In this document: piece after piece, positions 1 through 64,000 of the stretch
Layout of the letters: each line of letters starts with the position of its first letter
Position numbering within the stretch: the stretch's first letter is position 1
Assembly (NCBI GenBank): GCA_036336855.1
Contig: JAYZFI010000052.1
Span: 73,178 to 137,177, forward strand
Length of the DNA stretch: 64,000 bases
Direction of reading: 5' to 3'
From: Candidatus Latescibacterota bacterium
Lineage (GTDB): Bacteria > Latescibacterota > UBA2968 > UBA8231
Translations under genes and position numbers: made by a program
The notes under the pieces: model-generated
What the model was told of the DNA's origin: nothing
Databases searched by the model: none
What the model saw: only the letters and a program-made list of their open reading frames with translations

Positions 1-504
1 AGCCGCATCGAAGGCGCCGTCCTCGGCGTGCATCCCCGCCAAACAGAGGCGGGCGGAATCGAGCACGGCAGAGAAGGTGTTACCGGCCTGCTCGCCAGCG
101 GTGATCAGATCGGCGTAGCTCCCCGCCGCCGCCTCGCGCTCGCCTAGTTGCTCCAGGGCTCGCGCCATCCACAGTCGTCGATAGTCCTCCAGAAGCGGCA
201 ACTGATTGGGCAGGCGAGCGAGCCGGGCGTAGGCGTTGTGCGCCATTCCCAGGGCGCGCTCGCAGATCGCGAGACGGAGTTCATGCCGCACGTTGAGTTC
301 GTCGGATTGGGTTTCGGTACGCAGCCGGTCGTAGGCGGCGACGTACTGCCTGTTCCGGATCAACCCCAAGGCATCCCGAGACCGGCTCGGGCGATCGGTC
401 TCGAGTAGATGGGGTTGTTCCCGTGCGAAGTGGGCAGCAAGGGGCAGCAGAACCAGAACGCACAGCGCCGTAGTGCTTATGACCAGAAGAATCCGGGAGA
501 CCAT
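1..504 (-). CDS. secreted helical-repeat (TPR-like) protein, N-terminal 168 codons only; gene continues past the left edge
   Basis: Hand translation of the minus strand from ATG 504..502 stays open to position 1. It is absent from the ORF track because there is no stop in the window. It starts MVSRILLVISTTALCVLVLLPLAAHFA (signal-peptide-like), then Leu/Ala/Arg-rich helical repeats (..LEDYRRLWMARALEQLGEREAAAGSYADLI..). Function not assignable. Confidence 0.55.
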   Translation of the reverse strand, partial: MVSRILLVISTTALCVLVLLPLAAHFAREQPHLLETDRPSRSRDALGLIRNRQYVAAYDRLRTETQSDELNVRHELRLAICERALGMAHNAYARLARLPNQLPLLEDYRRLWMARALEQLGEREAAAGSYADLITAGEQAGNTFSAVLDSARLCLAGMHAEDGAFDAA

Positions 505-610
505 GAGAGGGTTGCGAGAGGCGTCTGTTCGTTGAAGGCCGGGAGGAGAAGCTCTGGGCCCGTGCTCCCTGAAGGGCCTCAAAGGTAACCCTAATCTGGT
601 TTGGCGGGCA

Positions 611-637
611 ACGAAAAACTGCAGTCTGGGACTGCAG
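611..637 (-). terminator. rho-independent terminator downstream of the small ORF 664..885
   Basis: The minus strand reads CTGCAGT-cccag-ACTGCAG followed by TTTTTCGTT: a 7-bp perfect stem, 5-nt loop and T-run. Confidence 0.6.
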
Positions 638-663
638 ATACAGCAACATCGACCGCCGTTGGC

Positions 664-885
664 TCAGCCTTTCTGATCGCCCTCTGCGGTACTGTCGAGA
701 GCGCTTCTCAAGAGGTCGGCAAAGCTATCTCCCGACGATGTTGGTGCGACGGTACTCGACCGGCTGCGCGATGCCTGCTCTAACTCCTCGAGATTGCGCC
801 GAATGTTGCGTAGGGCGCTGTGGATCTCGCGGTCGATCTCCTGAAGCCGGCGATCGATGTGTGCGATGGGTCGGGAGATTTCCAT
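664..885 (-). CDS. small (73 aa) coiled-coil-like protein of unknown function
   Basis: This is the inner ATG of ORF 664..966. Product: MEISRPIAHIDRRLQEIDREIHSALRNIRRNLEELEQ... Third codon positions are mostly G/C, as in neighbouring genes. A clean terminator follows (611..637) and an AT-rich upstream region precedes it. The start codon is uncertain. Confidence 0.4.
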   Translation of the reverse strand: MEISRPIAHIDRRLQEIDREIHSALRNIRRNLEELEQASRSRSSTVAPTSSGDSFADLLRSALDSTAEGDQKG

Positions 886-1146
886 GCCGTCTGCAATATC
901 ATGCGCCCGAGAGCGGAGGGGAAGGGAATGCCTCCCCGCGCCCATACGGACGGGTCCACCGGACAAAAAAGCAAATTATGTGCCCGGCAAAAGAGTAGTC
1001 AGAAAATAGATTCTAACTAATTGATAATTATTCAGTTGAGATTGGCGAGAGAGGACCAGATCGGACCCCGAAAGAGCCGGTGTGGGGAACTAGGTTCCCA
1101 ACTTTTCCTCCCCTGAGAAATATGTGCCCCTGGCTTCCCGGCACCG

Positions 1147-2556
1147 TCAGCGCCGGGGAGGCATCACGTGCGGGCTCAAGCCGTGGAAGAACTCAGCCGC
1201 CTCCATCATCGTTTCAGAAAGCGTTGGATGGGGGTGGATGCTCAGGGCGACGTCGTCGACCACAGCGGCCATCTCCACCGCCAGTACACCCTCGGCGATG
1301 AGCTCGCTGGCTCCAGGGCCGGCGATGCCCACCCCAAGAATCCGCTCACTCTCGGGGTCGACGATAAGTTTTGTGACGCCGTCGTTGCGGTCCAGGGTGG
1401 CAGCGCGGCCTGAAGCGCCCCAAGGAAAGCGGGACACCTTTACGGTGCGGCCCTGAGCTTTGGCCTCAGCTTCGGTGAGGCCGCACCAGGCGAGCTCGGG
1501 ATCGGTATAAACCACGGAAGGTATCGCCTTGGGCTCGAAGGCGGAGCGCTTACCGGCGATCACCTCGGCGGCGACGATGCCCTCGTGGGAGGCGGTGTGT
1601 GCCAGCGCCGAGCCAATGACATCGCCGACGGCGAAGATCGTCGGCTCCGCCGTACGGCGCTGCAGATCGACCTGCACGAAGCCGAGCTCCCCGACCTGAA
1701 CCCTGGTGTTCTCGAGACCGATGTCTTCAGAATTGGGACGGCGGCCGATGGACAGCAGAATCCGGTCGTAACTCTCGACGCTGTCATCGCCATCGGCGGG
1801 CTCCATGGTCACCTGTAGATGGCCCTCCCCTTCGGAGACGGAGGTGACCTTAGTCTGCAGGCGGACTTGCTCGAACTGACCTTCCAGGCGCTTGTGCAAC
1901 ACGCGAACCAGATCGCGGTCTCCCGGCGGTACGAGGCCATCGGTCATCTCCACCACTGAGACCGCCGACCCCAGCGCCGAGTAGACCTGGCCGAGCTCTA
2001 GCCCGATGATGCCGCCTCCCACCACGAGCAGGCGCTCGGGTACGTCGGCGAGTTCCAGAGCGCCGGTGGAATCCATGATATTGTCGGAGCCGATGTCGAG
2101 GGCGGGCAGGATGGTGGGGCGCGAGCCTGTGGCGAGCACGGCGTTGTCGAACTCCAGCTCCTGCGTGCCCTCGGCGGTCTCGACGGCCAGCGACTGGGCG
2201 CCGGTAAACCGGGCGCGGCCTTGCACATAGGTCACCTTACGACCCTTAGCCAGTTGGCCAAGACCGCCGGTCATGTTCGCTACCACCCGGTCCTTGAAAG
2301 CACGCAGCTTGTCGAGGTCGATTTTGGGATTGCCGAAGCTGATTCCCCACTCCTCCGCCTCACGAGCCTCGGCGAGCAGCTTGGCTACGTGTAGCAGTGC
2401 TTTTGAGGGGATGCAGCCCCGGTACAGGCAGACTCCGCCCGGGTCGTCATCGAGATCGATGAGGGTGACCTGTTGACCGAGGTCGGCGGCGCGGAAGGCG
2501 GCGACGTAGCCCCCTGGGCCGCCGCCAATGACAGCGGTCTGGGTGCGATCAGCCAT
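1147..2556 (-). CDS. lpdA: dihydrolipoyl dehydrogenase (E3 of pyruvate dehydrogenase complex)
   Basis: MADRTQTAVIGGGPGGYVAAFRAADLG (FAD GxGxxG); redox-active disulfide GGVCLYRGCIPSK; last gene after E1 and E2. Start trimmed to ATG 2556, which leaves an 8-nt gap to the aceF stop. Confidence 0.95.
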   Translation of the reverse strand: MADRTQTAVIGGGPGGYVAAFRAADLGQQVTLIDLDDDPGGVCLYRGCIPSKALLHVAKLLAEAREAEEWGISFGNPKIDLDKLRAFKDRVVANMTGGLGQLAKGRKVTYVQGRARFTGAQSLAVETAEGTQELEFDNAVLATGSRPTILPALDIGSDNIMDSTGALELADVPERLLVVGGGIIGLELGQVYSALGSAVSVVEMTDGLVPPGDRDLVRVLHKRLEGQFEQVRLQTKVTSVSEGEGHLQVTMEPADGDDSVESYDRILLSIGRRPNSEDIGLENTRVQVGELGFVQVDLQRRTAEPTIFAVGDVIGSALAHTASHEGIVAAEVIAGKRSAFEPKAIPSVVYTDPELAWCGLTEAEAKAQGRTVKVSRFPWGASGRAATLDRNDGVTKLIVDPESERILGVGIAGPGASELIAEGVLAVEMAAVVDDVALSIHPHPTLSETMMEAAEFFHGLSPHVMPPRR

Positions 2557-2564
2557 GGCTCGTC

Positions 2565-4181
2565 TCAGCCCTCGAAGGCCAGGTAATAGGGGTTTTCCAG
2601 ACCCTCGCAAATGAAGCGGAGAAAGCGCGCACCATCGGCGCCGTCTATGAGTCGGTGGTCGTAAGATAGGGAGAGCGGCATGATCAGCCGTGGCTGAAAC
2701 TCGTCGTCGATGTGGACTGCCTCGGTGCGGCTGCGTGCCACGCCGAGAATCGCAACCTCCGGTGAATTGACAATTGGCGTGAAGGAGGTGCCACCGATGC
2801 CGCCGAGGTTACTAATCGTGAAGCAGCCCCCTTGCATGTCTTCCACCGACACCCGCCCGGTGCGTGTTTTCTCCGCCATTTCTCCGAGCTCCAGTGACAG
2901 CTCGGTCACCGTCTTCTGGTCGACGTCGCGGATCACCGGCACCAGCAGGCCGCGTTTAGTGTCCACGGCGATGCCCACGTGAGTGTAGTTCTTGTAAACC
3001 ACCTCTTGTGCGGCCATGTCGATGCTGGCGCTGAACTGTGGAAACTTGCGCAACGAGGTGGCCACCACCTTGAGGATGATCGCCGTGGGCGTGAGCTTGC
3101 CCCCCGCCTTCTCAACCAACTTGCTGTGGTTCTTGCGCCAAGCCTCGAGTTCGGTGACGTCGGCATGATCGAACTGGGTGACGTGGGGGATCGTCGTCCA
3201 CGCCTGGGTCATGCGCTCGGCGGTGATGCGGCGCACGTTGCTGAAGGGCTCGCGCTCAATCTCCCCCCATGTGGAGAAGTCGGGCAGAGGAACTGCTGTT
3301 GCGGCCACACCGGCGCCGTGGCGTTCGTGCAGGGCCTTGGAATGGGCCTTTACGTCTGCCTCGGAGATGCGGCCGGTGGGACTCGTGCCCTTCACCTGGA
3401 TGATGTCGATGCCGATCTCACGCGCCAGGCGGCGCACCGAGGGAGCTGCCGGGACCAGACGGGCGCGGGGCGTCGCCAACGGAGCGGTAGCGGGTGCCGC
3501 TGAAGCGGGAGCCGGGGTAGGGCTCTGGACCGAGGCAGCGGTCGGTGGAGCTGGTTCCGGGGCGAACTCGGGTTCAGCCGATCCGGCATTCGCCTCCACC
3601 ATGGCCACGAGCTGACCCACCGAGGCGGTATCGCCCTCTTTCACGTGAATGGCCTTCACCACTCCCGCGGTAGGCGAGGGCATCTCCACCACACCCTTGT
3701 CGATTTCGAGCTCAATGAGGCCTTGCTCCTCTTTGATGCTGTCGCCCTCGGAAACCAGGATGTCCACGACCTCGCCGCTCTGGATGCCTTCACCGAGTTC
3801 GGGCAGCTTGACCTCGATGTCGCCGACGGGAGGAAGCGCCGACGGTGGCGTGGCCGGAGCCGGCGCGGTGGGTCGCTCGGGCGTTGCAGTTGCTTCGCTG
3901 GCAGCAGACTCCGGTGATGGCTCAGGGGCCGCCGTAACGCCGCCGCTGCCGTCGACCCGCAGAATCGCCTGGCCGATGTTGGCGGTGTCCCCTTGGGAGA
4001 CCAGGATCTCGGTGATGATCCCAGTTACCGAAGAGGGGACCTCAATGACGGCTTTGTCGGTCTCGAGTTCGATGACCGGCTGGTCCTCGGCCAGGGTGTC
4101 GCCGACGTTGACGAGGACACTGATTACTTCGCCGGACTCGACGTTCTCGCCCAGATCAGGGAGGTCGAATTCTACGGCCAT
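2565..4181 (-). CDS. aceF: dihydrolipoyllysine-residue acetyltransferase (E2), two lipoyl domains
   Basis: Two lipoyl-lysine motifs (ELETDKAVIEVPS, ELEIDKGVVEMPS), Ala/Pro-rich linkers, an E3-binding segment (PSVRRLAREIGIDI) and the catalytic SYDHRLIDGADGARF. Confidence 0.95.
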   Translation of the reverse strand: MAVEFDLPDLGENVESGEVISVLVNVGDTLAEDQPVIELETDKAVIEVPSSVTGIITEILVSQGDTANIGQAILRVDGSGGVTAAPEPSPESAASEATATPERPTAPAPATPPSALPPVGDIEVKLPELGEGIQSGEVVDILVSEGDSIKEEQGLIELEIDKGVVEMPSPTAGVVKAIHVKEGDTASVGQLVAMVEANAGSAEPEFAPEPAPPTAASVQSPTPAPASAAPATAPLATPRARLVPAAPSVRRLAREIGIDIIQVKGTSPTGRISEADVKAHSKALHERHGAGVAATAVPLPDFSTWGEIEREPFSNVRRITAERMTQAWTTIPHVTQFDHADVTELEAWRKNHSKLVEKAGGKLTPTAIILKVVATSLRKFPQFSASIDMAAQEVVYKNYTHVGIAVDTKRGLLVPVIRDVDQKTVTELSLELGEMAEKTRTGRVSVEDMQGGCFTISNLGGIGGTSFTPIVNSPEVAILGVARSRTEAVHIDDEFQPRLIMPLSLSYDHRLIDGADGARFLRFICEGLENPYYLAFEG

Positions 4182-4187
4182 GCTCCC

Positions 4188-6911
4188 TCAGAGGATGACG
4201 GGGTTGGGTTTGTCGGGATCGATCCCGAGAGCGGCGATCGCCTCCTTGACGATGCTGTCCTCGATGGAGCCTTCTTGGGCCAGCGCCGCCAGGGTGGCGA
4301 CGGTGATGTAGCGCGCGTCCACCTCGAAGAAGGCTCGCAGCTCGGCTCGGCCTTCGCTTCGTCCGAAACCGTCGGTGCCGAGTGTCACTGGGTGATTCGG
4401 AAACCAGCGGGCTATCGACTCAGACAGTGCCTTCACGTAGTCGGAGGCGATGACGAACACACCCCTTTCCTTCTCGAGACATTGACTGATCCAGCTCTGG
4501 CGCTGGCTTTCGCCGGGGTGCAGGCGATTCCAACGGTCGATGTCGAGGCCATCGTTATGCAACTCCTTGAAGCTGGTGATGCTCCACACGTCGGCAGCGA
4601 CATTGTAGTCGCGCGCCAGGATTTCCTGCGCCTGCAACGCCATGTTGAGAATGGCACCCGCGCCGAACAGGTGCGCGCGCAGCTTGCTGCGCTTCCCCTT
4701 CTCCGCCTCGCGGAAGCGGTAGAGCCCGCGCAGGATGCCCTCGTCGGTGGCGCTGTCGGGCCGGGCCGGCATGGGATAGGGCTCGTTTTCCACTGTGAGG
4801 TAGTAAAACACGTCCTCCTGTTCGCAGTACATGCGGCGGATGCCATCCTTGATGATCACCTCGAGCTCGTAGGCGAAGGCAGGATCGTAGGCGACCAGGT
4901 TAGGAACAGCGTAGGCGAACAGGTGGCTGTTGCCGTCGTTGTGCTGCAGACCCTCGCCAGCAAGGGTGGTGCGCCCCGCCGTGCCTCCCACCAGAAATCC
5001 TTTGCAGCGGATGTCGCCGGCGAGCCACAACAGGTCGCCGATGCGCTGAAACCCGAACATCGAGTAGTGAATGAAGAAGGGGATCGTGTTAATGCCGTGC
5101 GAGGCGTAGGCGGTGCCGGCGGCGATGAAGGAGGACATGGAACCCGCCTCCGTGATCCCTTCTTCGAGGATCTGCCCGTCGGTGGCCTCCTTGTAGTAGG
5201 AGAGCGTGTCTCGATCCACCGGCTCGTAGAGCTGGCCCTGATGGGCGTAGATCCCCACGACCCGGAACAGCGAGTCAAGCCCGAATGTGCGCGCCTCGTC
5301 GGGAATGATGGGCACGATCAAATTTCCCAGATTTTTGTCGCGCAGCAACTTGGTGAGAATGCGGCCGAATGCCATGGTGGTTGCCATGGTGCGGTCCCCG
5401 GCGCTTTCGGCAAAGTTGTTGAATAGGCTGTCGTCTAGAGGCGGCAGGGGTTTGGCGCGAACCGAGCGTTGTGGCAGGTAGCCGCCCAATGCCTCGCGAC
5501 GCTCCCGTAAGTAGCGCATCTCTTCGCTGTTCTCGTCGGGGCGGTAGAACGGCGCCTCAGCGACGTCGTCGTCGTCGATGGGAATGCCGAAGCGGGTGCG
5601 GAACTCCCGTAGTTCGTCCTCATTCAGCTTCTTCTGCTGATGGGAGATGTTCATGCCCTCGCCGGCTTCGCCCAGGCCGTAGCCCTTGATGGTGTGGGCG
5701 ATGACGACGGTGGGTGAGCCGGTGTGCTCCGTGGCGGCCTTGAAAGAGGCGTAGACTTTGTCCGGGTCGTGGCCACCCCTGCGCATTTTACGCAACTGCT
5801 CGTCAGAGAGGTGCTCCACCATCCTTAGTAGCCGTGGGTCGGTGCCGAAGAAATGCTCGCGGATGTAGGCGCCGTCAGAAACGCTGTACTTCTGCATCTC
5901 GCCATCGACGACTTCGCCCAAGCGGCGTGCGAGCATGCCTTCGTGATCGGCAGCCAGCAGGGAGTCCCAGTCATCACCCCACAGTACCTTGATCACGTTC
6001 CAACCGGCGCCGCGGAAGGCGCCTTCGAGCTCTTGGATGATCTTGCCGTTGCCGCGCACTGGGCCGTCGAGGCGCTGCAGGTTGCAGTTCACTACCCAGA
6101 TAAGGTTGTCGAGCTTCTCGCGCGAAGCCAGGGTGATGGCTCCCAGCGATTCCGGCTCGTCCATCTCGCCGTCGCCGCAGAAAGCCCACACCTTGCAGTT
6201 GTCCTTGGGCTTGAGGCCGCGGTCTTCGAGATAGCGGTTGAAACGAGCCTGGTAGATCGACACAATCGGACCGAGCCCCATGGAGACCGTGGGAAACTGC
6301 CAGAAGTCGGGCATGAGCCAAGGGTGCGGATAGGAGCTGAGCCCCTTCTCGGGTCGCAACTCGCGCCGGAAGTTCTCGAGGTTAACTTCGTCAAAACGGC
6401 CCTCGAGGAAGGCCCGTGCGTAGATCCCGGGGGCGGCGTGACCCTGGAAGAACACGAGATCACCGCTATAGTCTTCGCACGGCGCCCGGAAGAAGTGGTT
6501 GAAACCGACCTCGTATAGGGTGGCAGATGAGGCGTACGAGGAGATGTGGCCTCCGGGAGTCGCCTTGTCCTGGTTGGCGCGCACCACCATGGCCATGGCA
6601 TTCCAGCGGATTAGGCTCTTGATGCGGCGCTCGATCTCACGGCTACCCGGATACGGAGGCTGGGCATCCCGCGGAATGGTGTTAGTGTAGGGGGTCTGGG
6701 CTGTGAAGGGCAGGGACACGCCCGAACTCTCCGCTCGCCCAAAGAGCTGACGCAATAGATCCCGAACTTGTTCGGGATCGCGGTGCTCGAGAACGTAGTC
6801 TATAGAATCCAACCACTCGCGGAGTTCGACTTCGATCTCGCCGTTGGTGGAGGTGCGGGAAACGCAAACATCCAGTGCCGGGGATGCGGACTCACTCATG
6901 GGCTCGTTCAT
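4188..6911 (-). CDS. aceE: pyruvate dehydrogenase E1 component, homodimeric AceE type
   Basis: About 900 aa of AceE-like sequence (..GGHISSYASSATLYEVGFNHFFR.., ..GDGEMDEPES..), directly upstream of E2. Start taken at MNEPMSES (ATG 6911); ATG 6899 (MSES..) is equally possible. Confidence 0.93.
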   Translation of the reverse strand: MNEPMSESASPALDVCVSRTSTNGEIEVELREWLDSIDYVLEHRDPEQVRDLLRQLFGRAESSGVSLPFTAQTPYTNTIPRDAQPPYPGSREIERRIKSLIRWNAMAMVVRANQDKATPGGHISSYASSATLYEVGFNHFFRAPCEDYSGDLVFFQGHAAPGIYARAFLEGRFDEVNLENFRRELRPEKGLSSYPHPWLMPDFWQFPTVSMGLGPIVSIYQARFNRYLEDRGLKPKDNCKVWAFCGDGEMDEPESLGAITLASREKLDNLIWVVNCNLQRLDGPVRGNGKIIQELEGAFRGAGWNVIKVLWGDDWDSLLAADHEGMLARRLGEVVDGEMQKYSVSDGAYIREHFFGTDPRLLRMVEHLSDEQLRKMRRGGHDPDKVYASFKAATEHTGSPTVVIAHTIKGYGLGEAGEGMNISHQQKKLNEDELREFRTRFGIPIDDDDVAEAPFYRPDENSEEMRYLRERREALGGYLPQRSVRAKPLPPLDDSLFNNFAESAGDRTMATTMAFGRILTKLLRDKNLGNLIVPIIPDEARTFGLDSLFRVVGIYAHQGQLYEPVDRDTLSYYKEATDGQILEEGITEAGSMSSFIAAGTAYASHGINTIPFFIHYSMFGFQRIGDLLWLAGDIRCKGFLVGGTAGRTTLAGEGLQHNDGNSHLFAYAVPNLVAYDPAFAYELEVIIKDGIRRMYCEQEDVFYYLTVENEPYPMPARPDSATDEGILRGLYRFREAEKGKRSKLRAHLFGAGAILNMALQAQEILARDYNVAADVWSITSFKELHNDGLDIDRWNRLHPGESQRQSWISQCLEKERGVFVIASDYVKALSESIARWFPNHPVTLGTDGFGRSEGRAELRAFFEVDARYITVATLAALAQEGSIEDSIVKEAIAALGIDPDKPNPVIL

Positions 6912-7125
6912 CGACGGAATAAGGGCTCCGGGGCTTGATGTGGAGATGCCGAAAACATGGATCCCGGAGTGGCCACACAGCAACTGAGGTCAGATAAGAT
7001 AACCTCTTATGACGGTTGGAAAAGGGCATATAACCACTGTCATGGCGATAAGGCGGTAGCAAGATCCGATCTAGCCTGCAGGGCCTGGATCGCATCTTAC
7101 TGCTGACCATGTCTCAGTCGAGCCG

Positions 7126-8916
7126 ATGACCGTTCGCGACCGTAGCCGCTTCCAGCGCCATTTCCACAGCCTGCCCTGGCTGGTGCTGTCGTTGCTGCTT
7201 CACTTGGTCGGTGTCGTTACTATCGAAGACTGGCGGCGCCGCACCGAGGAAGCGGAGCGCTTTCGCGCCCGGCTGCTCATGGCACCTCGCTTCGAGCCCC
7301 GGCGGCTGCTGTCCACTGAGCCCACGGTTCCGCCCACGGAGATGCAATACCTCACCCCGGACGATCTACGATTGGACAATCCGGAGGATCCCCAGCTGGC
7401 CGAGCAGCCACCGCAGCTCAACCTACCCCAGCTGACACCGACCTCTCTGGAGCTCTTCGAGCTGGCCGCACGCGCCGACACCGTGATCCCGAGCGACCGG
7501 TCCTTCGAGCCCGAGCACCCGGTTCTACAGGCGCTATCCATCCGCGACTCGATGATGCGGCAATCTCTCGATCTGCTGCGCATCACCGACCTCGCCCTCG
7601 CCGGCGGTGAGAAATCGATCATCATCCGCGACCCTACTTCACGGGTGCTGCTCACCGGGTTTTTCACCATCACCCGAGTGCGTGTGCGGGGTGCTGGGGC
7701 CGGGCGCGATGCCGGTTCGTCGGCGCTGGACGCGCTGGCGCGCAACGTGCGCGACAACACCCACCTGCTGGTAAACGTGCGCCAGGAGGCAACGGATCAC
7801 TTTCTCGGCGAGCACCTGCTCAAGGACCCCATACACTTCTTCTTTGAAGGTGGCGGCCTGAGTTTGGTCAACGACTGGCCGCCCCTGCAACTGGCCCCTG
7901 AAGAGCTGGAAATGCTTGAGCGCTACATGCGGGAGGGCGGCCTCGTCTATCTTGACGGCGGCCACCGCTACTTGTTGTACGTGCGGGATCTGCTTCAAAA
8001 AATGTTCGGATCGTCGGCTGGGATTCGCCCCCTGCCGGCCAACCACCCGATCTATCACGCCTTCGCCGACTTCAACGCCGGCTTCCCCCAGGAGGACAAG
8101 CCTCACTGGGAGTACCTCACGGATCTGCCGTACCGCAGTTGGGAGTACCCGGCGGATCAGCGCTACGAAGTGGTATCCACAGACGCCACCTTCAATCCCC
8201 AGTTGACCGCCGTTGTCAATGAAGACCCGCGTCCACCCTTGGGATTATGGGGGGTGGAGTTGGAAGACGGTCGGCTCGTCGCCGTGCTCAGCGATCTGCG
8301 CATGGACTCGAGCTGGGCGGCCTCCTTCAGTTCGTTGCCCGACGACACCGGTCAGTACCCGCCATACATGGGTGCTGGCATCAACCTGCTAGTCTTCGCC
8401 CTCACACGCCACGGCAGCCCCACCGTCGAGCGGCCCCTACCTGCCTTCGCCCAATTGCGTCCAGTCGACCGTCGCAAGGTTTCCGACTCTCTCGACCTCT
8501 TTGAGGAAGCCGATTTCGACGAGACCCTGTACCAAGATCTCGATGCCACCCTTGCAGTAGTTCGCGCGCCGCTGGGCTCGGAGCTCGATGCCGGCATGAA
8601 GGTGACGTTGGACGGCGGTTTCAGCGTAGACCTGCTCAACCCGAAGCTCAATGGCGTACTCATCTACAACCTACCTCCCGGCTCGCACTGGATCGAAGTC
8701 GAGTACGGCGGCAAGACAGAGCAGCTCGAAGCCGATCTGCGCGGCGGACGGGTCGCCACCGTCACCTTCGGCGTCTCTCGCCTGGCGATGCTCAGCAGCG
8801 TATATCTGCGCCTCCAGGACCGCCAGATCCACCTTGAGAGCTGGCACCAGGCGTTTTCCGATCTGGCCATGGACGAGGTCTTCCTCGGCGATGATCGCGA
8901 CGTCTTCGCGCCCTGA
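7126..8916 (+). CDS. membrane-anchored protein with DUF4159-like central region, function unknown
   Basis: N-terminal TM segment (LPWLVLSLLLHLVGVV). The segment ..LLKDPIHFFFEGGGLSLVNDWPPLQLAPEELEMLERYMREGGLVYLDGG.. resembles the DUF4159 pattern (leE..LrrYl..GGfl..D). The remaining ~350 aa are unassigned. Confidence 0.6.
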   Translation: MTVRDRSRFQRHFHSLPWLVLSLLLHLVGVVTIEDWRRRTEEAERFRARLLMAPRFEPRRLLSTEPTVPPTEMQYLTPDDLRLDNPEDPQLAEQPPQLNLPQLTPTSLELFELAARADTVIPSDRSFEPEHPVLQALSIRDSMMRQSLDLLRITDLALAGGEKSIIIRDPTSRVLLTGFFTITRVRVRGAGAGRDAGSSALDALARNVRDNTHLLVNVRQEATDHFLGEHLLKDPIHFFFEGGGLSLVNDWPPLQLAPEELEMLERYMREGGLVYLDGGHRYLLYVRDLLQKMFGSSAGIRPLPANHPIYHAFADFNAGFPQEDKPHWEYLTDLPYRSWEYPADQRYEVVSTDATFNPQLTAVVNEDPRPPLGLWGVELEDGRLVAVLSDLRMDSSWAASFSSLPDDTGQYPPYMGAGINLLVFALTRHGSPTVERPLPAFAQLRPVDRRKVSDSLDLFEEADFDETLYQDLDATLAVVRAPLGSELDAGMKVTLDGGFSVDLLNPKLNGVLIYNLPPGSHWIEVEYGGKTEQLEADLRGGRVATVTFGVSRLAMLSSVYLRLQDRQIHLESWHQAFSDLAMDEVFLGDDRDVFAP

Positions 8917-9029
8917 ATTCAGCCATCGGTCCCATTGCCGGCTTGCCTCATCAGGGTTCTCCGGTTATTTTGCTAACCCGTTGATTTATAAGCAGATCCT
9001 TGATCCAGTCTGCTCCCCTATTTAGCCCG

Positions 9030-10370
9030 ATGACACGCATCATACTCGGTATTTCTCTTGGCTTTGGTCTGCTCGCCGAGGCCGATGATCAAGCGGCTAC
9101 GGTGGACACAGTTATCGCCGTGCGTCGAGGGGAATCTCTGCTCGGTATTGCCGGTCACTTTCTGCCCCGCAGTGGAGTCTACACCCCCAGCGCTCTTGCC
9201 GATTGCATCCGAGCGATCAATGGCCTCGAGGGCACTCGGCTCATTGCCGGCCAGGAACTGCGAATTCCCCTGGCCGTTCCCGACAGCGACAGCTCGCCAC
9301 CGGGGCCGGGCCTGGATGCCTTCGACGATGTCCGCGGCCTCTACGCCACCGCCAGCGTTGCCGGCAGCCAGCGTATCATCTCCCTCGCTGAAGCTGTGCT
9401 CGCCGCTGGTGGCAACACCGTGGTCTTCGATATCAAGGATCGCCCCGGAGATATCAGCTACATCACCCGGATTCCTATGGCGCAGAGCGTGCAGGTCGAC
9501 TCCTTGGCGCCGATTCGCAATCCGCACAACCTGGTTCGACTTCTGCACCAGCGCGGCATTAACGTGGTGGCACGCATCAGCTGCTTCTACGACGAGCTGA
9601 TGTCGCGAGCTCATCCCGAACTGACACCGCGCGATCTGCAGGGCGGTGCCTGGGGGCGCGGTTGGCTCGACCCTTCTCTGCCGCGCGTGCAGAATTACCT
9701 GCTCGCCTTGGTGTCCGAGGTGGCCGGCCTGAGCGTCGACGAGATCCAGCTCGACTACGTGCGCTTTCCCACCGTCGACGACAGCGAGGTCGCCTTCGCC
9801 TTCGATCCCGACAGCACCGCCCGCCACGAGGTGATCACCGCCTTCGTCGAGCGTGTCGCCGAGAGACTGCGCGGCAGCGGCACTCTGCTGTCGGCAGATA
9901 TCTTCGGCGTTGCCGCCTGGGGACGGCCCCAGGACCTGGCCCGCATCGGCCAGTCGCTACCAGATTTGCTGCCGTTGCTCGACGTGGTGAGTCCCATGCT
10001 CTATCCCTCGCACTTCTACGGAAACTTCGAGGGCGTGGAGAATCCCGTGGAGTATCCGTACTACTTCGTCCACGAAGGCATCCGCCGTCTCAAGCCCCTG
10101 GCTGCCCGCTACGGCGTTGCGGTCCGGCCCTGGGTGCAGGCCTTTCCCTACCGGGTACCGGTCTTCGATGAGACTTACGTCACCGAGCAGTTGCAGGCAG
10201 CGACTGACGCCGGTGCCCACGGCTGGCTGCTTTGGCATCCGGCCAGCTCCTATCAGGTGGGACTGGAGGCGATGCTCAGGTGGCAGCGCCGCACCAACGA
10301 GCAGGTCCTGGATCGCGAGCCACCGTTGCTTAACGCCTACACTTCGCCTCCGGTCGGTTCCGACATGTGA
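9030..10370 (+). CDS. secreted LysM-domain protein fused to a putative glycoside-hydrolase-like TIM barrel (DUF4015-like)
   Basis: Start trimmed to MTRIILGISLGFGLLAEA (signal peptide). LysM-like VRRGESLLGIAGHF...IAGQELRIP. C-terminal part has ..NTVVFDIKDRPGDISY.. and ..EIQLDYVRFP.., as in GHL/DUF4015 proteins. Confidence 0.65.
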   Translation: MTRIILGISLGFGLLAEADDQAATVDTVIAVRRGESLLGIAGHFLPRSGVYTPSALADCIRAINGLEGTRLIAGQELRIPLAVPDSDSSPPGPGLDAFDDVRGLYATASVAGSQRIISLAEAVLAAGGNTVVFDIKDRPGDISYITRIPMAQSVQVDSLAPIRNPHNLVRLLHQRGINVVARISCFYDELMSRAHPELTPRDLQGGAWGRGWLDPSLPRVQNYLLALVSEVAGLSVDEIQLDYVRFPTVDDSEVAFAFDPDSTARHEVITAFVERVAERLRGSGTLLSADIFGVAAWGRPQDLARIGQSLPDLLPLLDVVSPMLYPSHFYGNFEGVENPVEYPYYFVHEGIRRLKPLAARYGVAVRPWVQAFPYRVPVFDETYVTEQLQAATDAGAHGWLLWHPASSYQVGLEAMLRWQRRTNEQVLDREPPLLNAYTSPPVGSDM

Positions 10371-10401
10371 CTCACTCAACATCGACCGCGTGGAACAGGA
10401 G

Positions 10402-10438
10402 ACGGGGACGGCCGCCAGGTGCAGCCATCCCCGTTTTC
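10402..10438 (+). terminator. rho-independent terminator after the LysM/GHL gene
   Basis: ACGGGGA-(19 nt)-TCCCCGT followed by TTTTC. It lies in the 91-bp convergent gap before the symporter stop. Confidence 0.55.
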
Positions 10439-10461
10439 GTGCTCGCGCCGCCAGTTGTACG

Positions 10462-11973
10462 CTATTTGTAGGGCTTGATGATTCCGCTCTGCAGTCGCTC
10501 CCAGTAGTCGTCGAGTACTTCGCGAATTTTCGGGCTCAGCAGCACCCCGCCGACGATGTTGGGGAAGGCCATGCCCAGAATCATCATGTCGGAGAATCCA
10601 AGCACGTTGTTCAGTGCCGTCACCGCTCCCAGGAAGACGAAGCCAACGAAGATGAGACGGTAGAGTAAGATAGTGCTACTTCCGAACAGGTATTCCCAGG
10701 CGCGCTCTCCGTAGTAGGACCAGGAAATCATCGTGGAGTAGGCGAACAGTATCACTGCTGCTGCCAGCACGTAGCGTGCACCCGGGACTACAGAGTCGAA
10801 GGCGGCTGCGGTCATGCGCGCGCCGACAATGAATTCGCCGGTCTGAAATTCGGGCAGCTGATAGGCGCCGGTGATCATGCAGACCAAGGCCGTCATCGTA
10901 CAGATGACGATGGTGTCGATGAAGGGACCGATCATGGCTACCATGCCCTCACGGGCCGGCTCGTCGGTCCTGGCGGCGGCGTGGGCGAAGGCCGCCGATC
11001 CCAGGCCGGCCTCGTTGGAGAACGCCGCTCGCCGAATGCCCATAACGAGCACGCCGGCAAAGCCGCCGTACATCGCTGGGCCCGTGAAGGCGTCGGATAT
11101 TATGCGGCCGATCATGGCCGGGACCTCGGTGATGTTGAGCAGGATGATGAGTAGAGAGCTTACCACGTAGAGCACACACATGAAGGGAACGATGCGTGAG
11201 GTGACCCGGCCTATACGACGGATACCGCCGATGATGACGAGACCGACGAAGAAGGCCATGATCAGACCTACGATCCAGTTGTAACTCTTGAACCACGGCG
11301 ACACCGTGCTCAGGATCTCCAGGGTTTGGTTGGCCTGGAACATGTTGCCGCCGCCCAGCGATCCGCCGATGGTGAGGAAGGCGAAGATCACCGCTAGGGT
11401 GCGGCCGAACTCCGCCTTGCCGATGCCCGCCAGACCCTCCTCTAAGTAGTACATGGGTCCGCCCGAGACCCGGCCGTCGGAGTGCACCCGCCGGTACATC
11501 ACCGCCAGGGTGCAGGAAGCCAGCTTCGATGACATGCCGAACACGGCGGTGACGATCATCCAGAACACGGCACCCGGACCGCCCAGGCTCACGGCGATGG
11601 CGACACCAGCGATGTTGCCGAGGCCGATGGTTGCCGACAGTGCCGAAGATAGAGCCTGAAAGTGACTGATCTCGCCCGGATCGTCGGGAGAGTCATAGCG
11701 CCCGCGGATGATGTCGATGCTGTGCTTGAAGCCGCGGAAGGATAGCCAGCGGAAGTAGAGGCTGTAGTAGACGCCACCGAACAGCAGGATGACGACGATG
11801 AGGGGGAAACCGGTGCCGAAGTCGGCGAAAAGAAAGGCCTCCAGCAAGGCGACAGTGTCCCCGAACAAGCTGTCCAGAGCAGTGAGCCTCTGCTGGATGT
11901 AGGAATTGTTGACGCCTTCCTCCGCGGCCGCCGGCAGGGCGGCGAGCACGGTCGCAACGGCGATTCCCTTCAT
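10462..11973 (-). CDS. alanine/glycine:cation (sodium) symporter, AGCS family
   Basis: Polytopic membrane protein with ..HFQALSSALSATIGLGNIAGVAIAVSLGGPGAVFWM.., typical of AGCS. Start trimmed to MKGIAVATVL (ATG 11973); the 105-codon upstream extension in the track overlaps the receptor gene and looks non-coding. Confidence 0.85.
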   Translation of the reverse strand: MKGIAVATVLAALPAAAEEGVNNSYIQQRLTALDSLFGDTVALLEAFLFADFGTGFPLIVVILLFGGVYYSLYFRWLSFRGFKHSIDIIRGRYDSPDDPGEISHFQALSSALSATIGLGNIAGVAIAVSLGGPGAVFWMIVTAVFGMSSKLASCTLAVMYRRVHSDGRVSGGPMYYLEEGLAGIGKAEFGRTLAVIFAFLTIGGSLGGGNMFQANQTLEILSTVSPWFKSYNWIVGLIMAFFVGLVIIGGIRRIGRVTSRIVPFMCVLYVVSSLLIILLNITEVPAMIGRIISDAFTGPAMYGGFAGVLVMGIRRAAFSNEAGLGSAAFAHAAARTDEPAREGMVAMIGPFIDTIVICTMTALVCMITGAYQLPEFQTGEFIVGARMTAAAFDSVVPGARYVLAAAVILFAYSTMISWSYYGERAWEYLFGSSTILLYRLIFVGFVFLGAVTALNNVLGFSDMMILGMAFPNIVGGVLLSPKIREVLDDYWERLQSGIIKPYK

Positions 11974-12092
11974 GACGGGTGTCGTCCTCGGTCGAGAAGT
12001 AACGGTGGGAACAGCAGGGGAGGATGCATGACGCAAGTATAGAATCGTCCTTCCCGATCCAACAACCGCCACCGTCCGAGGATTCGACGGGC

Positions 12093-13988
12093 CTATAGGT
12101 CGATGCGCGCTTCCACGGTGAACCAGCGTCCCGGCATACGCGCGCCAGCCACCGACTCGTACTCCTTGTCGGTGAGGTTGCGCACCCGGCCGATGAGACG
12201 GCCGTAGCCAGTGGACCGACTCACCATGACGTCCACCACCGAAAAGTCCTCGAGGGGTGCTGTGCGGGCCCGCGTGACCATCTGCCATCTACCCTCGAGC
12301 TGAAAAGGCAAATCGTGATCGACGGCGGCAGTCAACTGCTGAGTGGGATTGGTGAAGACGTACTTGGACTCCAGCCCCGGCGACAACGTTTGCTCTTTGT
12401 CGATCCACGTGTAGGCCGCCTGAAAACCTGCATACCGCCAGCGCCGCTGCGTTTGCAAGCGGGCGCCTACGGTTTCCATCTCGCCGAGATTGCGCGCCTG
12501 CCAGGGATCGGGCGACGCCTCCGGGTCTAGGTTTCGGGTGCGGATGTAGTCGACGAGGTTATTCTCTCGGCGCAGGAACAGGGCTCCGAGTGTGCGGACT
12601 CCCGCCAAGGCCTGGGTTTCGGCACCGGCTTCGTAGTGCCAGCCGCGCTCGGCCTCGAGGTCGGGGTTCCCGATGTTGCGAGGATCTCTGTAGTAGAACT
12701 CGGTAAAGGAGGGCGCGCGGTAGGCGCGGGCAGCGGTGGCGTATACCCGTCCCCACTTCTGCCAGCGCGCCAATCCAATCGACGGTGATGCCTCCCAGCC
12801 CGCGCCCTCGTGGTGATCAGTGCGCAGTCCCGCCGACAGATTCCAGGCGCCGCGTCGCAATCCGTACTCGGTGAACAGGCCGAAGCGCACCCGAGAGTGA
12901 TCTCCGAGGTTGCTGCTGTCGATGGTCTCCCGGCCGCCCTCGGCACCGGCCACCACCCGGCCGCCGGCCAGCGGCATGCCCCCGTACACCTCAACGGTTC
13001 CGAGGTGACTACGATGGCGGTTCTGGTAGCGGTCGGGATCCTCGGCGACGAGGACGAAGCGGTCCCGGTGCCGCCGCAGGGCGGCGTGGAGCGACAGGGT
13101 GCGCTCGCCGGTGCGGCGTTGGAAGGCAGTGCTGTAGAGGTAAACCCGGGTCCATTCGCGCGAGGGGAAGGGGGCGTAGAAGTCGGCGGCGCCGAAGGCC
13201 TTATCCTGCACACCGGCGTTGACAGTGAGACGGCCACCGGCAACGGGCAAACGAGTCCGAAGATTGAGGCGGTCTTCATCGTAGTCGGTGCCGTCACGAT
13301 AGCCGTCGGAGCGCCTCTTGCCGGCGCTGAGGGACAGCTCGCCCCATCTGCCAGTCCAGCCCTGGCGCAGAGCGAAGTCGCCAAATGGAACACCGAACAA
13401 CGATCTTCCACCGTCCAGCGAACGACCCCAGTGTGGGGCGATGTCCAGTCGTCCCGGTGCCTGCGCGCGTGGTACCAAGTTGACCACAGCACCGAAGGCG
13501 TCGGGTCCGTGCACGGACGAACCCGCTCCGTAAAGTATCTCTACCCGCTCGAGATCGCTTGGAGCCAGGGGTAGGTTGAGGGTGTGATGATCGGTCTGCG
13601 GATCGTTGACACGAATACCGTCGACTAGCACCAGAACTTGGTTGAAGGTGGCTCCGTCGACCTCGAGGTCGCCCTGCACTCCTAGCGGGCCGCGGGTGCG
13701 CACATCGACACCGGGTAGTGTGCTCAACAGCTCCGAAAGATCGGCGGCGGCACGGCGCTGCAGCTCATCTGCCTCGATGACGACGACGTGGCGAGTAGCA
13801 GCTGCCATGCCTTCTTCGGCGAGTCGGGAGGCGCTCACGTACATCACCGGCAGTTCGTACCGCTGGGACGACGGCGACTCTTCGGCAACCGCGGATGACA
13901 CCGGTTGCAGGGCTCCGAGCAGGAACCCACAATACAGGGTGATTCGCAGTCCGTTCACGATCTCAGCTGATAATACTGATAATATCAT
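12093..13988 (-). CDS. TonB-dependent outer-membrane receptor (BtuB/siderophore-receptor size class)
   Basis: Signal peptide, plug-domain motifs (..VSASRLAEE.., ..LPGVDVRTRGPLGVQGDLEVDGATFNQVLVLVDGIRVNDP..) and a long Tyr/Gly/Arg-rich beta-barrel region. GTG 13958 (VNGLRITLYCGFLLGALQPVSSAVA-EE) gives a more canonical signal peptide than ATG 13988. Confidence 0.85.
   Translation of the reverse strand: MILSVLSAEIVNGLRITLYCGFLLGALQPVSSAVAEESPSSQRYELPVMYVSASRLAEEGMAAATRHVVVIEADELQRRAAADLSELLSTLPGVDVRTRGPLGVQGDLEVDGATFNQVLVLVDGIRVNDPQTDHHTLNLPLAPSDLERVEILYGAGSSVHGPDAFGAVVNLVPRAQAPGRLDIAPHWGRSLDGGRSLFGVPFGDFALRQGWTGRWGELSLSAGKRRSDGYRDGTDYDEDRLNLRTRLPVAGGRLTVNAGVQDKAFGAADFYAPFPSREWTRVYLYSTAFQRRTGERTLSLHAALRRHRDRFVLVAEDPDRYQNRHRSHLGTVEVYGGMPLAGGRVVAGAEGGRETIDSSNLGDHSRVRFGLFTEYGLRRGAWNLSAGLRTDHHEGAGWEASPSIGLARWQKWGRVYATAARAYRAPSFTEFYYRDPRNIGNPDLEAERGWHYEAGAETQALAGVRTLGALFLRRENNLVDYIRTRNLDPEASPDPWQARNLGEMETVGARLQTQRRWRYAGFQAAYTWIDKEQTLSPGLESKYVFTNPTQQLTAAVDHDLPFQLEGRWQMVTRARTAPLEDFSVVDVMVSRSTGYGRLIGRVRNLTDKEYESVAGARMPGRWFTVEARIDL
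13968..13988. promoter_or_regulatory. Fur-box-like GATAAT hexamer repeats at the 5' end of the receptor gene
   Basis: The plus strand reads GATAATACTGATAATATCAT: two GATAAT hexamers plus ATCAT, an AT island in GC-rich DNA. It lies just upstream of the alternative GTG start 13958. Confidence 0.35.
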
Positions 13989-14313
13989 GGAATGGGGTTA
14001 CACTAGGGTCACCCTCCAACGGACACCAGTCTGGTCGATCTCCTTCACCGAAAACCGGCCAGTCCTTACTCCCCAAAGGCAAACGCCAATTGCTTCGATG
14101 TAGCAGCCACTTAGGTCACCTTGACAGTCCAGAAAAACGGCCTTAACCTAAAACGGCTGCAAAAGATAGGGGCCTCCGGTGCAGCTCTGCGCCGGTCACA
14201 GGGCAGCAGTGTCCCACCGCGGTGCGCGGTTCGGTCGCCAACTAGTTGGGTTCCCGCTTGACCACCGTCACGCTCCGTAGTAATCCACTCGAGGTGAACG
14301 AGGCATCATAAGG

Positions 14314-15672
14314 ATGGGTGAGAGGCGGTCTTTCACGATCAAGAAGGGCCTTGACCTTCCCATAACCGGTGAAACCGAGCAGGTGATCGAGGACTCGCGA
14401 TCGGTATCGCGTGTCGCCGCCATCGGCATCGATTTCCACGGCCTACGGCCGACCATGCACGTGTCCGAAGGCGACAGTGTGCTCACGGGTCAGCTCCTAT
14501 TCGAGGACAAGCGCCGCCCGGGGGTCAAGTTTACCGCGCCCGGCGCTGGAAAAGTTAGTCACATCCACCGGGGCGAGAAGAGAATCCTGCTTTCCGTCAT
14601 CATCGACTTGGACGGCGAGGGTGCCGAGAGCTTCGACAACGGCGGCAAGCGGCCCGAAGATCTCGGTCGGGAAGCTGTGCGCGACATCTTGGTGAACTCC
14701 GGGTTGTGGACGGCACTGCGCACGCGCCCTTTCGGGAAGGTGCCGCTACCTGAGACGGTACCGAGCTCAATCTTTGCCACCGCCATAGACACGAATCCGC
14801 TGGCTCCGGATCCGGCCGTCGTGCTCAACAACAACGAGAGCGCTTTCGAGAACGGCTTGGCTGCACTTGGTCAGCTCACCGACGGTTCCGTCTATCTCTG
14901 CAGGGCGCCTGGCTCGGCGATTCCCGACGGCGGCAACCGGGCCAACATCACCATCGCTGAGTTCGCCGGGCCCCATCCCGCCGGACTGGCCGGCACCCAT
15001 GTCCATTTCCTGGATCCTGTTGGGCTGCAGAAGACGGTGTTCACGATCGGCTACCAGGATGTCGTCTCCGTCGGCAAGCTGTTCAGTGACGGTAACCTAT
15101 ATACCACGCGTGTGATCAGCATCGCCGGCCCGGCGGCGAACCGACCTCGGTTGTTGCGCACCCGGCTCGGCGCTAGCGTCACCGAGCTCTCTGAAGGCGA
15201 GGCAAGAGAGGGGGAGGTGCGAATGGTCGCTGGCTCCCTGTTGTCCGGCCGCACTGCCGTCGAGCCCGTTGACTTCCTCGGTCGTTGGCACAACCAGATC
15301 TCGCTGCTCCAGGAGGGCCGGCGGCGCGAGTTCCTCGGCTGGCAGATGCCAGGCGCGGACAAGTTCTCCGTCAAGAACGTCTTCACCTCGTCGCTGGCGC
15401 CGGGCAAGCGCTTCGATTTCACCACGTCTACTGAGGGAAGCGTGCGCGCCATGGTGCCAGTGGGCTCTTTCGAGTCAGTGATGCCCCTTGACATTCTGCC
15501 CACCTTCTTGCTGCGCTCCCTGATCACCCGTGACGCCGAACGCTCCATGGCTCTGGGGTGCCTCGAACTCGAAGAGGAAGATCTCGGGCTCTGCACCTTC
15601 GTGTGTCCTGGCAAGACCGAGTACGGACCTCTCCTGCGTCAGAATCTCGATATCATCGAACGGGAATTCTAG
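14314..15672 (+). CDS. nqrA: Na+-translocating NADH:quinone oxidoreductase subunit A
   Basis: N-terminus ..[14 protein letters not shown].. is typical of NqrA. About 450 aa; first gene of a six-gene nqr block. Confidence 0.92.
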
Positions 15673-16893
15673 ATGAACGCACTGAGAGAACTGCTCGACA
15701 GTGTCCACCCCCACTTTGCCCGCGGTGGCAGGCTTGAGAGCCTGTACCCGGCGTACGAGATGGCCGACACCTTTCTGTTCACGCCCGGCGAAGTCACCAA
15801 GGGCGCCTCGCACGTGCGCGACAGTCTCGATCTAAAGCGCATGATGGTCACTGTCGTCGTTGCGCTAGTGCCCTGCATCCTCATGGCGATGTGGAACACC
15901 GGCTACCAGGCCAACCTGGCGATGCGGGAGCTGGGGATGACCTCTGCCGAGGGCTGGCGAGGGGTCATCATCGACATCTTCGAGATCGGTTACGATCCAT
16001 CGAGCCTGCTGGCCAATGTGGTACACGGCGCGCTCTACTTCCTGCCCGTGTTCCTCGTATGCAATATGGTGGGCGGTTTCTGGGAAGCGATGTTCTCCAT
16101 CATCCGCCGGCATGAGATCAATGAGGGCTTCCTGGTCACTGGCATGCTATTCCCGCTGACTCTGCCGCCGACCATTCCGCTCTGGCAGGTTGCCATCGGC
16201 ATCAGCTTCGGAGTCGTCATCGGCAAGGAGATTTTCGGCGGCACCGGAAAGAACTTTCTCAATCCTGCCCTCACCGCCCGCTGCTTCCTCTATTTCGCCT
16301 ATCCGGCCGAGATCAGCGGTGACAAGGTCTGGGTCGCCGTCGATGGTTACAGCTCTGCCACCCCCCTCGGTCTGGTGCCGGCAGAAGGCATGGCGGCGAT
16401 GACCTCGACGGTATTCTACTGGGATGCCTTCATCGGCACGATTCCCGGCAGCATGGGCGAGACCTCGACCCTTGCCTGCCTCATCGGCGCCGCCATTCTC
16501 ATCGCCACCAAGATCGGCTCTTGGCGGATCATGGCGAGCATGACCCTGAGCACGGTGGTGCTGGGGTTGCTGCTGAACCAGGTGCAGAGCGACACCAATT
16601 ATATGTTCGGTATGGATGCGCTGTGGCAGCTGTTGTTAGGAGGCTACGCCTTCGGCTGCGTGTTCATGGCCACCGACCCGGTATCGGCGGCTTTCACCAA
16701 CCCGGGCAAGTGGCTCTACGGCTCTCTCATCGGGGTGATGACCGTCCTCATCCGCGTCGTCAATCCCGCCTTCCCGGAGGGGGTCATGCTCGCTATTCTG
16801 TTCGGCAACGTCTTCGCACCGGTACTCGACTACGCCTTCGTGCAGGCCAACATCCGCCGCCGCGAACTGCGCACCGCGCCGGCTGCTTCGTAG
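15673..16893 (+). CDS. nqrB: Na+-NQR subunit B
   Basis: Polytopic membrane protein starting 1 nt after the nqrA stop. Flavinylation-type motif [11 protein letters not shown] and FMATDPVS, as in the NqrB/RnfD family. Confidence 0.92.
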
Positions 16894-16905
16894 TAGAGGG
16901 TAGAC

Positions 16906-17682
16906 ATGGCCAGAGATACGATCAGGAAGACTTTCACGGTCGCCTTCGCACTGTGTGTAGTCTGCTCGGTGCTGGTGTCGGCGGCAGCGGTCTCTCTGCG
17001 ACCGGCTCAGGAGACCAACAAACTTCTGGACAAGAAGAAGAACATCCTCACTGCCGCGGGACTGCTCGGCAGCGAAGGCGGCGACATCGAGGCCCTGTTC
17101 GGGCAGGTCGAGGCGCGCATGATCGACATCGATTCTGGGAAATACCTCGACGGCGATCCCGGGCAGTTCGATCTCAAGAAGGCAAGTCGCGACCCCGTTC
17201 TCAGTGTCGCTGTTGCGGACGATCGCGGCGCCGGAATCAAGCGCCGCTCGCGGCAGATGCCCGTCTATCTGGTGAAGAAGGCGAGCGGCAAGGTCGACAA
17301 GGTAATCCTGCCGGTGTTCGGCATGGGGCTGTGGTCGACGCTGTGGGGCTTCATCTCCCTCGACCGCGACGATCTCAATACCATCAGGGGGCTGGTGTTC
17401 TACGAGCACGGCGAGACTCCAGGTCTGGGGGGCGAAGTTGACAATCCCGCCTGGAAGGCGCTGTGGAAAGGGAAGCAGGCTTTCGGGCTCGACGGCGACG
17501 TGCAGATTTCCGTGGTGCGTGGCAGGGTAGATCCGGCCGCAGAGGGGTCGGAATACCAGGTCGACGGGCTCTCCGGCGCCACCATCACTTCCCGTGGTGT
17601 GCAAAACATGCTCCGCTACTGGCTCAGCGATAACGCTTATGGAGCCTATCTCAACAGCCTGAGGCAAGAAGGAGCCGCGTGA
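16906..17682 (+). CDS. nqrC: Na+-NQR subunit C
   Basis: Single N-terminal TM segment. FMN-attachment motif VDGLSGATITSRGV and ..YEHGETPGLGGEV.., typical of NqrC. Confidence 0.92.
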   Translation: MARDTIRKTFTVAFALCVVCSVLVSAAAVSLRPAQETNKLLDKKKNILTAAGLLGSEGGDIEALFGQVEARMIDIDSGKYLDGDPGQFDLKKASRDPVLSVAVADDRGAGIKRRSRQMPVYLVKKASGKVDKVILPVFGMGLWSTLWGFISLDRDDLNTIRGLVFYEHGETPGLGGEVDNPAWKALWKGKQAFGLDGDVQISVVRGRVDPAAEGSEYQVDGLSGATITSRGVQNMLRYWLSDNAYGAYLNSLRQEGAA

Positions 17683-17685
17683 GTC

Positions 17686-18309
17686 ATGGGTAAGGCACGT
17701 GACACCCTCTTAGCTCCGGTCTTCGATGAGAACCCCATCGCTCTACAGATCCTCGGGATCTGCTCGGCGCTGGCGGTGACGAGCAAACTGGAGACGGCAG
17801 TCACCATGTGTCTGGCCGTCATCTTTGTGCTCGTGTGCTCCAACGGAGCCGTGAGTCTGATTCGCTCACATATCCCCACCAATATCCGCATCATCGTACA
17901 GATGACGATCATCGCCTCTTTGGTGATCGTCGTCGACCAGTTTCTGCGGGCCTACGCTTTCGACATTAGCAAGCAGCTATCGGTATTCGTGGGGCTGATC
18001 ATCACGAACTGCATCGTGATGGGCCGCGCCGAAGCCTTCGCCATGAAGGAAGGCGTGGGCATGAGCATGCTCGACGGTCTTGGCAACGCTCTTGGCTACA
18101 GCGTGATCCTGTTGGTTGTCGGCGTGTTGCGCGAGCTCTTCGGTTCGGGCAAGCTATTCGGCGTAGAGATCTTCGCGCTGGCTACTGAAGGTGGCTGGTA
18201 CGTGCCCAACGGCCTCATGCTGTTGCCGCCGTCTGCGTTCTTCATCATCGGCGGCTTCATCTGGGTGTTGCGCTCGTTCAAAACCGAGCAGATCGAAGAG
18301 GGCGGCTGA
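17686..18309 (+). CDS. nqrD: Na+-NQR subunit D
   Basis: NqrD/RnfE-type membrane protein (..[17 protein letters not shown].., ..[17 protein letters not shown]..). Confidence 0.9.
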
Positions 18310-18917
18310 TGGAAGCCTATCTCAACCTCTTTGTGAAGGCGGTGTTCGTCGAGAACATCGCCCTCGCCTTCTTCCTTGGTATGTGCACCTTCCTGGCGGT
18401 CTCCAAGACGGTGACCACCGCCTTCGGTCTCGGCGTTGCCGTGGTCGTCGTGCAAACCATCACGGTGCCGCTGAACAACCTCGTGTACCGCCATTTGCTC
18501 CGGGAAGAGGCACTTGGCTCCATCGGCCTGGGCGGCGTCGATCTCACCTTTGTTGGCCTGATCAGCTACATCGGCGTGATCGCCGCCAGCGTGCAGATCC
18601 TGGAGATGTTCCTAGACAAGTACGTGCCCGCCCTCTACAATGCCCTCGGGATCTTTTTGCCGCTGATCACCGTGAACTGCGCCATCCTTGGCGGCTCTCT
18701 GTTCATGGTGGAGCGCGACTACGGCTTTGGCGAAAGTGTCGTCTTCGGCCTGGGCTCCGGTATTGGGTGGGGGTTGGCTCTCGTCGCCCTCGCCGGCATT
18801 CGCGAGAAGATGCGCTACAGCGATGTTCCCCCCGGCCTGCGCGGCCTGGGCATCACCTTCATGACAGTGGGCCTTATGGCCATGGCGTTCATGGCTTTCT
18901 CCGGCATTCAGCTCTAA
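18309..18917 (+). CDS. nqrE: Na+-NQR subunit E
   Basis: NqrE/RnfA-type membrane protein (..[18 protein letters not shown].., ..[15 protein letters not shown]..). The ATG overlaps the nqrD stop. Confidence 0.9.
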
Positions 18918-18939
18918 GGCGCTCTAAGGCATTGTTGAA

Positions 18940-20175
18940 ATGACTGAGATCCTCGGCGGCGTTTCCATGTTCACGGCGGTGGTGCTGGGCTTGGTGGCCG
19001 TCATCCTCGTCGCTCGCTCCAAGCTCGTTGCTACCGGAGACGTGAGCATCCTCGTCAACGGCGAGCGCACCTTGGCCACAGCTGCGGGAGGCAAGCTGCT
19101 CAACGTGCTGGCCGATCAAGGACTGTTCGTATCCTCCGCTTGTGGCGGCGGTGGCACATGTGCCCAGTGTCGCGTCAGGGTGCATGAGGGGGGTGGCGAG
19201 ATCCTCGCCACCGAGAAGGAGCACATTAACCGACGCGAGGAGCTCGATGGCGAGCGTCTGTCCTGCCAGGTCACGGTAAAACAGGACATGAAGATCGAGG
19301 TTCCCGCAGAGGTGTTCTCGGTGAAGAAACTGGAGTGTGAGGTGGTCTCCAACGACAACGTCGCCACCTTCATCAAGGAGTTCGTGGTTAAGCTCCCTGA
19401 AGGCGAGACTCTCGACTTCCAGTCCGGCGGCTTCGTCCAGATTGAAGTGCCACCTTTCCAGTGCGACTTCCGCGACTTCGACATCGACGAGCGCTTTCGC
19501 GAAGATTGGGATGCCTTCAAGGTTTGGGATCTGCGCACGGTGAACACCGAGACCGCGGTACGTGCCTATTCCATGGCCAATCACCCCGCCGAGGGTGATA
19601 TCGTCATGCTCAACATCCGCATCGCCACGCCGCCCTTCGATCGCGCCGCCGGTGGCTGGATGAAGGTGAATCCCGGCTTGGCCTCGTCCTACACCTTCAA
19701 CTGCAAACCAGGCGAAAAAGTTACCATCTCCGGGCCCTACGGTGAGTTCTACATCCAAGACACGGATCGTGAGATGTGCTACATCGGCGGTGGCGCTGGT
19801 ATGGCGCCTCTGCGCTCGCACATCTTCCATCTCTTCCACACTCTGGGCACTAGCCGAAAGGTGTCGTACTGGTATGGTGCCCGCTCCAGCAAAGAGTTGT
19901 TCTACGAGGACCACTTCCGAGATGTCGAGAGCAAGTTCCCCAACTTCTCCTTCCACGTGGCTATGTCGGAGCCTCTGCCGGAGGACAACTGGACGGGCTC
20001 GATGGGCTTCATCCACCAGGTTGTGCTCGATGAGTACCTCTCGAAGCATCCTGCGCCAGAAGACATCGAGTACTACCTGTGCGGCCCGCCGATGATGCTG
20101 CAGGCAGTGCTCAAGATGCTTGACGATCTCGGCGTTGAAGAGGAGATGATCCGCTTCGACGACTTCGGCTCATAG
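18940..20175 (+). CDS. nqrF: Na+-NQR subunit F
   Basis: N-terminal TM segment, 2Fe-2S ferredoxin motif [18 protein letters not shown] motif RAYSMAN and NADH-binding region [13 protein letters not shown]. Confidence 0.93.
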
Positions 20176-20193
20176 CGAGGAGAGAAGGCAACC

Positions 20194-20439
20194 GTGGATG
20201 TTTTCCTTCCCGCACTGGCCATCTTCGGTCTGGTCATGACCGGCATGGCCGTGGGGGTCATCTTTTCTAACCGCCGTATCACCGGTTCCTGTGGGGGACT
20301 GGCTAGTATGCGGGACGAGTTCGGTGAACCGATGTGCGAATGCGGAGCTACCGACGGTCAGTCCTGCGGCCGCAATCCCGGCCGGCGCTTTGCCTCCGGC
20401 TCCAAGGCACCCGCCTCTCAAGAGAGCGTGGTGGCGTAG
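20194..20439 (+). CDS. nqrM: (Na+)-NQR maturation factor NqrM (DUF539-type)
   Basis: 81 aa with an N-terminal TM segment, then ..ITGSCGGL.. and ..CECG....C.. cysteine motifs. It sits immediately after nqrF, the position and pattern known for NqrM. Confidence 0.75.
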   Translation: MDVFLPALAIFGLVMTGMAVGVIFSNRRITGSCGGLASMRDEFGEPMCECGATDGQSCGRNPGRRFASGSKAPASQESVVA

Positions 20440-20828
20440 CCCTCGAATCCGGGCCTCTCGCCATCGACGAGAGGAGCCTGCTTGCAGATAACGCTTCCTG
20501 TCGCCGCCCACACCCTTCCTCTGCAGCGGTTCACCATTTCCTTTCGGCCTCATCGCCCTGCTGCCATGGGGGGGAGGCCATTAGCGATCAAACGGTGGTT
20601 AAACCCGAACCCCTCGCCGTCCTCGTACTGTCAATCGACGTTGCGAGTCGAACCGACGGCGCGGGTGGGGGTGGGATTAGCGCACGTGGGTGGGAGCGGA
20701 GACGCCGAAAATCAACCCCGAGCTTACTGCGGTAAAGGGTGCTGACCGCTGTCGTACCTGTCACGGGGTTGTGGTGGGTGCACCCGCTGAATTGCACTGA
20801 CACAATTCGCCATAGAGGCGGTGATGCC

Positions 20829-21098
20829 GTGAACGACGACATTGACCCGAGTCGCTCGAAGGACGAGACAGCCTCCGCGTCGCTACGCGCCGTGAGCCCC
20901 CTACTGGTGGCGGGGATCCAGTTCGCCGCTACCGTGCTAATCTGTATAGCCGGCGGCTGGTGGCTGGACCAGCGTTTTCAGACCAGCCCCTGGCTGTTGC
21001 TTGCGGGTGGGCTGTTTGGTTCGGTCGCCGCGTTCTACCACTTCTACCAGGTGGTGATGCGTGTCAGTTCGCCATCGCAGAAATCCGAAGACGAGTGA
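20829..21098 (+). CDS. AtpZ/AtpI-family small membrane protein preceding the ATP synthase genes
   Basis: ..AVSPLLVAGIQFAATVLICIAGGWWLDQRFQTSPWLLLAGGLFGSVAAFYHFYQVV..: two TM segments with the AtpZ-like pattern. Start placed at GTG 20829, downstream of AGAGG; the track ORF begins at 20739. Confidence 0.6.
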   Translation: MNDDIDPSRSKDETASASLRAVSPLLVAGIQFAATVLICIAGGWWLDQRFQTSPWLLLAGGLFGSVAAFYHFYQVVMRVSSPSQKSEDE

Positions 21099-21436
21099 TA
21101 GAAAACTCTTACGTATCCGCAGCGCTGGGGATCGTCGTGAGCGCCGCCAGCGCCAGCATCGGTTGGCTCACCCTGCGCTGGTCGGCAAGCCGTCCCGGTC
21201 TGTTCATCGCCGCTATCTCGGGGGGCGTCGCGCTGCGGTTGCTGTTGGTGGTGGCAGCCAGCGTCCTGTTGCTCATGTTCACTGCCACCAACCCCGGTGC
21301 TTACGCCGCCGGTTTGGTCGTGACCTACCTTGCCTTCCTCGGGCTCGAAATCGCGATGTTCGCGCGGCGAGGCAGTGGCCAGGGTAAGAAATCTAATTTT
21401 CCGTCGACAAGGGGATCAAACACCGGCCTTCCATGA
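21095..21436 (+). CDS. ATP synthase protein I-like membrane protein
   Basis: GTG 21095 overlaps the preceding stop (GTGA). 113 aa, very hydrophobic (about 4 TM segments), in the position of atpI before atpB. Confidence 0.5.
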   Translation: MIENSYVSAALGIVVSAASASIGWLTLRWSASRPGLFIAAISGGVALRLLLVVAASVLLLMFTATNPGAYAAGLVVTYLAFLGLEIAMFARRGSGQGKKSNFPSTRGSNTGLP

Positions 21437-21440
21437 GTTG

Positions 21441-21468
21441 TTGACATCAGTATGTCCACCTTTATTTT
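21441..21468 (+). promoter_or_regulatory. sigma-70-like promoter candidate (TTGACA-N16-TATTTT) upstream of atpB
   Basis: Perfect -35 hexamer TTGACA (21441..21446), 16-nt spacer, then TATTTT, within a conspicuous AT-rich island. The same stretch can fold as a weak hairpin (GACAT-cagt-ATGTC) plus T-run, so an attenuator/terminator reading is also possible. Confidence 0.3.
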
Positions 21469-21583
21469 TTGACCGGCTCGGCCAAGAGCCAAGTCCCAAG
21501 GTTTTACAATTCCCTCCAGACTATGACCCGCGGTTGCCAGGCGGGTCGTCACCAGCACCCGGGCTCGGAGCCTGGGGGAGCCG

Positions 21584-22414
21584 ATGGCTGCAAGTGCGGA
21601 TGCCGCGCAAGGCGGCGGAAACGTAGACGTAATCGGGCACATCCTGGACCATGACTCCGTGGAAGTGCCCTTCATCAATGCCCATCACATCTTCGACGGG
21701 CACATCGCCCTTCCGCATTTCGACCCGATCTACGGGGTAGATCTCTCCATCACCCGCCACGTGCTGATGATGTGGATTGCCAGCTCTCTTCTCATCCTCA
21801 CGATGATGGCCTGCTTCCGGCGTCCGAAGCTCGTTCCTACCGGGCTCGCCAACTTTCTCGAAAGCATCGTCGTATTCCTTCGCGACGAGGTCGTGTTGCC
21901 GGTGATGGGGGAAGGGGGACGCGTGTATCTGCCCTTCCTGCTCACCGTGTTTTTCTTCATTCTGTACTGTAACCTGCTCGGCCTCGTCCCCTACAGCGCG
22001 ACTGCTACCGGCAATATCAGTGTCACTGCCGCCCTTGCTCTCATCTCCTTCGCGGTGACCCAGGGAGCCGGCATCGTCAACAATGGACTCATCGGACACT
22101 TCAAGGCGATGGTGCCCTCCGGTGTGCCAGCCGCACTGCTGATCATCCTCATACCGATCGAGATCGTCGGCATGCTGGCCAAGCCCTTCGCCCTGTGCAT
22201 CCGACTCTTCGCCAACATGATTGCCGGCCACATCGCGATTGTGGTCTTCTTAGGGCTCATCATCATGCTCCAGTCGTATTGGGTGGCGCCGGCCTCGGTC
22301 ATTCTCGCAGCGGCCCTCTACCTGCTCGAGATCTTTATCGGCTTCATTCAAGCCTTCATCTTCACCCTGCTCACGGCCCTGTTCGTGAGCATGGCCGTTC
22401 ATCCCGATCACTAG
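21584..22414 (+). CDS. atpB: F0F1 ATP synthase subunit a
   Basis: Polytopic membrane protein with the conserved stator arginine region ..FALCIRLFANMIAGHIAIV... The start is uncertain within the first ~30 codons. Confidence 0.9.
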   Translation: MAASADAAQGGGNVDVIGHILDHDSVEVPFINAHHIFDGHIALPHFDPIYGVDLSITRHVLMMWIASSLLILTMMACFRRPKLVPTGLANFLESIVVFLRDEVVLPVMGEGGRVYLPFLLTVFFFILYCNLLGLVPYSATATGNISVTAALALISFAVTQGAGIVNNGLIGHFKAMVPSGVPAALLIILIPIEIVGMLAKPFALCIRLFANMIAGHIAIVVFLGLIIMLQSYWVAPASVILAAALYLLEIFIGFIQAFIFTLLTALFVSMAVHPDH

Positions 22415-22455
22415 TGGCCGGGCGGACAGACACAATGAGACTCACCACACCATAA

Positions 22456-22692
<237 letters not shown>

Positions 22693-22693
22693 C

Positions 22694-23185
22694 ATGGGTC
22701 TGCTGGATGTCCACCCCGGACTGATCCTGTGGACGATCATCACCTTCGTTGTTGTGCTCGTGATCCTGAAGGCCAAGGTCTGGGGTCCCCTTCTGACCGC
22801 TCTCGATCAGCGTGAGCAGAGCATTCGCGAGGCCATAGAAAGCGCTGACAAGGCACGGGCTGACACCCAGGCTCAACTGCAGGAGCATCGTCAGACACTG
22901 ATCGAAGCTGAGGTCGAGGCTCGCCAGATCGTCGCCGAGGCCCGTGAAGCGGCCGAGACCGTGCGTCAGTCCATCGTGGATGCGGCGCGTGTCGAGGCTC
23001 AGCGCACGATCGACAGCGCTCGCAAGAGCATCGAGACCGAGAAGCGCACCGCCCTGGCCGAGCTACACAACGAGGTGGCCGATCTCGCCGTTAACGCGGC
23101 GAGCAAGATTCTCGACGCCGAGCTCGACGCCGATCGCAACCGCAAGCTCGTCAACGACTTTATCACCCGCTTGCCGCAATCGTAG
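22694..23185 (+). CDS. atpF: F0F1 ATP synthase subunit b
   Basis: Single N-terminal TM segment followed by a long charged helical region rich in A/E/R/Q; correct position in the operon. Confidence 0.88.
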   Translation: MGLLDVHPGLILWTIITFVVVLVILKAKVWGPLLTALDQREQSIREAIESADKARADTQAQLQEHRQTLIEAEVEARQIVAEAREAAETVRQSIVDAARVEAQRTIDSARKSIETEKRTALAELHNEVADLAVNAASKILDAELDADRNRKLVNDFITRLPQS

Positions 23186-23203
23186 GTAGGACGGACGAAC
23201 GCG

Positions 23204-23761
23204 ATGGCGACCTCCAGAGGGCTCGAAGTCGTGCGGCGCTATGCCATGACTTTGCTCGAGGCTGCTCAGGAAGCCGGCGTCGAGGTGCAGGTACGCAGAG
23301 ACCTCGACGGTTTGGTGGCGACCTTAGACGCTTCCTCTGAGCTGAGCGAGTTTCTCGAGAACCGTCTGGTCACCGGCGAGGCGGTTGCCTCGGCATTGCA
23401 GCAAGTCTTCGAGGGCAAGGTGCAGGGTCTGACCCTGAACTTTCTCCTGCTCGTTAGCCGCCGCCGTCGCGCCTACTTGCTGGCGGAGATCTTGCGCACC
23501 GTTGTAGCGATCCTCGACGAACGTGCCGGCATCGACACCGCTCAGGTGCGTTCCGCCATGGCCCTGAGCGGCGATCAAGTCGAGCAGCTGCGGCAGCGTT
23601 TGGAAGCTTACACCGGGCGGCAGTTGCAGCTGGAGACCGAGGTCGACGAGTCGCTACGCGGTGGGGCGATCGCCACCATAGGTGACATCGTCTTGGATGG
23701 TAGCGTTGACACCCAGCTGACGAGACTGCGGCAGCGTTTCCTCGCCGGAACGGGAAGCTAA
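23204..23761 (+). CDS. atpH: F0F1 ATP synthase subunit delta (OSCP)
   Basis: 185 aa, located between b and alpha, with an OSCP-like C-terminal half (..GGAIATIGDIVLDGSV..). Confidence 0.85.
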   Translation: MATSRGLEVVRRYAMTLLEAAQEAGVEVQVRRDLDGLVATLDASSELSEFLENRLVTGEAVASALQQVFEGKVQGLTLNFLLLVSRRRRAYLLAEILRTVVAILDERAGIDTAQVRSAMALSGDQVEQLRQRLEAYTGRQLQLETEVDESLRGGAIATIGDIVLDGSVDTQLTRLRQRFLAGTGS

Positions 23762-23816
23762 CGACGGTGGCTCTCCGCCGTTCCAGTAGAAGAACCAGGT
23801 AAGAGAAGGGACAGCA

Positions 23817-25340
23817 ATGCCCGCCGAAGCAATGGTACGGCCCGACGAAATTTCGCAGATCCTCAAGCAGCAGCTACTGGGGTTCGAAAAGGAAATCGAC
23901 GTCTACGAGAGCGGCACGGTGCTCTATGTGGGAGATGGTATTGCCCGTGTGCACGGGCTGGGTAATGTTCGCGCCACCGAGCTGGTGGAGTTCCCCCACG
24001 GCGTTATGGGAATGGCTCTCAACCTCGAGCAGGACAACGTCGGATGTGTGCTGTTCGGCGAAGACACGCTGATCCACGAGGGCGATCCAGTGAAGCGCAC
24101 CGGTCGCATCGTCGAGGTTCCTGTCGGGGCCGAGCTGCTCGGACGCGTGGTCAATCCCTTGGGCGTGCCCATCGATGGCAAGGGCGATGTCAATGCCACG
24201 CAGGCGTTGCCTGTGGAGCGAAAGGCGCCGGGTGTCATCGACCGTCAGCCGGTCACCGAGGCGGTGCAGACGGGCATCAAGATCATCGATTCCACTGTGC
24301 CTATTGGACGCGGTCAGCGCGAGCTCATCATCGGCGATCGCCAGACCGGAAAGACCGCCATCGCTGTAGACACAATCATCAATCAGAAGGGTGGCGACCT
24401 CATGTGCATCTACGTCGCCATCGGTCAGAAGGCCTCTACGGTGGCCAAGGTTGTCGCCGAGCTCGAAGCCAACGGCGCCATGGACTACACCATCGTGGTC
24501 TCTGCCACCGCCGCCGATCCGGCACCCCTGCAGTTCCTGGCGCCCTATTCTGGTGCCTCCATGGGCGAATACTTCCGCGACAGTGGCCGCCATGCGCTGA
24601 TCATTTACGACGATCTGTCCAAGCAGGCCTGGGCCTACCGCGAGATGTCCCTGATCCTGCGCCGGCCGCCGGGCCGTGAGGCCTATCCCGGCGATGTGTT
24701 CTACCTGCATTCCCGGCTGCTTGAGCGCGCCGCAAAAATGAGTGACGAGAAGGGCGGCGGCTCCCTGACCGCGCTTCCCGTGATCGAGATCCTCGAAGGT
24801 GATGTCTCGACCTTCGTGCCCACCAATGTCATCTCCATCACAGACGGACAGATTCTGCTTAAGCCGGAGCTGTTCTACTCCGGCAATCGCCCTGCCATGG
24901 ACGTGGGCGCTTCGGTGTCACGCGTGGGCAGCGCCGCCCAGACCAAGGCGATGAAGGCGGTGGCCAGGGCAATCAAGGGCGACATCTCGCGCTACAACGA
25001 AGTCAAAGCCTTCGCCCAGTTCGGTACTTCCGACCTCGACCAGTCGACGCGCGATCTGCTCAATCGGGGCGAAAAGCTCATGGAGATCCTCAAGCAGGAC
25101 CAGTACGTGCCTCTGTCACTGGAAGAGGAGACAGTGGCGCTATTCGCCATCGAGTACGTTCTCGATCTGCCCACGGCGGACGTGCGCCACTTCGAAGAGG
25201 AGTTGCTCGCTTTCATGCGTGATCGGCAGCCCGAGCTCATGGCCGAGATTCGCGACAGCCGCGACCTTAGTGACGAGACCACGGCGAAGCTCAAAGACGC
25301 CATCGCCCAGTTCAAGAGCGGATTCCGCGCCTCCGCGTAA
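23817..25340 (+). CDS. atpA: F0F1 ATP synthase subunit alpha
   Basis: Walker [19 protein letters not shown] and the highly conserved ..[22 protein letters not shown]... Confidence 0.97.
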
Positions 25341-25366
25341 GGGGCAGGGTAGAGTAGAGCTAAGAG

Positions 25367-27677
<2,311 letters not shown>

Positions 27678-27685
27678 ACAGCGTC

Positions 27686-28081
27686 ATGGCCTATTCACTC
27701 GAGATCGTCACCCCCGAGCGCAGCGCCTACTCCGGACAGGTCCACAGCCTGCGGGCACCCGGGGTGGAGGGCTCCTTCGGCGTGCTGTTGCGGCACGCCC
27801 CTATGGTGGCGGCTCTCCGGTCTGGAGCAATCGAGTTTCAGGAAGAGAGTGGAGAGCGTCGCAAGCTGGCTACTAGCGGCGGTTTTGTCGAAGTCTCGCC
27901 CGAGGGAACCACAGTGCTGGTAGAAACGGCGGAGTTCGGCGAGCAGATCGATCGCGCCCGTGCTCACGCGGCTCGAGATCGCGCCTTGCAGCGGTTGCAG
28001 CAGGACGAGGACGTGGACCGCGCCCGCGCCCAGGTGGCGCTGGGCAGAGCCCTGGCGCGTCTGCAAGTAGCTGGCGACTGA
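27686..28081 (+). CDS. atpC: F0F1 ATP synthase subunit epsilon
   Basis: 131 aa. N-terminal beta-sandwich-like part (LEIVTPERSAYSGQV..), C-terminal helical hairpin, last gene of the operon. Confidence 0.9.
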   Translation: MAYSLEIVTPERSAYSGQVHSLRAPGVEGSFGVLLRHAPMVAALRSGAIEFQEESGERRKLATSGGFVEVSPEGTTVLVETAEFGEQIDRARAHAARDRALQRLQQDEDVDRARAQVALGRALARLQVAGD

Positions 28082-28139
28082 GCTGCCATCTCGGCGGCCG
28101 ATGCGACCCGGTCGCCAACCCCGCTCACGGAGGCCCGCG

Positions 28140-29192
28140 ATGACCACTGTTTCCCCGCAGTTGCGGAGCTTTCTCGAGACCTACATCCCACAGATCGAGG
28201 ACGAGATGTTCTCCTTCCTGCCCGTCCAGGAGCCGGAGGAGTTCATGTATCGCCCCATGCGCGACTACCCGGAACGGGGCGGCAAACGTTCTCGCCCGGC
28301 TCTGGTTCTGCTCTCCTGCCAAGCTTTGGGTGGAGACGTGACTCGCGCCCTGCGTACGGCGGTGGCCTTTGAGATGTTCCAGTCTTTCGCCCTGCTCCAC
28401 GACGATATTGAAGACGATTCCGAGATGCGCCGGGGCAAGCCCTGCAGCCACCGCATGTATGGTATTCCCCTGAGCATCAACGTTGGTGACGCTCTGTACG
28501 CGAAAGTCTTCGAAGTGCTGGCGGCCAACTCCGAGGTACTGGGCTACGAGACCTCCCTCCAACTCATCGACGAGATGACTCGGGGGTCCCGTGAGACGTT
28601 CGAAGGACAGGCCTACGACGTCGGCTGGATCCGAGACGGTACCATTCCCAGCGAAGATGATTTTATGACCATGCTTCGCAAGAAGACGGGATGGTACACC
28701 GGTCGCGGACCGTGCACGGCGGGCGCGATCATCGCCGACGCCACCGACGAGCATCGTCGCGCCATCGGCAATTTCGGCGAAGCCATGGCCATCGCCTTCC
28801 AGATTCGCGACGACCTGCTCAATCTCGTCTCTGAAGAGGGGGATGCAGTCACCGCACCGGGAGTCATCTCAGGTGCCTACGGCAAGGAACGGGGTGGTGA
28901 CATCGCTGAGGGCAAGCGCACGCTCATCGTAATCGATCTGCTGCGCAACTGCTCTGCAGCCGAGAAGGAAGAGGTGCTGCGCATTCTGCAGAGCCCGAGA
29001 GACGAGACCACTCAGGAGCAGATCGAGAGGGTGATCGGCCTCGTTCACGAGTACGACTCCTTCGCCTACGCGGAATCGGTGTCGCGGGGCAAGAGCGAGG
29101 AGAGCTTGCGTCATCTACAGACGTTGCCCGAGACGCCGACCCGAGGTCTGTTGCGCGAGATGCTCGACTTCTTCGTGCAGCGGGCGTTCTAG
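28140..29192 (+). CDS. polyprenyl (geranylgeranyl-type) diphosphate synthase
   Basis: First Asp-rich motif LLHDDIEDDSEMRRGKP and second Asp-rich motif FQIRDDLLN. Start trimmed to MTTVSPQL (ATG 28140). Product chain length is not determinable. Confidence 0.85.
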   Translation: MTTVSPQLRSFLETYIPQIEDEMFSFLPVQEPEEFMYRPMRDYPERGGKRSRPALVLLSCQALGGDVTRALRTAVAFEMFQSFALLHDDIEDDSEMRRGKPCSHRMYGIPLSINVGDALYAKVFEVLAANSEVLGYETSLQLIDEMTRGSRETFEGQAYDVGWIRDGTIPSEDDFMTMLRKKTGWYTGRGPCTAGAIIADATDEHRRAIGNFGEAMAIAFQIRDDLLNLVSEEGDAVTAPGVISGAYGKERGGDIAEGKRTLIVIDLLRNCSAAEKEEVLRILQSPRDETTQEQIERVIGLVHEYDSFAYAESVSRGKSEESLRHLQTLPETPTRGLLREMLDFFVQRAF

Positions 29193-30244
29193 CCAGTTGG
29201 ATCCCGCAGCCAGGCGCCCAACAACCGGGCACAGTTAACGATCGCCTCGGCATGGCAAATCTCGTAGCCGTGGGTGTTGTCGCCCGGATACCCGATCAGC
29301 GCGGCACGAGCGGCGCTTCCTGACGAGCGTGAGAGCGTGGCGTCGCTGGCGTAGGAAGTCAGTACCGCCCCTTGGACTCCGAACCTCAGGCTTTCGGCGC
29401 GGCGGCGCATGCTCTCGATCATCCCCACGTGATAGATGCCAGCGCGATCGCGATCCGGCAGCACCGGGTCGGAGCTGTTCTCCGTCTGATATTCCGTTGC
29501 GACGGGCACGACGTCGATAGCGATCACGCTTTCTGCCGGCAGCTGTCCCACCGACCATATCGCTCCGAGGGCACCGATTTCCTCTTCCGAGCTGGCCACC
29601 AAATAGGTGTCCTGCGCCGGTGGCGCTTCTGCTAGCTGCAGGGCGACCTCCACGAGAATGGCGAGACCTGCTCGGCAATCCAGGTTGTAGCCGGCGATAA
29701 AGTTGTCGCTCAGCCAAATGGGCTGCTTCCAGCGGCGATCGATGACAACCCGGCTGCCCACGCGCACGCCGGCGTTGCACAGGGCTGACGCCTCGCGCTT
29801 GGTTTCTACCCACATCAGATCCCATGTCAGCACCTCACCTTCCTTGAGCCGACCCGCCGGACTCTGTCGCGAAACGTGTTTGGAGCCGATGGAAAGCACC
29901 CCGGGCAGCGAAGTGCTTGGGGTCAGAATTTCCACCGGTGTTTCTCCTATCGCCCACGGATGCAGGCCACCGGTGTTCTCCACCCGTAGCCGGCCGTCGT
30001 CTTCGATGCGCTTCACGATCAGCGCGATCTCGTCCTTGTGAGCGGTTACGGCGACGGGGGAGTCCTGTGCGCGACCGGCGATGTGGAGAATGAGGCTGCC
30101 CGCCGCATCTTGACTCAAGGTGCCATTGGCATCGGCCAGCATCTGTCGCAGCAGGCTCTCCACCTCCGATTCCACACCGGAAGGTGCGTGGGCGGTGAGC
30201 AGGGGGGTGAGATTGGCAAACAGTCGGTCGCGGTCTACATCCAC
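29189..30244 (-). CDS. M42-family metallo-aminopeptidase (FrvX/glutamyl aminopeptidase-like)
   Basis: ..APSGVESEV.., ..VTAHKDEIALIVKRIEDDGRLRVENTGGLHPW.., ..SSEEEIGALGA.. match the M42 layout. GTG start 30244 with GGAGA upstream. The 3' end overlaps the convergent polyprenyl synthase gene by 4 nt. Confidence 0.8.
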   Translation of the reverse strand: MDVDRDRLFANLTPLLTAHAPSGVESEVESLLRQMLADANGTLSQDAAGSLILHIAGRAQDSPVAVTAHKDEIALIVKRIEDDGRLRVENTGGLHPWAIGETPVEILTPSTSLPGVLSIGSKHVSRQSPAGRLKEGEVLTWDLMWVETKREASALCNAGVRVGSRVVIDRRWKQPIWLSDNFIAGYNLDCRAGLAILVEVALQLAEAPPAQDTYLVASSEEEIGALGAIWSVGQLPAESVIAIDVVPVATEYQTENSSDPVLPDRDRAGIYHVGMIESMRRRAESLRFGVQGAVLTSYASDATLSRSSGSAARAALIGYPGDNTHGYEICHAEAIVNCARLLGAWLRDPTG

Positions 30245-30287
30245 CGGGCATCTCCACAGGTTGGAAGTGGTTGTCGTGGGGTAGTGT

Positions 30288-30330
30288 GAAAAACAAAGGG
30301 CCGCTCGCTCTCAGGGAAAGCGGGCGGCCC
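30288..30330 (-). terminator. strong rho-independent terminator after the ECF sigma factor gene
   Basis: The minus strand reads GGGCCGCCCGCT-ttccctgag-AGCGAGCGGCCC (12-bp stem, one mismatch) followed by TTTGTTTTT. Confidence 0.7.
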
Positions 30331-30442
30331 AAGTGGCTGCGTGGCCCAATTTCGCGTTGAATTCGGGCGCCTTGGTGGGGGTACCTTCCTGCGCGGATCT
30401 GCTCAAGCAGGCTCGGAAGCTCTGTGTCCGAGTAGGGTGGCG

Positions 30443-31084
30443 CTAGTTCTCATTCATGAACGGCGTTGGACAGAGGACGCCGATGAATTCCTGGGCGAGC
30501 CCCCTCAAGCTCTTCTGCAGGCGCAGGCGACCGCGGTTGACGCGCGACTTCACCGTGCCCACGGGGCAGTCGATGACCTTGGCGATCTCGTCGTAAGACA
30601 TGCAGTCGAGGTCGCGCAGTTTAACCGCATCGCGAAACTCCTCGGGTAGATCCTGGATCGCTTCCACCACGGAGTCGAGGACTGTATTGGCATCGGACAT
30701 GTCTCCGGGCAGGGGATCAGCGTCCACTGGCTCGTAGAAGGGGCCGCGCTCCTCTTCGTCCCAGGGGCCGATCGGCACCCAGTGCCAGCGCTTGCGGCGA
30801 CGCAACTCGGTCTTGGCGAGATTGCCGGCGATGGTGTAGAGCCAGGTCGAAACCTGCTCGATATTCGGGTACTGATGCTTGTGCCGTAGACAGCGAAGGA
30901 AGGTTTCCTGAACGACGTCCTCTGCGGTCTCGCAGTCGTGGACGAAGCGATAGACGAAGTTGACCAGCGGCGTGCGATACTTGCGCACGAGGATGGCCAG
31001 AGCGTTGGGGTCGTGCTCGGCGCGGCGCAGCACGAGGCGATCCGACTGTTTCTGCTTGGCGATCTGCTCCTGGGTCCGTTCCAC
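30443..31084 (-). CDS. ECF-type RNA polymerase sigma-70 family factor
   Basis: Region 2 (..LVRKYRTPLVNFVYRFVHDCETAEDVVQETFLRC..) and region 4 HTH (..LDCMSYDEIAKVIDCPVGTVKSRVNRGRLRL..). Start placed at GTG 31084, downstream of GAGAGAGG; the track ORF starts at TTG 31180. Confidence 0.85.
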   Translation of the reverse strand: MERTQEQIAKQKQSDRLVLRRAEHDPNALAILVRKYRTPLVNFVYRFVHDCETAEDVVQETFLRCLRHKHQYPNIEQVSTWLYTIAGNLAKTELRRRKRWHWVPIGPWDEEERGPFYEPVDADPLPGDMSDANTVLDSVVEAIQDLPEEFRDAVKLRDLDCMSYDEIAKVIDCPVGTVKSRVNRGRLRLQKSLRGLAQEFIGVLCPTPFMNEN

Positions 31085-31348
31085 GGCGTCCTCTCTCGGC
31101 CTTTGTTCCCGCGTTAGCCTGATCGGCGATATCGTTCGTTCGGAGTCAATGCAGGCCTGAGCCCGTATACTCCTTCGCAATCGTCGTACCTAATCGAAAT
31201 CTGGGCGCGGCTGATATCATGCAAGTGACGCAATTACATAAAGTTGACGAAATAACATAGGAGACGACCGGCGACTGTAAATGGCCTGGAAAGCTTGGAA
31301 TTCGACTCAAGGTTCTGATGAAATCTTCAGAGTTCTGAGGGTCTCATT

Positions 31349-31377
31349 TTGACGCCGTCTCGAGGAGGGGATAGATT
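31349..31377 (+). promoter_or_regulatory. sigma-70-like promoter candidate for the SEC-C protein gene
   Basis: TTGACG-N17-TAGATT, ending about 39 nt before ATG 31416, in an AT-richer intergenic region. Confidence 0.35.
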
Positions 31378-31415
31378 GAAAATCTGCAATACGGTCTTCA
31401 GAATCGGTCGTTCGG

Positions 31416-32111
31416 ATGCCAAAACCACTCGTAGAAATCCTCAATAAGTTCTGCGAAAACAATGAGATCCGACGTCTGTCTCCAGGCGAGATGCGAGAGC
31501 TCTTGGAAGACGGAGAGGAGGCTGCGTGGATCGCCGAGCAGGCGGGAGCCGCCAACGTCGAATCGAGGTTGGAGCTCGAGTCGATTCTCGAAAGTATCGC
31601 TGTCCATGTCGCGCCCGCGCCATGTGATGATGGTGGTGAGGACACCGACGGCAGAGGTGATGCGGAACCGGACGGTCATAGAGCCCCCGACGTAGTTGTA
31701 GATCAGGACGCAGATGAGCTCTCGGCCATGGATCCCGCAGCACTGGCTGCATCTCTGGGCCAGATGTCCGGAGGGCTACCCTCGGGAGTTGACGCCCGGC
31801 AGCTGCAGAAGGTGCTCTCTTCTCCCCGTGGTCAGCTGCTGGCCGACTTCGGCGCCTTCTGCGAGGAGCGTGGGGTCGATGGCGAGGGCAGTGGGGAGAT
31901 GGACGAGGCCGCCCTGCGCGTGCTTCACGACGAATGGCGGCAGACTTCTCGACCTACGCTCGAGGGTAAGAAGCCCGCGGAGATGTTCGACGGAGGTACG
32001 TTGTTTCCCGAGAAGGTGGTCACCTTACGTCGCGTTGCGCCCAAGGTTGGGCGCAACGAGGCCTGCCCCTGCGGCAGTGACAAGAAATTCAAGAAGTGCT
32101 GCGGTCGGTGA
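31416..32111 (+). CDS. acidic protein with C-terminal SEC-C metal-binding motif
   Basis: C-terminus ..[20 protein letters not shown] is the SecA-C-terminus-type zinc motif (CPCGSxKKxKxCC). The rest is strongly acidic with no other motif I recognise. Confidence 0.75.
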
Positions 32112-32124
32112 GGAACGGGGAAGC

Positions 32125-32667
32125 GTGAGTGATCACCTGCGGGAATCCGACACCGTTGCCGGTGTGCTCGTCGGTGACCTAGAGGTCTTCAGCGATGACC
32201 GCGGAGACTCGGCGGAGCTGTTCCGCAGCGAGTGGTTTCCGTCACAAACTTGGGAGCAGATACAGTCGAACCGCTCGCACTCCCGTGCAGGAGTACTGCG
32301 AGGCTTGCACTTTCACCACAAGCAGACGGACTACTGGCACTTTATGGCCGGTAGGCTGCGCGTCGGGCTCTACGATCTGCGACCTGACTCTCCCACCCAC
32401 GGCAGGGGGGAAGTGCTCGAATTCTCAGGTGACGAGTTCCGTGGTCTCTTCATTCCACCCGGTGTCGCCCATGGCTATTATGCAGTTACCGACGCCGTGT
32501 TGCTCTACGTCGTTGATCAGTTCTACAGTGGTGAGGACGAATATGGGTTGGCTTGGAACGACCCCGAGCTCGGGCTCGACTGGGGCGAGTCCGGTCCCCC
32601 AATCCTGTCGGAGCGCGACGCTGCCAACCCCACTCTTGCTGCCTTGCCCGCCGAAGAGCTGCCATGA
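32125..32667 (+). CDS. rfbC: dTDP-4-dehydrorhamnose 3,5-epimerase-like (RmlC cupin)
   Basis: ..FSDDRGDSAELF.., ..SRAGVLRGLHFH.., ..LFIPPGVAHGYYAV.., ..AWNDPELGLDW.. follow the RmlC pattern. GTG 32125 lies downstream of AGGAACGGGGA. The long 5' extension in the track overlaps the SEC-C gene. Confidence 0.8.
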   Translation: MSDHLRESDTVAGVLVGDLEVFSDDRGDSAELFRSEWFPSQTWEQIQSNRSHSRAGVLRGLHFHHKQTDYWHFMAGRLRVGLYDLRPDSPTHGRGEVLEFSGDEFRGLFIPPGVAHGYYAVTDAVLLYVVDQFYSGEDEYGLAWNDPELGLDWGESGPPILSERDAANPTLAALPAEELP

Positions 32668-33563
32668 CCTCCGACGTCGATCTTTTCTCTGGACTTGTGA
32701 AGACCGAGGCTCTACGCATCGCCCCGCCGGGGGAGGTGTTTTGGTATACCTCGGGGACGGTGGGTCCCTACTACATTAACACCGAGCGCCTGTTCGGTGG
32801 TCCTCACGCGGCACAGGCGTTACTAACTTTCATTGACGAAGAGGCGGGCAAAGTAGATTTCGCGACTCGGCTTTGGAAACGGATCGATCGCCAACTGCAG
32901 GCCAATGTGCTGTTCAGCGCAGTGATCGAGGCGCTGGCGCAACGGGCACGGGAATGTCTGGGGGGTGAGGCAATCGATGCCGTGTCCGGTGGCGAGCGCC
33001 GAGACTGGTTCTTTTCCCTCGGCGTCGCCGCCCGCCTCGGAAAACCCCACCTGTTCATCTCAAAATCCGGTCGCTGTGCCCGCGACGACGGTGCCGGAAT
33101 GATCACGCTGGACAATCTCTCCGGCCAGCGCTTCCTGCATGTCGCCGACCTCGTCACCGAGGCTTCGTCGTACACCCAGGATTGGATCCCCGCTCTTCGT
33201 TCTCGGGGTGGTGAGATGGCCGTGTCCGTAAATGTCATTGACCGGGCCCAAGGCGGCATTCAGGCGATTGCCGACGCCGGGGTAGCGGCAGAGGCGTTGA
33301 TGCGAGTCGATGAAGAGATGTTCGCGGAGCTGCAGCAGCGGGGACTCATCGATGCCGAGCAGCGCCAAGGCCTGATCGCCTACTTCCGCGATCCTCAGGC
33401 CGCGATGAAGCAATTCCTGCAGGACAAGCCGGAGTTTCTGCGTGACGCCCTTGGCTCCGCTGACGAGAGGGTTTCTGGTCGCGCCCGGAAACTGATGGAC
33501 GGGGATCTCTACGGTCTAAGCGCTGCTTGCGATATTCCGCCGCCTGATCGATGGAGGATCTAG
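32664..33563 (+). CDS. phosphoribosyltransferase-like protein (distant PyrE/orotate PRTase-like)
   Basis: The ATG overlaps the rfbC stop (ATGA). N-terminus ..FWYTSGTVGPYYINTERLFGG.. resembles the PyrE N-terminus. ..FLHVADLVTEASSY.. is a degenerate PRPP-loop-like acidic/hydrophobic motif. The assignment is tentative. Confidence 0.45.
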   Translation: MTSDVDLFSGLVKTEALRIAPPGEVFWYTSGTVGPYYINTERLFGGPHAAQALLTFIDEEAGKVDFATRLWKRIDRQLQANVLFSAVIEALAQRARECLGGEAIDAVSGGERRDWFFSLGVAARLGKPHLFISKSGRCARDDGAGMITLDNLSGQRFLHVADLVTEASSYTQDWIPALRSRGGEMAVSVNVIDRAQGGIQAIADAGVAAEALMRVDEEMFAELQQRGLIDAEQRQGLIAYFRDPQAAMKQFLQDKPEFLRDALGSADERVSGRARKLMDGDLYGLSAACDIPPPDRWRI

Positions 33564-36500
33564 CCGGCGGCTTCGTCGAGCTGCCTCGCAGCAACCTGAA
33601 CCGATACCAGTTGTGAGACGCCCTCCTCGGGCATGGTGACGCCGTGCAGGGTGTCCGCCGCACCCATGGACAGCTTGTTGTGGGTCACCATGATGAACTG
33701 GGTGCTACGGGCGAACTCGCGCAGTACGCGCAGGAAGCGCTCGATGTTGGCATCGTCCAGGGGGGCGTCAACCTCGTCGAGGATGCACCACGGGCTCGGC
33801 TTCACCTGGTAGATGGCGAACAGCATCGCGATGGCGGTGAGGGCCTTCTCGCCGCCGGACAACAGGCCAATAGACTGCAGGCGTTTTCCACGCGGACGGG
33901 CGCTGATCTCGATGCTTGACTCCAGTGGATCGACATCCTCTTCGAGCTTGAGGTCGGCCTCTCCGCCGGGGAAGAACCGGCCGTAGGTTTCGCGGAACTT
34001 CTCGCGAATTTTTTCGAAGGTCTCACGGAACATGCGACGCGCGACGCGGTCGATGTGCTGGAGCGTCTTGCGCAGATCTTCCGCCGCCGCCTGCAGGTCG
34101 TCGCGATGCTCGACGAGAAAGTCGTACCGCTCCCTTTGCTGTTCGAACTCCTCGAGCACCCCCACGTGCACGGTGCCTAGGCGCGCGATGCCGCGCCTGA
34201 CCTCGCCCAGGCGGTGCTCGGAGGTCTCACCGTCGAAGTCGATGAGCTCTTCTTTTGAGAGCGGTCCTATGCTGTTGACGTCGGTCTGATACTCCTCCGT
34301 GAGTCGCTCGGATATGCGTGACGCCTCGCCGTTGAGCTCGGTGATGCGCAACTCGAGATGGTGACGACGCTCGCGCTGGCCGCTGAGTTCGCGTTGCAGC
34401 CGGCTGATCTCCTCCTCGAGCTCTCGCGACCGCGCCATGGCGTATTGCCACTCGTGCTGGCGCTTGTCGCGGGCGCTGGCCAGCTGTTCGCGCCCGCGGT
34501 GCTTGTCCTCAAGCTCGCTACCGATGGAGCGCTCACTATTCTCCAACTTCTGGCGATCTTCGCTGGCCTGCGCCATCTCCTTTTCGAGGCGGCAGATGGT
34601 TTCCTCGTGGCCGGTCACCAGTACCGCCAGCCGCTCGTCGTCACGTCGCATGCTCTCCTTCTTTTCGGCGACGCGCGCACTCTCTACCCGCATGGTGTTG
34701 AGGGCCTCTCGGCGCTCCTGGCGCAGATGTTCGGCTTCGCGCACCCGCTCCTCGCGAGCCTGTAGGCGCTGCTCGAGGTCGGCGGAGTCCTTCTCGATCT
34801 GAGCGAGGCGCTGCTCTTCACCCCGGCTGCTCCCGTCGAGCTCGCGGCTGTGGTCCTCGAGCTCCTGGCTGTGGTGTCCTAGCCTGTCGATACGCTCCTC
34901 AAGGACTCTCGCTGATTCCCCGGCAGCGCGCTGGTGCAGGCTGGCCTCTCGCTCTTGGTCACGCAGCTCGCCCGCGAGCTCCTCGAGATCGGAGAGGTAT
35001 CCATCGAGGACCCCACACCGGGACTGCTCCGCCGCGATTGCCATGCTTACCGCGGAGAGCGAGCCTCGCTGACGGGAGATCACGGCGCGCAAATCGCGTA
35101 TCTCTCGACCGCGGGCTAACACGCTCTGATCGGCGTCACCGCTCTCGCCCCCCGAAATTAGCCCACGGCTGGTGTCGACTCCTTCACCCGCGGGCGTGAC
35201 CAGCCGCACGGCAACATCTGCGCGTTGCCGTGCGAGGCGCAGGGCAACGCGCAGATCGTCGACGAGGAAGGTGTTGTGTAGCAGGCGGTACAGGATAGGG
35301 GCGAAGGTGGAATCAACGCGCACGAAGGAAGACAGGGCCCCGCGCACGCCTGGATCGCCATCGAGGTCGAACACCGGAGGTGGCAGTGCCTGTTGCCATT
35401 GAAGTGGCAGCACACCGGCGCGTCCACCTTCGAGGGAGGCGATGGCGTCGACAATCTCTCTGTCACTGTGAGCGATGAGCGCCTCTACGGCGTCCCCGAG
35501 GGCACTCTCTACGGCGCGGACACAGTCTGGATCGACGTCGATGAGGTCGCCGAGGACGCCTTCGAAGAGCTGGGCAAAGGGGGAATCGACGAGGAGCTTG
35601 CGAACTCCTGCCGAGTAGCCTTCGAAGTTGGAGCGCACCCGTTCCAGGACTTGGATTCGGGCTTTGCCAGACTCGATCTCGCGTAGTAGCCCGGCTTCGC
35701 GTTGCGCCAGCTTCTCTAGGGAGGAGCCAGTTTGCTGCCGACGCTCGCGAGCGCTGGCCAGATCGCTGTCGACACCAGCCAGGCGCTGTCGTAGCTGTTC
35801 AACCTCGGTGTCGGTTCCCAACGCCTGCTGGTGCAACACCTCGAGGTCGGCCCGAGAAGACTCGATCTCAGCACGCTGCTGCTGCACGGTCTGTTGCAGG
35901 CTCTCACGCTTCGCCCGCAGGCTGGCTAGAGCGCTGCTACGGTCACCCTTCTCGCGCAGGAGATCGCGTAGGTAGTGGTTTTCGGCATCGAGCCCGGAGC
36001 GGCTGGAATTGTAAGCGCCGTCCGCCTCGGAGGTGATGCGCTCCTGCTCCTGCAGCCGAGTGCCACTGCGATCTACTTCTTCGGTAGCCTCCGCGAGTGC
36101 GGCCTGAGTCTCGGTGTGCTGACGTCTTCCCTCTTCGAGCTGGGCGCGAAGTTCCTCACCCTCGCGACTCGCGCGCTCGATGAAGTGCTCGCGAGCTTCG
36201 CGACGTTCACGGGACGAGACCAGCAAATTGTCGCGTTCGTGGATTTCCTCCACACAGCGCGACAGCGCCACCCCGGCCTCCTGCAATGAGCCCTCGGTCT
36301 CGGTCACGGCGAGGCGCCGCTTCTCCAGCTCGGCTTCGCGAGCGGTGAACTGAGTGAAGCCCGCCTCGGAGCTGCGATTGAGCTCCTCAAACTCCCTCTG
36401 CAGGGGGCTGATTTCCGTCTGGATGCAGAAGTACTTGTGGCGGCCCACCAAGAGCTCGAGCTCGTCGAGTTCAGTCTTGAGGGCTTGGAAGCGTCGCGCC

Positions 36501-37132
36501 CGTCCCACCTGCCGGCTGAGGTAGTCGACCTGGCGCTTGACCTCGGAAATGATGTCTTCGAGCCGGGTCAGATCAGCCTGCGTGGACTCCAGCTTGTTCC
36601 ATGTGGAGCGCCGGCGTGCTTTGTACTTGGTGATGCCCGCCGCTTCTTCGAGAATGCGACGGCGGTTCTCCGTCTTTTCGCTAATGATCTCATCCACCAT
36701 GCCCTGTTCCATCACCGAGTAGGCGCCCGGTCCGAGGCCGGTGTCCATAAGCAGGTTCTGAATGTCGAGAAGGCGACAAGGGACCTTGTTGAGCAGGTAG
36801 TCGCTCTCGCCCGAGCGGAACAACCGCCGCGTAACCGTGATCTCGGTGTAGTCGATGGGCAGGATGTGCTCGGCGTTGTCGATGGTAAGAGAGACCTCCG
36901 CCATACCCAGAGGCTTGTTGGAGCGGGTCCCGGCGAAGATGACGTCTTCCATGCGATGGCCGCGGACGGCAGTAGCCCGTTGCTCACCGAGAACCCAGCG
37001 AATGGCCTCGACGATGTTGGACTTGCCACAGCCATTAGGTCCCACGATGCCGGTGATACCGGTGTCGAAGGGAATCTCGGTCTTGTTGTAGAAGGACTTG
37101 AAGCCGAAGACGTCGAGGTGGGTTAGTCGCAA
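33560..37132 (-). CDS. smc: chromosome segregation protein SMC
   Basis: Walker A GPNGCGKSNI, long coiled coils, hinge region, signature LSGGEKALTA and Walker B CILDEVDAPLD. Probable start TTG 37132 (M-RLTHLDVFGFKSF); the track starts at GTG 37156. Confidence 0.95.
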   Translation of the reverse strand: MRLTHLDVFGFKSFYNKTEIPFDTGITGIVGPNGCGKSNIVEAIRWVLGEQRATAVRGHRMEDVIFAGTRSNKPLGMAEVSLTIDNAEHILPIDYTEITVTRRLFRSGESDYLLNKVPCRLLDIQNLLMDTGLGPGAYSVMEQGMVDEIISEKTENRRRILEEAAGITKYKARRRSTWNKLESTQADLTRLEDIISEVKRQVDYLSRQVGRARRFQALKTELDELELLVGRHKYFCIQTEISPLQREFEELNRSSEAGFTQFTAREAELEKRRLAVTETEGSLQEAGVALSRCVEEIHERDNLLVSSRERREAREHFIERASREGEELRAQLEEGRRQHTETQAALAEATEEVDRSGTRLQEQERITSEADGAYNSSRSGLDAENHYLRDLLREKGDRSSALASLRAKRESLQQTVQQQRAEIESSRADLEVLHQQALGTDTEVEQLRQRLAGVDSDLASARERRQQTGSSLEKLAQREAGLLREIESGKARIQVLERVRSNFEGYSAGVRKLLVDSPFAQLFEGVLGDLIDVDPDCVRAVESALGDAVEALIAHSDREIVDAIASLEGGRAGVLPLQWQQALPPPVFDLDGDPGVRGALSSFVRVDSTFAPILYRLLHNTFLVDDLRVALRLARQRADVAVRLVTPAGEGVDTSRGLISGGESGDADQSVLARGREIRDLRAVISRQRGSLSAVSMAIAAEQSRCGVLDGYLSDLEELAGELRDQEREASLHQRAAGESARVLEERIDRLGHHSQELEDHSRELDGSSRGEEQRLAQIEKDSADLEQRLQAREERVREAEHLRQERREALNTMRVESARVAEKKESMRRDDERLAVLVTGHEETICRLEKEMAQASEDRQKLENSERSIGSELEDKHRGREQLASARDKRQHEWQYAMARSRELEEEISRLQRELSGQRERRHHLELRITELNGEASRISERLTEEYQTDVNSIGPLSKEELIDFDGETSEHRLGEVRRGIARLGTVHVGVLEEFEQQRERYDFLVEHRDDLQAAAEDLRKTLQHIDRVARRMFRETFEKIREKFRETYGRFFPGGEADLKLEEDVDPLESSIEISARPRGKRLQSIGLLSGGEKALTAIAMLFAIYQVKPSPWCILDEVDAPLDDANIERFLRVLREFARSTQFIMVTHNKLSMGAADTLHGVTMPEEGVSQLVSVQVAARQLDEAAG

Positions 37133-37327
37133 GGACAGACTCCAAGGCCGCAGCACAGATCGGCACAGTCCGAAAGGGAGGGATGCGATCGGCCCGGCGA
37201 GATAGGGGCATGATGGTCCGGACGGGGGGCAGGCCTGACGGCATCACCATGCCGACACCCCAAGACCTGGGGGGAGAGCGCAAGAAGGTTACAATATGTA
37301 GCCCTCAAGGTCAAGGTCTGCCGCGCC

Positions 37328-37588
37328 ATGCCGATCATCACCTTGACAGCCACACTCGCTCAGTTACCTTCGTCGCCCATGAATCTGGCAGACATGCTCA
37401 AGGACGTTCTCGATCAGTTGCCCGATCAGCGCCGGGAGGCCGTCGAACAACTAGTGAAGGAGTACGGCGCCAGAGAGAGTTGCCACTTTACCCTCGCCCT
37501 ACTCGCCGGCGCCAATTCCCGCGAGCGTCGCTTGTCCAGACTGCTGCTCAACGAGCTTGAGCGCCAGGACGTCGAAGACACGGACTGA
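37328..37588 (+). CDS. small hypothetical protein (69-86 aa)
   Basis: G/C-rich third positions, unlike the overlapping Arg-rich frame 37183..37560. Product: ..MNLADMLKDVLDQLPDQRREAVEQLVKEYGARE... No recognisable motif. The start is either ATG 37328 or 37379. Confidence 0.45.
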   Translation: MPIITLTATLAQLPSSPMNLADMLKDVLDQLPDQRREAVEQLVKEYGARESCHFTLALLAGANSRERRLSRLLLNELERQDVEDTD

Positions 37589-37610
37589 TACTCGTCCGAT
37601 CCCCTTTTTT
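37581..37610 (+). terminator. weak terminator-like hairpin plus T6 run
   Basis: CGGAC-tgatactc-GTCCG then atcccc-TTTTTT at the end of ORF 37328..37588. The stem is short and the T-run is separated from it, so confidence is low. Confidence 0.3.
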
Positions 37611-37683
37611 GTGAAGTACCGGCAGATCCCGTCGATAGAACACAGGGAATAGATATTGGTATCACGTTGTATTAATAAGAGAG

Positions 37684-37971
37684 ATGAACGTGTTCATCGC
37701 AATTGCCGGTCTGCTACTGGTGCCGCTATGCATCCGTTACCTGACATCGTGGCACATGGGTCGTCTGCGCACCCGGGCTTTGCAATGTGAGCAGGACTTG
37801 CGAGCTATCCGGAAACAGTACGCCGAAGTGCGCGAGCAGCTGATCGACGTGCGTCGCGTCGTGCGTCAGTGCGAGGCGCGTGGCAGTCACATCCAGACTG
37901 ACATTTTCAACGCCCAGGAGCGGCTTCGCGAACTGCGCAGTGACGCGCCAGATCGGCGGATCGCTGCCTGA
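37684..37971 (+). CDS. small membrane-anchored coiled-coil protein, unknown function
   Basis: MNVFIAIAGLLLVPLCIRYL (TM segment) followed by a heptad-like charged helix (..LRAIRKQYAEVREQLIDVRRVVRQ..). Preceded by an AT-rich stretch. Confidence 0.5.
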   Translation: MNVFIAIAGLLLVPLCIRYLTSWHMGRLRTRALQCEQDLRAIRKQYAEVREQLIDVRRVVRQCEARGSHIQTDIFNAQERLRELRSDAPDRRIAA

Positions 37972-38004
37972 GCGCCGGCTGCCAACGGAAGAATCATTGC
38001 CCGC

Positions 38005-38490
38005 TCAGAAATCGAGGCCCATGTCATTTGGTAGTTCACCTTTCTCCCTGCCCATTGTGATGATGTGCTCGGCCTGAATCTCCTGGCGGCCTTGAAAGCC
38101 GGAGTCGATCTCGTGCCAATGGGTCAGCTGAGGTTCGCCGCGCCGCCAGCACAGGTAGATCCAGCGACCCTCCCAGGTCGTAGGGAAGTCGATGATGCCG
38201 TGCTCGAGGCTGCCGGAGGGAAAGCGTAGGCCGCGAGCGACGATTTTTTCCTCGACCAGATTCTGGATGGCGCTCCCCGTTCTCTCCACGCAATCTCGGA
38301 TGTCCAGGTATTCCAGGTGATTTGGATTCTCGGCCCTAAAAATCAACTCCCCCCACATGACTTCCAGCGTTTCCGCCCGACGCATGTGGGTAGTCCACTC
38401 CGCCCTGAGGCTCTCGAGTCGGTCAAGGGCTTCTTCGAGGGTTGGAATTAGGGCGTTGGCGTCGTCTACGGTGAAGGGACTGCGGGGCAT
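38005..38490 (-). CDS. DUF2203-family protein
   Basis: ..FTVDDANALIPTLEEALDRLESLRAEW.. and ..GIIDFPTTWEGRWIYLCWRRGEPQLTHWHE.. match the DUF2203 pattern as I remember it. Start trimmed to ATG 38490. Confidence 0.6.
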   Translation of the reverse strand: MPRSPFTVDDANALIPTLEEALDRLESLRAEWTTHMRRAETLEVMWGELIFRAENPNHLEYLDIRDCVERTGSAIQNLVEEKIVARGLRFPSGSLEHGIIDFPTTWEGRWIYLCWRRGEPQLTHWHEIDSGFQGRQEIQAEHIITMGREKGELPNDMGLDF

Positions 38491-38565
38491 ATAGGCACTT
38501 GTGGGAGGGATGGAGTGACCGAACATACTAACCATACCGGGGCAACGGCCAGGGCAGTGCCAACC

Positions 38566-38594
38566 TTGCGTGGGTTTTTTCGGTGTCGCATATT
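38566..38594 (+). promoter_or_regulatory. sigma-70-like promoter candidate for gatC
   Basis: TTGCGT-N17-CATATT, about 50 nt upstream of GTG 38647. A GGCCG-aagc-CGGCC hairpin lies between it and the AGGAGG ribosome-binding site. Confidence 0.3.
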
Positions 38595-38646
38595 ACGCCC
38601 GGTTTTACAGGGCCGAAGCCGGCCTTTCAGGAGGATTTGAAGGACT

Positions 38647-38934
38647 GTGGCAGTCACGGTCGAGGATGTAAGGAGGGTGGCGTCTCTGGCTCGGATCCAG
38701 CTCACTGAGCAGGAGGAGGGACGACTCACCTCAGAGCTGACTCGAATCCTCGACTACATGGCCAAACTGGACGAGCTCGACACGGAGGACGTCGAGCCCA
38801 CGGCCCATGTTGTTAGGGTGTCTAACGCCTTCCGTAGTGATCGTCGCGAGGATTTTCCTGCGCGGGCTGAGCTGCTCGCTCAGGCGCCCGATCTCAAGGA
38901 GGGCTACTTCCGAGTACCCAGGATCATCGACTGA
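38647..38934 (+). CDS. gatC: Asp-tRNA(Asn)/Glu-tRNA(Gln) amidotransferase subunit C
   Basis: 95 aa with ..VRRVASLARIQLTEQEEGRLTSELTRILDYMAKLDELDT.., typical of GatC. GTG start preceded by AGGAGG. Confidence 0.9.
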   Translation: MAVTVEDVRRVASLARIQLTEQEEGRLTSELTRILDYMAKLDELDTEDVEPTAHVVRVSNAFRSDRREDFPARAELLAQAPDLKEGYFRVPRIID

Positions 38935-38940
38935 AGTAGA

Positions 38941-38972
38941 AGCGGCGGCATTCGTGTCGCCGCTTTCTGTTG
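38941..38972 (+). terminator. rho-independent terminator after gatC
   Basis: AGCGGCG-gcattcgtgt-CGCCGCT followed by TTTCTGTT. Confidence 0.5.
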
Positions 38973-39041
38973 TACAGGCGCGGAGTTGCACCAGTTGGGT
39001 CCACGGCCGGATCCGGTTGCGCCTGCAGGGGAGAGGAGTGA

Positions 39042-42725
<3,684 letters not shown>

Positions 42726-42726
<1 letters not shown>

Positions 42727-43451
42727 TGGCGCTGGAGGCAAGGGGTCTGGTGAAGGCTTATTCTCGGCGGCGCGTCGTTGACGGCGTGGCACTTCGTGTC
42801 GATTCCGGCGAAATCGTCGGCCTGCTCGGCCCCAATGGCGCCGGCAAGACAACGACCTTCCACAGTATTGTCGGGTTCGTCCGGCCCGACGCTGGACAGA
42901 TCTCCTTGGATGGCACCGACATCACATCAAAGCCCATGTACCGCCGCGCCCGCATGGGGATCGGCTACTTGCCTCAGGAGACCTCTATTTTTCGTGGCCT
43001 CACCGTGGCGGAGAACATCGTCGCTGTTATGGAAGCTCGGGGCTACCCGCCGGATGTGCGCTCCGATCGCCTTGCCCAGCTGCTCGACGAGCTTCACCTT
43101 GAGCCGCGGGCACAACAACGGGCCGACACCCTGTCTGGGGGCGAGACGCGACGCGTGGAAATCGCTAGGGCTCTGGCCACTGAGCCTCGCTATATGCTGC
43201 TCGACGAGCCCTTCACTGGAATTGACCCGCGGACCGTCGAGGATATCCAGATCATCGTTGACCAACTGCGGCAGAAGGGATTGAGCATCCTGATCACCGA
43301 CCACAACGTACGCGAGACACTGCAGATCACCGATCGCGCCTACATCATGGTCGATGGCCGCATCCTGACTGCTGGCAGCGCTCGCGAACTCACAGAGGAC
43401 GAGGATGTGCGCCGTCTCTATCTCGGCGAGCGTTTCCGCATGGACTGGTAG
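42726..43451 (+). CDS. lptB: LPS export ABC transporter ATP-binding protein
   Basis: Walker A GPNGAGKTT, signature LSGGETRRVEIARAL, Walker B MLLDEPFTGIDP. 241 aa, immediately upstream of rpoN as in the conserved lptB-rpoN arrangement. Confidence 0.93.
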
Positions 43452-43510
43452 GCTCCGCAGTTCTCCGGCGGAGACGGATTTCCTTCGCAGCAAACGTTGT
43501 ACCTTACTTC

Positions 43511-43539
43511 TTGACGAGTGCTCGGGCCCCGGCTATATT
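43511..43539 (+). promoter_or_regulatory. sigma-70-like promoter candidate for rpoN
   Basis: TTGACG-N17-TATATT in the 159-bp lptB-rpoN spacer, about 70 nt upstream of the rpoN start. Confidence 0.45.
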
Positions 43540-43610
43540 AGCGCAGGATTACTCACCCAACTCATTCAGAGAGATGAAGTTACAGAGATAGGTAAGGTTC
43601 TCGGAATCCA

Positions 43611-45176
43611 TTGACGACACTCCGTCTCTCACAGAGCATGAGCCTGCAGCAGCGCATGGCGCCGCAGCTCATCCAGTCTCTGCAGCTGCTGCAGATGTCT
43701 ACGCTCGAACTTGAGCTGGAGATTAAGCAGCAGATGGAGCTCAACCCTCTGCTCGAAGAGAGCCTCGCGTTGGAGGAAGAGGGGGAGACGACTGAGGACA
43801 CGGGCGAAAGTGAGGAGGACAAGGAACCCCAGGACGAGCTGCTGGCCGAAGAGCAGGAGTTGCCCGCCGAGAATGACGAGGTCGATTGGGACGCGCTGCT
43901 GGAAGACCAGTTCGACCAGAACTCCTACAACAACGATGCCAGCGAGTTCGATCCCAACTGGGAGCAGGATCGTGAGCCTCAGGAAAATCGCATCACCACC
44001 ATGCCCCTGTTATCGGAGCAGCTCTATGAGCAGCTGACCGTCAGCGACCTGGAAGGTGATGACATCGAGATTGCCGAATTCATCATCGGCAACATCGATG
44101 ACCGCGGTTACCTCACCTGCTCCACCGCGTTGATCGCCGAGTTTTTTGGCAAGATCGAAGGTGAAGTGGAGAGTGTACTAAAGGTCGTTCAAACCTTCGA
44201 GCCACCCGGTTTAGGTGCCCGCGACCTGCGGGAGTGCTTGCTTATCCAGCTCGATCTCAAAATCGGGGAGGTCGACGACGACGATCGCGAACTGGCGGTG
44301 CAGGTAGTGCGCAACCACATGGAAGATCTCACCAAGCGCCGGTTTTCCCGGATCACTCGCGACCTCGGCATCGAAAACGACGACCTCAAGGGCGCCATGG
44401 AGGTCATCGAGAAGCTCCAGCCCAATCCGGGGTCCGCCCTCACTTCCAACTTCGACGGCCTGCTCACCCTCGACACCGATGTGCCGTACGTTACTCCCGA
44501 TCTGCTCGTGGAGAAGGTCGGAGAGGACTGGGTGGTGAGCCTCACCGATGGCAATTTGCCCTCCCTGCGCATAAACGCGGCCTACGCCAAGTTGATGCAA
44601 AATTCCAAGTCGAAGACAGGGACGGCAAAGGCCAAGGAGAAGGCCAAGGGTGACGGTGAGATGGAGGGTGATAAGAAAGAGGATGTGCGCGGCTACGTGT
44701 CGAAGAAGATCAACGACGCGCGCTGGCTCATCAACGCAATTCAGCAACGCCGCACGACCATGCTGAAAGTCGCCAATTACCTGGTGCGTGCTCAGATCAA
44801 CTGGTTCGAGCACGGCATCGTCCACCTTAAGCCGATGGTGCTCCAGGACGTGGCCGACGCCGTGGGCATGCATGTGTCGACGATCAGTCGGGTGAGCAAC
44901 GGCAAGTACATCCAGACGCCATACGGCGTCTTCGAGATCAAGTACTTTTTTGACAGCAAGGTCTCGCGGGAGGATGGTGAGGATGTGTCGGCACGCAGCG
45001 TGAAGGAGAAGATCTCCGCCATGATCGAGGAAGAGGACAAGAAAAAGCCCCTTTCCGATCAGGAGATCGCCGCCTTGCTCGGCCGTGACGGTCTGCAGAT
45101 CGCCCGCCGCACCGTAGCCAAATACCGGGTTCAGCTCGGTATCAACTCCCAACGCTACCGCAAGCAGGTGTTCTAA
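43611..45176 (+). CDS. rpoN: RNA polymerase sigma-54 factor
   Basis: N-terminal Gln/Leu-rich region I (..LQQRMAPQLIQSLQLLQMS..), an acidic region, and the C-terminal RpoN box IARRTVAKYRVQLGI. TTG 43611 or ATG 43638 as start. Confidence 0.95.
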   Translation: MTTLRLSQSMSLQQRMAPQLIQSLQLLQMSTLELELEIKQQMELNPLLEESLALEEEGETTEDTGESEEDKEPQDELLAEEQELPAENDEVDWDALLEDQFDQNSYNNDASEFDPNWEQDREPQENRITTMPLLSEQLYEQLTVSDLEGDDIEIAEFIIGNIDDRGYLTCSTALIAEFFGKIEGEVESVLKVVQTFEPPGLGARDLRECLLIQLDLKIGEVDDDDRELAVQVVRNHMEDLTKRRFSRITRDLGIENDDLKGAMEVIEKLQPNPGSALTSNFDGLLTLDTDVPYVTPDLLVEKVGEDWVVSLTDGNLPSLRINAAYAKLMQNSKSKTGTAKAKEKAKGDGEMEGDKKEDVRGYVSKKINDARWLINAIQQRRTTMLKVANYLVRAQINWFEHGIVHLKPMVLQDVADAVGMHVSTISRVSNGKYIQTPYGVFEIKYFFDSKVSREDGEDVSARSVKEKISAMIEEEDKKKPLSDQEIAALLGRDGLQIARRTVAKYRVQLGINSQRYRKQVF

Positions 45177-46063
45177 TGGACATTGACCATGCCGTGATCT
45201 CCAACATCGTGCGCGAGGTCGTCAGCCGGCAGCTGGGCTCGACGCCTCTGCCAGTCCCTGCCCAGGCCGCCTGCGACCTGCCCAACGCCGGCACGCTGAA
45301 AGAGAAGTTTCGACGCGACGAGCCCACCTATGGCATGTGGGTAACCCTGGAGTCTCCCACCATCACCGAGATCGCCACCCGCATGGGCTTCGACTGGATC
45401 GTCATCGATGCCGAGCATGGTTACCTTGACATGAAGAACGTGATGGAGCACATCCGGGTGGCTAATCTCTCCGCTACGCCGATTATGGTGCGCATCTCGG
45501 AGATCCAGAAAGGGTTGATCAAGCGCATCATGGACGTGGGCGCCGATGGCATTGTCGTGCCCCATGTGCGTCACGCCGAGGAGCTCGCCGAAGCGGTGAG
45601 CTACGCCAAGTACCCTCCCGAGGGAACGCGTGGCATCGGAGCCGAACGCGCCACGCGATGGGGCGAGGGGATAGAGCAGTGTGTGCCCCGAGCCAACGAA
45701 AATTCCATTGTGGTCGCGATGATGGAGACGGCGGAAGCGGGCGATTCCATCGACGAGATCCTCGACGTGCCTGGCGTGGACGCCATGTTCTTCGGGCTCC
45801 ACGACTTCTCCGCCACTCACGGCTATCCCGGGACCGCTGACGAACCGCCAGTTATTCAGCGCGCCATGGAGGTGCAGCGCCGCATCCGCGAGCGGGGTGT
45901 GCCCAGCGGGATTGTCGCCTGGGAAGGTGCGGACATTGCCAAGCGTCTCGAAGAGGGATTCCGCATGATCGGTCTCGGCTTTGACACCACCCTGCTAATC
46001 AAGGCCGCCAGCCATGCGCTCTCGGCTGCTGGCCGAGCTGTCCCCGCCAGCGTCTGGTGGTAG
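45176..46063 (+). CDS. HpcH/HpaI-family class II (2-keto-3-deoxy-acid) aldolase
   Basis: ..GMWVTLESPTITEIATRMGFDWIVIDAEHG.., ..IMVRISE.., ..GADGIVVPHV.. follow the HpcH/HpaI pattern. The ATG shares its A with the rpoN stop (TAATG). There is a ~35-aa N-terminal extension. Confidence 0.8.
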   Translation: MDIDHAVISNIVREVVSRQLGSTPLPVPAQAACDLPNAGTLKEKFRRDEPTYGMWVTLESPTITEIATRMGFDWIVIDAEHGYLDMKNVMEHIRVANLSATPIMVRISEIQKGLIKRIMDVGADGIVVPHVRHAEELAEAVSYAKYPPEGTRGIGAERATRWGEGIEQCVPRANENSIVVAMMETAEAGDSIDEILDVPGVDAMFFGLHDFSATHGYPGTADEPPVIQRAMEVQRRIRERGVPSGIVAWEGADIAKRLEEGFRMIGLGFDTTLLIKAASHALSAAGRAVPASVWW

Positions 46064-46109
46064 ACAGCTGCTGACGCAGCCGTATGAGCAAGAGCGTTTC
46101 GTTTCTCAC

Positions 46110-47339
46110 TTAAATCAACTCGCCATCCCCGGTGAAGGCCATGGCCACGGCCTCACCGGTCTGCGCGAGATCAGGATGTGACGCGAACTCCTGCTCCAGG
46201 GTGGCGGAGATCTGGATGTTCTCCAGCTTTAAAGTGTTGCGGATGCGGGCGACACGGGCTTGAGCTCCATCGTCAATGCGCAATACCTCAAACATGGCGG
46301 TGATAGCGTCGCGGTCGTTGTCCTTGACGATGGGAACGTAGGCGCGGTTGAGGAAGGTCGACGTAAAAGCGTTGGCGTAGGTGGCTTTGAAGTCGATAGC
46401 GTCGAGCAGCTGACGGGAGATGACGTCGGCAAGGCCGACGCCATTGGCGTTGCCGTGGGTGCAATCCGACAGCCGGCGTACGAAGATGCGCGATACCCCC
46501 GGCTCGTCGGGCTCCTTCAATCCGGGCAGCATCATGCGGCCGATGACATTGGTGTCCATGCCAGTGCCGCTTATCTCCTTGCCCATCTCGTCGACGATGA
46601 GCAGGTCGACACCCTGCACGAATAACCGCGGCATGGACAGGCGTGCCTCTGCGAGCAACTTGGGTTCTCGGGTGGAAAACTCCTCGGCTCGCAGCGCCGC
46701 CACCTTTGCCGTCTGATCATACGCGTTCTCGACGATGGCAATGCCGCCGAGAACGGGTAGCTGCGCTATGATCGCTTTGCCGAGCTCGGGGATGAGCCGG
46801 GACAGGCCCTGCGCGCCCTGGGTGTGGGCCATAGTTGCACCTTTGTGACAGCCCAGGCCGATCGTCATCATCTTCATCAACCCGCTCTCGTGCACACCGC
46901 GGAACGACGTGTGCGGCTTGATGCGGTTGACGATGATGAGCCCTCCCGATTCCTGCGCCAGGCGGTTCACCAGCACTGGGGTGTCGTCATCCAAGCGCCC
47001 GATCTCGACGACCTCCATGGTGGCCTCCACCGCACAGCCCATGGCTTTGGCGGAGATTCCGTAGGAGGCCAGCACCCCTTTCTGCCCCTCCGCTGTTGCG
47101 CCGCCGTGGCTGCCCATGGCGGGAATGATAAAGGGTTCGCCTCCGGACTCGCGCACGAAGTCCACGATGGTGCGGGTGATCTCCGGAATGTTGGCGATGC
47201 CGCGGCTGCCGCCGGTGACGGCGATTCTCTTTCCTGGCTCGATGCGCTCCTCGATTCCAGAGACGCTCAGCTGCGCGCGTGTCTCCTCAACCACGTCTTC
47301 CAGCATCTGGGCGTCGAAGCGCTGGCGGAAGGGGATCAT
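46110..47339 (-). CDS. LarA-family (DUF2088, nickel-pincer-cofactor-type) hydroxyacid racemase/epimerase homolog
   Basis: ..RIAVTGGSRGIANIPEITRTIVDF.., ..IIPAMGSHGGAT.., ..IKPHTSFRGVHESGLMKMMTIGLGCHKGATMAHT.. align by eye with the order of LarA catalytic His/His/Lys/His positions. Start trimmed to MIPFRQRF (ATG 47339). Confidence 0.5.
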   Translation of the reverse strand: MIPFRQRFDAQMLEDVVEETRAQLSVSGIEERIEPGKRIAVTGGSRGIANIPEITRTIVDFVRESGGEPFIIPAMGSHGGATAEGQKGVLASYGISAKAMGCAVEATMEVVEIGRLDDDTPVLVNRLAQESGGLIIVNRIKPHTSFRGVHESGLMKMMTIGLGCHKGATMAHTQGAQGLSRLIPELGKAIIAQLPVLGGIAIVENAYDQTAKVAALRAEEFSTREPKLLAEARLSMPRLFVQGVDLLIVDEMGKEISGTGMDTNVIGRMMLPGLKEPDEPGVSRIFVRRLSDCTHGNANGVGLADVISRQLLDAIDFKATYANAFTSTFLNRAYVPIVKDNDRDAITAMFEVLRIDDGAQARVARIRNTLKLENIQISATLEQEFASHPDLAQTGEAVAMAFTGDGELI

Positions 47340-47365
47340 CTCCGGGAAGGACTTCAACGGTAGTC

Positions 47366-47932
47366 TCAACCGACCAAAGCGGCGCGCAGGGCGTGCGAGC
47401 GTTCGCAAATAGGACGCTCGGGTCTCGGCACGGGCTCTTCGCCGCGCTCGAGGCGCCAGACGAAGACCGCCGGGCCCTCCGACTCGAAGTGCAAATCGAG
47501 CTTGGCTTCAAAGTCGGCGGGATCGTCGATGGTGTACACCGTCTTGAGACCGGCGGCGCGGGCCATGCCTCCGAAGTCGACGGTGCCCGCGCCGGGGACC
47601 GGCTGATTGCCGGTGACTTCGTAGGTGCCGTTCTCGGTGATGACCAACGTGTAGTTGGGGGCGGTGCTCTGGGTGAAGGTGACCAGGGATCCCAAGCACA
47701 TGAGAGTGCTGCCATCGCCGTTTAGGCAGATCACGCGGCGCTCCGGCTGCGCCAGAGCGATGCCGTATGCGAAATCGGCGGCGTGTCCCATAGCGCTGTC
47801 GACGGACGCGTAATCGAGGGCGGTATTGGATAGCTCCGCCCAAGGCATGGCGACGCTCATGGTGGTGACCACAACGTCGCCGTCGCTGCGGCGCGCGGCA
47901 AGCTTCTTCAGACAATCGTACTTGTTGAGCAT
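47366..47932 (-). CDS. ThDP-dependent decarboxylase beta subunit (ComE/sulfopyruvate- or phosphonopyruvate-decarboxylase-like)
   Basis: 188 aa after trimming to MLNKYDCLKKL. ThDP/Mg motif ..ICLNGDGSTLMCLGSLVTF...VITENGTYEVTG... Paired with an alpha-like subunit 10 nt upstream. Confidence 0.7.
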   Translation of the reverse strand: MLNKYDCLKKLAARRSDGDVVVTTMSVAMPWAELSNTALDYASVDSAMGHAADFAYGIALAQPERRVICLNGDGSTLMCLGSLVTFTQSTAPNYTLVITENGTYEVTGNQPVPGAGTVDFGGMARAAGLKTVYTIDDPADFEAKLDLHFESEGPAVFVWRLERGEEPVPRPERPICERSHALRAALVG

Positions 47933-47942
47933 TTGGAATCCC

Positions 47943-48437
47943 TTACTCCGTTTCCGTTGCCAGCAGCACCGCTGCCGGCAACGAGCGCTCGTTGGCAAGG
48001 GCAAAAGCCTCGTCGATCTGACCTCGGGTTTGGTTGTCGTCGTCGAGAACGGAATAGGGGATATCCCAAGCCTTGAGGGTGGGCTCGAAGAACGTGGCTG
48101 CCGTGTCGACTCGCGCGGTACCGGACTGCATGGTCTTGATGCCGCGGTAACCCATGAGCATCACCAATGGCAGGCCCATGTTGTAGGCGGTGCCGCGAAA
48201 GGCGTCGCCGGTCTCTAGGAAGCCGGTGTTCTGGATGATGACAACGGGTTTGTAGCCGCCCAGGTACATTCCGCTGGCCACGGCGAAGGCCTCGCCCTCG
48301 CGGGTGACACCGATGACATCGATGTTACTATCGGCCCAGAGCAGCTCGAACAGGGCTCGCGAGCCATTGTCGGGCAGGCCGACGACATGAGTGACGCCGT
48401 TGGCCTTGAGGGCGTCGACGATGTCAGAGGCCTTCAT
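47943..48437 (-). CDS. ThDP-dependent decarboxylase alpha subunit (ComD-like)
   Basis: 165 aa after trimming to MKASDIVDALKANGVTHVVGLPDNGS.. with ..TREGEAFAVASGMYLGGYKPVVIIQNTGF.. (pyrimidine-binding domain pattern). The ATG shares one base with the upstream stop (TGATG). Confidence 0.7.
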   Translation of the reverse strand: MKASDIVDALKANGVTHVVGLPDNGSRALFELLWADSNIDVIGVTREGEAFAVASGMYLGGYKPVVIIQNTGFLETGDAFRGTAYNMGLPLVMLMGYRGIKTMQSGTARVDTAATFFEPTLKAWDIPYSVLDDDNQTRGQIDEAFALANERSLPAAVLLATETE

Positions 48438-49627
48438 CAGGCCCAGATCGAACGGTTGGCCACGCCGTAGGCGAAGGCGGAATCCTGAATGCCGCCGACG
48501 TACTGAGCCGTACGCGATGCCGGTACCGAGCCTTCGTACCAAGCTTGGAAGGTGGGGTTGAACTTGGTTAGCGAGTCCCGATTGGCCTGACTGTCGTTGC
48601 CTGCGGCGATGTAGGCGTTGTTGAAAACGCCGTTCTCCTTCAACCCGGTACCGCCGGCTTCCTTCACGCGCGCGTCGATGCCGGAGAGGATCTCACCCGC
48701 GTCATTGCCGCCAACAGCGCCGATGTGGGCTTCGGTGATGCCGCCGTGGGTAAGGGTGACCCAGGTGCTGAAGCCGTTCTTGATCTCACCGGAGCGTTTT
48801 ATCTCGACGTCGCCAGCGACGACCCGCGGTTGCGGCTCGACAATGCTGTCGAGGTTAGGAATGCGCGAAACTGGGTAGATGAGGCCTGCGGGTCGGTCGT
48901 CGCCGAAGTAGCTCTCGAAGACTTTGCGCACGGTGTCGATGCGCTCCCAGGTCTTCGCGGGCTCGTCGTCGACGGCGACGAGGATCTCCATGAACGCGGT
49001 CTGCTTTTTGAAGTCGATACCCTCTTCATCCAGGCCCTTGGCGTACTGCTCCTCGAAGATGAACTCCGTCTCCTTGGCCACATCCGGGCCGAGGGTAGTG
49101 ATTATCTCATCACCCTTCTTGTGCAGCACGGAAGCGCCGCTGGGCTGGTGATCGACCCAGGAGCCGTAGTCGAGCTTGCCACCGCCGATCTCGACATCGC
49201 CGAGGGCAGCTTTGACCTGCACCTCGAACAGTGCCACGGGATCGGGAAAGCCCTCTTGATGAGTGAAGCGTGCCATGCGATTCGAGCGCAGCGCGCCCCC
49301 TGTGACAGCGTTGATCATGGCGCCGTACACAGAGTTGAAATCGTTCTTGAAACGGTCGCATTCGTCGCGATCCGCCGAGGGCGTCGTCCATAGCACATCG
49401 GTCTTGTACACATCGGACCAGTGCGCCTTGCCGAGCTCGAGACCGGCGGCCAGATTCTCGATGGTTCCGAACCACTCGGATCCGATGTTATTTGGGTACT
49501 GGGTCCCCACATTGCCGCTGGGCTCCACCAACCGCGTGACCTTGGAATCGTCGTCGATCTGAACTACTTCCGTGGTGCTGCAGAACACGGCGCCGGGCCG
49601 GTGGCGTAAGATGTGGACTTCAGCCAT
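48437..49627 (-). CDS. 396-aa protein that appears to contain three tandem RidA/YjgF-like repeats; function unknown
   Basis: Start trimmed to MAEVHILRH (ATG 49627). Three segments each end with a RidA-like pattern (F..Y..........R........L/I........E/V): ..FNSVYGAMIN..RSNRMARFTHQ..ALFEVQV.., ..VFESYFGDDRPAGLIYPVSRIP..IVEPQ.., ..FQAWYEGSVPASRTAQYVGGI... Recognised by eye only. Confidence 0.4.
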   Translation of the reverse strand: MAEVHILRHRPGAVFCSTTEVVQIDDDSKVTRLVEPSGNVGTQYPNNIGSEWFGTIENLAAGLELGKAHWSDVYKTDVLWTTPSADRDECDRFKNDFNSVYGAMINAVTGGALRSNRMARFTHQEGFPDPVALFEVQVKAALGDVEIGGGKLDYGSWVDHQPSGASVLHKKGDEIITTLGPDVAKETEFIFEEQYAKGLDEEGIDFKKQTAFMEILVAVDDEPAKTWERIDTVRKVFESYFGDDRPAGLIYPVSRIPNLDSIVEPQPRVVAGDVEIKRSGEIKNGFSTWVTLTHGGITEAHIGAVGGNDAGEILSGIDARVKEAGGTGLKENGVFNNAYIAAGNDSQANRDSLTKFNPTFQAWYEGSVPASRTAQYVGGIQDSAFAYGVANRSIWA

Positions 49628-49687
49628 GGTGCAGGCTACCTGCCTCTCTGTGTCATCGTTTCGAATGAAGATGGCCAGGTGCCGCAG

Positions 49688-49702
49688 GCACCTGCGGTGC
49701 CA
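49688..49702 (-). promoter_or_regulatory. candidate sigma-54 (-24/-12) promoter for the RidA-like/ComDE/LarA-like operon
   Basis: The minus strand reads CTGGCAC-CGCAG-GTGCC. This is a perfect TGGCAC -24 element, correct GG-N10-GC spacing, and -12 GTGC instead of TTGC. The GC lies 60 nt upstream of ATG 49627. Confidence 0.4.
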
Positions 49703-49776
49703 GTGATGGCACCTCATACCAACAGAAAATAGGCCCCCCTCGTACTCCCCTCAAACAGAAGATAGAGCGTGCAAGT

Positions 49777-50466
49777 GTGATGACGAGTCAAGCGGTGCTG
49801 TTCGTGAAGAACCCCACTCCAGGCCGGGTGAAGACGCGATTGCAGTTCCATCTTGGCGCCGAGGGTGCTTGCCGTCTCTACTCCGCCTTCGTTGGCGACT
49901 GCGCGAGCCTGCTGGCGTCGTGCCGCGCCGATTGCAAAGTGGTCGCCTACGCCCCGGCTGATGCCGAGCCGCACTTGCGCGATCTGTTGCAGAGTGTGCA
50001 GGGACTCACCTTTGAGCCGCAGGCAGAGGGTGATCTCGGCCAGCGCATGGCGGCGGCTTTCACGCGCGGCTTCCTAATCGGGGCACAGCGGATCGTCCTC
50101 GTCGGCTCCGACAGTCCCTCGCTTCCGGTGGAGCTTGTCGACCGCGCCCTATACGAGCTTGAGGACCATGACGTCGTCATCGGACCGAGCCTGGACGGGG
50201 GCTACTATCTGATCGGGTTGCGTCGGATGCTGCCGGAGATCTTCGCAGAAATCGAATGGAGCACCGGACAGGTGCTGGCACAGACACTGGCGGCATTGCC
50301 AGAGGGCGCCCAGCTCTCGGTGCTACCGCCATGGTACGATGTCGACGAACCAGAGGCGGCGGCCTTTCTGCGCCAGCACCTGCAAGCGCTGGCTCGCAGC
50401 GGCATGCCGGTGGCGCCCTTGAGCGCCGAGGCGCTGTCCGATCTGAAACTGCCTTCGCCCTCGTGA
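49777..50466 (+). CDS. DUF2064/TIGR04282-family glycosyltransferase-like protein
   Basis: N-terminus ..AVLFVKNPTPGRVKTRL.. and ..VLVGSDSPSLP.., ..DGGYYLIGL.. match the DUF2064 pattern. Confidence 0.7.
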   Translation: MMTSQAVLFVKNPTPGRVKTRLQFHLGAEGACRLYSAFVGDCASLLASCRADCKVVAYAPADAEPHLRDLLQSVQGLTFEPQAEGDLGQRMAAAFTRGFLIGAQRIVLVGSDSPSLPVELVDRALYELEDHDVVIGPSLDGGYYLIGLRRMLPEIFAEIEWSTGQVLAQTLAALPEGAQLSVLPPWYDVDEPEAAAFLRQHLQALARSGMPVAPLSAEALSDLKLPSPS

Positions 50467-50473
50467 GGTGGTT

Positions 50474-51241
50474 TCAGAGACCCATGATTCGGTAGCCACC
50501 GTCAACGTAGAGAATTTCGCCGGTGATACCGCGGCTCATGGGGCTGCACAGAAAGACCGAGGCATCGGCGACCTCCTCGACATCGACGTTGCGCTTAAGG
50601 GCAGCGCGCTCGGCGTGAGTGCGCTGCATAGTGCTGAAGTCGCGAATACCGCGAGCGGCCAGGGTCTTGATGGGCCCGGCGGAGATTCCGTTGACGCGAA
50701 TCCCCGAGGGGCCGAGATCGCTGGCCAGGTAGCGGATGCCCGACTCGAGGGCTGCCTTAGCCACCCCCATGACATTGTAATTGGGAACGGCACGCTCACT
50801 ACCCAGGTAAGTGAGGGCGACGACACCTCCGCCGTTCTTCATCAGCGGCTCGGCGGCGCGCATTAGCACGTTCAACGAATAGGCGCTGATGTCGAGGGCG
50901 AGGTTGAAGCCGTCGCGTGAGGTGTCCGCAAAGCGGCCCTCCAGATCCTCGCGCTTGGCGAAGGCGATGGCGTGCACGAGCGCGTCGAGTCGCTCGTACT
51001 CGTCGCCCACGGTGCCGAAGGCGGCGGCAACGGAGTCGGTATCGGACACGTCGCACTGCACGAGAAGCGGCGGACGCTGCAGCTGATTGACGATCTTCTC
51101 GATGCTCGCCAGCTCGCGATCACCGAGATACCCCAGGGCCAGCTGCGAGCCCTCACGGTCTAGGGCGCGGGAGATGGCCCAGGCAATACTGCGATGGTTG
51201 GCGACGCCGGCGACAAAGCTGACTCGGTCCTGCATCAACAT
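50474..51241 (-). CDS. fabI: enoyl-[acyl-carrier-protein] reductase (NADH), FabI type
   Basis: ..FVAGVANHRSIAWAISRAL.., catalytic Tyr/Lys region ..NYNVMGVAKAALES.. and ..ISAGPIKTLAA... Start trimmed to MLMQDRV (ATG 51241) with GAGGAGA upstream. Confidence 0.92.
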   Translation of the reverse strand: MLMQDRVSFVAGVANHRSIAWAISRALDREGSQLALGYLGDRELASIEKIVNQLQRPPLLVQCDVSDTDSVAAAFGTVGDEYERLDALVHAIAFAKREDLEGRFADTSRDGFNLALDISAYSLNVLMRAAEPLMKNGGGVVALTYLGSERAVPNYNVMGVAKAALESGIRYLASDLGPSGIRVNGISAGPIKTLAARGIRDFSTMQRTHAERAALKRNVDVEEVADASVFLCSPMSRGITGEILYVDGGYRIMGL

Positions 51242-51264
51242 CTGTGATTCTCCTCTACATAGCC

Positions 51265-53091
51265 TCACTCGTCGTCCAACTGCAGGCCCAAGCGGTTGAG
51301 TCGGTAATCCACAACGCGGCTACGGGCGAAGGCCTTATGGCCTCGCAGTTGGTGCAGACATCGTCGCAGAGTCTGCTCTTCGCCCTCCTTGCTGACTAGT
51401 AGGGCGAAGCCGCCGCCGCCGGCGCCAGTAAGCATTCCGCCTTCGATGAGTTCCGCCACTTCGCCTGCAAAGAGCTGCTGGATATCAGAGGTCGTGGCCT
51501 CGGGGTCGAGGATGCAACGCAGCGCCCAATAGCGAGTCGCTAACTTGCCGAGAGCAGGATAGTCCTGGGCCGAGAGCGTGGCGACAATCTCGTCGTGCAG
51601 TTGCAGGGACTCTGAAACCGCCGGGTAGCGGAGCCGGTCTCGCGACAAATAGGCGTCAAGCACGGCGTTGAGTCCACGGGTGGCACCACGGGCGATGCCG
51701 GTGTCGAACAGCACGATGCGCTCGACGAAGGTGTTTTCGTCGACTTCGATGTGGCGCAGCTCTGGGGCGGGCAGTCCCTCGGTCGGCGGCGCGTAGAAGT
51801 CCTTCACGGCACTGTCGCCGCCGCGGGCGCCACGCGCGTCCTGCCAACCCGAGTTGAGGCCGATGGACTGCTCGAGAAGAACGCTCTGGTCGTAGAGCGA
51901 AGGATATTCTCCCTCAGAAGTGCCGGCCGGGTCACCGACGGCTCGGTAGAGGGCCTTGAGAAGCGCCGCGGCGAGGATGCTGCTGGTGCCGAGGCCAGAG
52001 CCCTGCAACACGGCACTGGCGGTTTTGATCTCCAGTCCGCCGCCGCCGGTGAAATCAACGACGTCCTGCACCACATCATGGGAATCGGGACGGATAATCC
52101 CGCTGTGCACGAGGGCCTGCTTGGCCATGCGCAAGGACTTGTCGCCCCCGCGGCGATAGGAGAAGAACAGCTCGCTCTGGGCGGCACGGTCGCCCTTGTC
52201 GTTAGCTTCGAAGTCGGCATGGAAGTCGGTGGATCGCGCCTTGAGAACGAGTCGCGCCTCCGGGAGCCGGTTCAGAGTGACCGTCACCGGCGTCACCGGC
52301 TGATCGGAGCCCTCCACCTGCAGATCGATGGCGGCGTTGACGGTCTTGCCGCCCTGCTCCTTGCTGCGGGCGTGGTTGTCGGAGGCGTTGGCACTGGAGA
52401 TTCCCAGGCGAAGTGGTGAGCGCACGGTGAACACGGTGTCCCAGTCCGCTTCTTCCATGGGTAGGCATCGAGTCTCGGCGACGTCACGAAGGCTGTGTCG
52501 CAAGTCGACGCGCTGCAGTTGGTTGATGCGGGCCCTGTAGGCTTGGGGTAGGGAGGCGAAGTCTTTCGCCTCCTTCAGCACTACAATGTGCCTACTATCG
52601 ACAGCGCAGGCGGGCAGGTTGCGGCGGCGCCAGATCTTGGGATCCTGAAGGCGCTCGTAGATGTCAGACATAATCAGGCAGACGCGCATGCCGGCGAGGC
52701 GGCGACGGCTTCCCTCGAGTCCGTTGAGAAAACGGTCAAGACGTTTGAGGCTATCGATTAGGGGTTTCACCGACTTCTCCGGCACCAGCCGCAGTGTGTC
52801 TACGTGACTGACGTCGAGAGCGTCTTGCACGAGCTCCACGAGTAGGCCGGGCAGCTCGCGCTCTACGGCGTCTCCGAACAGCTTTTCCCAATCCTCTGAT
52901 ATCACGGTTTCCAAGAGCCGATCTACGGCATCGCCGATGCAGCCCTCGCGCGCCAGATCCGCACCGAGAAGCAGAGCGCGAATTGCGGCTCGTCGCTTCT
53001 TGATATCGGATTGACCTTGGCGGGCTTCGCGGAGAATTTCAGCCAGCAGCTCTCCGGCTTCAGCCAGATAGGCAGCGGTCGCTTCCTGCAT
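51265..53091 (-). CDS. GHMP-family sugar kinase (fucokinase/heptose-kinase-like) fused to a ~230-aa N-terminal helical domain of unknown function
   Basis: ..RSPLRLGISSANASDN....GGKTVNAAIDL.. (GHMP motif I region), ..LQGSGLGTSSILAAALLKAL.. (motif II), ..GWQDARGARGG.., ..TGAGGGGFALLVSK.. (motif III). Start trimmed to MQEATAAYL (ATG 53091), 1 nt after the upstream stop. Confidence 0.7.
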   Translation of the reverse strand: MQEATAAYLAEAGELLAEILREARQGQSDIKKRRAAIRALLLGADLAREGCIGDAVDRLLETVISEDWEKLFGDAVERELPGLLVELVQDALDVSHVDTLRLVPEKSVKPLIDSLKRLDRFLNGLEGSRRRLAGMRVCLIMSDIYERLQDPKIWRRRNLPACAVDSRHIVVLKEAKDFASLPQAYRARINQLQRVDLRHSLRDVAETRCLPMEEADWDTVFTVRSPLRLGISSANASDNHARSKEQGGKTVNAAIDLQVEGSDQPVTPVTVTLNRLPEARLVLKARSTDFHADFEANDKGDRAAQSELFFSYRRGGDKSLRMAKQALVHSGIIRPDSHDVVQDVVDFTGGGGLEIKTASAVLQGSGLGTSSILAAALLKALYRAVGDPAGTSEGEYPSLYDQSVLLEQSIGLNSGWQDARGARGGDSAVKDFYAPPTEGLPAPELRHIEVDENTFVERIVLFDTGIARGATRGLNAVLDAYLSRDRLRYPAVSESLQLHDEIVATLSAQDYPALGKLATRYWALRCILDPEATTSDIQQLFAGEVAELIEGGMLTGAGGGGFALLVSKEGEEQTLRRCLHQLRGHKAFARSRVVDYRLNRLGLQLDDE

Positions 53092-53092
53092 C

Positions 53093-54613
53093 TCAGCTGA
53101 CCTCCACCGACGCGCCAGGAGGTACGGACGCGGTGTCCATGGGAGGTGGCTGCAAGGAGGCCAGTCGGTCCCACATACACAGAGAGACACCGCGTTCGCA
53201 GCCGTTGTCTTGGGAACGCAGAAACCGGGAGTGTGCCAGACCCGCGGGGCGGGGATTGGCCTCTACCACCACGGCGCGGAACTCGCTGGAGGCGCCGAGA
53301 TCGAGGACGAGGTCGACACCGACGAGCGCGACGTCTCCCAGACACTCGGCGGCCCTGGTCGCCGCTCGGACGATGCGCTGACGATCGTCGGGCAGCAGGG
53401 TGACCAGGGCGCCGTCGCGGCGGCGCACGAGATTTTCGAGCGCCTCTTCCAGGTCGATGATGGTGCCGCCCCGACCCCGTGAAGCCGGTGTGTCGGCGTC
53501 GGTACCTATCTGCGCGTAACCCGACTCAGCACAGCTCTGGCCGTCGATGGTGGTGGCCACGTGCAGCCGCAGAGCCAGGGTATGGTAGGTGCCGGAGCAC
53601 GGATCTCTGTAGACGACGCCGTCCCTTCGCTCCTCGACAACGGCGGCGCCCCACTCCCAACAAGCGGCGAGCCGATGCTTGAGGCTGGCGGTGTCGTTGC
53701 CGCGCAGCAGGAAGACACACTCGCCCTCGGTTCCGGTGTTGGGCTTGACCACCAACTCCTCGGTCTTACCGGCAAAGCGTTGCGCCAGCTTGTGCTGGCC
53801 GGGGGGCAGCAATCGCTGCCGCGGCACGTCGATCCCATGCTCACGCCAGCGCCGCACGGAGGAGGCCTTGTCATCAGCGACCAAGGAGGCGCTGTAGTTG
53901 TTGAGGAGCGGTATCGCGTCGAGCTGCTTGGCCCACAAGCGATGGCGCTCGGTCTGTTCGTCGCCCAAGGCGACGAACTGCGCCGAATGCAAGAGCAGCG
54001 GCGTTTCCAGGGCACACTCGAGGAAGCGATCTCGCAAGCCTTCGTAGTAGAGGACCCGTTGCGCTCTGCCGCCGTCCAGCCAGTCTCCATGGACGCTGAC
54101 GACGTTGAATTGGAAGGGACCGCCGCGCCGGCTGTCGCTGGTGGCCGCGTCTGCGATGAGGGGGTAGAGCTCGTGGGTGATGAGCGGCGCCGCGGCAAAA
54201 ACCACACCGTGATGGTGAAAGCCCTCCAGTTCGCGCTCTACTCGGTTCAGGGAGCGTGGCTCAGGGCAGATGCAGACCTCCGGCGCCATGGATGCGCTCA
54301 CTCGTGCCTCGATGGCGAGATGAATGATGCGCTCGCAATACAACGGATCTCGCCACAGCGCTGTCAGCACTGGAGCCATCGCGTCGGCGTGCAGCACCGG
54401 AGCCAGGAGTTCACGCGCCCGCTCGCAGACCTCGCGCAGCACCGACCGCGCGTGCGTGGTCAGGGTTGGCATGGGAACGTCTTCCTCAATGCGGGCAGCC
54501 ACCAGGTACTTTAGCAGCACGCTCGCCTCCTCCGCACGCAGAGGAGTGGTGGGACGCGACAGCGATAGGGCTTCGGCAGCTCGCCGAGCGACTTGGCGGC
54601 AGAGATCTCTCAA
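53093..54613 (-). CDS. ATP-grasp-fold protein (carboxylate-amine ligase type) with ~200-aa unassigned N-terminal region
   Basis: ..ELVVKPNTGTEGECVFLL.., ..AAVVEERRDG.., ..VALVGVDLVLD.......AVVVEANPRPAGL.. follow the ATP-grasp order. TTG 54613 overlaps the giant-gene stop (TTGA). An alternative GTG 54520 is preceded by GGAGGAGG. Confidence 0.6.
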   Translation of the reverse strand: MRDLCRQVARRAAEALSLSRPTTPLRAEEASVLLKYLVAARIEEDVPMPTLTTHARSVLREVCERARELLAPVLHADAMAPVLTALWRDPLYCERIIHLAIEARVSASMAPEVCICPEPRSLNRVERELEGFHHHGVVFAAAPLITHELYPLIADAATSDSRRGGPFQFNVVSVHGDWLDGGRAQRVLYYEGLRDRFLECALETPLLLHSAQFVALGDEQTERHRLWAKQLDAIPLLNNYSASLVADDKASSVRRWREHGIDVPRQRLLPPGQHKLAQRFAGKTEELVVKPNTGTEGECVFLLRGNDTASLKHRLAACWEWGAAVVEERRDGVVYRDPCSGTYHTLALRLHVATTIDGQSCAESGYAQIGTDADTPASRGRGGTIIDLEEALENLVRRRDGALVTLLPDDRQRIVRAATRAAECLGDVALVGVDLVLDLGASSEFRAVVVEANPRPAGLAHSRFLRSQDNGCERGVSLCMWDRLASLQPPPMDTASVPPGASVEVS

Positions 54614-57600
54614 GAGCTTGCCTCCAACGCCTGCAGGTACTGCTCCCCGGCGTAGCTGAGATCGCTAAGCACGCGGCGAGCCTGCAGGCCTACCTGCTGC
54701 CAGTCGAAGTTTCGGCCCTCAGCATCGGCAGTGGTTCGCTCGTGCACTTCCTCGCGCAATGTGACCCGATCCCAGAGGCCGACGCCGATGTTGGGCTCGA
54801 TGAGAACCGCCCGCCAACCTGAAACCGTGCCCTGCCGGCGTCGTTTGAGGTGCTGCAGGATGAACCGAGGCTGGCCATTCCCGTCGAGTTCGACCTCGAC
54901 GAGATCTCCGGCCTCGGCAAAGCGCGGCGTCACAAGAAAGTCGAGCATCATGTAGCGCGGTGTTCCGTAGGACACTCCGGCTAGATCCGAGCCGATCTCC
55001 CGTCCCGTCTCCTGCTGATACTCCTCGGCGCGCAGTTGCGCGTAATCCGACAGCGCTTCCATGACCGACGCAGAGGCCTGCTCCAGACCTGCCAACAGCT
55101 GATCGCGATGCTCGGGCCGGACGAAACGAGGCAGAAACTGCTCGAGACTGCCGCCCCGGCCGACGTTGGTGATAAGCTGCTTGCTATTGAGGGTGATGAA
55201 GTGGGAGAATTGCCAGCGGTGCTCCGGTGGTGCCAGGGGATCGGCAGTGGAGACGATGACCCGATGGGACCCGTATAGCGGCGAGTGCGGTCGACGCCGG
55301 CGCTCCACGGGAGATCCCCACTCCACGATCTGACGGTGCACGAAGTCGGCGAGGAACTGTTCCGTCGCCCAGAACTCTGGCGAGGCGACGATGACCTCCT
55401 GAATGGCGACGTTGTGCCGAAGAGAGATCTGGTAGACGAAGTCGACGGTACGCTCGAGCTCTTTCTCATCCACGGCCTCTTCGCCGGGACGGCGCAGCAC
55501 AAAGGCCGCCTGATTGCGTCCCCCGGACTCGGCGGCATCTTTGACCACGATGACGCGGTGCTGAGCGGCGAAACTGCGCAAGCCCGGGTAGTCCGTTTCC
55601 GGCAGGCCGTTCTCGATCCACGATCGCGCCGTGCGCTCTTCACCGGCGCGCTGGGTGAAAGCGGCGAGCCAGTCGATCTCCCGGGGCGTCTCCACGCCGG
55701 GGTGGCGCTCGAAGATGTCGGGATACTTGGCCTTGTCGTAGGTCGTCCAAGTGTGAAACAGGGACTGGACCGAATAGGGGAGGCCGCAATCCTCAAACTC
55801 CCCCTTGGTGTAGAGAGGATCGCCGTGGAAGGGATAGACTATGGAGGCGAGTACGGGCTCACGAAAGCGCACGGCGAGCCGCACTCCCTTGGGGTGGGCC
55901 GCCTCCGCCCGCGAGCGTGCGTTTGCCTCGCTCAGACCTCGGCAGCGAACTAGGGCAGTGACATACTCTTCGGCCGATACGTAGAGATGCCCACTGCTGA
56001 CCTCTGCGACGCGGCGCTCCCCTGCCTGGCGAAGATGTACCTGACGGGTGATAATGAGGTTGGCTCCCCTGCGCCCGGTGGTGAGCAACTCGGCATTCAG
56101 GCTCGGGCCCTCGCGCAGTGCCCGTGAATAGTGCGTTCGTCCCACCGGCAGAGCGATGATGTGGTTCACCCGGGCCGACGCAGCGATGATCTCGGGATCG
56201 AAGTCGGCGAAGACTTCGGGCAGAGGAAAGCCGTCGTTGCGGATGAAGGCGAGCTCGCGCAATTGTCCATAGGATCTCCACTTGAGCTCGGCAGGACCAT
56301 CGGCGTCCGCGCCGATGGCGTCGACTTGGGTACCGGACAGGAAGTTTCCCAGCAACTGATCCTGCTCTTCGACGCTGAGTTCCCCGACCTCGGTGAGCTG
56401 TGTGACCACGAGGCGCAGATAGCGATGGAGCCAGTCGTGCCGAGCGACGGCGAGCTCGTAGAGGGCTTCGCCGGAATACGACGAAAAACCGACGCCCCGG
56501 GAATAGACCCAAGGTCGGTACTCGTAGAAATGGTCGTTGATAGTCTCGGCGAAGAAGTCGGCCAGCGCTCGCCAGATTTCCTGCGTATCGGTGTTCTCGG
56601 GAGCGCGCGAGAAGGGCAGCGTGGACTCCACAGCCAGCAGGATATAGAACAGCTCCGCGCCCCGCGCCACCATATCGAGGTGGATCTGCGCAGTGCCCTC
56701 GTCGGCCGCCCGTTCGACTGCGGCCTGGGCGAGGCGGCCGAAGTCGCCCACGTCCTCGTAGCCTCCGGCGATGGCACGCCAGTTGTCCACGTCGACCTGC
56801 CGTCCCAGAAAGAGCGCGGTCAGGTGCTCGATGAAGAGTTGAGCCTCGTCGATCTGTTCCTCGACGTAGAGCTGCCTGACCAGGGTCAGCAGGGCGTTGC
56901 GCGTGTGGCTGATGAAAGCGCCGAACTGACTCTCCGTGACCAGCGAATTGCCATCACCGAGAGCGGCTTTGGCAGCGGTGAAGGCTTCATCGAAGGAGGT
57001 GGATTCAGAGGCTGCCGCCTCCACAGCACGATAGCGCTCGTTGAGCGCTCGCGCTCGTGAGATCCTCTCGGCAAGCTGGCGGCGTGCTTCTAGGGCGACG
57101 ACGGGGCGGTCTTCGGAAGCCTTATTAGAGCTCTCTATCCCCTTCTCCTCGCGAAATTCGTGAGGCGTTGCCACTACTGCGGGGCAGAGCAGATTCACCG
57201 GTGCATCGTCGGGCCAGTGCGAGCCTCCGCAAGCGAGGATGGCTTTGGCCATCCTCGCGCGGAAGCGCTCGATCTCTTCCGGATGGGCACCGGCCAAAAG
57301 GAAGCTGCCCCCCAAAGCGAGAAAGTCCTCGAAGGTCAACTGCTCTAGCGGCAGGCCCCCCGCGACGCGCAGAAGAGATTGGCTCAGAACCTCGTCGCGC
57401 TCGCGCAGTCTACCGAAGCGCCTGAGCTTGTCGACCTCGGCCAACTGGCGCTGCACCTCCTGTTCGCCGCGGACCTCAGCGACGATCTCGGCGTAGAGGC
57501 GTAAAGCCGATTCGTGGCCTTCCTCGGTCAGCGCGGTCGCCAGGCACTGGCAGCGCCGCCGCCGCCGCCTCATCTCTGCTCGCCACGCCTCGACGGTTTC

Positions 57601-60600
57601 CTCGCCGACGCCGATGCTGAGGTAGATCGGCTGACGATCGATGGCTTCGCCGGCGGCGAACCAGAGCTGCACGTCATAGCGGTTGAGGGCGCGACGACGT
57701 GCGCCCGAAGCTCCGTCGACGATGACGAGAGCGCTGTCAGGCCGGTTCTCGCACATGAGCTGGACGATGTGGGCGGGATTTTCTAACAGGCGCAGCAGCT
57801 CGCGGTGGGGAACGCCGGCGTCGAGAACGTCGGCGCCCTGCAGAGCCATCTCAAAGGAGCGTTCGGGACCGCGAGACTCCAGGGCGAGGACGTGGATGTT
57901 GCCTCCAAGACGATTCGCCAATCGTCGCCGGGTGTCGGCATCGATATCTGTAGCGGTGGCCCAGGCATCGAGTGTAGGGCCATAGGTTCCCATATTGGCG
58001 TCGATCTCAGCGTCGCTGAAGCCGGCACAGTTCAGGTCTAATCGCGCCTGTCGCGCAATCTTTTCGAGCCGGCTGTCGCTGGTATAGCCGAGCAGGTCCT
58101 GGGTCGACAATCCGGTGGAGGAGACCATGCGCAAGTCCGCCGCTGACTCGGGGGCGGGAAAGAGGTGGTGCAGGGCAAAGGCGTCATCGGGATCAGCGCC
58201 CACCAGTTCGGCGATGGTGCGGTCTCGCCCGCGTTGCTCCAGGACAGAAAAGCCCTCGGTCAGCAGGGACCCTATATCTTGACCGTCACGATCTAGGGCA
58301 TGGAACAGATGGTCTCCGGTGCCAGCGAGGATCTCGAACTTGCGCATCCCCACCGAGAACCGGCCGTCCTGAGTGTCGGGCTTATACTCCGCGGCGAGGA
58401 CGGCGACAAAGCCTCCCGGTGCCGCCCGCGGATGGCGGGTCCGCGCCTGCTGAACTCCTTGTCGCAGCAGCCAGGACTTGAAGAAGGGCATGAAGCGATT
58501 GACGTGCTCAGCGCCGGCTACCATGTGGTGGATCCCCCAACGTGCTACCAGCGCGGACGTCACGCGATCAGTCTGGCGCAGCTCCGGCTGTCCCAGGTTG
58601 TCGAGAACACGGGCGAGGCGAGTCGCCTGGAAGACGGGGATTCGGGATCTCGCCACGCCCCGATAGCGCAGCTCAAAGTGCTCGCGCAGAGTGGTCTCAT
58701 CAGCGAGGTATTCGGCGGCCCACTCCTCCCACTCAAAGTCGCTGGTGAACTCGGGCCGCCGGTCCAGCAGTCGCGCCGAGAGATTGGCGACGCGCGCGTG
58801 GTCTTCGCGAGGGATCCCTAGCTGGCGAAGCTTCTCGTGCCGGCCCAGGGTCAGCACGAACTCCAAGAAAAGGCCGTCCTTGGGAACACAGTAGCCGCCA
58901 TAGCCTTCTCCCGCGGGATGGATGATGCGATCCCGACGTCGACTCATCTGATCACCCATCTCCTCAATGTCGCCGTGTCGCGTGGCATTGACCATGAGCG
59001 CCAGCGAGTTGGAGAACGCGAAGTGGGAGGCCATGGAGGCATTCTCGCCGGTCTTGAGGACTTCCGGCTCCATGAGACTGTCGTAGCTGCGCACCGACTT
59101 GTTGATGAGCCCGTAGATCTCGCGACCGACACGGGCGGCGGCGCGATCCGCCCCTCCCACCCACTGCGACCAAGTCTCCACCGATTCCCGCTCGCGGTGA
59201 CCGAGGTCAACGCGACTTGGCGTGTAGAGCAGGTGATAGCGCTTGCCGGCGCCGGTGGCACGCAGGTTATGGAGGGGATCGAGAGTGAGGGCGTTGAGAC
59301 CGCGATCGGCAAGAACCTCCTTGCGAGCCGTGGTCTGGGTGAGACGCCCGTAACGGCGCAGATAGCTGCCGATGCGGTCTTCCACGTCGGCAGCGTGGAT
59401 CTCGCCCAGGCGCTCGAGAACTTCGCGGCGTGCCACGAAGCGAGTGAAGCTGGCCAGATCCTGGCGGTAGTCGGCGTCGCCCTCCACTACCGCGGTGAGA
59501 GCGGCGGCCTCATCGATACCACCGCTTTTGCGTAGGCGCTCGACCTCTTCCCAAAGAGTGGCGCCGTTGCGCTCCGCGACGCGATGCAGGGCACGGGTCA
59601 CCAGGCTCGCTGGTGGCTGGGCGAGCAGCTCTTCGACGGCCGGTGGATCCTGAACGGCGTCTGCCGATTGCGTGCCCACATCCTCTTCCGTGAGCTCGAT
59701 GAGAGCACCGAGCACGGCGACTTCGACCCGAACAGCGTGGTTGCGACCCAGCACCAGACTGACCGCTGCCTCTTCGGCAATGTCCTCGGTAGCGGCGGCT
59801 TCTTCCACCTCGACCCAGATGCCTAGCTCGTGGATGATCTGGCGGGCGAGCGCGCGCAGGCGCTGGCGGTAGTGCTGAATCCGCTCATCCACGGCCTCCT
59901 CGAGCCCCTGAGCCTGCACCACGCTGGCCAGCGACATAGACTCCTCCAGCCAGGTGCGCACATAGCCATCGGTCATGCCTGCAGACTGGGTGGTGAGTAC
60001 GTGCAGCACCGGCAGGGGACGGCGAGCCCGGAAGACCTCCTGGAAATTGCCGTCGAGTTGCGCCCCCTGGGTGGCCGGTTCGGGACGATCGTCGTCGCAA
60101 AGTGGCGAGAACAGGATGCTCAGTAGAGCGCGGAAGGGCTCTTCTTCCGCCTCGACCCGTTGCTGGATGGCGCCGACGTGGCGGCGATAGACCTGCTCGA
60201 CCCGCGAGCCAGTGGCTATCACCGCGGTCGCTTCGGCGTACTGACGGCACCAGTCAAGCGCCCGCACCTCGGCATCGAGGGCCAATGGATCCTCATCTGT
60301 GGCCGCCGACCACAGGAGCAGGCGCGCCGCCGACAAGAACTCGGATTCCAACACGGATCGCAGATTGCGCGCCCAGTGCTCGGCCATCTCCTCGCGGAAG
60401 GATTCCTCCATGCCGGCGATATCAATCACCGTGCGGGTAGACTCATGACCGTCGTCGTCGACGAGGACCTCCTCCTTGATGAACAGCGGGATCGCCTCGA
60501 TCCAGTGATCGGCATGCTGCAGCCAGCGATAGTCGGGTGAGGAGTAGACACGATTCCCGGCGAGCCGCAACAGCTTGCGCAGGTTCTCGGACTTGCCCAG

Positions 60601-61974
60601 ATAGGGCTCGTCGAACTCGTTGATCTTCACCAGAAGGTGAGAGCCAGTGGGGGAGGGGCGCTGGCTGATGACGACGTAGGCGGCCTGTCGCGACGGCGCG
60701 GACATCATCTCGGCGCGCACGCGCTCGACGAGCAGCAGGCGATCGTGAGCCGAACGTGCCGCCACTCCGTCTGCGACGGTGGGCAGGCTGGTGCTGGCGA
60801 GTTCGTCACCGTGGTCTTCAACCCGGGCCCGGGCCTGATGCAGTTGCCGCAATAGCTCGTCTCGCTGGGCATCGAGGACGGCCTCTTCGAAGCGCTCGCA
60901 CGCCCCCTCCAGCTGGATCAGTGGGATCTCCTCCGCAGAAGTGAGCAGAATTTCGAGTTCGAGGGCTTGACTCTGCAGAGCCGGTGATCCGGCGCTGGCT
61001 TTGCGGATTTCCACGGCCAGCACGGGCCAGCGAGGCAACGGAGAAACCAGCACGGAGTCGGCGAACAACGTCCCCTGATTGTGGAAGGCCCGGCTCATGC
61101 GGCCAAACACGAGCTGCTCGCCAGCCTCTCGCACTTCGGCCGTGAGGCATCGGATGTTATCGCCCTCTACCTCAGCGTCGTAGTCGCGGAGTACGTCGAA
61201 CAGCAGGAAGCGTTTGTCGTCGACTTCGATGTCACTGTCGAGAATCTCAATGGCACGGGCGCGGTCATACGGCAGGTCGAATCGATCCTGGCCGAGGAGC
61301 CAGGTCACATGGCGGTCGCGCTCCTGGGGCTCTGAGTCGGAGCTGCGCCGCAAGTACAGGGAGAACAGATTGCCTGAGTCGAGCAGCTGGCCTTCAAGTA
61401 GACCGTGTATGAGCACGCGATCCGTACGATCCAGAACGGCGTAGAGGTCGGTGACCCAGTGCAGCGCCGCCCGTTGGCTCTTGCCAGCGGCGACGGCGAG
61501 CTGATGAAACTGGGCAAGGGCGAGAATGAGCTCGAGGCCGCGCAGGCGCTCCGGCGCCAACGCCGTGGGGTCGTCGGTGATCTCTTCCAGCGAGAGACCG
61601 AGCTCGGGAGCCACATCGACGGAAACCCGAAACGCGCCGTCGGCATCGAGGCTGACCAAACGATCACCCCCGTGAACGAAGCGAACGGCGTGCTCACTAT
61701 CGTTCAGTTGTGCGCCGAGCTCAGTGACGCGCTCGGCGTCGGAGAAGCGGCGGGAGACCAGCTGCCAGGCGCGTGTGCACAGCTGTGCCGCCAGTTGACA
61801 ATCGGCGGAAGCGGTGTCCTCGAGGGCTATACTGGTGTCGGTGAAGGGGCGGGGGCCGAATCGCAAGATGCCTTCGGCGGCGACCTTGCCCGGCCCCCGG
61901 CGACCGCGCCAGATGCCGGCGCGCGGATTGTAACTGGCGACGAGACGGAGGGGAAAGTCGTGATTAACCAACAT
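54610..61974 (-). CDS. giant (2454 aa) multidomain protein: UDP-glucose/NDP-sugar dehydrogenase-like core plus C-terminal ATP-grasp-like domain, remainder unassigned
   Basis: Single uninterrupted ORF. UGDH-family motif order near nt 58300..59240: LLYTPSRVDLG, EVLKTGENASMASHFAFSNSLALMVN, GYGGYCVPKDG (Cys codon 58888..58890), VAVLAAEYKPDTQDGRFS. ATP-grasp-like C-terminus near nt 54610..55600: RVIVVKDAAESGGRNQAAFVL, AIQEVI, ITNVGRGGSLEQ, VLIEPNIGVG. Confidence 0.75.
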   Translation of the reverse strand: MLVNHDFPLRLVASYNPRAGIWRGRRGPGKVAAEGILRFGPRPFTDTSIALEDTASADCQLAAQLCTRAWQLVSRRFSDAERVTELGAQLNDSEHAVRFVHGGDRLVSLDADGAFRVSVDVAPELGLSLEEITDDPTALAPERLRGLELILALAQFHQLAVAAGKSQRAALHWVTDLYAVLDRTDRVLIHGLLEGQLLDSGNLFSLYLRRSSDSEPQERDRHVTWLLGQDRFDLPYDRARAIEILDSDIEVDDKRFLLFDVLRDYDAEVEGDNIRCLTAEVREAGEQLVFGRMSRAFHNQGTLFADSVLVSPLPRWPVLAVEIRKASAGSPALQSQALELEILLTSAEEIPLIQLEGACERFEEAVLDAQRDELLRQLHQARARVEDHGDELASTSLPTVADGVAARSAHDRLLLVERVRAEMMSAPSRQAAYVVISQRPSPTGSHLLVKINEFDEPYLGKSENLRKLLRLAGNRVYSSPDYRWLQHADHWIEAIPLFIKEEVLVDDDGHESTRTVIDIAGMEESFREEMAEHWARNLRSVLESEFLSAARLLLWSAATDEDPLALDAEVRALDWCRQYAEATAVIATGSRVEQVYRRHVGAIQQRVEAEEEPFRALLSILFSPLCDDDRPEPATQGAQLDGNFQEVFRARRPLPVLHVLTTQSAGMTDGYVRTWLEESMSLASVVQAQGLEEAVDERIQHYRQRLRALARQIIHELGIWVEVEEAAATEDIAEEAAVSLVLGRNHAVRVEVAVLGALIELTEEDVGTQSADAVQDPPAVEELLAQPPASLVTRALHRVAERNGATLWEEVERLRKSGGIDEAAALTAVVEGDADYRQDLASFTRFVARREVLERLGEIHAADVEDRIGSYLRRYGRLTQTTARKEVLADRGLNALTLDPLHNLRATGAGKRYHLLYTPSRVDLGHRERESVETWSQWVGGADRAAARVGREIYGLINKSVRSYDSLMEPEVLKTGENASMASHFAFSNSLALMVNATRHGDIEEMGDQMSRRRDRIIHPAGEGYGGYCVPKDGLFLEFVLTLGRHEKLRQLGIPREDHARVANLSARLLDRRPEFTSDFEWEEWAAEYLADETTLREHFELRYRGVARSRIPVFQATRLARVLDNLGQPELRQTDRVTSALVARWGIHHMVAGAEHVNRFMPFFKSWLLRQGVQQARTRHPRAAPGGFVAVLAAEYKPDTQDGRFSVGMRKFEILAGTGDHLFHALDRDGQDIGSLLTEGFSVLEQRGRDRTIAELVGADPDDAFALHHLFPAPESAADLRMVSSTGLSTQDLLGYTSDSRLEKIARQARLDLNCAGFSDAEIDANMGTYGPTLDAWATATDIDADTRRRLANRLGGNIHVLALESRGPERSFEMALQGADVLDAGVPHRELLRLLENPAHIVQLMCENRPDSALVIVDGASGARRRALNRYDVQLWFAAGEAIDRQPIYLSIGVGEETVEAWRAEMRRRRRRCQCLATALTEEGHESALRLYAEIVAEVRGEQEVQRQLAEVDKLRRFGRLRERDEVLSQSLLRVAGGLPLEQLTFEDFLALGGSFLLAGAHPEEIERFRARMAKAILACGGSHWPDDAPVNLLCPAVVATPHEFREEKGIESSNKASEDRPVVALEARRQLAERISRARALNERYRAVEAAASESTSFDEAFTAAKAALGDGNSLVTESQFGAFISHTRNALLTLVRQLYVEEQIDEAQLFIEHLTALFLGRQVDVDNWRAIAGGYEDVGDFGRLAQAAVERAADEGTAQIHLDMVARGAELFYILLAVESTLPFSRAPENTDTQEIWRALADFFAETINDHFYEYRPWVYSRGVGFSSYSGEALYELAVARHDWLHRYLRLVVTQLTEVGELSVEEQDQLLGNFLSGTQVDAIGADADGPAELKWRSYGQLRELAFIRNDGFPLPEVFADFDPEIIAASARVNHIIALPVGRTHYSRALREGPSLNAELLTTGRRGANLIITRQVHLRQAGERRVAEVSSGHLYVSAEEYVTALVRCRGLSEANARSRAEAAHPKGVRLAVRFREPVLASIVYPFHGDPLYTKGEFEDCGLPYSVQSLFHTWTTYDKAKYPDIFERHPGVETPREIDWLAAFTQRAGEERTARSWIENGLPETDYPGLRSFAAQHRVIVVKDAAESGGRNQAAFVLRRPGEEAVDEKELERTVDFVYQISLRHNVAIQEVIVASPEFWATEQFLADFVHRQIVEWGSPVERRRRPHSPLYGSHRVIVSTADPLAPPEHRWQFSHFITLNSKQLITNVGRGGSLEQFLPRFVRPEHRDQLLAGLEQASASVMEALSDYAQLRAEEYQQETGREIGSDLAGVSYGTPRYMMLDFLVTPRFAEAGDLVEVELDGNGQPRFILQHLKRRRQGTVSGWRAVLIEPNIGVGLWDRVTLREEVHERTTADAEGRNFDWQQVGLQARRVLSDLSYAGEQYLQALEASS

Positions 61975-62286
61975 ACTTCCCCAAACTCTTCAGAGCGGGG
62001 TTAGGCTCCTGTCTGTTGTAGCAGGAAGCCGATGGTGACGTTCTTGACGAAAGCCCTCGGGTGAGGTTTGGCGATGAGTTTGTCCCGAAGTAATGATGAG
62101 GGGGTTGCCAATCGAGTTTCCCGTTTCGGTCACGCGTTTCTCAACTCCGACAGAGACACGGTTGTTCCAGTTACTGGAGCCCTTGAAGGGACTCCCCAGA
62201 CAGAACGCCATAAGGTAGCCGGGCAAGGAGGAGAGCGCAACGCGATATGGTTCTCCCGGAAGGTGCTGCAGGAGAGGCGAAAGTCG

Positions 62287-62325
62287 AGAAAAATAAGCCC
62301 CCACCCCGGAATCGGAGAGGGGGCT
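62287..62325 (-). terminator. rho-independent terminator after the response-regulator gene
   Basis: The minus strand reads AGCCCCC-(16 nt)-GGGGGCT followed by TATTTTTCTC, about 26 nt downstream of the stop at 62351. Confidence 0.65.
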
Positions 62326-62350
62326 GAAGAGCACGGATGAGGATCCGGAA

Positions 62351-63763
<1,413 letters not shown>

Positions 63764-63796
63764 TTGAAGTCTTCCCTGTCCTTTGCGTTGGTTGAA

Positions 63797-64000
63797 TTAC
63801 ACGGGCAGGCTGATGGTGAAACACGTTCCTTCGCCGGGGGTGCTGTCCACGGTGATCTGGCCACCGTGGGCTTCTACGATCTTGCGGGAGGTCACCAGGC
63901 CGAGGCCGGTGCCATCCTCCTTGGTGGTGAAGAAGGGGGTAAACAGCTTGTCGCGAATTTCCTCGTCGATGCCGGAGCCGGTATCGCTCACTGACACTAC
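63797..64000 (-). CDS. sensor histidine kinase, C-terminal HATPase part only (gene continues past the right edge)
   Basis: ..SDTGSGIDEEIRDKLFTPFFTTKEDGTGLGLVTSRKIVEAHGGQITVDS.. carries the G1/F/G2 boxes of HATPase_c. It ends 33 nt upstream of the response regulator. Confidence 0.85.
   Translation of the reverse strand, partial: VVSVSDTGSGIDEEIRDKLFTPFFTTKEDGTGLGLVTSRKIVEAHGGQITVDSTPGEGTCFTISLPV

Follow-up and report, generated by a model that had tools for sequence, protein, structure and literature searches.

The window, by which we mean the whole stretch of 64,000 nucleotides analysed here, carries three abutting genes on the minus strand, encoding proteins of 2454, 506 and 608 amino acids. 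We read the open reading frames and their junctions and found them exactly where the first-pass annotation had placed them. The giant gene (54610..61974, minus strand) encodes an N-terminal domain, an exploded module related to nucleotide-sugar dehydrogenases (UGDH-like), a helical region and a C-terminal ATP-grasp ligase domain (ATP-grasp A). Gene 2 (53093..54613, minus strand) starts with TTG and encodes a second ATP-grasp ligase (ligase B) of 506 residues with its core at approximately residues 227-460 (53234..53935). Gene 3 (51265..53091, minus strand) starts with ATG and encodes a putative GHMP sugar kinase of 608 residues, in which the kinase domain occupies residues ~197-605 (51277..52503). 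The TGA stop of the giant gene (54612-54610) overlaps the TTG of gene 2 (54613-54611), with GGAGG 7 nt upstream of this TTG. The TGA of gene 2 (53095-53093) is followed by a single nucleotide and then by the ATG of gene 3 (53091), which has GGTGGAGG upstream of it; the reading frame of gene 3 is open upstream as far as a GTG at 53190. A Shine-Dalgarno-like GGAGG precedes each of the three genes.

Homologues in another Latescibacterota MAG (L001) align end to end with all three proteins, at 61% identity for the giant protein, 48% for gene 2 and 61% for gene 3. Since such end-to-end homologues exist, these are real genes and not chance open reading frames. Further alignments of the giant protein were obtained with 11 metagenome loci and about 100 representative clusters. 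None of the three proteins has a transmembrane segment and the giant protein has a net charge of -96; all three are soluble and probably cytoplasmic. An Rfam scan of the whole window gave no match. Downstream, a fourth gene (50474..51240, minus strand) encodes a FabI-like enoyl-ACP reductase. Translation of this gene probably begins at the ATG at 51240, leaving a spacer of 24 nt behind the gene 3 stop; the earliest possible start, a GTG at 51268, would overlap this stop. It is probably co-transcribed with gene 3, judging from this spacing, and is 70% identical to the gene at the same position in L001, the one genome in which the linkage was checked. Its membership of the system is doubtful.

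The nucleotide-sugar-dehydrogenase (UGDH/WecC-like) fold occupies residues ~285-1460 of the giant protein (57595..61122, minus strand). It spans ~1180 residues and is interrupted by five to six large, mostly helical insertions of 40-220 residues each. The Pfam model of the central domain (PF00984) matched barely above its cutoff (26.3 bits against 25.4). TIGR03026 matched with E 2e-15, but the score of 56.4 bits is far below the curated cutoff of 189.8. Among PDB sequences, phmmer found UDP-ManNAc dehydrogenase (4r16, E 2.8e-7), and a search with the family profile found nothing beyond UGDH. Profile comparison by hhalign with 17 ordinary UGDHs gave a probability of 99.7% and E 4e-25 over the centre and the start of the C-terminal domain; taken alone, the C-terminal part reached 96% (E 5e-9) and the N-terminal part 60% (E 9e-5). 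When the conserved blocks were spliced together, global hhalign aligned them end to end with UGDH residues 1-436. An AlphaFold model of the region (pLDDT 84.5) matched almost exclusively UGDH-family chains in Foldseek, including Cj1441 (7kws). The three-domain UGDH fold (N-terminal Rossmann, central helical and C-terminal Rossmann-like) is thus present, interrupted by the insertions.

The sugar side of the active site is preserved. The motif GGYCVPKD (58876..58899, minus strand) aligns with the catalytic-cysteine motif GGxCxPKD of UGDHs and contains Cys1029 and Asp1033, with Lys974 and Asn978 upstream. Cys1029, Lys974 and Asn978 are invariant even in the most divergent members, while Asp1033 is found in nearly all. 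The family also retains the C-terminal motif YKxxxxDxRFS. In UGDHs, the C-terminal nucleotide-binding domain and this K/D/R motif contact UDP and NAD. The family alignment (A1) comprised 12 sequences.

The cofactor side is different. Opposite the GLGYVG of UGDHs, global hhalign places the heptapeptide G-R-M-S-R-A-F (residues 291-297; 61084..61104, minus strand), around which the AlphaFold model has a strand-loop-helix. G-R-x-S-R-A-F is kept in most of the 39 members shown, and a minority differ at one to three positions. We infer that it sits at the Rossmann GxGxxG loop, although local hhalign stops short of that block. The GxGxxG fingerprint and the acidic residue ending beta-2 are absent from most members shown, which have G-R-x-S-R-A-F and Q-R instead. 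The EST of UGDHs is replaced by LTT, and the PE(F/R) motif by P-S-R-V-[DN]-L-G, with Ser920 in every member aligned there. The PE(F/R) glutamate of UGDHs serves thioester hydrolysis. Since the canonical NAD fingerprint and the catalytic glutamate are replaced across the family, a standard NAD-dependent two-step oxidation is not assured.

These replacements bear on an alternative in which the machine is the same and its chemistry is not. The UGDH-derived module would no longer be an NAD-dependent dehydrogenase. Its task would be to bind an acyl group or a phosphorylated sugar, or to transfer it, by means of the conserved Cys/Lys/Asn/Asp pocket and of the arginine-rich segment that has taken the place of the dinucleotide loop. 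For example, an amine rather than water could resolve the thioester, the hydrolytic glutamate being a serine here. The role of the ATP-grasp domains would be to provide the acceptor or to lengthen it. We consider this rather unlikely. The four replacements are family-wide and strongly conserved next to retained sugar-side catalytic residues, and none of the 12 long members scanned has a fused NTP transferase domain. The equivalent Glu-to-Gln mutant of human UGDH reportedly traps the covalent intermediate, which agrees with such a chemistry. However, the C-terminal nucleotide-binding domain and the K/D/R motif are retained, a non-canonical binding of NAD(P) is compatible with the sequence, and we know of no precedent for such a non-NAD reaction in the UGDH fold.

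The UGDH-like module is followed by an all-helical region (residues ~1461-1900; 56275..57594, minus strand), which is helical in the AlphaFold model of residues 1255-2454 (pLDDT 86, pTM 0.80). Pfam found no relative of this region and Foldseek returned only non-significant helical-repeat matches. Together with the N-terminal domain and the insertions, this helical region amounts to roughly 1200 residues of the giant protein to which no role is assigned.

The C-terminal residues ~1995-2454 (54613..55992, minus strand) form ATP-grasp A, which was recognised when this model was searched with Foldseek. The match with the highest TM-score (0.59) was D-Ala:D-Ala ligase (3n8d, E 7.6e-6), and further matches were VanA, LysX/ArgX (5k2m) and an ATP-grasp peptide ligase (8ynq); D-Ala:D-Ala ligase, VanA and LysX all reached a probability of 1.0. 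The sequence of the domain itself gave no significant Pfam match (E 0.25). Among its homologues, 5 of the 12 members had weak YheC/D-like Pfam matches and one matched GSH-S_ATP with E 2.9e-7. In alignment A7 the residues K..ESGGR, Q, NVGRGG, D and E-x-N (IEPN) are invariant, so that the ATP/Mg2+ residue set (strand lysine, glycine-rich loop, aspartate and E-x-N) is present.

Gene 2 matched Pfam ATP-grasp_3 (PF02655) with E 1e-9 and 39.1 bits against a cutoff of 23.2. Weaker matches were ATPgrasp_ST and YheCD in Pfam and the RimK family in NCBIfam (E 2.8e-7). Judged from the Pfam and NCBIfam alignments, the ATP/Mg2+ residues are in place. Neither a search of PDB sequences nor an exact-sequence look-up returned a match for gene 2. 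The TupA-like ATP-grasp family matched neither gene 2 nor ATP-grasp A in Pfam, even at E values up to 1.

Gene 3 matched GHMP_kinases_N (PF00288) with E 7e-7 and 29.8 bits against a cutoff of 22.3. Its best PDB match was the Bacteroides Fkp (9iip/5yys, E 7e-15). The Fkp model NF009948 matched with E 9e-37 over its positions 585-971 only, and at 126 bits against a cutoff of 721 gene 3 is not a full-length Fkp equivalog: it is without the N-terminal guanylyltransferase. Gene 3 has an N-terminal extension of ~195 residues, which is clade-specific and unrelated to Fkp. GHMP motifs II and III (GSGLGTSS and LTGAGGGG) are kept in the translation. By these criteria the protein is predicted to be a fucokinase-like GHMP sugar kinase closest to Fkp and HddA. 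Fucokinase, galactokinase and HddA are anomeric sugar kinases.

Next we consider the family to which the giant protein belongs. At E<1e-30, 80 representatives matched. The family is rare and is found in Latescibacterota, Omnitrophota, Planctomycetota, Thermoprotei and the amoeba Pelomyxa; its named records are called 'hypothetical protein' or carry only a kinase label. Some members from Omnitrophota have 5600-5700 residues and unassigned metagenome members reach 7900. The modules follow a fixed order of UGDH-like with large insertions, helical region, ATP-grasp A, ATP-grasp B and GHMP kinase. ATP-grasp A was detected in about 50 representatives, and in 21 of these a family HMM found ligase B fused directly behind it. 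The GHMP kinase is fused behind ligase B in 14 representatives, always in the gene order of the window. Two of the fused kinases are Fkp-like (P0012 and P0033) and the other 12 are GalK-like; jackhmmer seeded with the kinase of the window missed the GalK-like ones, which a GalK-like seed reached. Elsewhere ligase B is encoded by an adjacent gene up- or downstream of the giant gene (L001, L004, L008, L009 and L016-L020). In three of the genome contexts examined (L006/L010, L013/L014 and L015) the giant gene has neither ligase B nor the kinase next to it.

The first-pass annotation had proposed four enzyme domains in an undescribed system whose three genes belong together. All four domains found support in HMM or structure searches (Pfam, NCBIfam, hhalign, Foldseek and PDB). 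The co-occurrence of the genes is conserved in other genomes, as adjacent ligase B genes and as fusions, although the arrangement is not universal. No homologue with a defined function came to light, as the named members are hypothetical proteins or kinases and Pfam, NCBIfam and PADLOC gave nothing beyond generic domains. With PADLOC, none of the three proteins was matched, which means that they do not belong to a known defence system. None of the observations that the first-pass annotation had named as refuting its idea was made, and its interpretation is supported. We also found no description of the giant-protein family in the literature, including two preprints on giant proteins. From the fusions in the order of the window, the adjacent ligase B genes and the overlapping or abutting start and stop codons with their Shine-Dalgarno sequences, the three genes are predicted to constitute one functional unit.

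Directly upstream of the giant gene lies a gene for a sigma-54-dependent response regulator (62351..63763, minus strand; Pfam Response_reg, Sigma54_activat and HTH_8). Seven close loci retain the full upstream region (L002-L005, L007, L008 and L012), and each of them has a regulator of 72-82% identity upstream of the giant gene; in L006 and L010 a C-terminal fragment of it (69-72%) is left where the contig ends. The regulator gene is followed by a terminator-like hairpin with a U-run (62288..62325, minus strand; -28.8 kcal/mol, z -3.0, followed by UUAUUUUU). A consensus scan for sigma-70 promoters and terminators gave matches at the level of shuffled sequences, and its strict consensus missed this hairpin. 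Between regulator and giant gene, where related loci have an HDOD gene, we read by eye a remnant of an HDOD-domain gene (62001..62110, minus strand). The remnant, GNPLIIT..RDKLIAKPHPRAFVKN-VTIGFLLQQTGA followed by a stop, matches the N-terminus (GNPLIILGDKIAKRPHLMSFVKG) and the C-terminus (SATIGFLQQTGG) of HDOD proteins of ~530 residues in L004 and L012. A search for sigma-54 promoters in front of the giant and HDOD genes, which covered the window and nine related loci, yielded no acceptable -24/-12 element, and thus control by the adjacent regulator is not supported.

The signalling genes could still suggest that the three proteins form a regulatory or structural scaffold built from enzyme folds, as the first-pass annotation had offered as an alternative. 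Such a scaffold would sense the level of sugar nucleotides or ATP, or organise other enzymes, under adjacent two-component control. The close clade indeed keeps a histidine kinase, the sigma-54 response regulator and the HDOD gene upstream of the giant gene. Helical insertions without enzymatic signature make up more than half of the giant protein, which is also very highly conserved from end to end (61% identity, compared with 48% in ligase B), and the NAD fingerprint is lost. However, the signalling genes are clade-specific, since other family members lie beside AraC-type or no regulators, and no -24/-12 promoter was found upstream. Moreover, members from archaea, bacteria and a eukaryote alike retain the residues predicted to be catalytic in each of the four modules, Asp1033 only nearly always. 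Because the active-site residues of the UGDH-like, ATP-grasp A and kinase modules are kept, we take the proteins to be enzymes rather than scaffolds. The scaffold is disfavoured on these grounds and appears very unlikely.

In unrelated genomes, sugar-phosphate enzymes are recurrent neighbours of the giant-protein genes. They include NTP_transferase proteins (L016 and L018), PGM/PMM (twice in L015, and in L021, L022 and L023), GlmS-like GATase+SIS proteins (L021 and L023), ROK kinases (L016, L021 and L022), a GlcN6P-isomerase-family protein (L018) and a GH94 phosphorylase (L021). The operon of the window has no clear nucleotidyltransferase, and nearby there is only a convergent DUF2064/CofC-like gene. 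These neighbours, the Fkp/HddA- or GalK-like kinase and the fold resembling UDP-ManNAc and UDP-GalNAcA dehydrogenases link the system to sugars.

A sugar-linked system could also decorate an envelope glycan or capsule, in which an amidated uronic acid of the Campylobacter glucuronamide type would enter an exported polysaccharide. The combination of a UGDH with an ATP-grasp enzyme has its precedent in Campylobacter, whose Cj1441 is among our structural matches. L006 and L020 carry glycosyltransferases or a Polysacc_synt flippase no more than a few kb away, and the weak ATPgrasp_ST match of gene 2 is to a family associated with sugar transfer. Yet there is no glycosyltransferase, flippase or polymerase in or beside the operon of the window, none is fused in any member, and a TupA-like ATP-grasp match is missing. 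The recurrent neighbours, moreover, are cytoplasmic enzymes of sugar phosphates and not export genes. We therefore regard a role in capsule decoration as improbable.

Our tentative best explanation, to which we give somewhat less than an even chance, is that the window encodes, in three pieces, a conserved cytoplasmic machine of sugar kinase, UGDH-like module and two ligases, which elsewhere is a single polypeptide of 3000 to over 5000 residues. Its chemistry would run as follows. The GHMP kinase would phosphorylate a free hexose or a sugar of the N-acetylhexosamine type at C1. A separate nucleotidyltransferase, of which a gene is adjacent in two other genomes examined, would activate the sugar. 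The activated sugar would bind the UGDH-like site, whose nearest relatives are UDP-ManNAc and UDP-GalNAc dehydrogenases, and a covalent intermediate on Cys1029 would lead to a C6 carboxyl, either as uronic acid or as thioester. With ATP and by way of acyl-phosphates, the two ATP-grasp ligases, of the RimK/GshB/YheCD type, would then form the amide bonds. This would yield a conjugate of a sugar acid with an amino acid or a short peptide, which might be a solute, a precursor or a polymer. The chemistry proposed in the first-pass annotation, sugar phosphorylation or oxidation coupled to amide ligation, is likewise a putative one: the neighbours in other genomes fit it, while the oxidation is less secure with the NAD fingerprint and the glutamate replaced. 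Other observations also weigh against our explanation. The NCBIfam scores are far below the cutoffs of TIGR03026 and Fkp, the operon of the window has no clear nucleotidyltransferase, the giant gene stands elsewhere without ligase B or kinase beside it, and roughly 1200 of its residues have no assigned role.

A bolder version would see an ancient megaenzyme, thinly spread over bacteria, archaea and an anaerobic amoeba, in which the UGDH-derived thiol site has been repurposed. The site would carry a phosphorylated sugar or a hexosaminuronic acyl-thioester, to which the two ATP-grasp ligases would attach amino acids. We give this version a low probability. If true, it would lead to a nucleotide-sugar-acid-peptide, with a logic like that of UDP-MurNAc-peptide or of the talosaminuronic-acid peptide of pseudomurein, and would mean a new class of sugar-peptide metabolite and a new type of reaction for the UGDH fold.

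The giant-enzyme system is undescribed. What began as a speculative observation on three genes is now a defined and testable protein family with a conserved module of ~3500 residues that has four intact active sites, a fixed order and natural fusion forms, found in poorly understood and mostly uncultured lineages, including the Omnitrophota with their many giant proteins. If our preferred reading of a split sugar-kinase/UGDH-like/two-ligase machine is right, a classic dehydrogenase fold tolerates insertions totalling more than 700 residues and an altered cofactor loop without losing its thiol chemistry. The machine would also provide a recognisable building block inside some giant 'sugar-metabolism' proteins, and would probably point to a new metabolite made of a sugar acid and an amino acid. 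As three proteins of normal size, the split version of the window lends itself to expression and assay far better than the fused giants do.

Finally, we compared the system with known ones. All three fold domains of nucleotide-sugar dehydrogenases, of which WecC/Cap5O (4r16, 3ojl) and UDP-GalNAcA dehydrogenase (3g79) are closest, can be aligned with the giant protein. They share the GGxCxPKD cysteine, the Lys/Asn pair and the C-terminal K..D.R.S. Unlike these dehydrogenases, the giant protein has insertions, replacements of the GxGxxG and the PE glutamate and ~1000 further fused residues, and scores far below the TIGR03026 cutoff. The kinase half of Bacteroides Fkp (L-fucokinase/L-fucose-1-phosphate guanylyltransferase) aligns with the whole kinase domain of gene 3, with GHMP motifs intact, but gene 3 has no guanylyltransferase and most fused kinases of the family are GalK-like instead. 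Both ligase domains resemble RimK, GshB, LysX and D-Ala:D-Ala ligase in fold and in ATP/Mg2+ residues, but are too divergent to be assigned to any of these families.

Among the enzymes for the HS:2 capsule of Campylobacter jejuni, the UDP-glucose dehydrogenase Cj1441 and Cj1438C pair a dehydrogenase fold with an ATP-grasp amide ligase, as here (PMC11800379). Cj1438C is an ATP-grasp amidoligase that amidates the C6 carboxylate of glucuronate (PMC11800379). However, the Campylobacter enzymes are separate, of ordinary size and encoded in a capsule locus with glycosyltransferases, and their ATP-grasp is TupA-like, whereas the system of the window has two ligases and a kinase and neither a glycosyltransferase nor a TupA-like match.

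The family also includes giants of the Omnitrophota, a phylum in which giant 'sugar-metabolism' proteins have been described (bioRxiv 10.64898/2026.06.07.730766; 10.1101/2023.11.21.568195). These two preprints mention neither ATP-grasp nor GHMP and link no UDP-sugar dehydrogenase fold to the giants. The very large members of the family, from Omnitrophota and unassigned metagenomes, adjoin giant genes with PGM/PMM, ROK and GHMP domains, and this Pfam set is the sugar module of the 2026 preprint (bioRxiv 10.64898/2026.06.07.730766). In contrast to the Omnitrophota giants, the version in the window belongs to a different phylum and is split into the genes of an ordinary operon.

Three minus-strand genes are packed together in the window, and ORF listing and direct reading of the junctions agree with the first-pass annotation. 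The giant gene (54610..61974, 2454 aa) ends in ...TCT TGA, and its stop is overlapped by the TTG start of gene 2 (53093..54613, 506 aa), with GGAGG 7 nt 5' of this TTG. Gene 2 meets gene 3 (51265..53091, 608 aa counted from the ATG) at TGA-g-ATG, with GGTGGAGG upstream. A fourth minus-strand gene, for a FabI-like enoyl-ACP reductase, lies downstream of gene 3 (50474-51268). It probably starts at ATG 51240, 24 nt past the gene-3 stop, rather than at GTG 51268, since the N-terminus is then MLMQDR as in the Latescibacterota MAG locus L001. In L001, a genome scan showed the genes in an identical order (giant/ATP-grasp/GHMP/FabI), with 61%, 48%, 61% and 70% identity, respectively. The remaining contigs stop short of the FabI-like gene, and its membership of the system is doubtful.

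The giant protein had been read as a core of the nucleotide-sugar-dehydrogenase (UGDH) family joined to an ATP-grasp domain. Its sole Pfam/NCBIfam signal was indeed a nucleotide-sugar dehydrogenase (PF00984, residues 971-1037; TIGR03026, residues 900-1040, E 2e-15 with a score far under the cutoff), and its top PDB sequence match was the UDP-ManNAc dehydrogenase 4r16. We built two AlphaFold models from family-member alignments, both confident: residues 61-1260 (pLDDT 84.5, pTM 0.85) and 1255-2454 (pLDDT 86, pTM 0.80). When compared to the PDB with Foldseek, the first model matched UGDH-family chains almost exclusively. The last ~450 residues of the second matched D-Ala:D-Ala ligase, VanA, LysX and ATP-grasp peptide ligases. 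This means that the ATP-grasp domain (ATP-grasp A) is real, despite having no significant Pfam match in its own sequence. Residues ~1461-1900 were all helical in the model and without a relative. The smaller genes also bore out their assignments. Gene 2 (ligase B) is a second ATP-grasp protein, with an ATP-grasp_3 match of RimK-family flavour (Pfam, NCBIfam). Gene 3 is a GHMP sugar kinase, matching GHMP_kinases_N (Pfam), the whole fucokinase half of Fkp (NCBIfam, E 9e-37) and, as its top PDB sequence match, Bacteroides Fkp (E 7e-15).

In a profile-profile comparison with 17 ordinary UGDHs, the giant family matched with a probability of 99.7% (E 4e-25) in a region running from the last Rossmann strands through the central catalytic domain into the beginning of the C-terminal domain. 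A weak alternative alignment hinted at earlier Rossmann elements far upstream. We spliced hand-chosen conserved blocks (280-312, 426-502, 648-684, 905-1046, 1140-1236, 1276-1300 and 1372-1462), and these aligned end to end with UGDH 1-436. Tested alone, the N-terminal blocks gave E 9e-5 and the C-terminal blocks 96% and E 5e-9. Since the blocks were picked by hand, we only infer that the first, glycine-loop block corresponds to the UGDH start; the alignments support the match of the remaining blocks to the fold. Lys974, Asn978, Cys1029, Asp1033 and the C-terminal YKxxxxDxRFS align with UGDH catalytic and nucleotide-binding residues. The first three are invariant across the family and Asp1033 is nearly so. 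On the cofactor side, GxGxxG is taken by G-R-x-S-R-A-F, beta-2 terminates in Q-R, EST is replaced by LTT and PE(F/R)xxxG by PSRV[DN]LG, all conserved across most members. Judged by these residues, the module is under strong selection with its thiol chemistry kept, and a role as a mere scaffold is less likely. A conventional NAD-dependent dehydrogenase should not be assumed, and the main rival explanation, that the machine was kept while NAD-dependent oxidation was dropped, draws on the rewritten cofactor site.

A metagenome scan gave 11 further giant-gene loci. Wherever their contigs extend past the giant gene, the next gene is the ATP-grasp gene; L006/L010 are the exceptions. We also searched 1.84 billion representative proteins with giant residues 420-1619 and obtained 80 matches at E<1e-30. 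The full-length ones are mostly giant proteins (2000-7944 aa) and the rest contig-truncated fragments; ordinary UGDHs enter the list only from about E 1e-12. Mapping with window segments and family HMMs showed ligase B fused straight after ATP-grasp A in 21 of ~50 representatives, and a GHMP kinase fused behind ligase B in 14 (12 GalK-like, 2 Fkp-like). The fused order is the window's gene order in every case. Of 12 long members, Pfam confirmed GHMP_kinases_N in 8, and it found no other domain type. One representative, P0045 (4426 aa), has a short match to the CsrA family of RNA-binding regulators within its N-terminal extension (residues 1224-1247, 33.4 bits with a cutoff of 27, E 4.5e-8). 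Where distant members are unfused, ligase B is encoded right next to the giant gene, on its upstream side in L016 and its downstream side in L017-L020. The expected co-occurrence thus holds in the fusions and adjacent genes, but not in L006/L010, L013/L014 and L015, where the giant gene has neither ligase B nor kinase beside it. The giant gene is therefore the core, and ligase B and the kinase are frequent but detachable partners. The kinase is Fkp-like in the window, L001 and the representatives P0012 and P0033 and GalK-like elsewhere (e.g. L016, L018), which suggests displacement by a functional analogue or sugar specificities differing between clades.

Named members come from Omnitrophota, Planctomycetota, Bacillota-binned fragments, a Thermoprotei archaeon (MAG protein P0036, RLE64815.1) and the anaerobic amoeba Pelomyxa schiedti (P0030, KAH3744193.1). 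The amoeba and archaeal members could reflect horizontal transfer, assembly contamination or an ancient origin. All named records are labelled 'hypothetical protein' or carry a kinase label alone, so no homologue of defined function emerged. The interpretation in the first-pass annotation survived the refutations it had itself proposed (a homologue of defined function, lack of co-occurrence, lack of domain support), and the finding is real: known enzyme folds make up a widespread family that had not been described. PADLOC had no match for the three proteins, Rfam none across the window, and a transmembrane check was negative.

In unrelated genomes the neighbours are repeatedly sugar-phosphate and hexosamine enzymes: NTP_transferase and GalK-like kinase (L016, L018), PGM/PMM (two in L015; L021, L022, L023), GlmS-like GATase+SIS proteins (L021, L023), ROK kinases, a GlcN6P-isomerase-family protein and a GH94 phosphorylase. 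Oversized proteins adjoin fused members (L021 17371-21273; L023 1-3040; L022 21240-28205). The GlmS-like neighbours measure 1300 aa and >2846 aa, and one neighbour of >3375 aa unites GHMP, PGM/PMM and ROK domains. It appears that entire sugar-phosphate pathways have been packed into giant genes in these genomes.

Upstream, the close clade has a PAS histidine kinase and a sigma-54 response regulator (72-82% identical), often with a ~530-aa HDOD protein, whose gene sits between regulator and giant gene in L001, L003, L004, L005 and L012. In the window a frameshifted remnant is left (62001-62110, minus strand), comprising only the N-terminal (GNPLII..DKLIAKP..FVKN) and C-terminal (TIGFLLQQTGA*) codons; in L002 (5390-5697) these two ends are joined in an intact ~100-aa mini-ORF. 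Their retention may bear on giant-gene expression. A strong hairpin and U-run close the regulator gene, so the giant operon has its own promoter. The organism has sigma-54, as its RpoN gene lies in the window at 39051-45176 with CTP synthase, an LptC/LptA-like fusion (625 aa) and an LptB-type ABC ATPase (sequence inspection and Pfam). No -24/-12 element was found upstream of the giant operon in the window and nine related loci, so control by the regulator is unproven. A small metabolic cluster follows (45176-48542), with an HpcH/HpaI aldolase (45176-46063, plus strand) and, on the minus strand, a LarA-N/DUF362-like protein (46110-47408) and a TPP enzyme in two overlapping ORFs (N- and C-terminal TPP-binding domains; 47366-48004, 47943-48542). 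A 426-aa protein without Pfam match (48437-49717, minus strand) and a convergent DUF2064/CofC-like nucleotidyltransferase-fold gene (49777-50466, plus strand) are conserved beside the giant-gene cluster in L001 (76% and 47% identity, respectively).

Beside the observed module composition, fixed order, intact active sites and sugar-metabolic neighbours, the pathway itself would run as follows. A hexose or N-acetylhexosamine would be phosphorylated at the anomeric position and activated with a nucleotide by a separate enzyme, for which the DUF2064 protein is a speculative candidate. Conversion at Cys1029 would leave a carboxyl or thioester at C6, and two amide ligations by the ATP-grasp enzymes would yield a sugar-acid/amino-acid conjugate. 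Capsule decoration is less likely; the system has neither a glycosyltransferase nor an export gene in its company. Overall, the family is best regarded as a multi-enzyme system of sugar-modifying ligases, with new chemistry at the tail of the possibilities. Omnitrophota have giant sugar-metabolism multi-enzymes with PGM/PMM and ROK domains (bioRxiv 10.64898/2026.06.07.730766; 10.1101/2023.11.21.568195), and the two preprints describing them make no mention of ATP-grasp or GHMP domains, nor of a UDP-sugar dehydrogenase fold in the giants. Among characterised systems, the closest in logic is the glucuronamide pathway of Campylobacter, which combines UGDH with an ATP-grasp amidoligase (PMC11800379); the ligases of the giant system do not match that amidoligase class.

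Follow-up and report, generated by a model that had tools for sequence, protein, structure and literature searches.

The giant reading frame described here encodes a real protein composed of four modules, N-U-H-G, which form a new and uncharacterised architecture assembled from known folds. It lies in a window of 64,000 nucleotides (the whole stretch of DNA analysed) from a Candidatus Latescibacterota bacterium, and it is one subunit of a conserved three-gene module made up of the giant, a partner ATP-grasp ligase (AG2) and a GHMP kinase. Sequence comparison and predicted structures indicate that its U module, derived from the UDP-glucose/GDP-mannose dehydrogenase (UGDH) family, keeps the substrate side of the active site without the domain that would bind NAD.

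A giant protein family of unrecognised architecture

An earlier note on this DNA, made from the sequence alone, had reported a 2,454-residue reading frame at 54610..61974, and the frame is present on the minus strand with an ATG start. The gene and its modules are as follows.

54610..61974, minus strand: giant gene, 2,454 amino acids plus stop, ATG start, modules N, U, H and G
60010..61974, minus strand: N module (aa 1-655), no Pfam, PDB or NCBIfam match, no fold identified
57535..60009, minus strand: U module (aa 656-1480), derived from UGDH and broken by three large insertions, with an Arg-rich helix (aa 1458-1479) at its end
56230..57534, minus strand: H module (aa 1481-1915), all-helical and repeat- or solenoid-like, AlphaFold2 pLDDT mostly >85
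54613..56229, minus strand: G module (aa 1916-2454), ATP-grasp fold, with K2145-DAAESGGR, QE2192-3, NVGRGG2270-5, D2345 and E2393-P-N2395

As the window comes from a metagenome-assembled genome, and long spurious reading frames do arise in GC-rich DNA, the frame might have been an assembly or annotation artefact, either a chimera or a spurious frame. This explanation is already refuted, however, and retains practically no probability: more than 110 collinear full-length homologues (38-62% identity) come from independent assemblies, including those of the cultured isolates Methylovulum miyakonense HT12 and Methyloglobulus morosus KoM1, and the mean column identity of the family alignment is 53% along the whole length of the giant. 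The N-terminus, "FPLRLV", matches that of the family in the alignment, 121 GTDB species encode the giant, and all of its homologues are annotated as hypothetical.

The sole domain detectable in the giant by sequence is the central domain of UDP-glucose/GDP-mannose dehydrogenases (aa ~900-1070), and PF00984 was the sole Pfam match in 20 of 20 family members. Searches of the N, H and G modules against Pfam, NCBIfam and the PDB, conducted with single sequences, with a profile and with the 20 members separately, yielded nothing, leaving PF00984 alone across the giant. No paper on this combination of domains was found in the literature. The earlier note had not recognised a protein of this size and architecture, and neither does any library; it would have been refuted by a normal family covering the full length, or by the absence of any UGDH-like or ATP-grasp fold, and neither outcome was met, Pfam returning PF00984 only. 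Its hedged reading (a UGDH-like core, no Rossmann fingerprint, a C-terminal ATP-grasp domain and an unrecognised architecture) survives testing in each element. PADLOC gave nothing meaningful on the locus, and a reading of it as a defence system was dropped for that reason.

The N module carries two invariant blocks, GRMSRAFHNQ (aa 291-300) and WIEAIPLFIKE (aa 491-501), and an exhaustive profile search with it gave matches confined to the giant family (102 representatives); residues 420-480 were modelled by AlphaFold at pLDDT <50. A second, degenerate UGDH copy arising by internal duplication was unsupported for this module (hhalign of N against U and against UGDH, E >=0.07, probability <1%). 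A phospho-histidine swivel domain, as in PEP-utilising enzymes, was considered for "SPTGSH" (aa 441-446) and rejected, since the His is missing in distant members and there is no PEP-utilizers Pfam match. Foldseek matches to TIM barrels and to PPDK were noise (E about 1, probability <0.2). For the H module, Foldseek returned weak matches to helical repeats and nothing else. The arginine run that the earlier note had pointed out in the long middle region maps to aa 1468-1477, inside a predicted helix, and takes the form "MRRxRRRA" in the family.

The U module keeps the substrate side of a UGDH active site

Three features of the U module carry the homology to UGDH.

58768..59277, minus strand: UGDH-homologous core (aa 900-1069), with the last NAD-domain strand, the dimerisation helix and the Cys loop
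58888..58890, minus strand: codon of Cys1029, which aligns with the catalytic nucleophile of UGDH and is conserved without exception in the 79 sequences aligned
58321..58518, minus strand: start of the UGDH C-terminal (NDP-sugar-binding) domain (aa 1153-1218), carrying AEYKPDTQDGRFS

The four motifs that had been read as UGDH-like occur in the order given for them, as LLYTPSRVDLG (aa 915-925), EVLKTGENA...FSNSLALMVN (aa 971-996), GYGGYCVPKDG (aa 1024-1034) and AEYKPDTQDGRFS (aa 1195-1207), and Pfam, TIGR03026, the PDB and hhalign all agree on their homology to the UGDH family. PF00984, the central helical dimerisation domain, matches the giant at E 8.4e-6 (26.3 bits against a cut-off of 25.4 bits). 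TIGR03026 matches at E 2e-15 over model positions 134-275, with 56.4 bits, which does not reach the family threshold of 189.8 bits. Sequence matches of the core in the PDB were 4r16, 3g79, 3ojl and 4a7p, and hhalign of the family against true UGDH aligned aa 903-1069 with UGDH 133-294 at a probability of 97%. Further along, aa 1153-1218 weakly match residues 278-339 of 4r16, with an hhalign E of 1e-3 to UGDH 293-348. PF03720, the C-terminal UDP/GDP-binding domain, gave no match; the domain's hallmark motif, invariant in the family, aligns weakly, and interruptions break up the remainder. That the C-terminal domain of U reaches to ~1460 is inferred from secondary structure and motifs.

The earlier note had suspected that the core might be catalytically degenerate, which is not the case at the Cys site: K974, N978, C1029, K1032 and D1033 do not vary among 79 sequences and line up with the UGDH residues. 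The codon position it had given for the Cys is exact, and the alignment it had proposed bears out the conservation of this residue, which is kept even in distant fusions ("GYCIPKD", "GFCQPKD", "GFCVPKE"). Within AEYKPDTQDGRFS, E1196, Y1197, K1198, P1199, Q1202, D1203 and R1205 are invariant (28-79 sequences). As far as alignment can demonstrate it, then, U retains the substrate-side catalytic Lys974, Asn978, Cys1029 and Asp1033 together with the hallmark K1198, D1203 and R1205 of the NDP-sugar domain. The Glu of the UGDH "N/S-P-E-F/R" motif is missing, aligning as "TPSRV" with an invariant S920, and the original hydrolytic chemistry is therefore altered. Residues 919-1031 are the most conserved part of U, yet they were modelled at pLDDT <50, and UGDH matches in a Foldseek search with the U model were weak (E about 1). 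Because the conserved core is poorly modelled, this structure search is uninformative, and the three-dimensional state of the active site is consequently not established.

The NAD-binding domain has been lost

The absence of a GxGxxG motif, which the earlier note had remarked on, is confirmed, and the only family-conserved G.G..[GA] is the GEGYGG of the Cys loop. Two features occupy the place of the missing domain.

59935..60015, minus strand: vestigial Rossmann start (aa 654-680), with strand "VLHVL", loop "TTQSAGMTDG" and a helix in place of GxGxxG
59275..59907, minus strand: all-helical block (aa ~690-900), standing where Rossmann strands 2-5 belong, AlphaFold2 pLDDT ~85-95

At the site expected for GxGxxG, after one strand, the family has "HVLTTQSAGM", in which H658, L660, T661, T662, S664, A665 and M667 are invariant, and 11 of 28 sequences (39%) have R or N in place of G666. 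AlphaFold predicts one strand and one helix here (aa 656-688), followed by ~210 residues of high-confidence helices; the helical block is ~100 residues shorter in the distant member P0122. Even with E allowed up to 1, none of 20 members matched PF03721 (UDPG_MGDP_dh_N) or any other NAD_binding Pfam model, and hhalign to UGDH residues 1-132 gave nothing. The earlier note had allowed that the NAD domain might be only highly diverged or interrupted, which the ~210 residues of predicted helices in place of strands 2-5 contradict. Both the alignments and the structural model thus demonstrate, to the extent that predictions can, that U has lost its NAD-binding Rossmann domain and not merely diverged it.

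A rival reading is that U is still an NAD-dependent sugar-nucleotide dehydrogenase, with a diverged Rossmann domain split over three segments (aa ~490-517, 656-660 and 904-918), the helical block as an insertion, and the resulting uronic acid amidated by the protein's own ATP-grasp domain. The two steps, dehydrogenase then amidoligase, would fit together neatly as a pathway, the substrate-side catalytic residues are all intact, the three segments together are modelled with six strands, the number of a Rossmann sheet, and one homologue has been named automatically as a "Rossmann-fold NAD(P)-binding domain-containing protein". There is also a very weak collinear hhalign alignment of aa 439-521 to UGDH 108-173 that pairs "IPLFIKE" with "NPEFLRE" (E 0.26, probability 0.2%), but this profile-profile match is statistically void. 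We consider such a dehydrogenase decidedly unlikely, given that there is no glycine-rich loop, with G666 replaced by R or N in so many members, no strand 2 with an acidic residue after the first helix in the model, no support from the NAD-domain Pfam models at any E up to 1, and a Ser in place of the PE-motif Glu.

The G module is an ATP-grasp domain

The earlier note had taken the C-terminal ~330 residues for an ATP-grasp domain; the fold stands, and the length does not, as the module spans ~540 residues (1916-2454). Foldseek with the G model (pLDDT 86) returned D-Ala-D-Ala ligase first (Ddl, 6dgi, 1.2e-5), then VanA (3se7), PurD (2ip4), DcsG, PurT, LysX and RimK, with a probability of 1.00 and E of 1.2e-5 to 1e-3 for Ddl, VanA, PurD and DcsG. 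Among curated ATP-grasp sequence models the best on G was ATPgrasp_YheCD at E 0.24, and there was no PDB sequence match. Invariant in the family are K2145, S2150, G2151, R2153, Q2192, D2345, E2393, N2395 and the NVGRGG motif; their roles (ATP-binding Lys, Gly-rich loop, Mg-binding D/E...E-x-N) were assigned by pattern and not by superposition. With this qualification, the predicted fold and the conserved residues demonstrate that G is an ATP-grasp domain in which no nucleotide- or Mg-binding motif is missing.

A conserved three-gene module

Four genes on the same strand surround or follow the giant.

62351..63763, minus strand: NtrC-type sigma-54 activator (receiver, AAA+ and HTH_8), directly upstream of the giant, candidate regulator
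53093..54613, minus strand: AG2, partner ATP-grasp ligase of ~506 amino acids (Pfam ATP-grasp_3, 1e-9; RimK family TIGR00768, 2.8e-7)
51265..53091, minus strand: GHMP sugar kinase, fucokinase-like (Fkp NF009948, 1e-36; PDB 9iip and 5yys, 1e-14; HddA, 1e-8)
50474..51268, minus strand: FabI-type enoyl-ACP reductase (SDR) at the end of the run, a lineage-restricted neighbour

The TTG start of AG2 overlaps the TGA stop of the giant (TTGA), and the likely start of the kinase, ATG 53091, lies 1 nucleotide past the AG2 stop. AG2 passes Pfam ATP-grasp_3 (39.1 against 23.2 bits) and fails TIGR00768 (30.2 bits against a threshold of 143.4), and is therefore a member of the ATP-grasp superfamily and not RimK proper. 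The motifs of G are collinear with the same motifs of AG2; close paralogy of the two was rejected, as BLASTP was not significant and hhalign, collinear over the motifs, had a probability of 0.9% and is suggestive at most. The partner kinase contains GHMP_kinases_N (PF00288, 29.6 against 22.3 bits) with its ATP-binding motif and aligns over ~400 residues with the kinase domain of Fkp; in other lineages it is short (338 aa) or galactokinase-like.

AG2 lies directly downstream of the giant in 52 of 74 loci, a fucokinase- or galactokinase-type GHMP kinase is present in 33 of the 74, and the order giant-AG2-GHMP recurs in Methylovulum, Armatimonadota and JGI/ENA metagenome contigs. In ~20 loci both partner genes are missing nearby, and at the loci without them the neighbouring genes are of the PfkB kinase, HAD and DHDPS families. 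Since consistent linkage to a nucleotidyltransferase is lacking, the data do not demonstrate that the ligand is an NDP-sugar. The FabI-type gene is found with the giant in 21 loci, which all belong to the Latescibacterota, Gemmatimonadota or Planctomycetota type. A homologue of the NtrC-type activator is found upstream of the giant in 25 loci, and locus L004 has a PAS histidine kinase beside it. No sigma-54 promoter (TGGC-N8-TGC) was found in the 376-nucleotide intergenic region upstream of the giant, and control by the adjacent activator is accordingly an inference from synteny.

The affinities of AG2 raise the question of whether the substrate of the ATP-grasp domains is a protein, peptide or polymer, as in RimK, LysX, cyanophycin synthetase and tubulin-tyrosine ligase, adding amino acids to a C-terminus or building a poly-amino-acid chain with the sugar modules as primer or regulator. 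The best families for AG2 are RimK (TIGR00768), YheC/D and sugar-transfer-associated ATP-grasp, LysX and RimK are among the structural neighbours of G, and both domains have a "(N/S)xGRGG" motif, which we take to be typical of the RimK/LysX-type clade. We nevertheless regard this explanation as unlikely: no conserved small carrier or precursor gene was found in the module in the loci examined, the giant's own C-terminus is not conserved, and the linked kinases are sugar kinases.

Fusions and taxonomic spread

The giant occurs in methanotrophs, Latescibacterota, Armatimonadota, Omnitrophota and Planctomycetota, and its larger fusion relatives include dictyostelids, Pelomyxa and a Lokiarchaeote, so that forms fused with the operon partners are found in an archaeon and in dictyostelid and archamoebal eukaryotes. 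At least 17 representatives, of 3,100-7,944 amino acids, have N-U-H-G-AG2 on one chain, and a GHMP kinase domain follows AG2 in all four fusions checked (P0136, P0137, P0147 and P0219). Some fusions add hexokinase or phosphofructokinase domains. By-eye guesses of a UDP-sugar pyrophosphorylase at the N-terminus of P0137, of HAD phosphatases in the tails of P0136 and P0209 and of PGI in P0169 had no Pfam support and were rejected. No named eukaryotic orthologue was found, a search with P0156 giving unnamed relatives alone.

The downstream position of AG2 in those 52 of 74 loci, the overlapping or abutting start and stop codons and the fusions suggest that the three activities are functionally coupled. 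A sugar theme also appears likely from the fucokinase-, HddA- or galactokinase-like GHMP partner, the hexokinase and phosphofructokinase fusions and the PfkB neighbours. All accessory domains identified are in fact sugar kinases (GHMP, hexokinase, PFK, PfkB), and the ATP-grasp fold includes inositol-phosphate kinases, so the ATP-grasp domains could themselves be kinases like ITPK1 and PPIP5K that act with the others toward a multiply phosphorylated sugar. This we find highly unlikely, as the top Foldseek matches are carboxylate-amine ligases rather than ITPK1 or PPIP5K, and the RimK-type GRGG motif indicates ligases.

Many different extra domains are fused in the relatives, and this, together with a helical scaffold that exceeds 1,000 residues (H and the insertion in U), the disappearance of the cofactor domain and the oligomeric nature of UGDHs, which makes a role in assembly plausible, could point to a mainly non-catalytic scaffold or sensor. 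As a pseudo-dehydrogenase, the giant would bind a nucleotide sugar and bring together or regulate its ligase and kinase partners. Bacteria, archaea and eukaryotes, however, all keep the catalytic Cys, Lys, Asn and Asp and the Mg- and ATP-binding residues of the ATP-grasp domain invariant, which is hard to explain without catalysis and leaves this reading distinctly unlikely.

A proposed function

The explanation that we favour, to which we give an even chance in the absence of any product, substrate or phenotype data, is that the giant, AG2 and the GHMP anomeric sugar kinase form an NAD-independent, ATP-driven ligase system that modifies a sugar, sugar phosphate or sugar nucleotide. U would no longer oxidise; its ligand would instead be a sugar phosphate, a nucleotide sugar or a uronate, which Cys1029 may bind covalently, and the vestigial strand-"TTQSAGM"-helix may have become a phosphate-binding site. 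The GHMP kinase would supply the sugar 1-phosphate, and each ATP-grasp domain would activate a carboxylate as the acyl phosphate before joining it to an amine; the product inferred is a sugar decorated with an amino acid or amine, or else a short polymer. Kinases and ligases that modify proteins or peptides are likewise found among ATP-grasp enzymes, and ligation to a sugar acid is only one of several possibilities. The favoured explanation accounts neither for the size of the giant (2,454 aa) nor for its conserved modules N and H.

In UGDH the thioester is a transient intermediate. A more speculative extension, which we consider unlikely, makes Cys1029 an NAD-independent covalent catalyst that takes an acyl group from the ATP-grasp acyl phosphate or a sugar-uronate, holds it as a thioester and passes it to an amine. 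The giant would then be an assembly line for a sugar-amino-acid metabolite or polymer, with N and H as a new oligomeric architecture, and this machine, of a kind not recognised before and built on a repurposed dehydrogenase active site, would be common to bacteria, Asgard archaea and Amoebozoa.

Relation to known systems

The nearest branch of the UGDH family comprises the UDP-ManNAc and NDP-HexNAc dehydrogenases (4r16, 3g79, Cap5O 3ojl; TIGR03026). The giant shares with UGDH the central dimerisation domain, the Cys loop, the catalytic Lys, Asn, Cys and Asp and the "FKPxTxDxRxS"-type motif of the NDP-sugar-binding C-terminal domain, present as EYKPDTQDGRFS. It differs in having ~210 residues of helices instead of the Rossmann NAD domain and its GxGxxG, Ser for the PE-motif Glu, ~110 residues inserted after the Cys loop, more insertions in the C-terminal domain, and the embedding of the whole in a 2,454-residue chain. 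The G module has the fold of ATP-grasp carboxylate-amine ligases by Foldseek (D-Ala-D-Ala ligase/VanA, PurD, LysX, RimK), with the Lys, Gly-rich loop, QE hinge and D...ExN Mg-binding motifs in the expected order; unlike them, it has no Pfam or PDB sequence match, extends to ~540 residues with large insertions, and is fused behind a helical scaffold and a UGDH-derived module.

Cj1438 of Campylobacter jejuni, a 776-residue fusion of a GT2 glycosyltransferase and a TupA-like ATP-grasp amidoligase in the capsule locus, contains in Cj1438C an amidoligase that amidates the C6 carboxylate of glucuronate (PMC11800379). By analogy, Cj1438C may be regarded as the closest biochemical precedent for an ATP-grasp enzyme acting on a uronate carboxylate. 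Like Cj1438, the giant joins a sugar-handling domain and an ATP-grasp domain in one polypeptide, and the C6 carboxylate is the position addressed by a UGDH-type site. The giant differs in that its sugar domain is a UGDH derivative, its ATP-grasp domain is of another subfamily, its length is 2,454 against 776 residues, and its module, unlike the capsule locus, is without a glycosyltransferase or export gene. The partner kinase aligns with the kinase domain of Fkp (bifunctional L-fucokinase/GDP-fucose pyrophosphorylase; 5yys, 9iip), and both are anomeric kinases of the sugar-salvage type; unlike Fkp, it has no pyrophosphorylase domain, and its first ~230 residues match nothing assigned.

Significance

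A protein of ~2,450 residues with 40-60% identity throughout must have a specific role, and no member of the giant family has a name, a paper, or a Pfam family over ~90% of its length. The fusions provide unusually strong, assay-ready predictions of which three activities cooperate, and the cultured hosts (the Methylovulum and Methyloglobulus isolates) together with the dictyostelids make the question testable in culture. If true, the family would clearly exemplify a dehydrogenase active site outliving its cofactor domain, which bears on how enzymes are repurposed.

A genuine and widespread giant gene

The 2,454-aa protein under study (the giant) is encoded by an uninterrupted 2,454-codon open reading frame on the minus strand of the window (54610..61974), and its sequence matches exactly that of a "hypothetical protein" from a Candidatus Latescibacterota MAG. 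Its full-length, collinear relatives number more than 110 (2,400-2,650 aa, 38-62% identity), with conservation spanning the whole length at a mean column identity of 53%. When GTDB was scanned with a single genome for each species, 121 carriers emerged, among them the cultured methanotrophs Methylovulum miyakonense HT12 and Methyloglobulus morosus KoM1 and MAGs labelled Latescibacterota, Gemmatimonadota, Methylococcaceae, Armatimonadota, Omnitrophota, Planctomycetota, Handelsmanbacteria, Desulfovibrionaceae and Myxococcales. Because of these full-length relatives, the lengthwise conservation and the spread of carriers, an artefactual reading frame was ruled out and the giant is taken as a genuine gene.

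A dehydrogenase-derived core without an NAD fingerprint

The earlier note had read four ordered motifs as the conserved series of the UDP-glucose/GDP-mannose dehydrogenase (UGDH) family; all four were found in that order, with the Cys codon at 58888..58890, and by sequence comparison they represent true homology. In the corresponding U module (approximately aa 656-1480), aa 971-1037 matched the UGDH central domain (PF00984) above the gathering score, and aa 900-1040 aligned to positions 134-275 of TIGR03026 (E 2e-15), with a score of 56 that is far below the family cut-off of 190 bits. Alignment of a 20-member family profile with a bona fide UGDH using hhalign paired aa 903-1069 with UGDH residues 133-294 at 97% probability. 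When 20 members were searched singly against Pfam, PF00984 was present in 20/20 and no other consistent domain was detected anywhere in the protein. Among solved structures, the core is best matched by UDP-ManNAc, NDP-GalNAcA and UDP-Glc dehydrogenases; aa 1153-1218 form a second, weakly aligned stretch at the start of their C-terminal domain, which indicates an insertion of ~110 residues after the Cys loop.

The UGDH counterparts of K974, N978, C1029, K1032 and D1033 serve in sugar contact and covalent catalysis. All five residues are invariant in the 79 aligned sequences (C1029 in 79/79), and the nucleotide-sugar-binding domain has an equally invariant EYKPDTQDGRF motif. The suggestion of a catalytically degenerate core was not borne out at the Cys site, as the substrate-side Cys, Lys, Asn and Asp residues are intact. 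A scaffold or sensor pseudoenzyme has to be weighed against this invariance and beside the missing NAD fingerprint; we regard it as improbable.

The absence of GxGxxG reported from the single sequence extends to the family, in which no conserved G.G..[GA] pattern exists except the Cys-loop GEGYGG. The fingerprint position is occupied by an invariant H-V-L-T-T-Q-S-A-x-M segment, in which 11 of 28 sequences have Arg or Asn in place of the middle glycine. AlphaFold2 modelling of aa 420-1480 (pLDDT 78, pTM 0.75) predicted a single strand (656-660) and a helix (667-688), followed by ~210 residues of helices to residue 898 (pLDDT 85-95) and two short strands (904-906, 911-918) leading into the UGDH-homologous part. 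In the hhalign comparison, UGDH residues 1-132 had no counterpart in the family, and the Glu of the UGDH PE motif is replaced by an invariant Ser (S920). The helical block is ~100 residues shorter in a distant, frameshifted member, which fits an insertion having replaced Rossmann strands 2-5.

The two most conserved stretches of the giant, aa 919-1031 and 420-480 (58882-59220 and 60535-60717), were the worst modelled (pLDDT <50), and may pack against the omitted aa 1-419 or another subunit. Since Foldseek matches of this model to UGDH were also weak, the inferred loss of the NAD side of U does not rest on a resolved active site; it rests on the sequence and on the confidently predicted helical block. 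That a split, hidden Rossmann domain still supports dehydrogenase activity is unlikely in light of the missing fingerprint. Sharing the central domain and catalytic Cys set with UGDH, and differing in the absent Rossmann domain, the absent PE-motif Glu and the sub-threshold family score, the giant meets two defining features and fails three, and is best described as UGDH-derived.

Flanking modules

AlphaFold2 predicted aa 1481-2454 with a pLDDT of 86 as an all-helical region (1481-1915, module H) followed by an alpha/beta region (module G). Foldseek matched the latter to D-Ala-D-Ala ligase (1.2e-5) and also to VanA, PurD, DcsG, PurT, LysX and RimK, and the ATP-grasp hallmarks K2145-DAAESGGR, QE2192-3, NVGRGG, D2345 and E2393-P-N2395 are invariant. 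The C-terminal ATP-grasp domain proposed previously is thus confirmed in fold and corrected in extent, at ~540 rather than ~330 residues, and it was visible to structure search only, as sequence models gave no match to G. By fold and motifs, G belongs to the ATP-grasp superfamily without a curated subfamily, and its motifs look catalytically complete. For the N module (aa 1-655), no relative was detected outside the giant family; when 1.84 billion representatives were searched exhaustively with HMMER, a profile built on aa 150-660 retrieved 102 proteins, all with the N module.

Operon context

The giant is surrounded by the following features.

62351-63763, minus strand: NtrC-type sigma-54 activator, upstream of the giant
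62290-62345, minus strand: GC-rich hairpin and T-run (gccccctctccgattccggggtgggggcttattttt), right after the activator gene
53093..54613, minus strand: AG2, a 506-aa ATP-grasp gene whose TTG start overlaps the TGA stop of the giant
51265..53091, minus strand: GHMP kinase, starting one nt after the AG2 stop
50474..51268, minus strand: FabI-type reductase, next after the GHMP kinase

As the hairpin looks like an intrinsic terminator, the giant is probably transcribed from a separate promoter in the 376-nt spacer between it and the activator, where no -24/-12 promoter was found. The gene for sigma-54, rpoN (43611-45176, plus strand), shares the region with this activator and is ~9 kb away from the giant. 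AG2 matched ATP-grasp_3 (1e-9) and the RimK family (2.8e-7), and the GHMP kinase is similar in its kinase domain to L-fucokinase Fkp (1e-36) and to heptose-7-phosphate kinase HddA.

Among 85 loci surveyed, 74 had enough flank, and in 52 of these AG2 was immediately downstream of the giant; a GHMP kinase follows in 33, fucokinase-like in the Latescibacterota type, with a short form in methanotrophs and a galactokinase-like one in a distant member. The association of the giant with AG2 as its second ATP-grasp, and with the anomeric sugar kinase, is regarded as obligatory. About 20 loci lack both partners and have neighbours including a PfkB sugar kinase, a HAD hydrolase and a DHDPS-family enzyme.

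An Armatimonadota locus (JBTSJD010000046.1; L003:406-17296) carries tandem full-length paralogues (P0078, P0076) separated by an MshEN/T2SSE secretion-type ATPase gene and followed by an AG2-like gene, with no GHMP kinase nearby. In a distant low-GC locus (L006:8833-15406), six ORFs in succession make up the giant, a break-up probably due to long-read frameshifts, and next come an AG2-like gene of 516 aa and a GHMP kinase of the galactokinase type.

In the window, another conserved run of genes (46110-49717, minus strand) lies directly beyond the module of giant, AG2 and GHMP kinase.

within 46110-49717, minus strand: unassigned 426-aa protein
47943-48542 (N half) and 47366-48004 (C half), minus strand: split TPP enzyme
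within the same run: nickel-pincer (LarA-type) isomerase, "group 22", E 1e-153
49777-50466, plus strand: DUF2064/TIGR04282 CofC-like nucleotidyltransferase, convergent, between the run and the FabI gene

In ~20 Latescibacterota-type loci this entire block keeps its synteny with the giant, and it may or may not share the giant's pathway. Elsewhere the window encodes SMC, pyruvate dehydrogenase E1, CTP synthase, ATP synthase alpha/beta, Lpt proteins and a TonB-dependent receptor (stretches at 33560-37156 and 4188-6983, minus strand, and 39051-40874 and 23817-25340, plus strand); as this is ordinary chromosome, the giant is not on an obvious mobile element.

Fused relatives

Exhaustive searching also recovered fusion-type relatives of 3,100-7,944 aa. 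When HMMs of AG2 and of each of the four modules were mapped onto them, N-U-H-G-AG2 appeared in one chain in at least 17 representatives, and in P0136, P0137, P0147 and P0219 Pfam showed AG2 to be followed by a GHMP kinase domain. That the three operon genes form one polypeptide in other lineages is strong evidence that giant, AG2 and GHMP kinase act together. Fusion P0128 adds a phosphofructokinase and an HD domain and P0196 a hexokinase; apart from this HD domain, the accessory domains identified are sugar kinases throughout. Fusions come from the dictyostelids Polysphondylium violaceum and Synstelium polycarpum, the archamoeba Pelomyxa schiedti, a Lokiarchaeota/Promethearchaeota MAG and Omnitrophota, and are annotated as hypothetical save one cluster member named "galactokinase" after its tail.

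Giant, AG2 and GHMP fusions from the two dictyostelids, Pelomyxa and the archaeal MAG are P0153, P0149, P0156 and P0172; dictyostelid-style Asn/Ser/Thr low-complexity runs in P0153 argue against bacterial contamination. Only one clade (P0133, P0209, P0137, P0138, P0148) carries 3-9 copies per protein of x-G-[L/M/Q]-E-E ("AGLEE", "AGMEE"), often near module boundaries, which could be a linker signature or processing site. Most bacterial fusions (P0128, P0133, P0137, P0138, P0147, P0165, P0169, P0186, P0196, P0203, P0209) have a hydrophobic N-terminal segment resembling a signal peptide or membrane anchor (KD19 >=1.5), absent in the window's giant; the large versions may be membrane-tethered.

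Proposed function

The earlier note had not recognised a protein of this size and architecture, and this still holds: literature searches on the domain combination found no paper, and none of the giant's homologues bears a functional name. While the folds are known, the literature searched describes neither the architecture nor the loss of a cofactor domain with active-site retention, nor the conserved three-component module and its spread over three domains of life. Categorically new chemistry is doubtful.

In U, the Cys/Lys/Asn/Asp site is intact and an NDP-sugar-domain motif is present, but there is no NAD fingerprint. By inference, the partner GHMP kinase would phosphorylate a sugar, and this product, or a nucleotide or uronate derivative, would be bound in the repurposed dehydrogenase pocket, where the strand-"TT"-helix remnant may serve as a phosphate site and Cys1029 as a covalent handle. 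Both ATP-grasp domains, G and AG2, would carry out ATP-dependent carboxylate-amine ligations. The nearest biochemical precedent is the ATP-grasp Cj1438C, which converts the glucuronate C6 carboxylate of the Campylobacter capsule to an amide (PMC11800379). RimK/cyanophycin-like modification of a protein or polymer can draw on the RimK matches of G and AG2 and, set beside the sugar kinases, is not probable; ATP-grasp kinases producing polyphosphorylated sugars would suit those kinases, have the ligase matches of G to contend with, and are very unlikely. While any particular product is far less certain, we give an even chance to the overall picture of an ATP-driven sugar-modifying ligase system that works without NAD.
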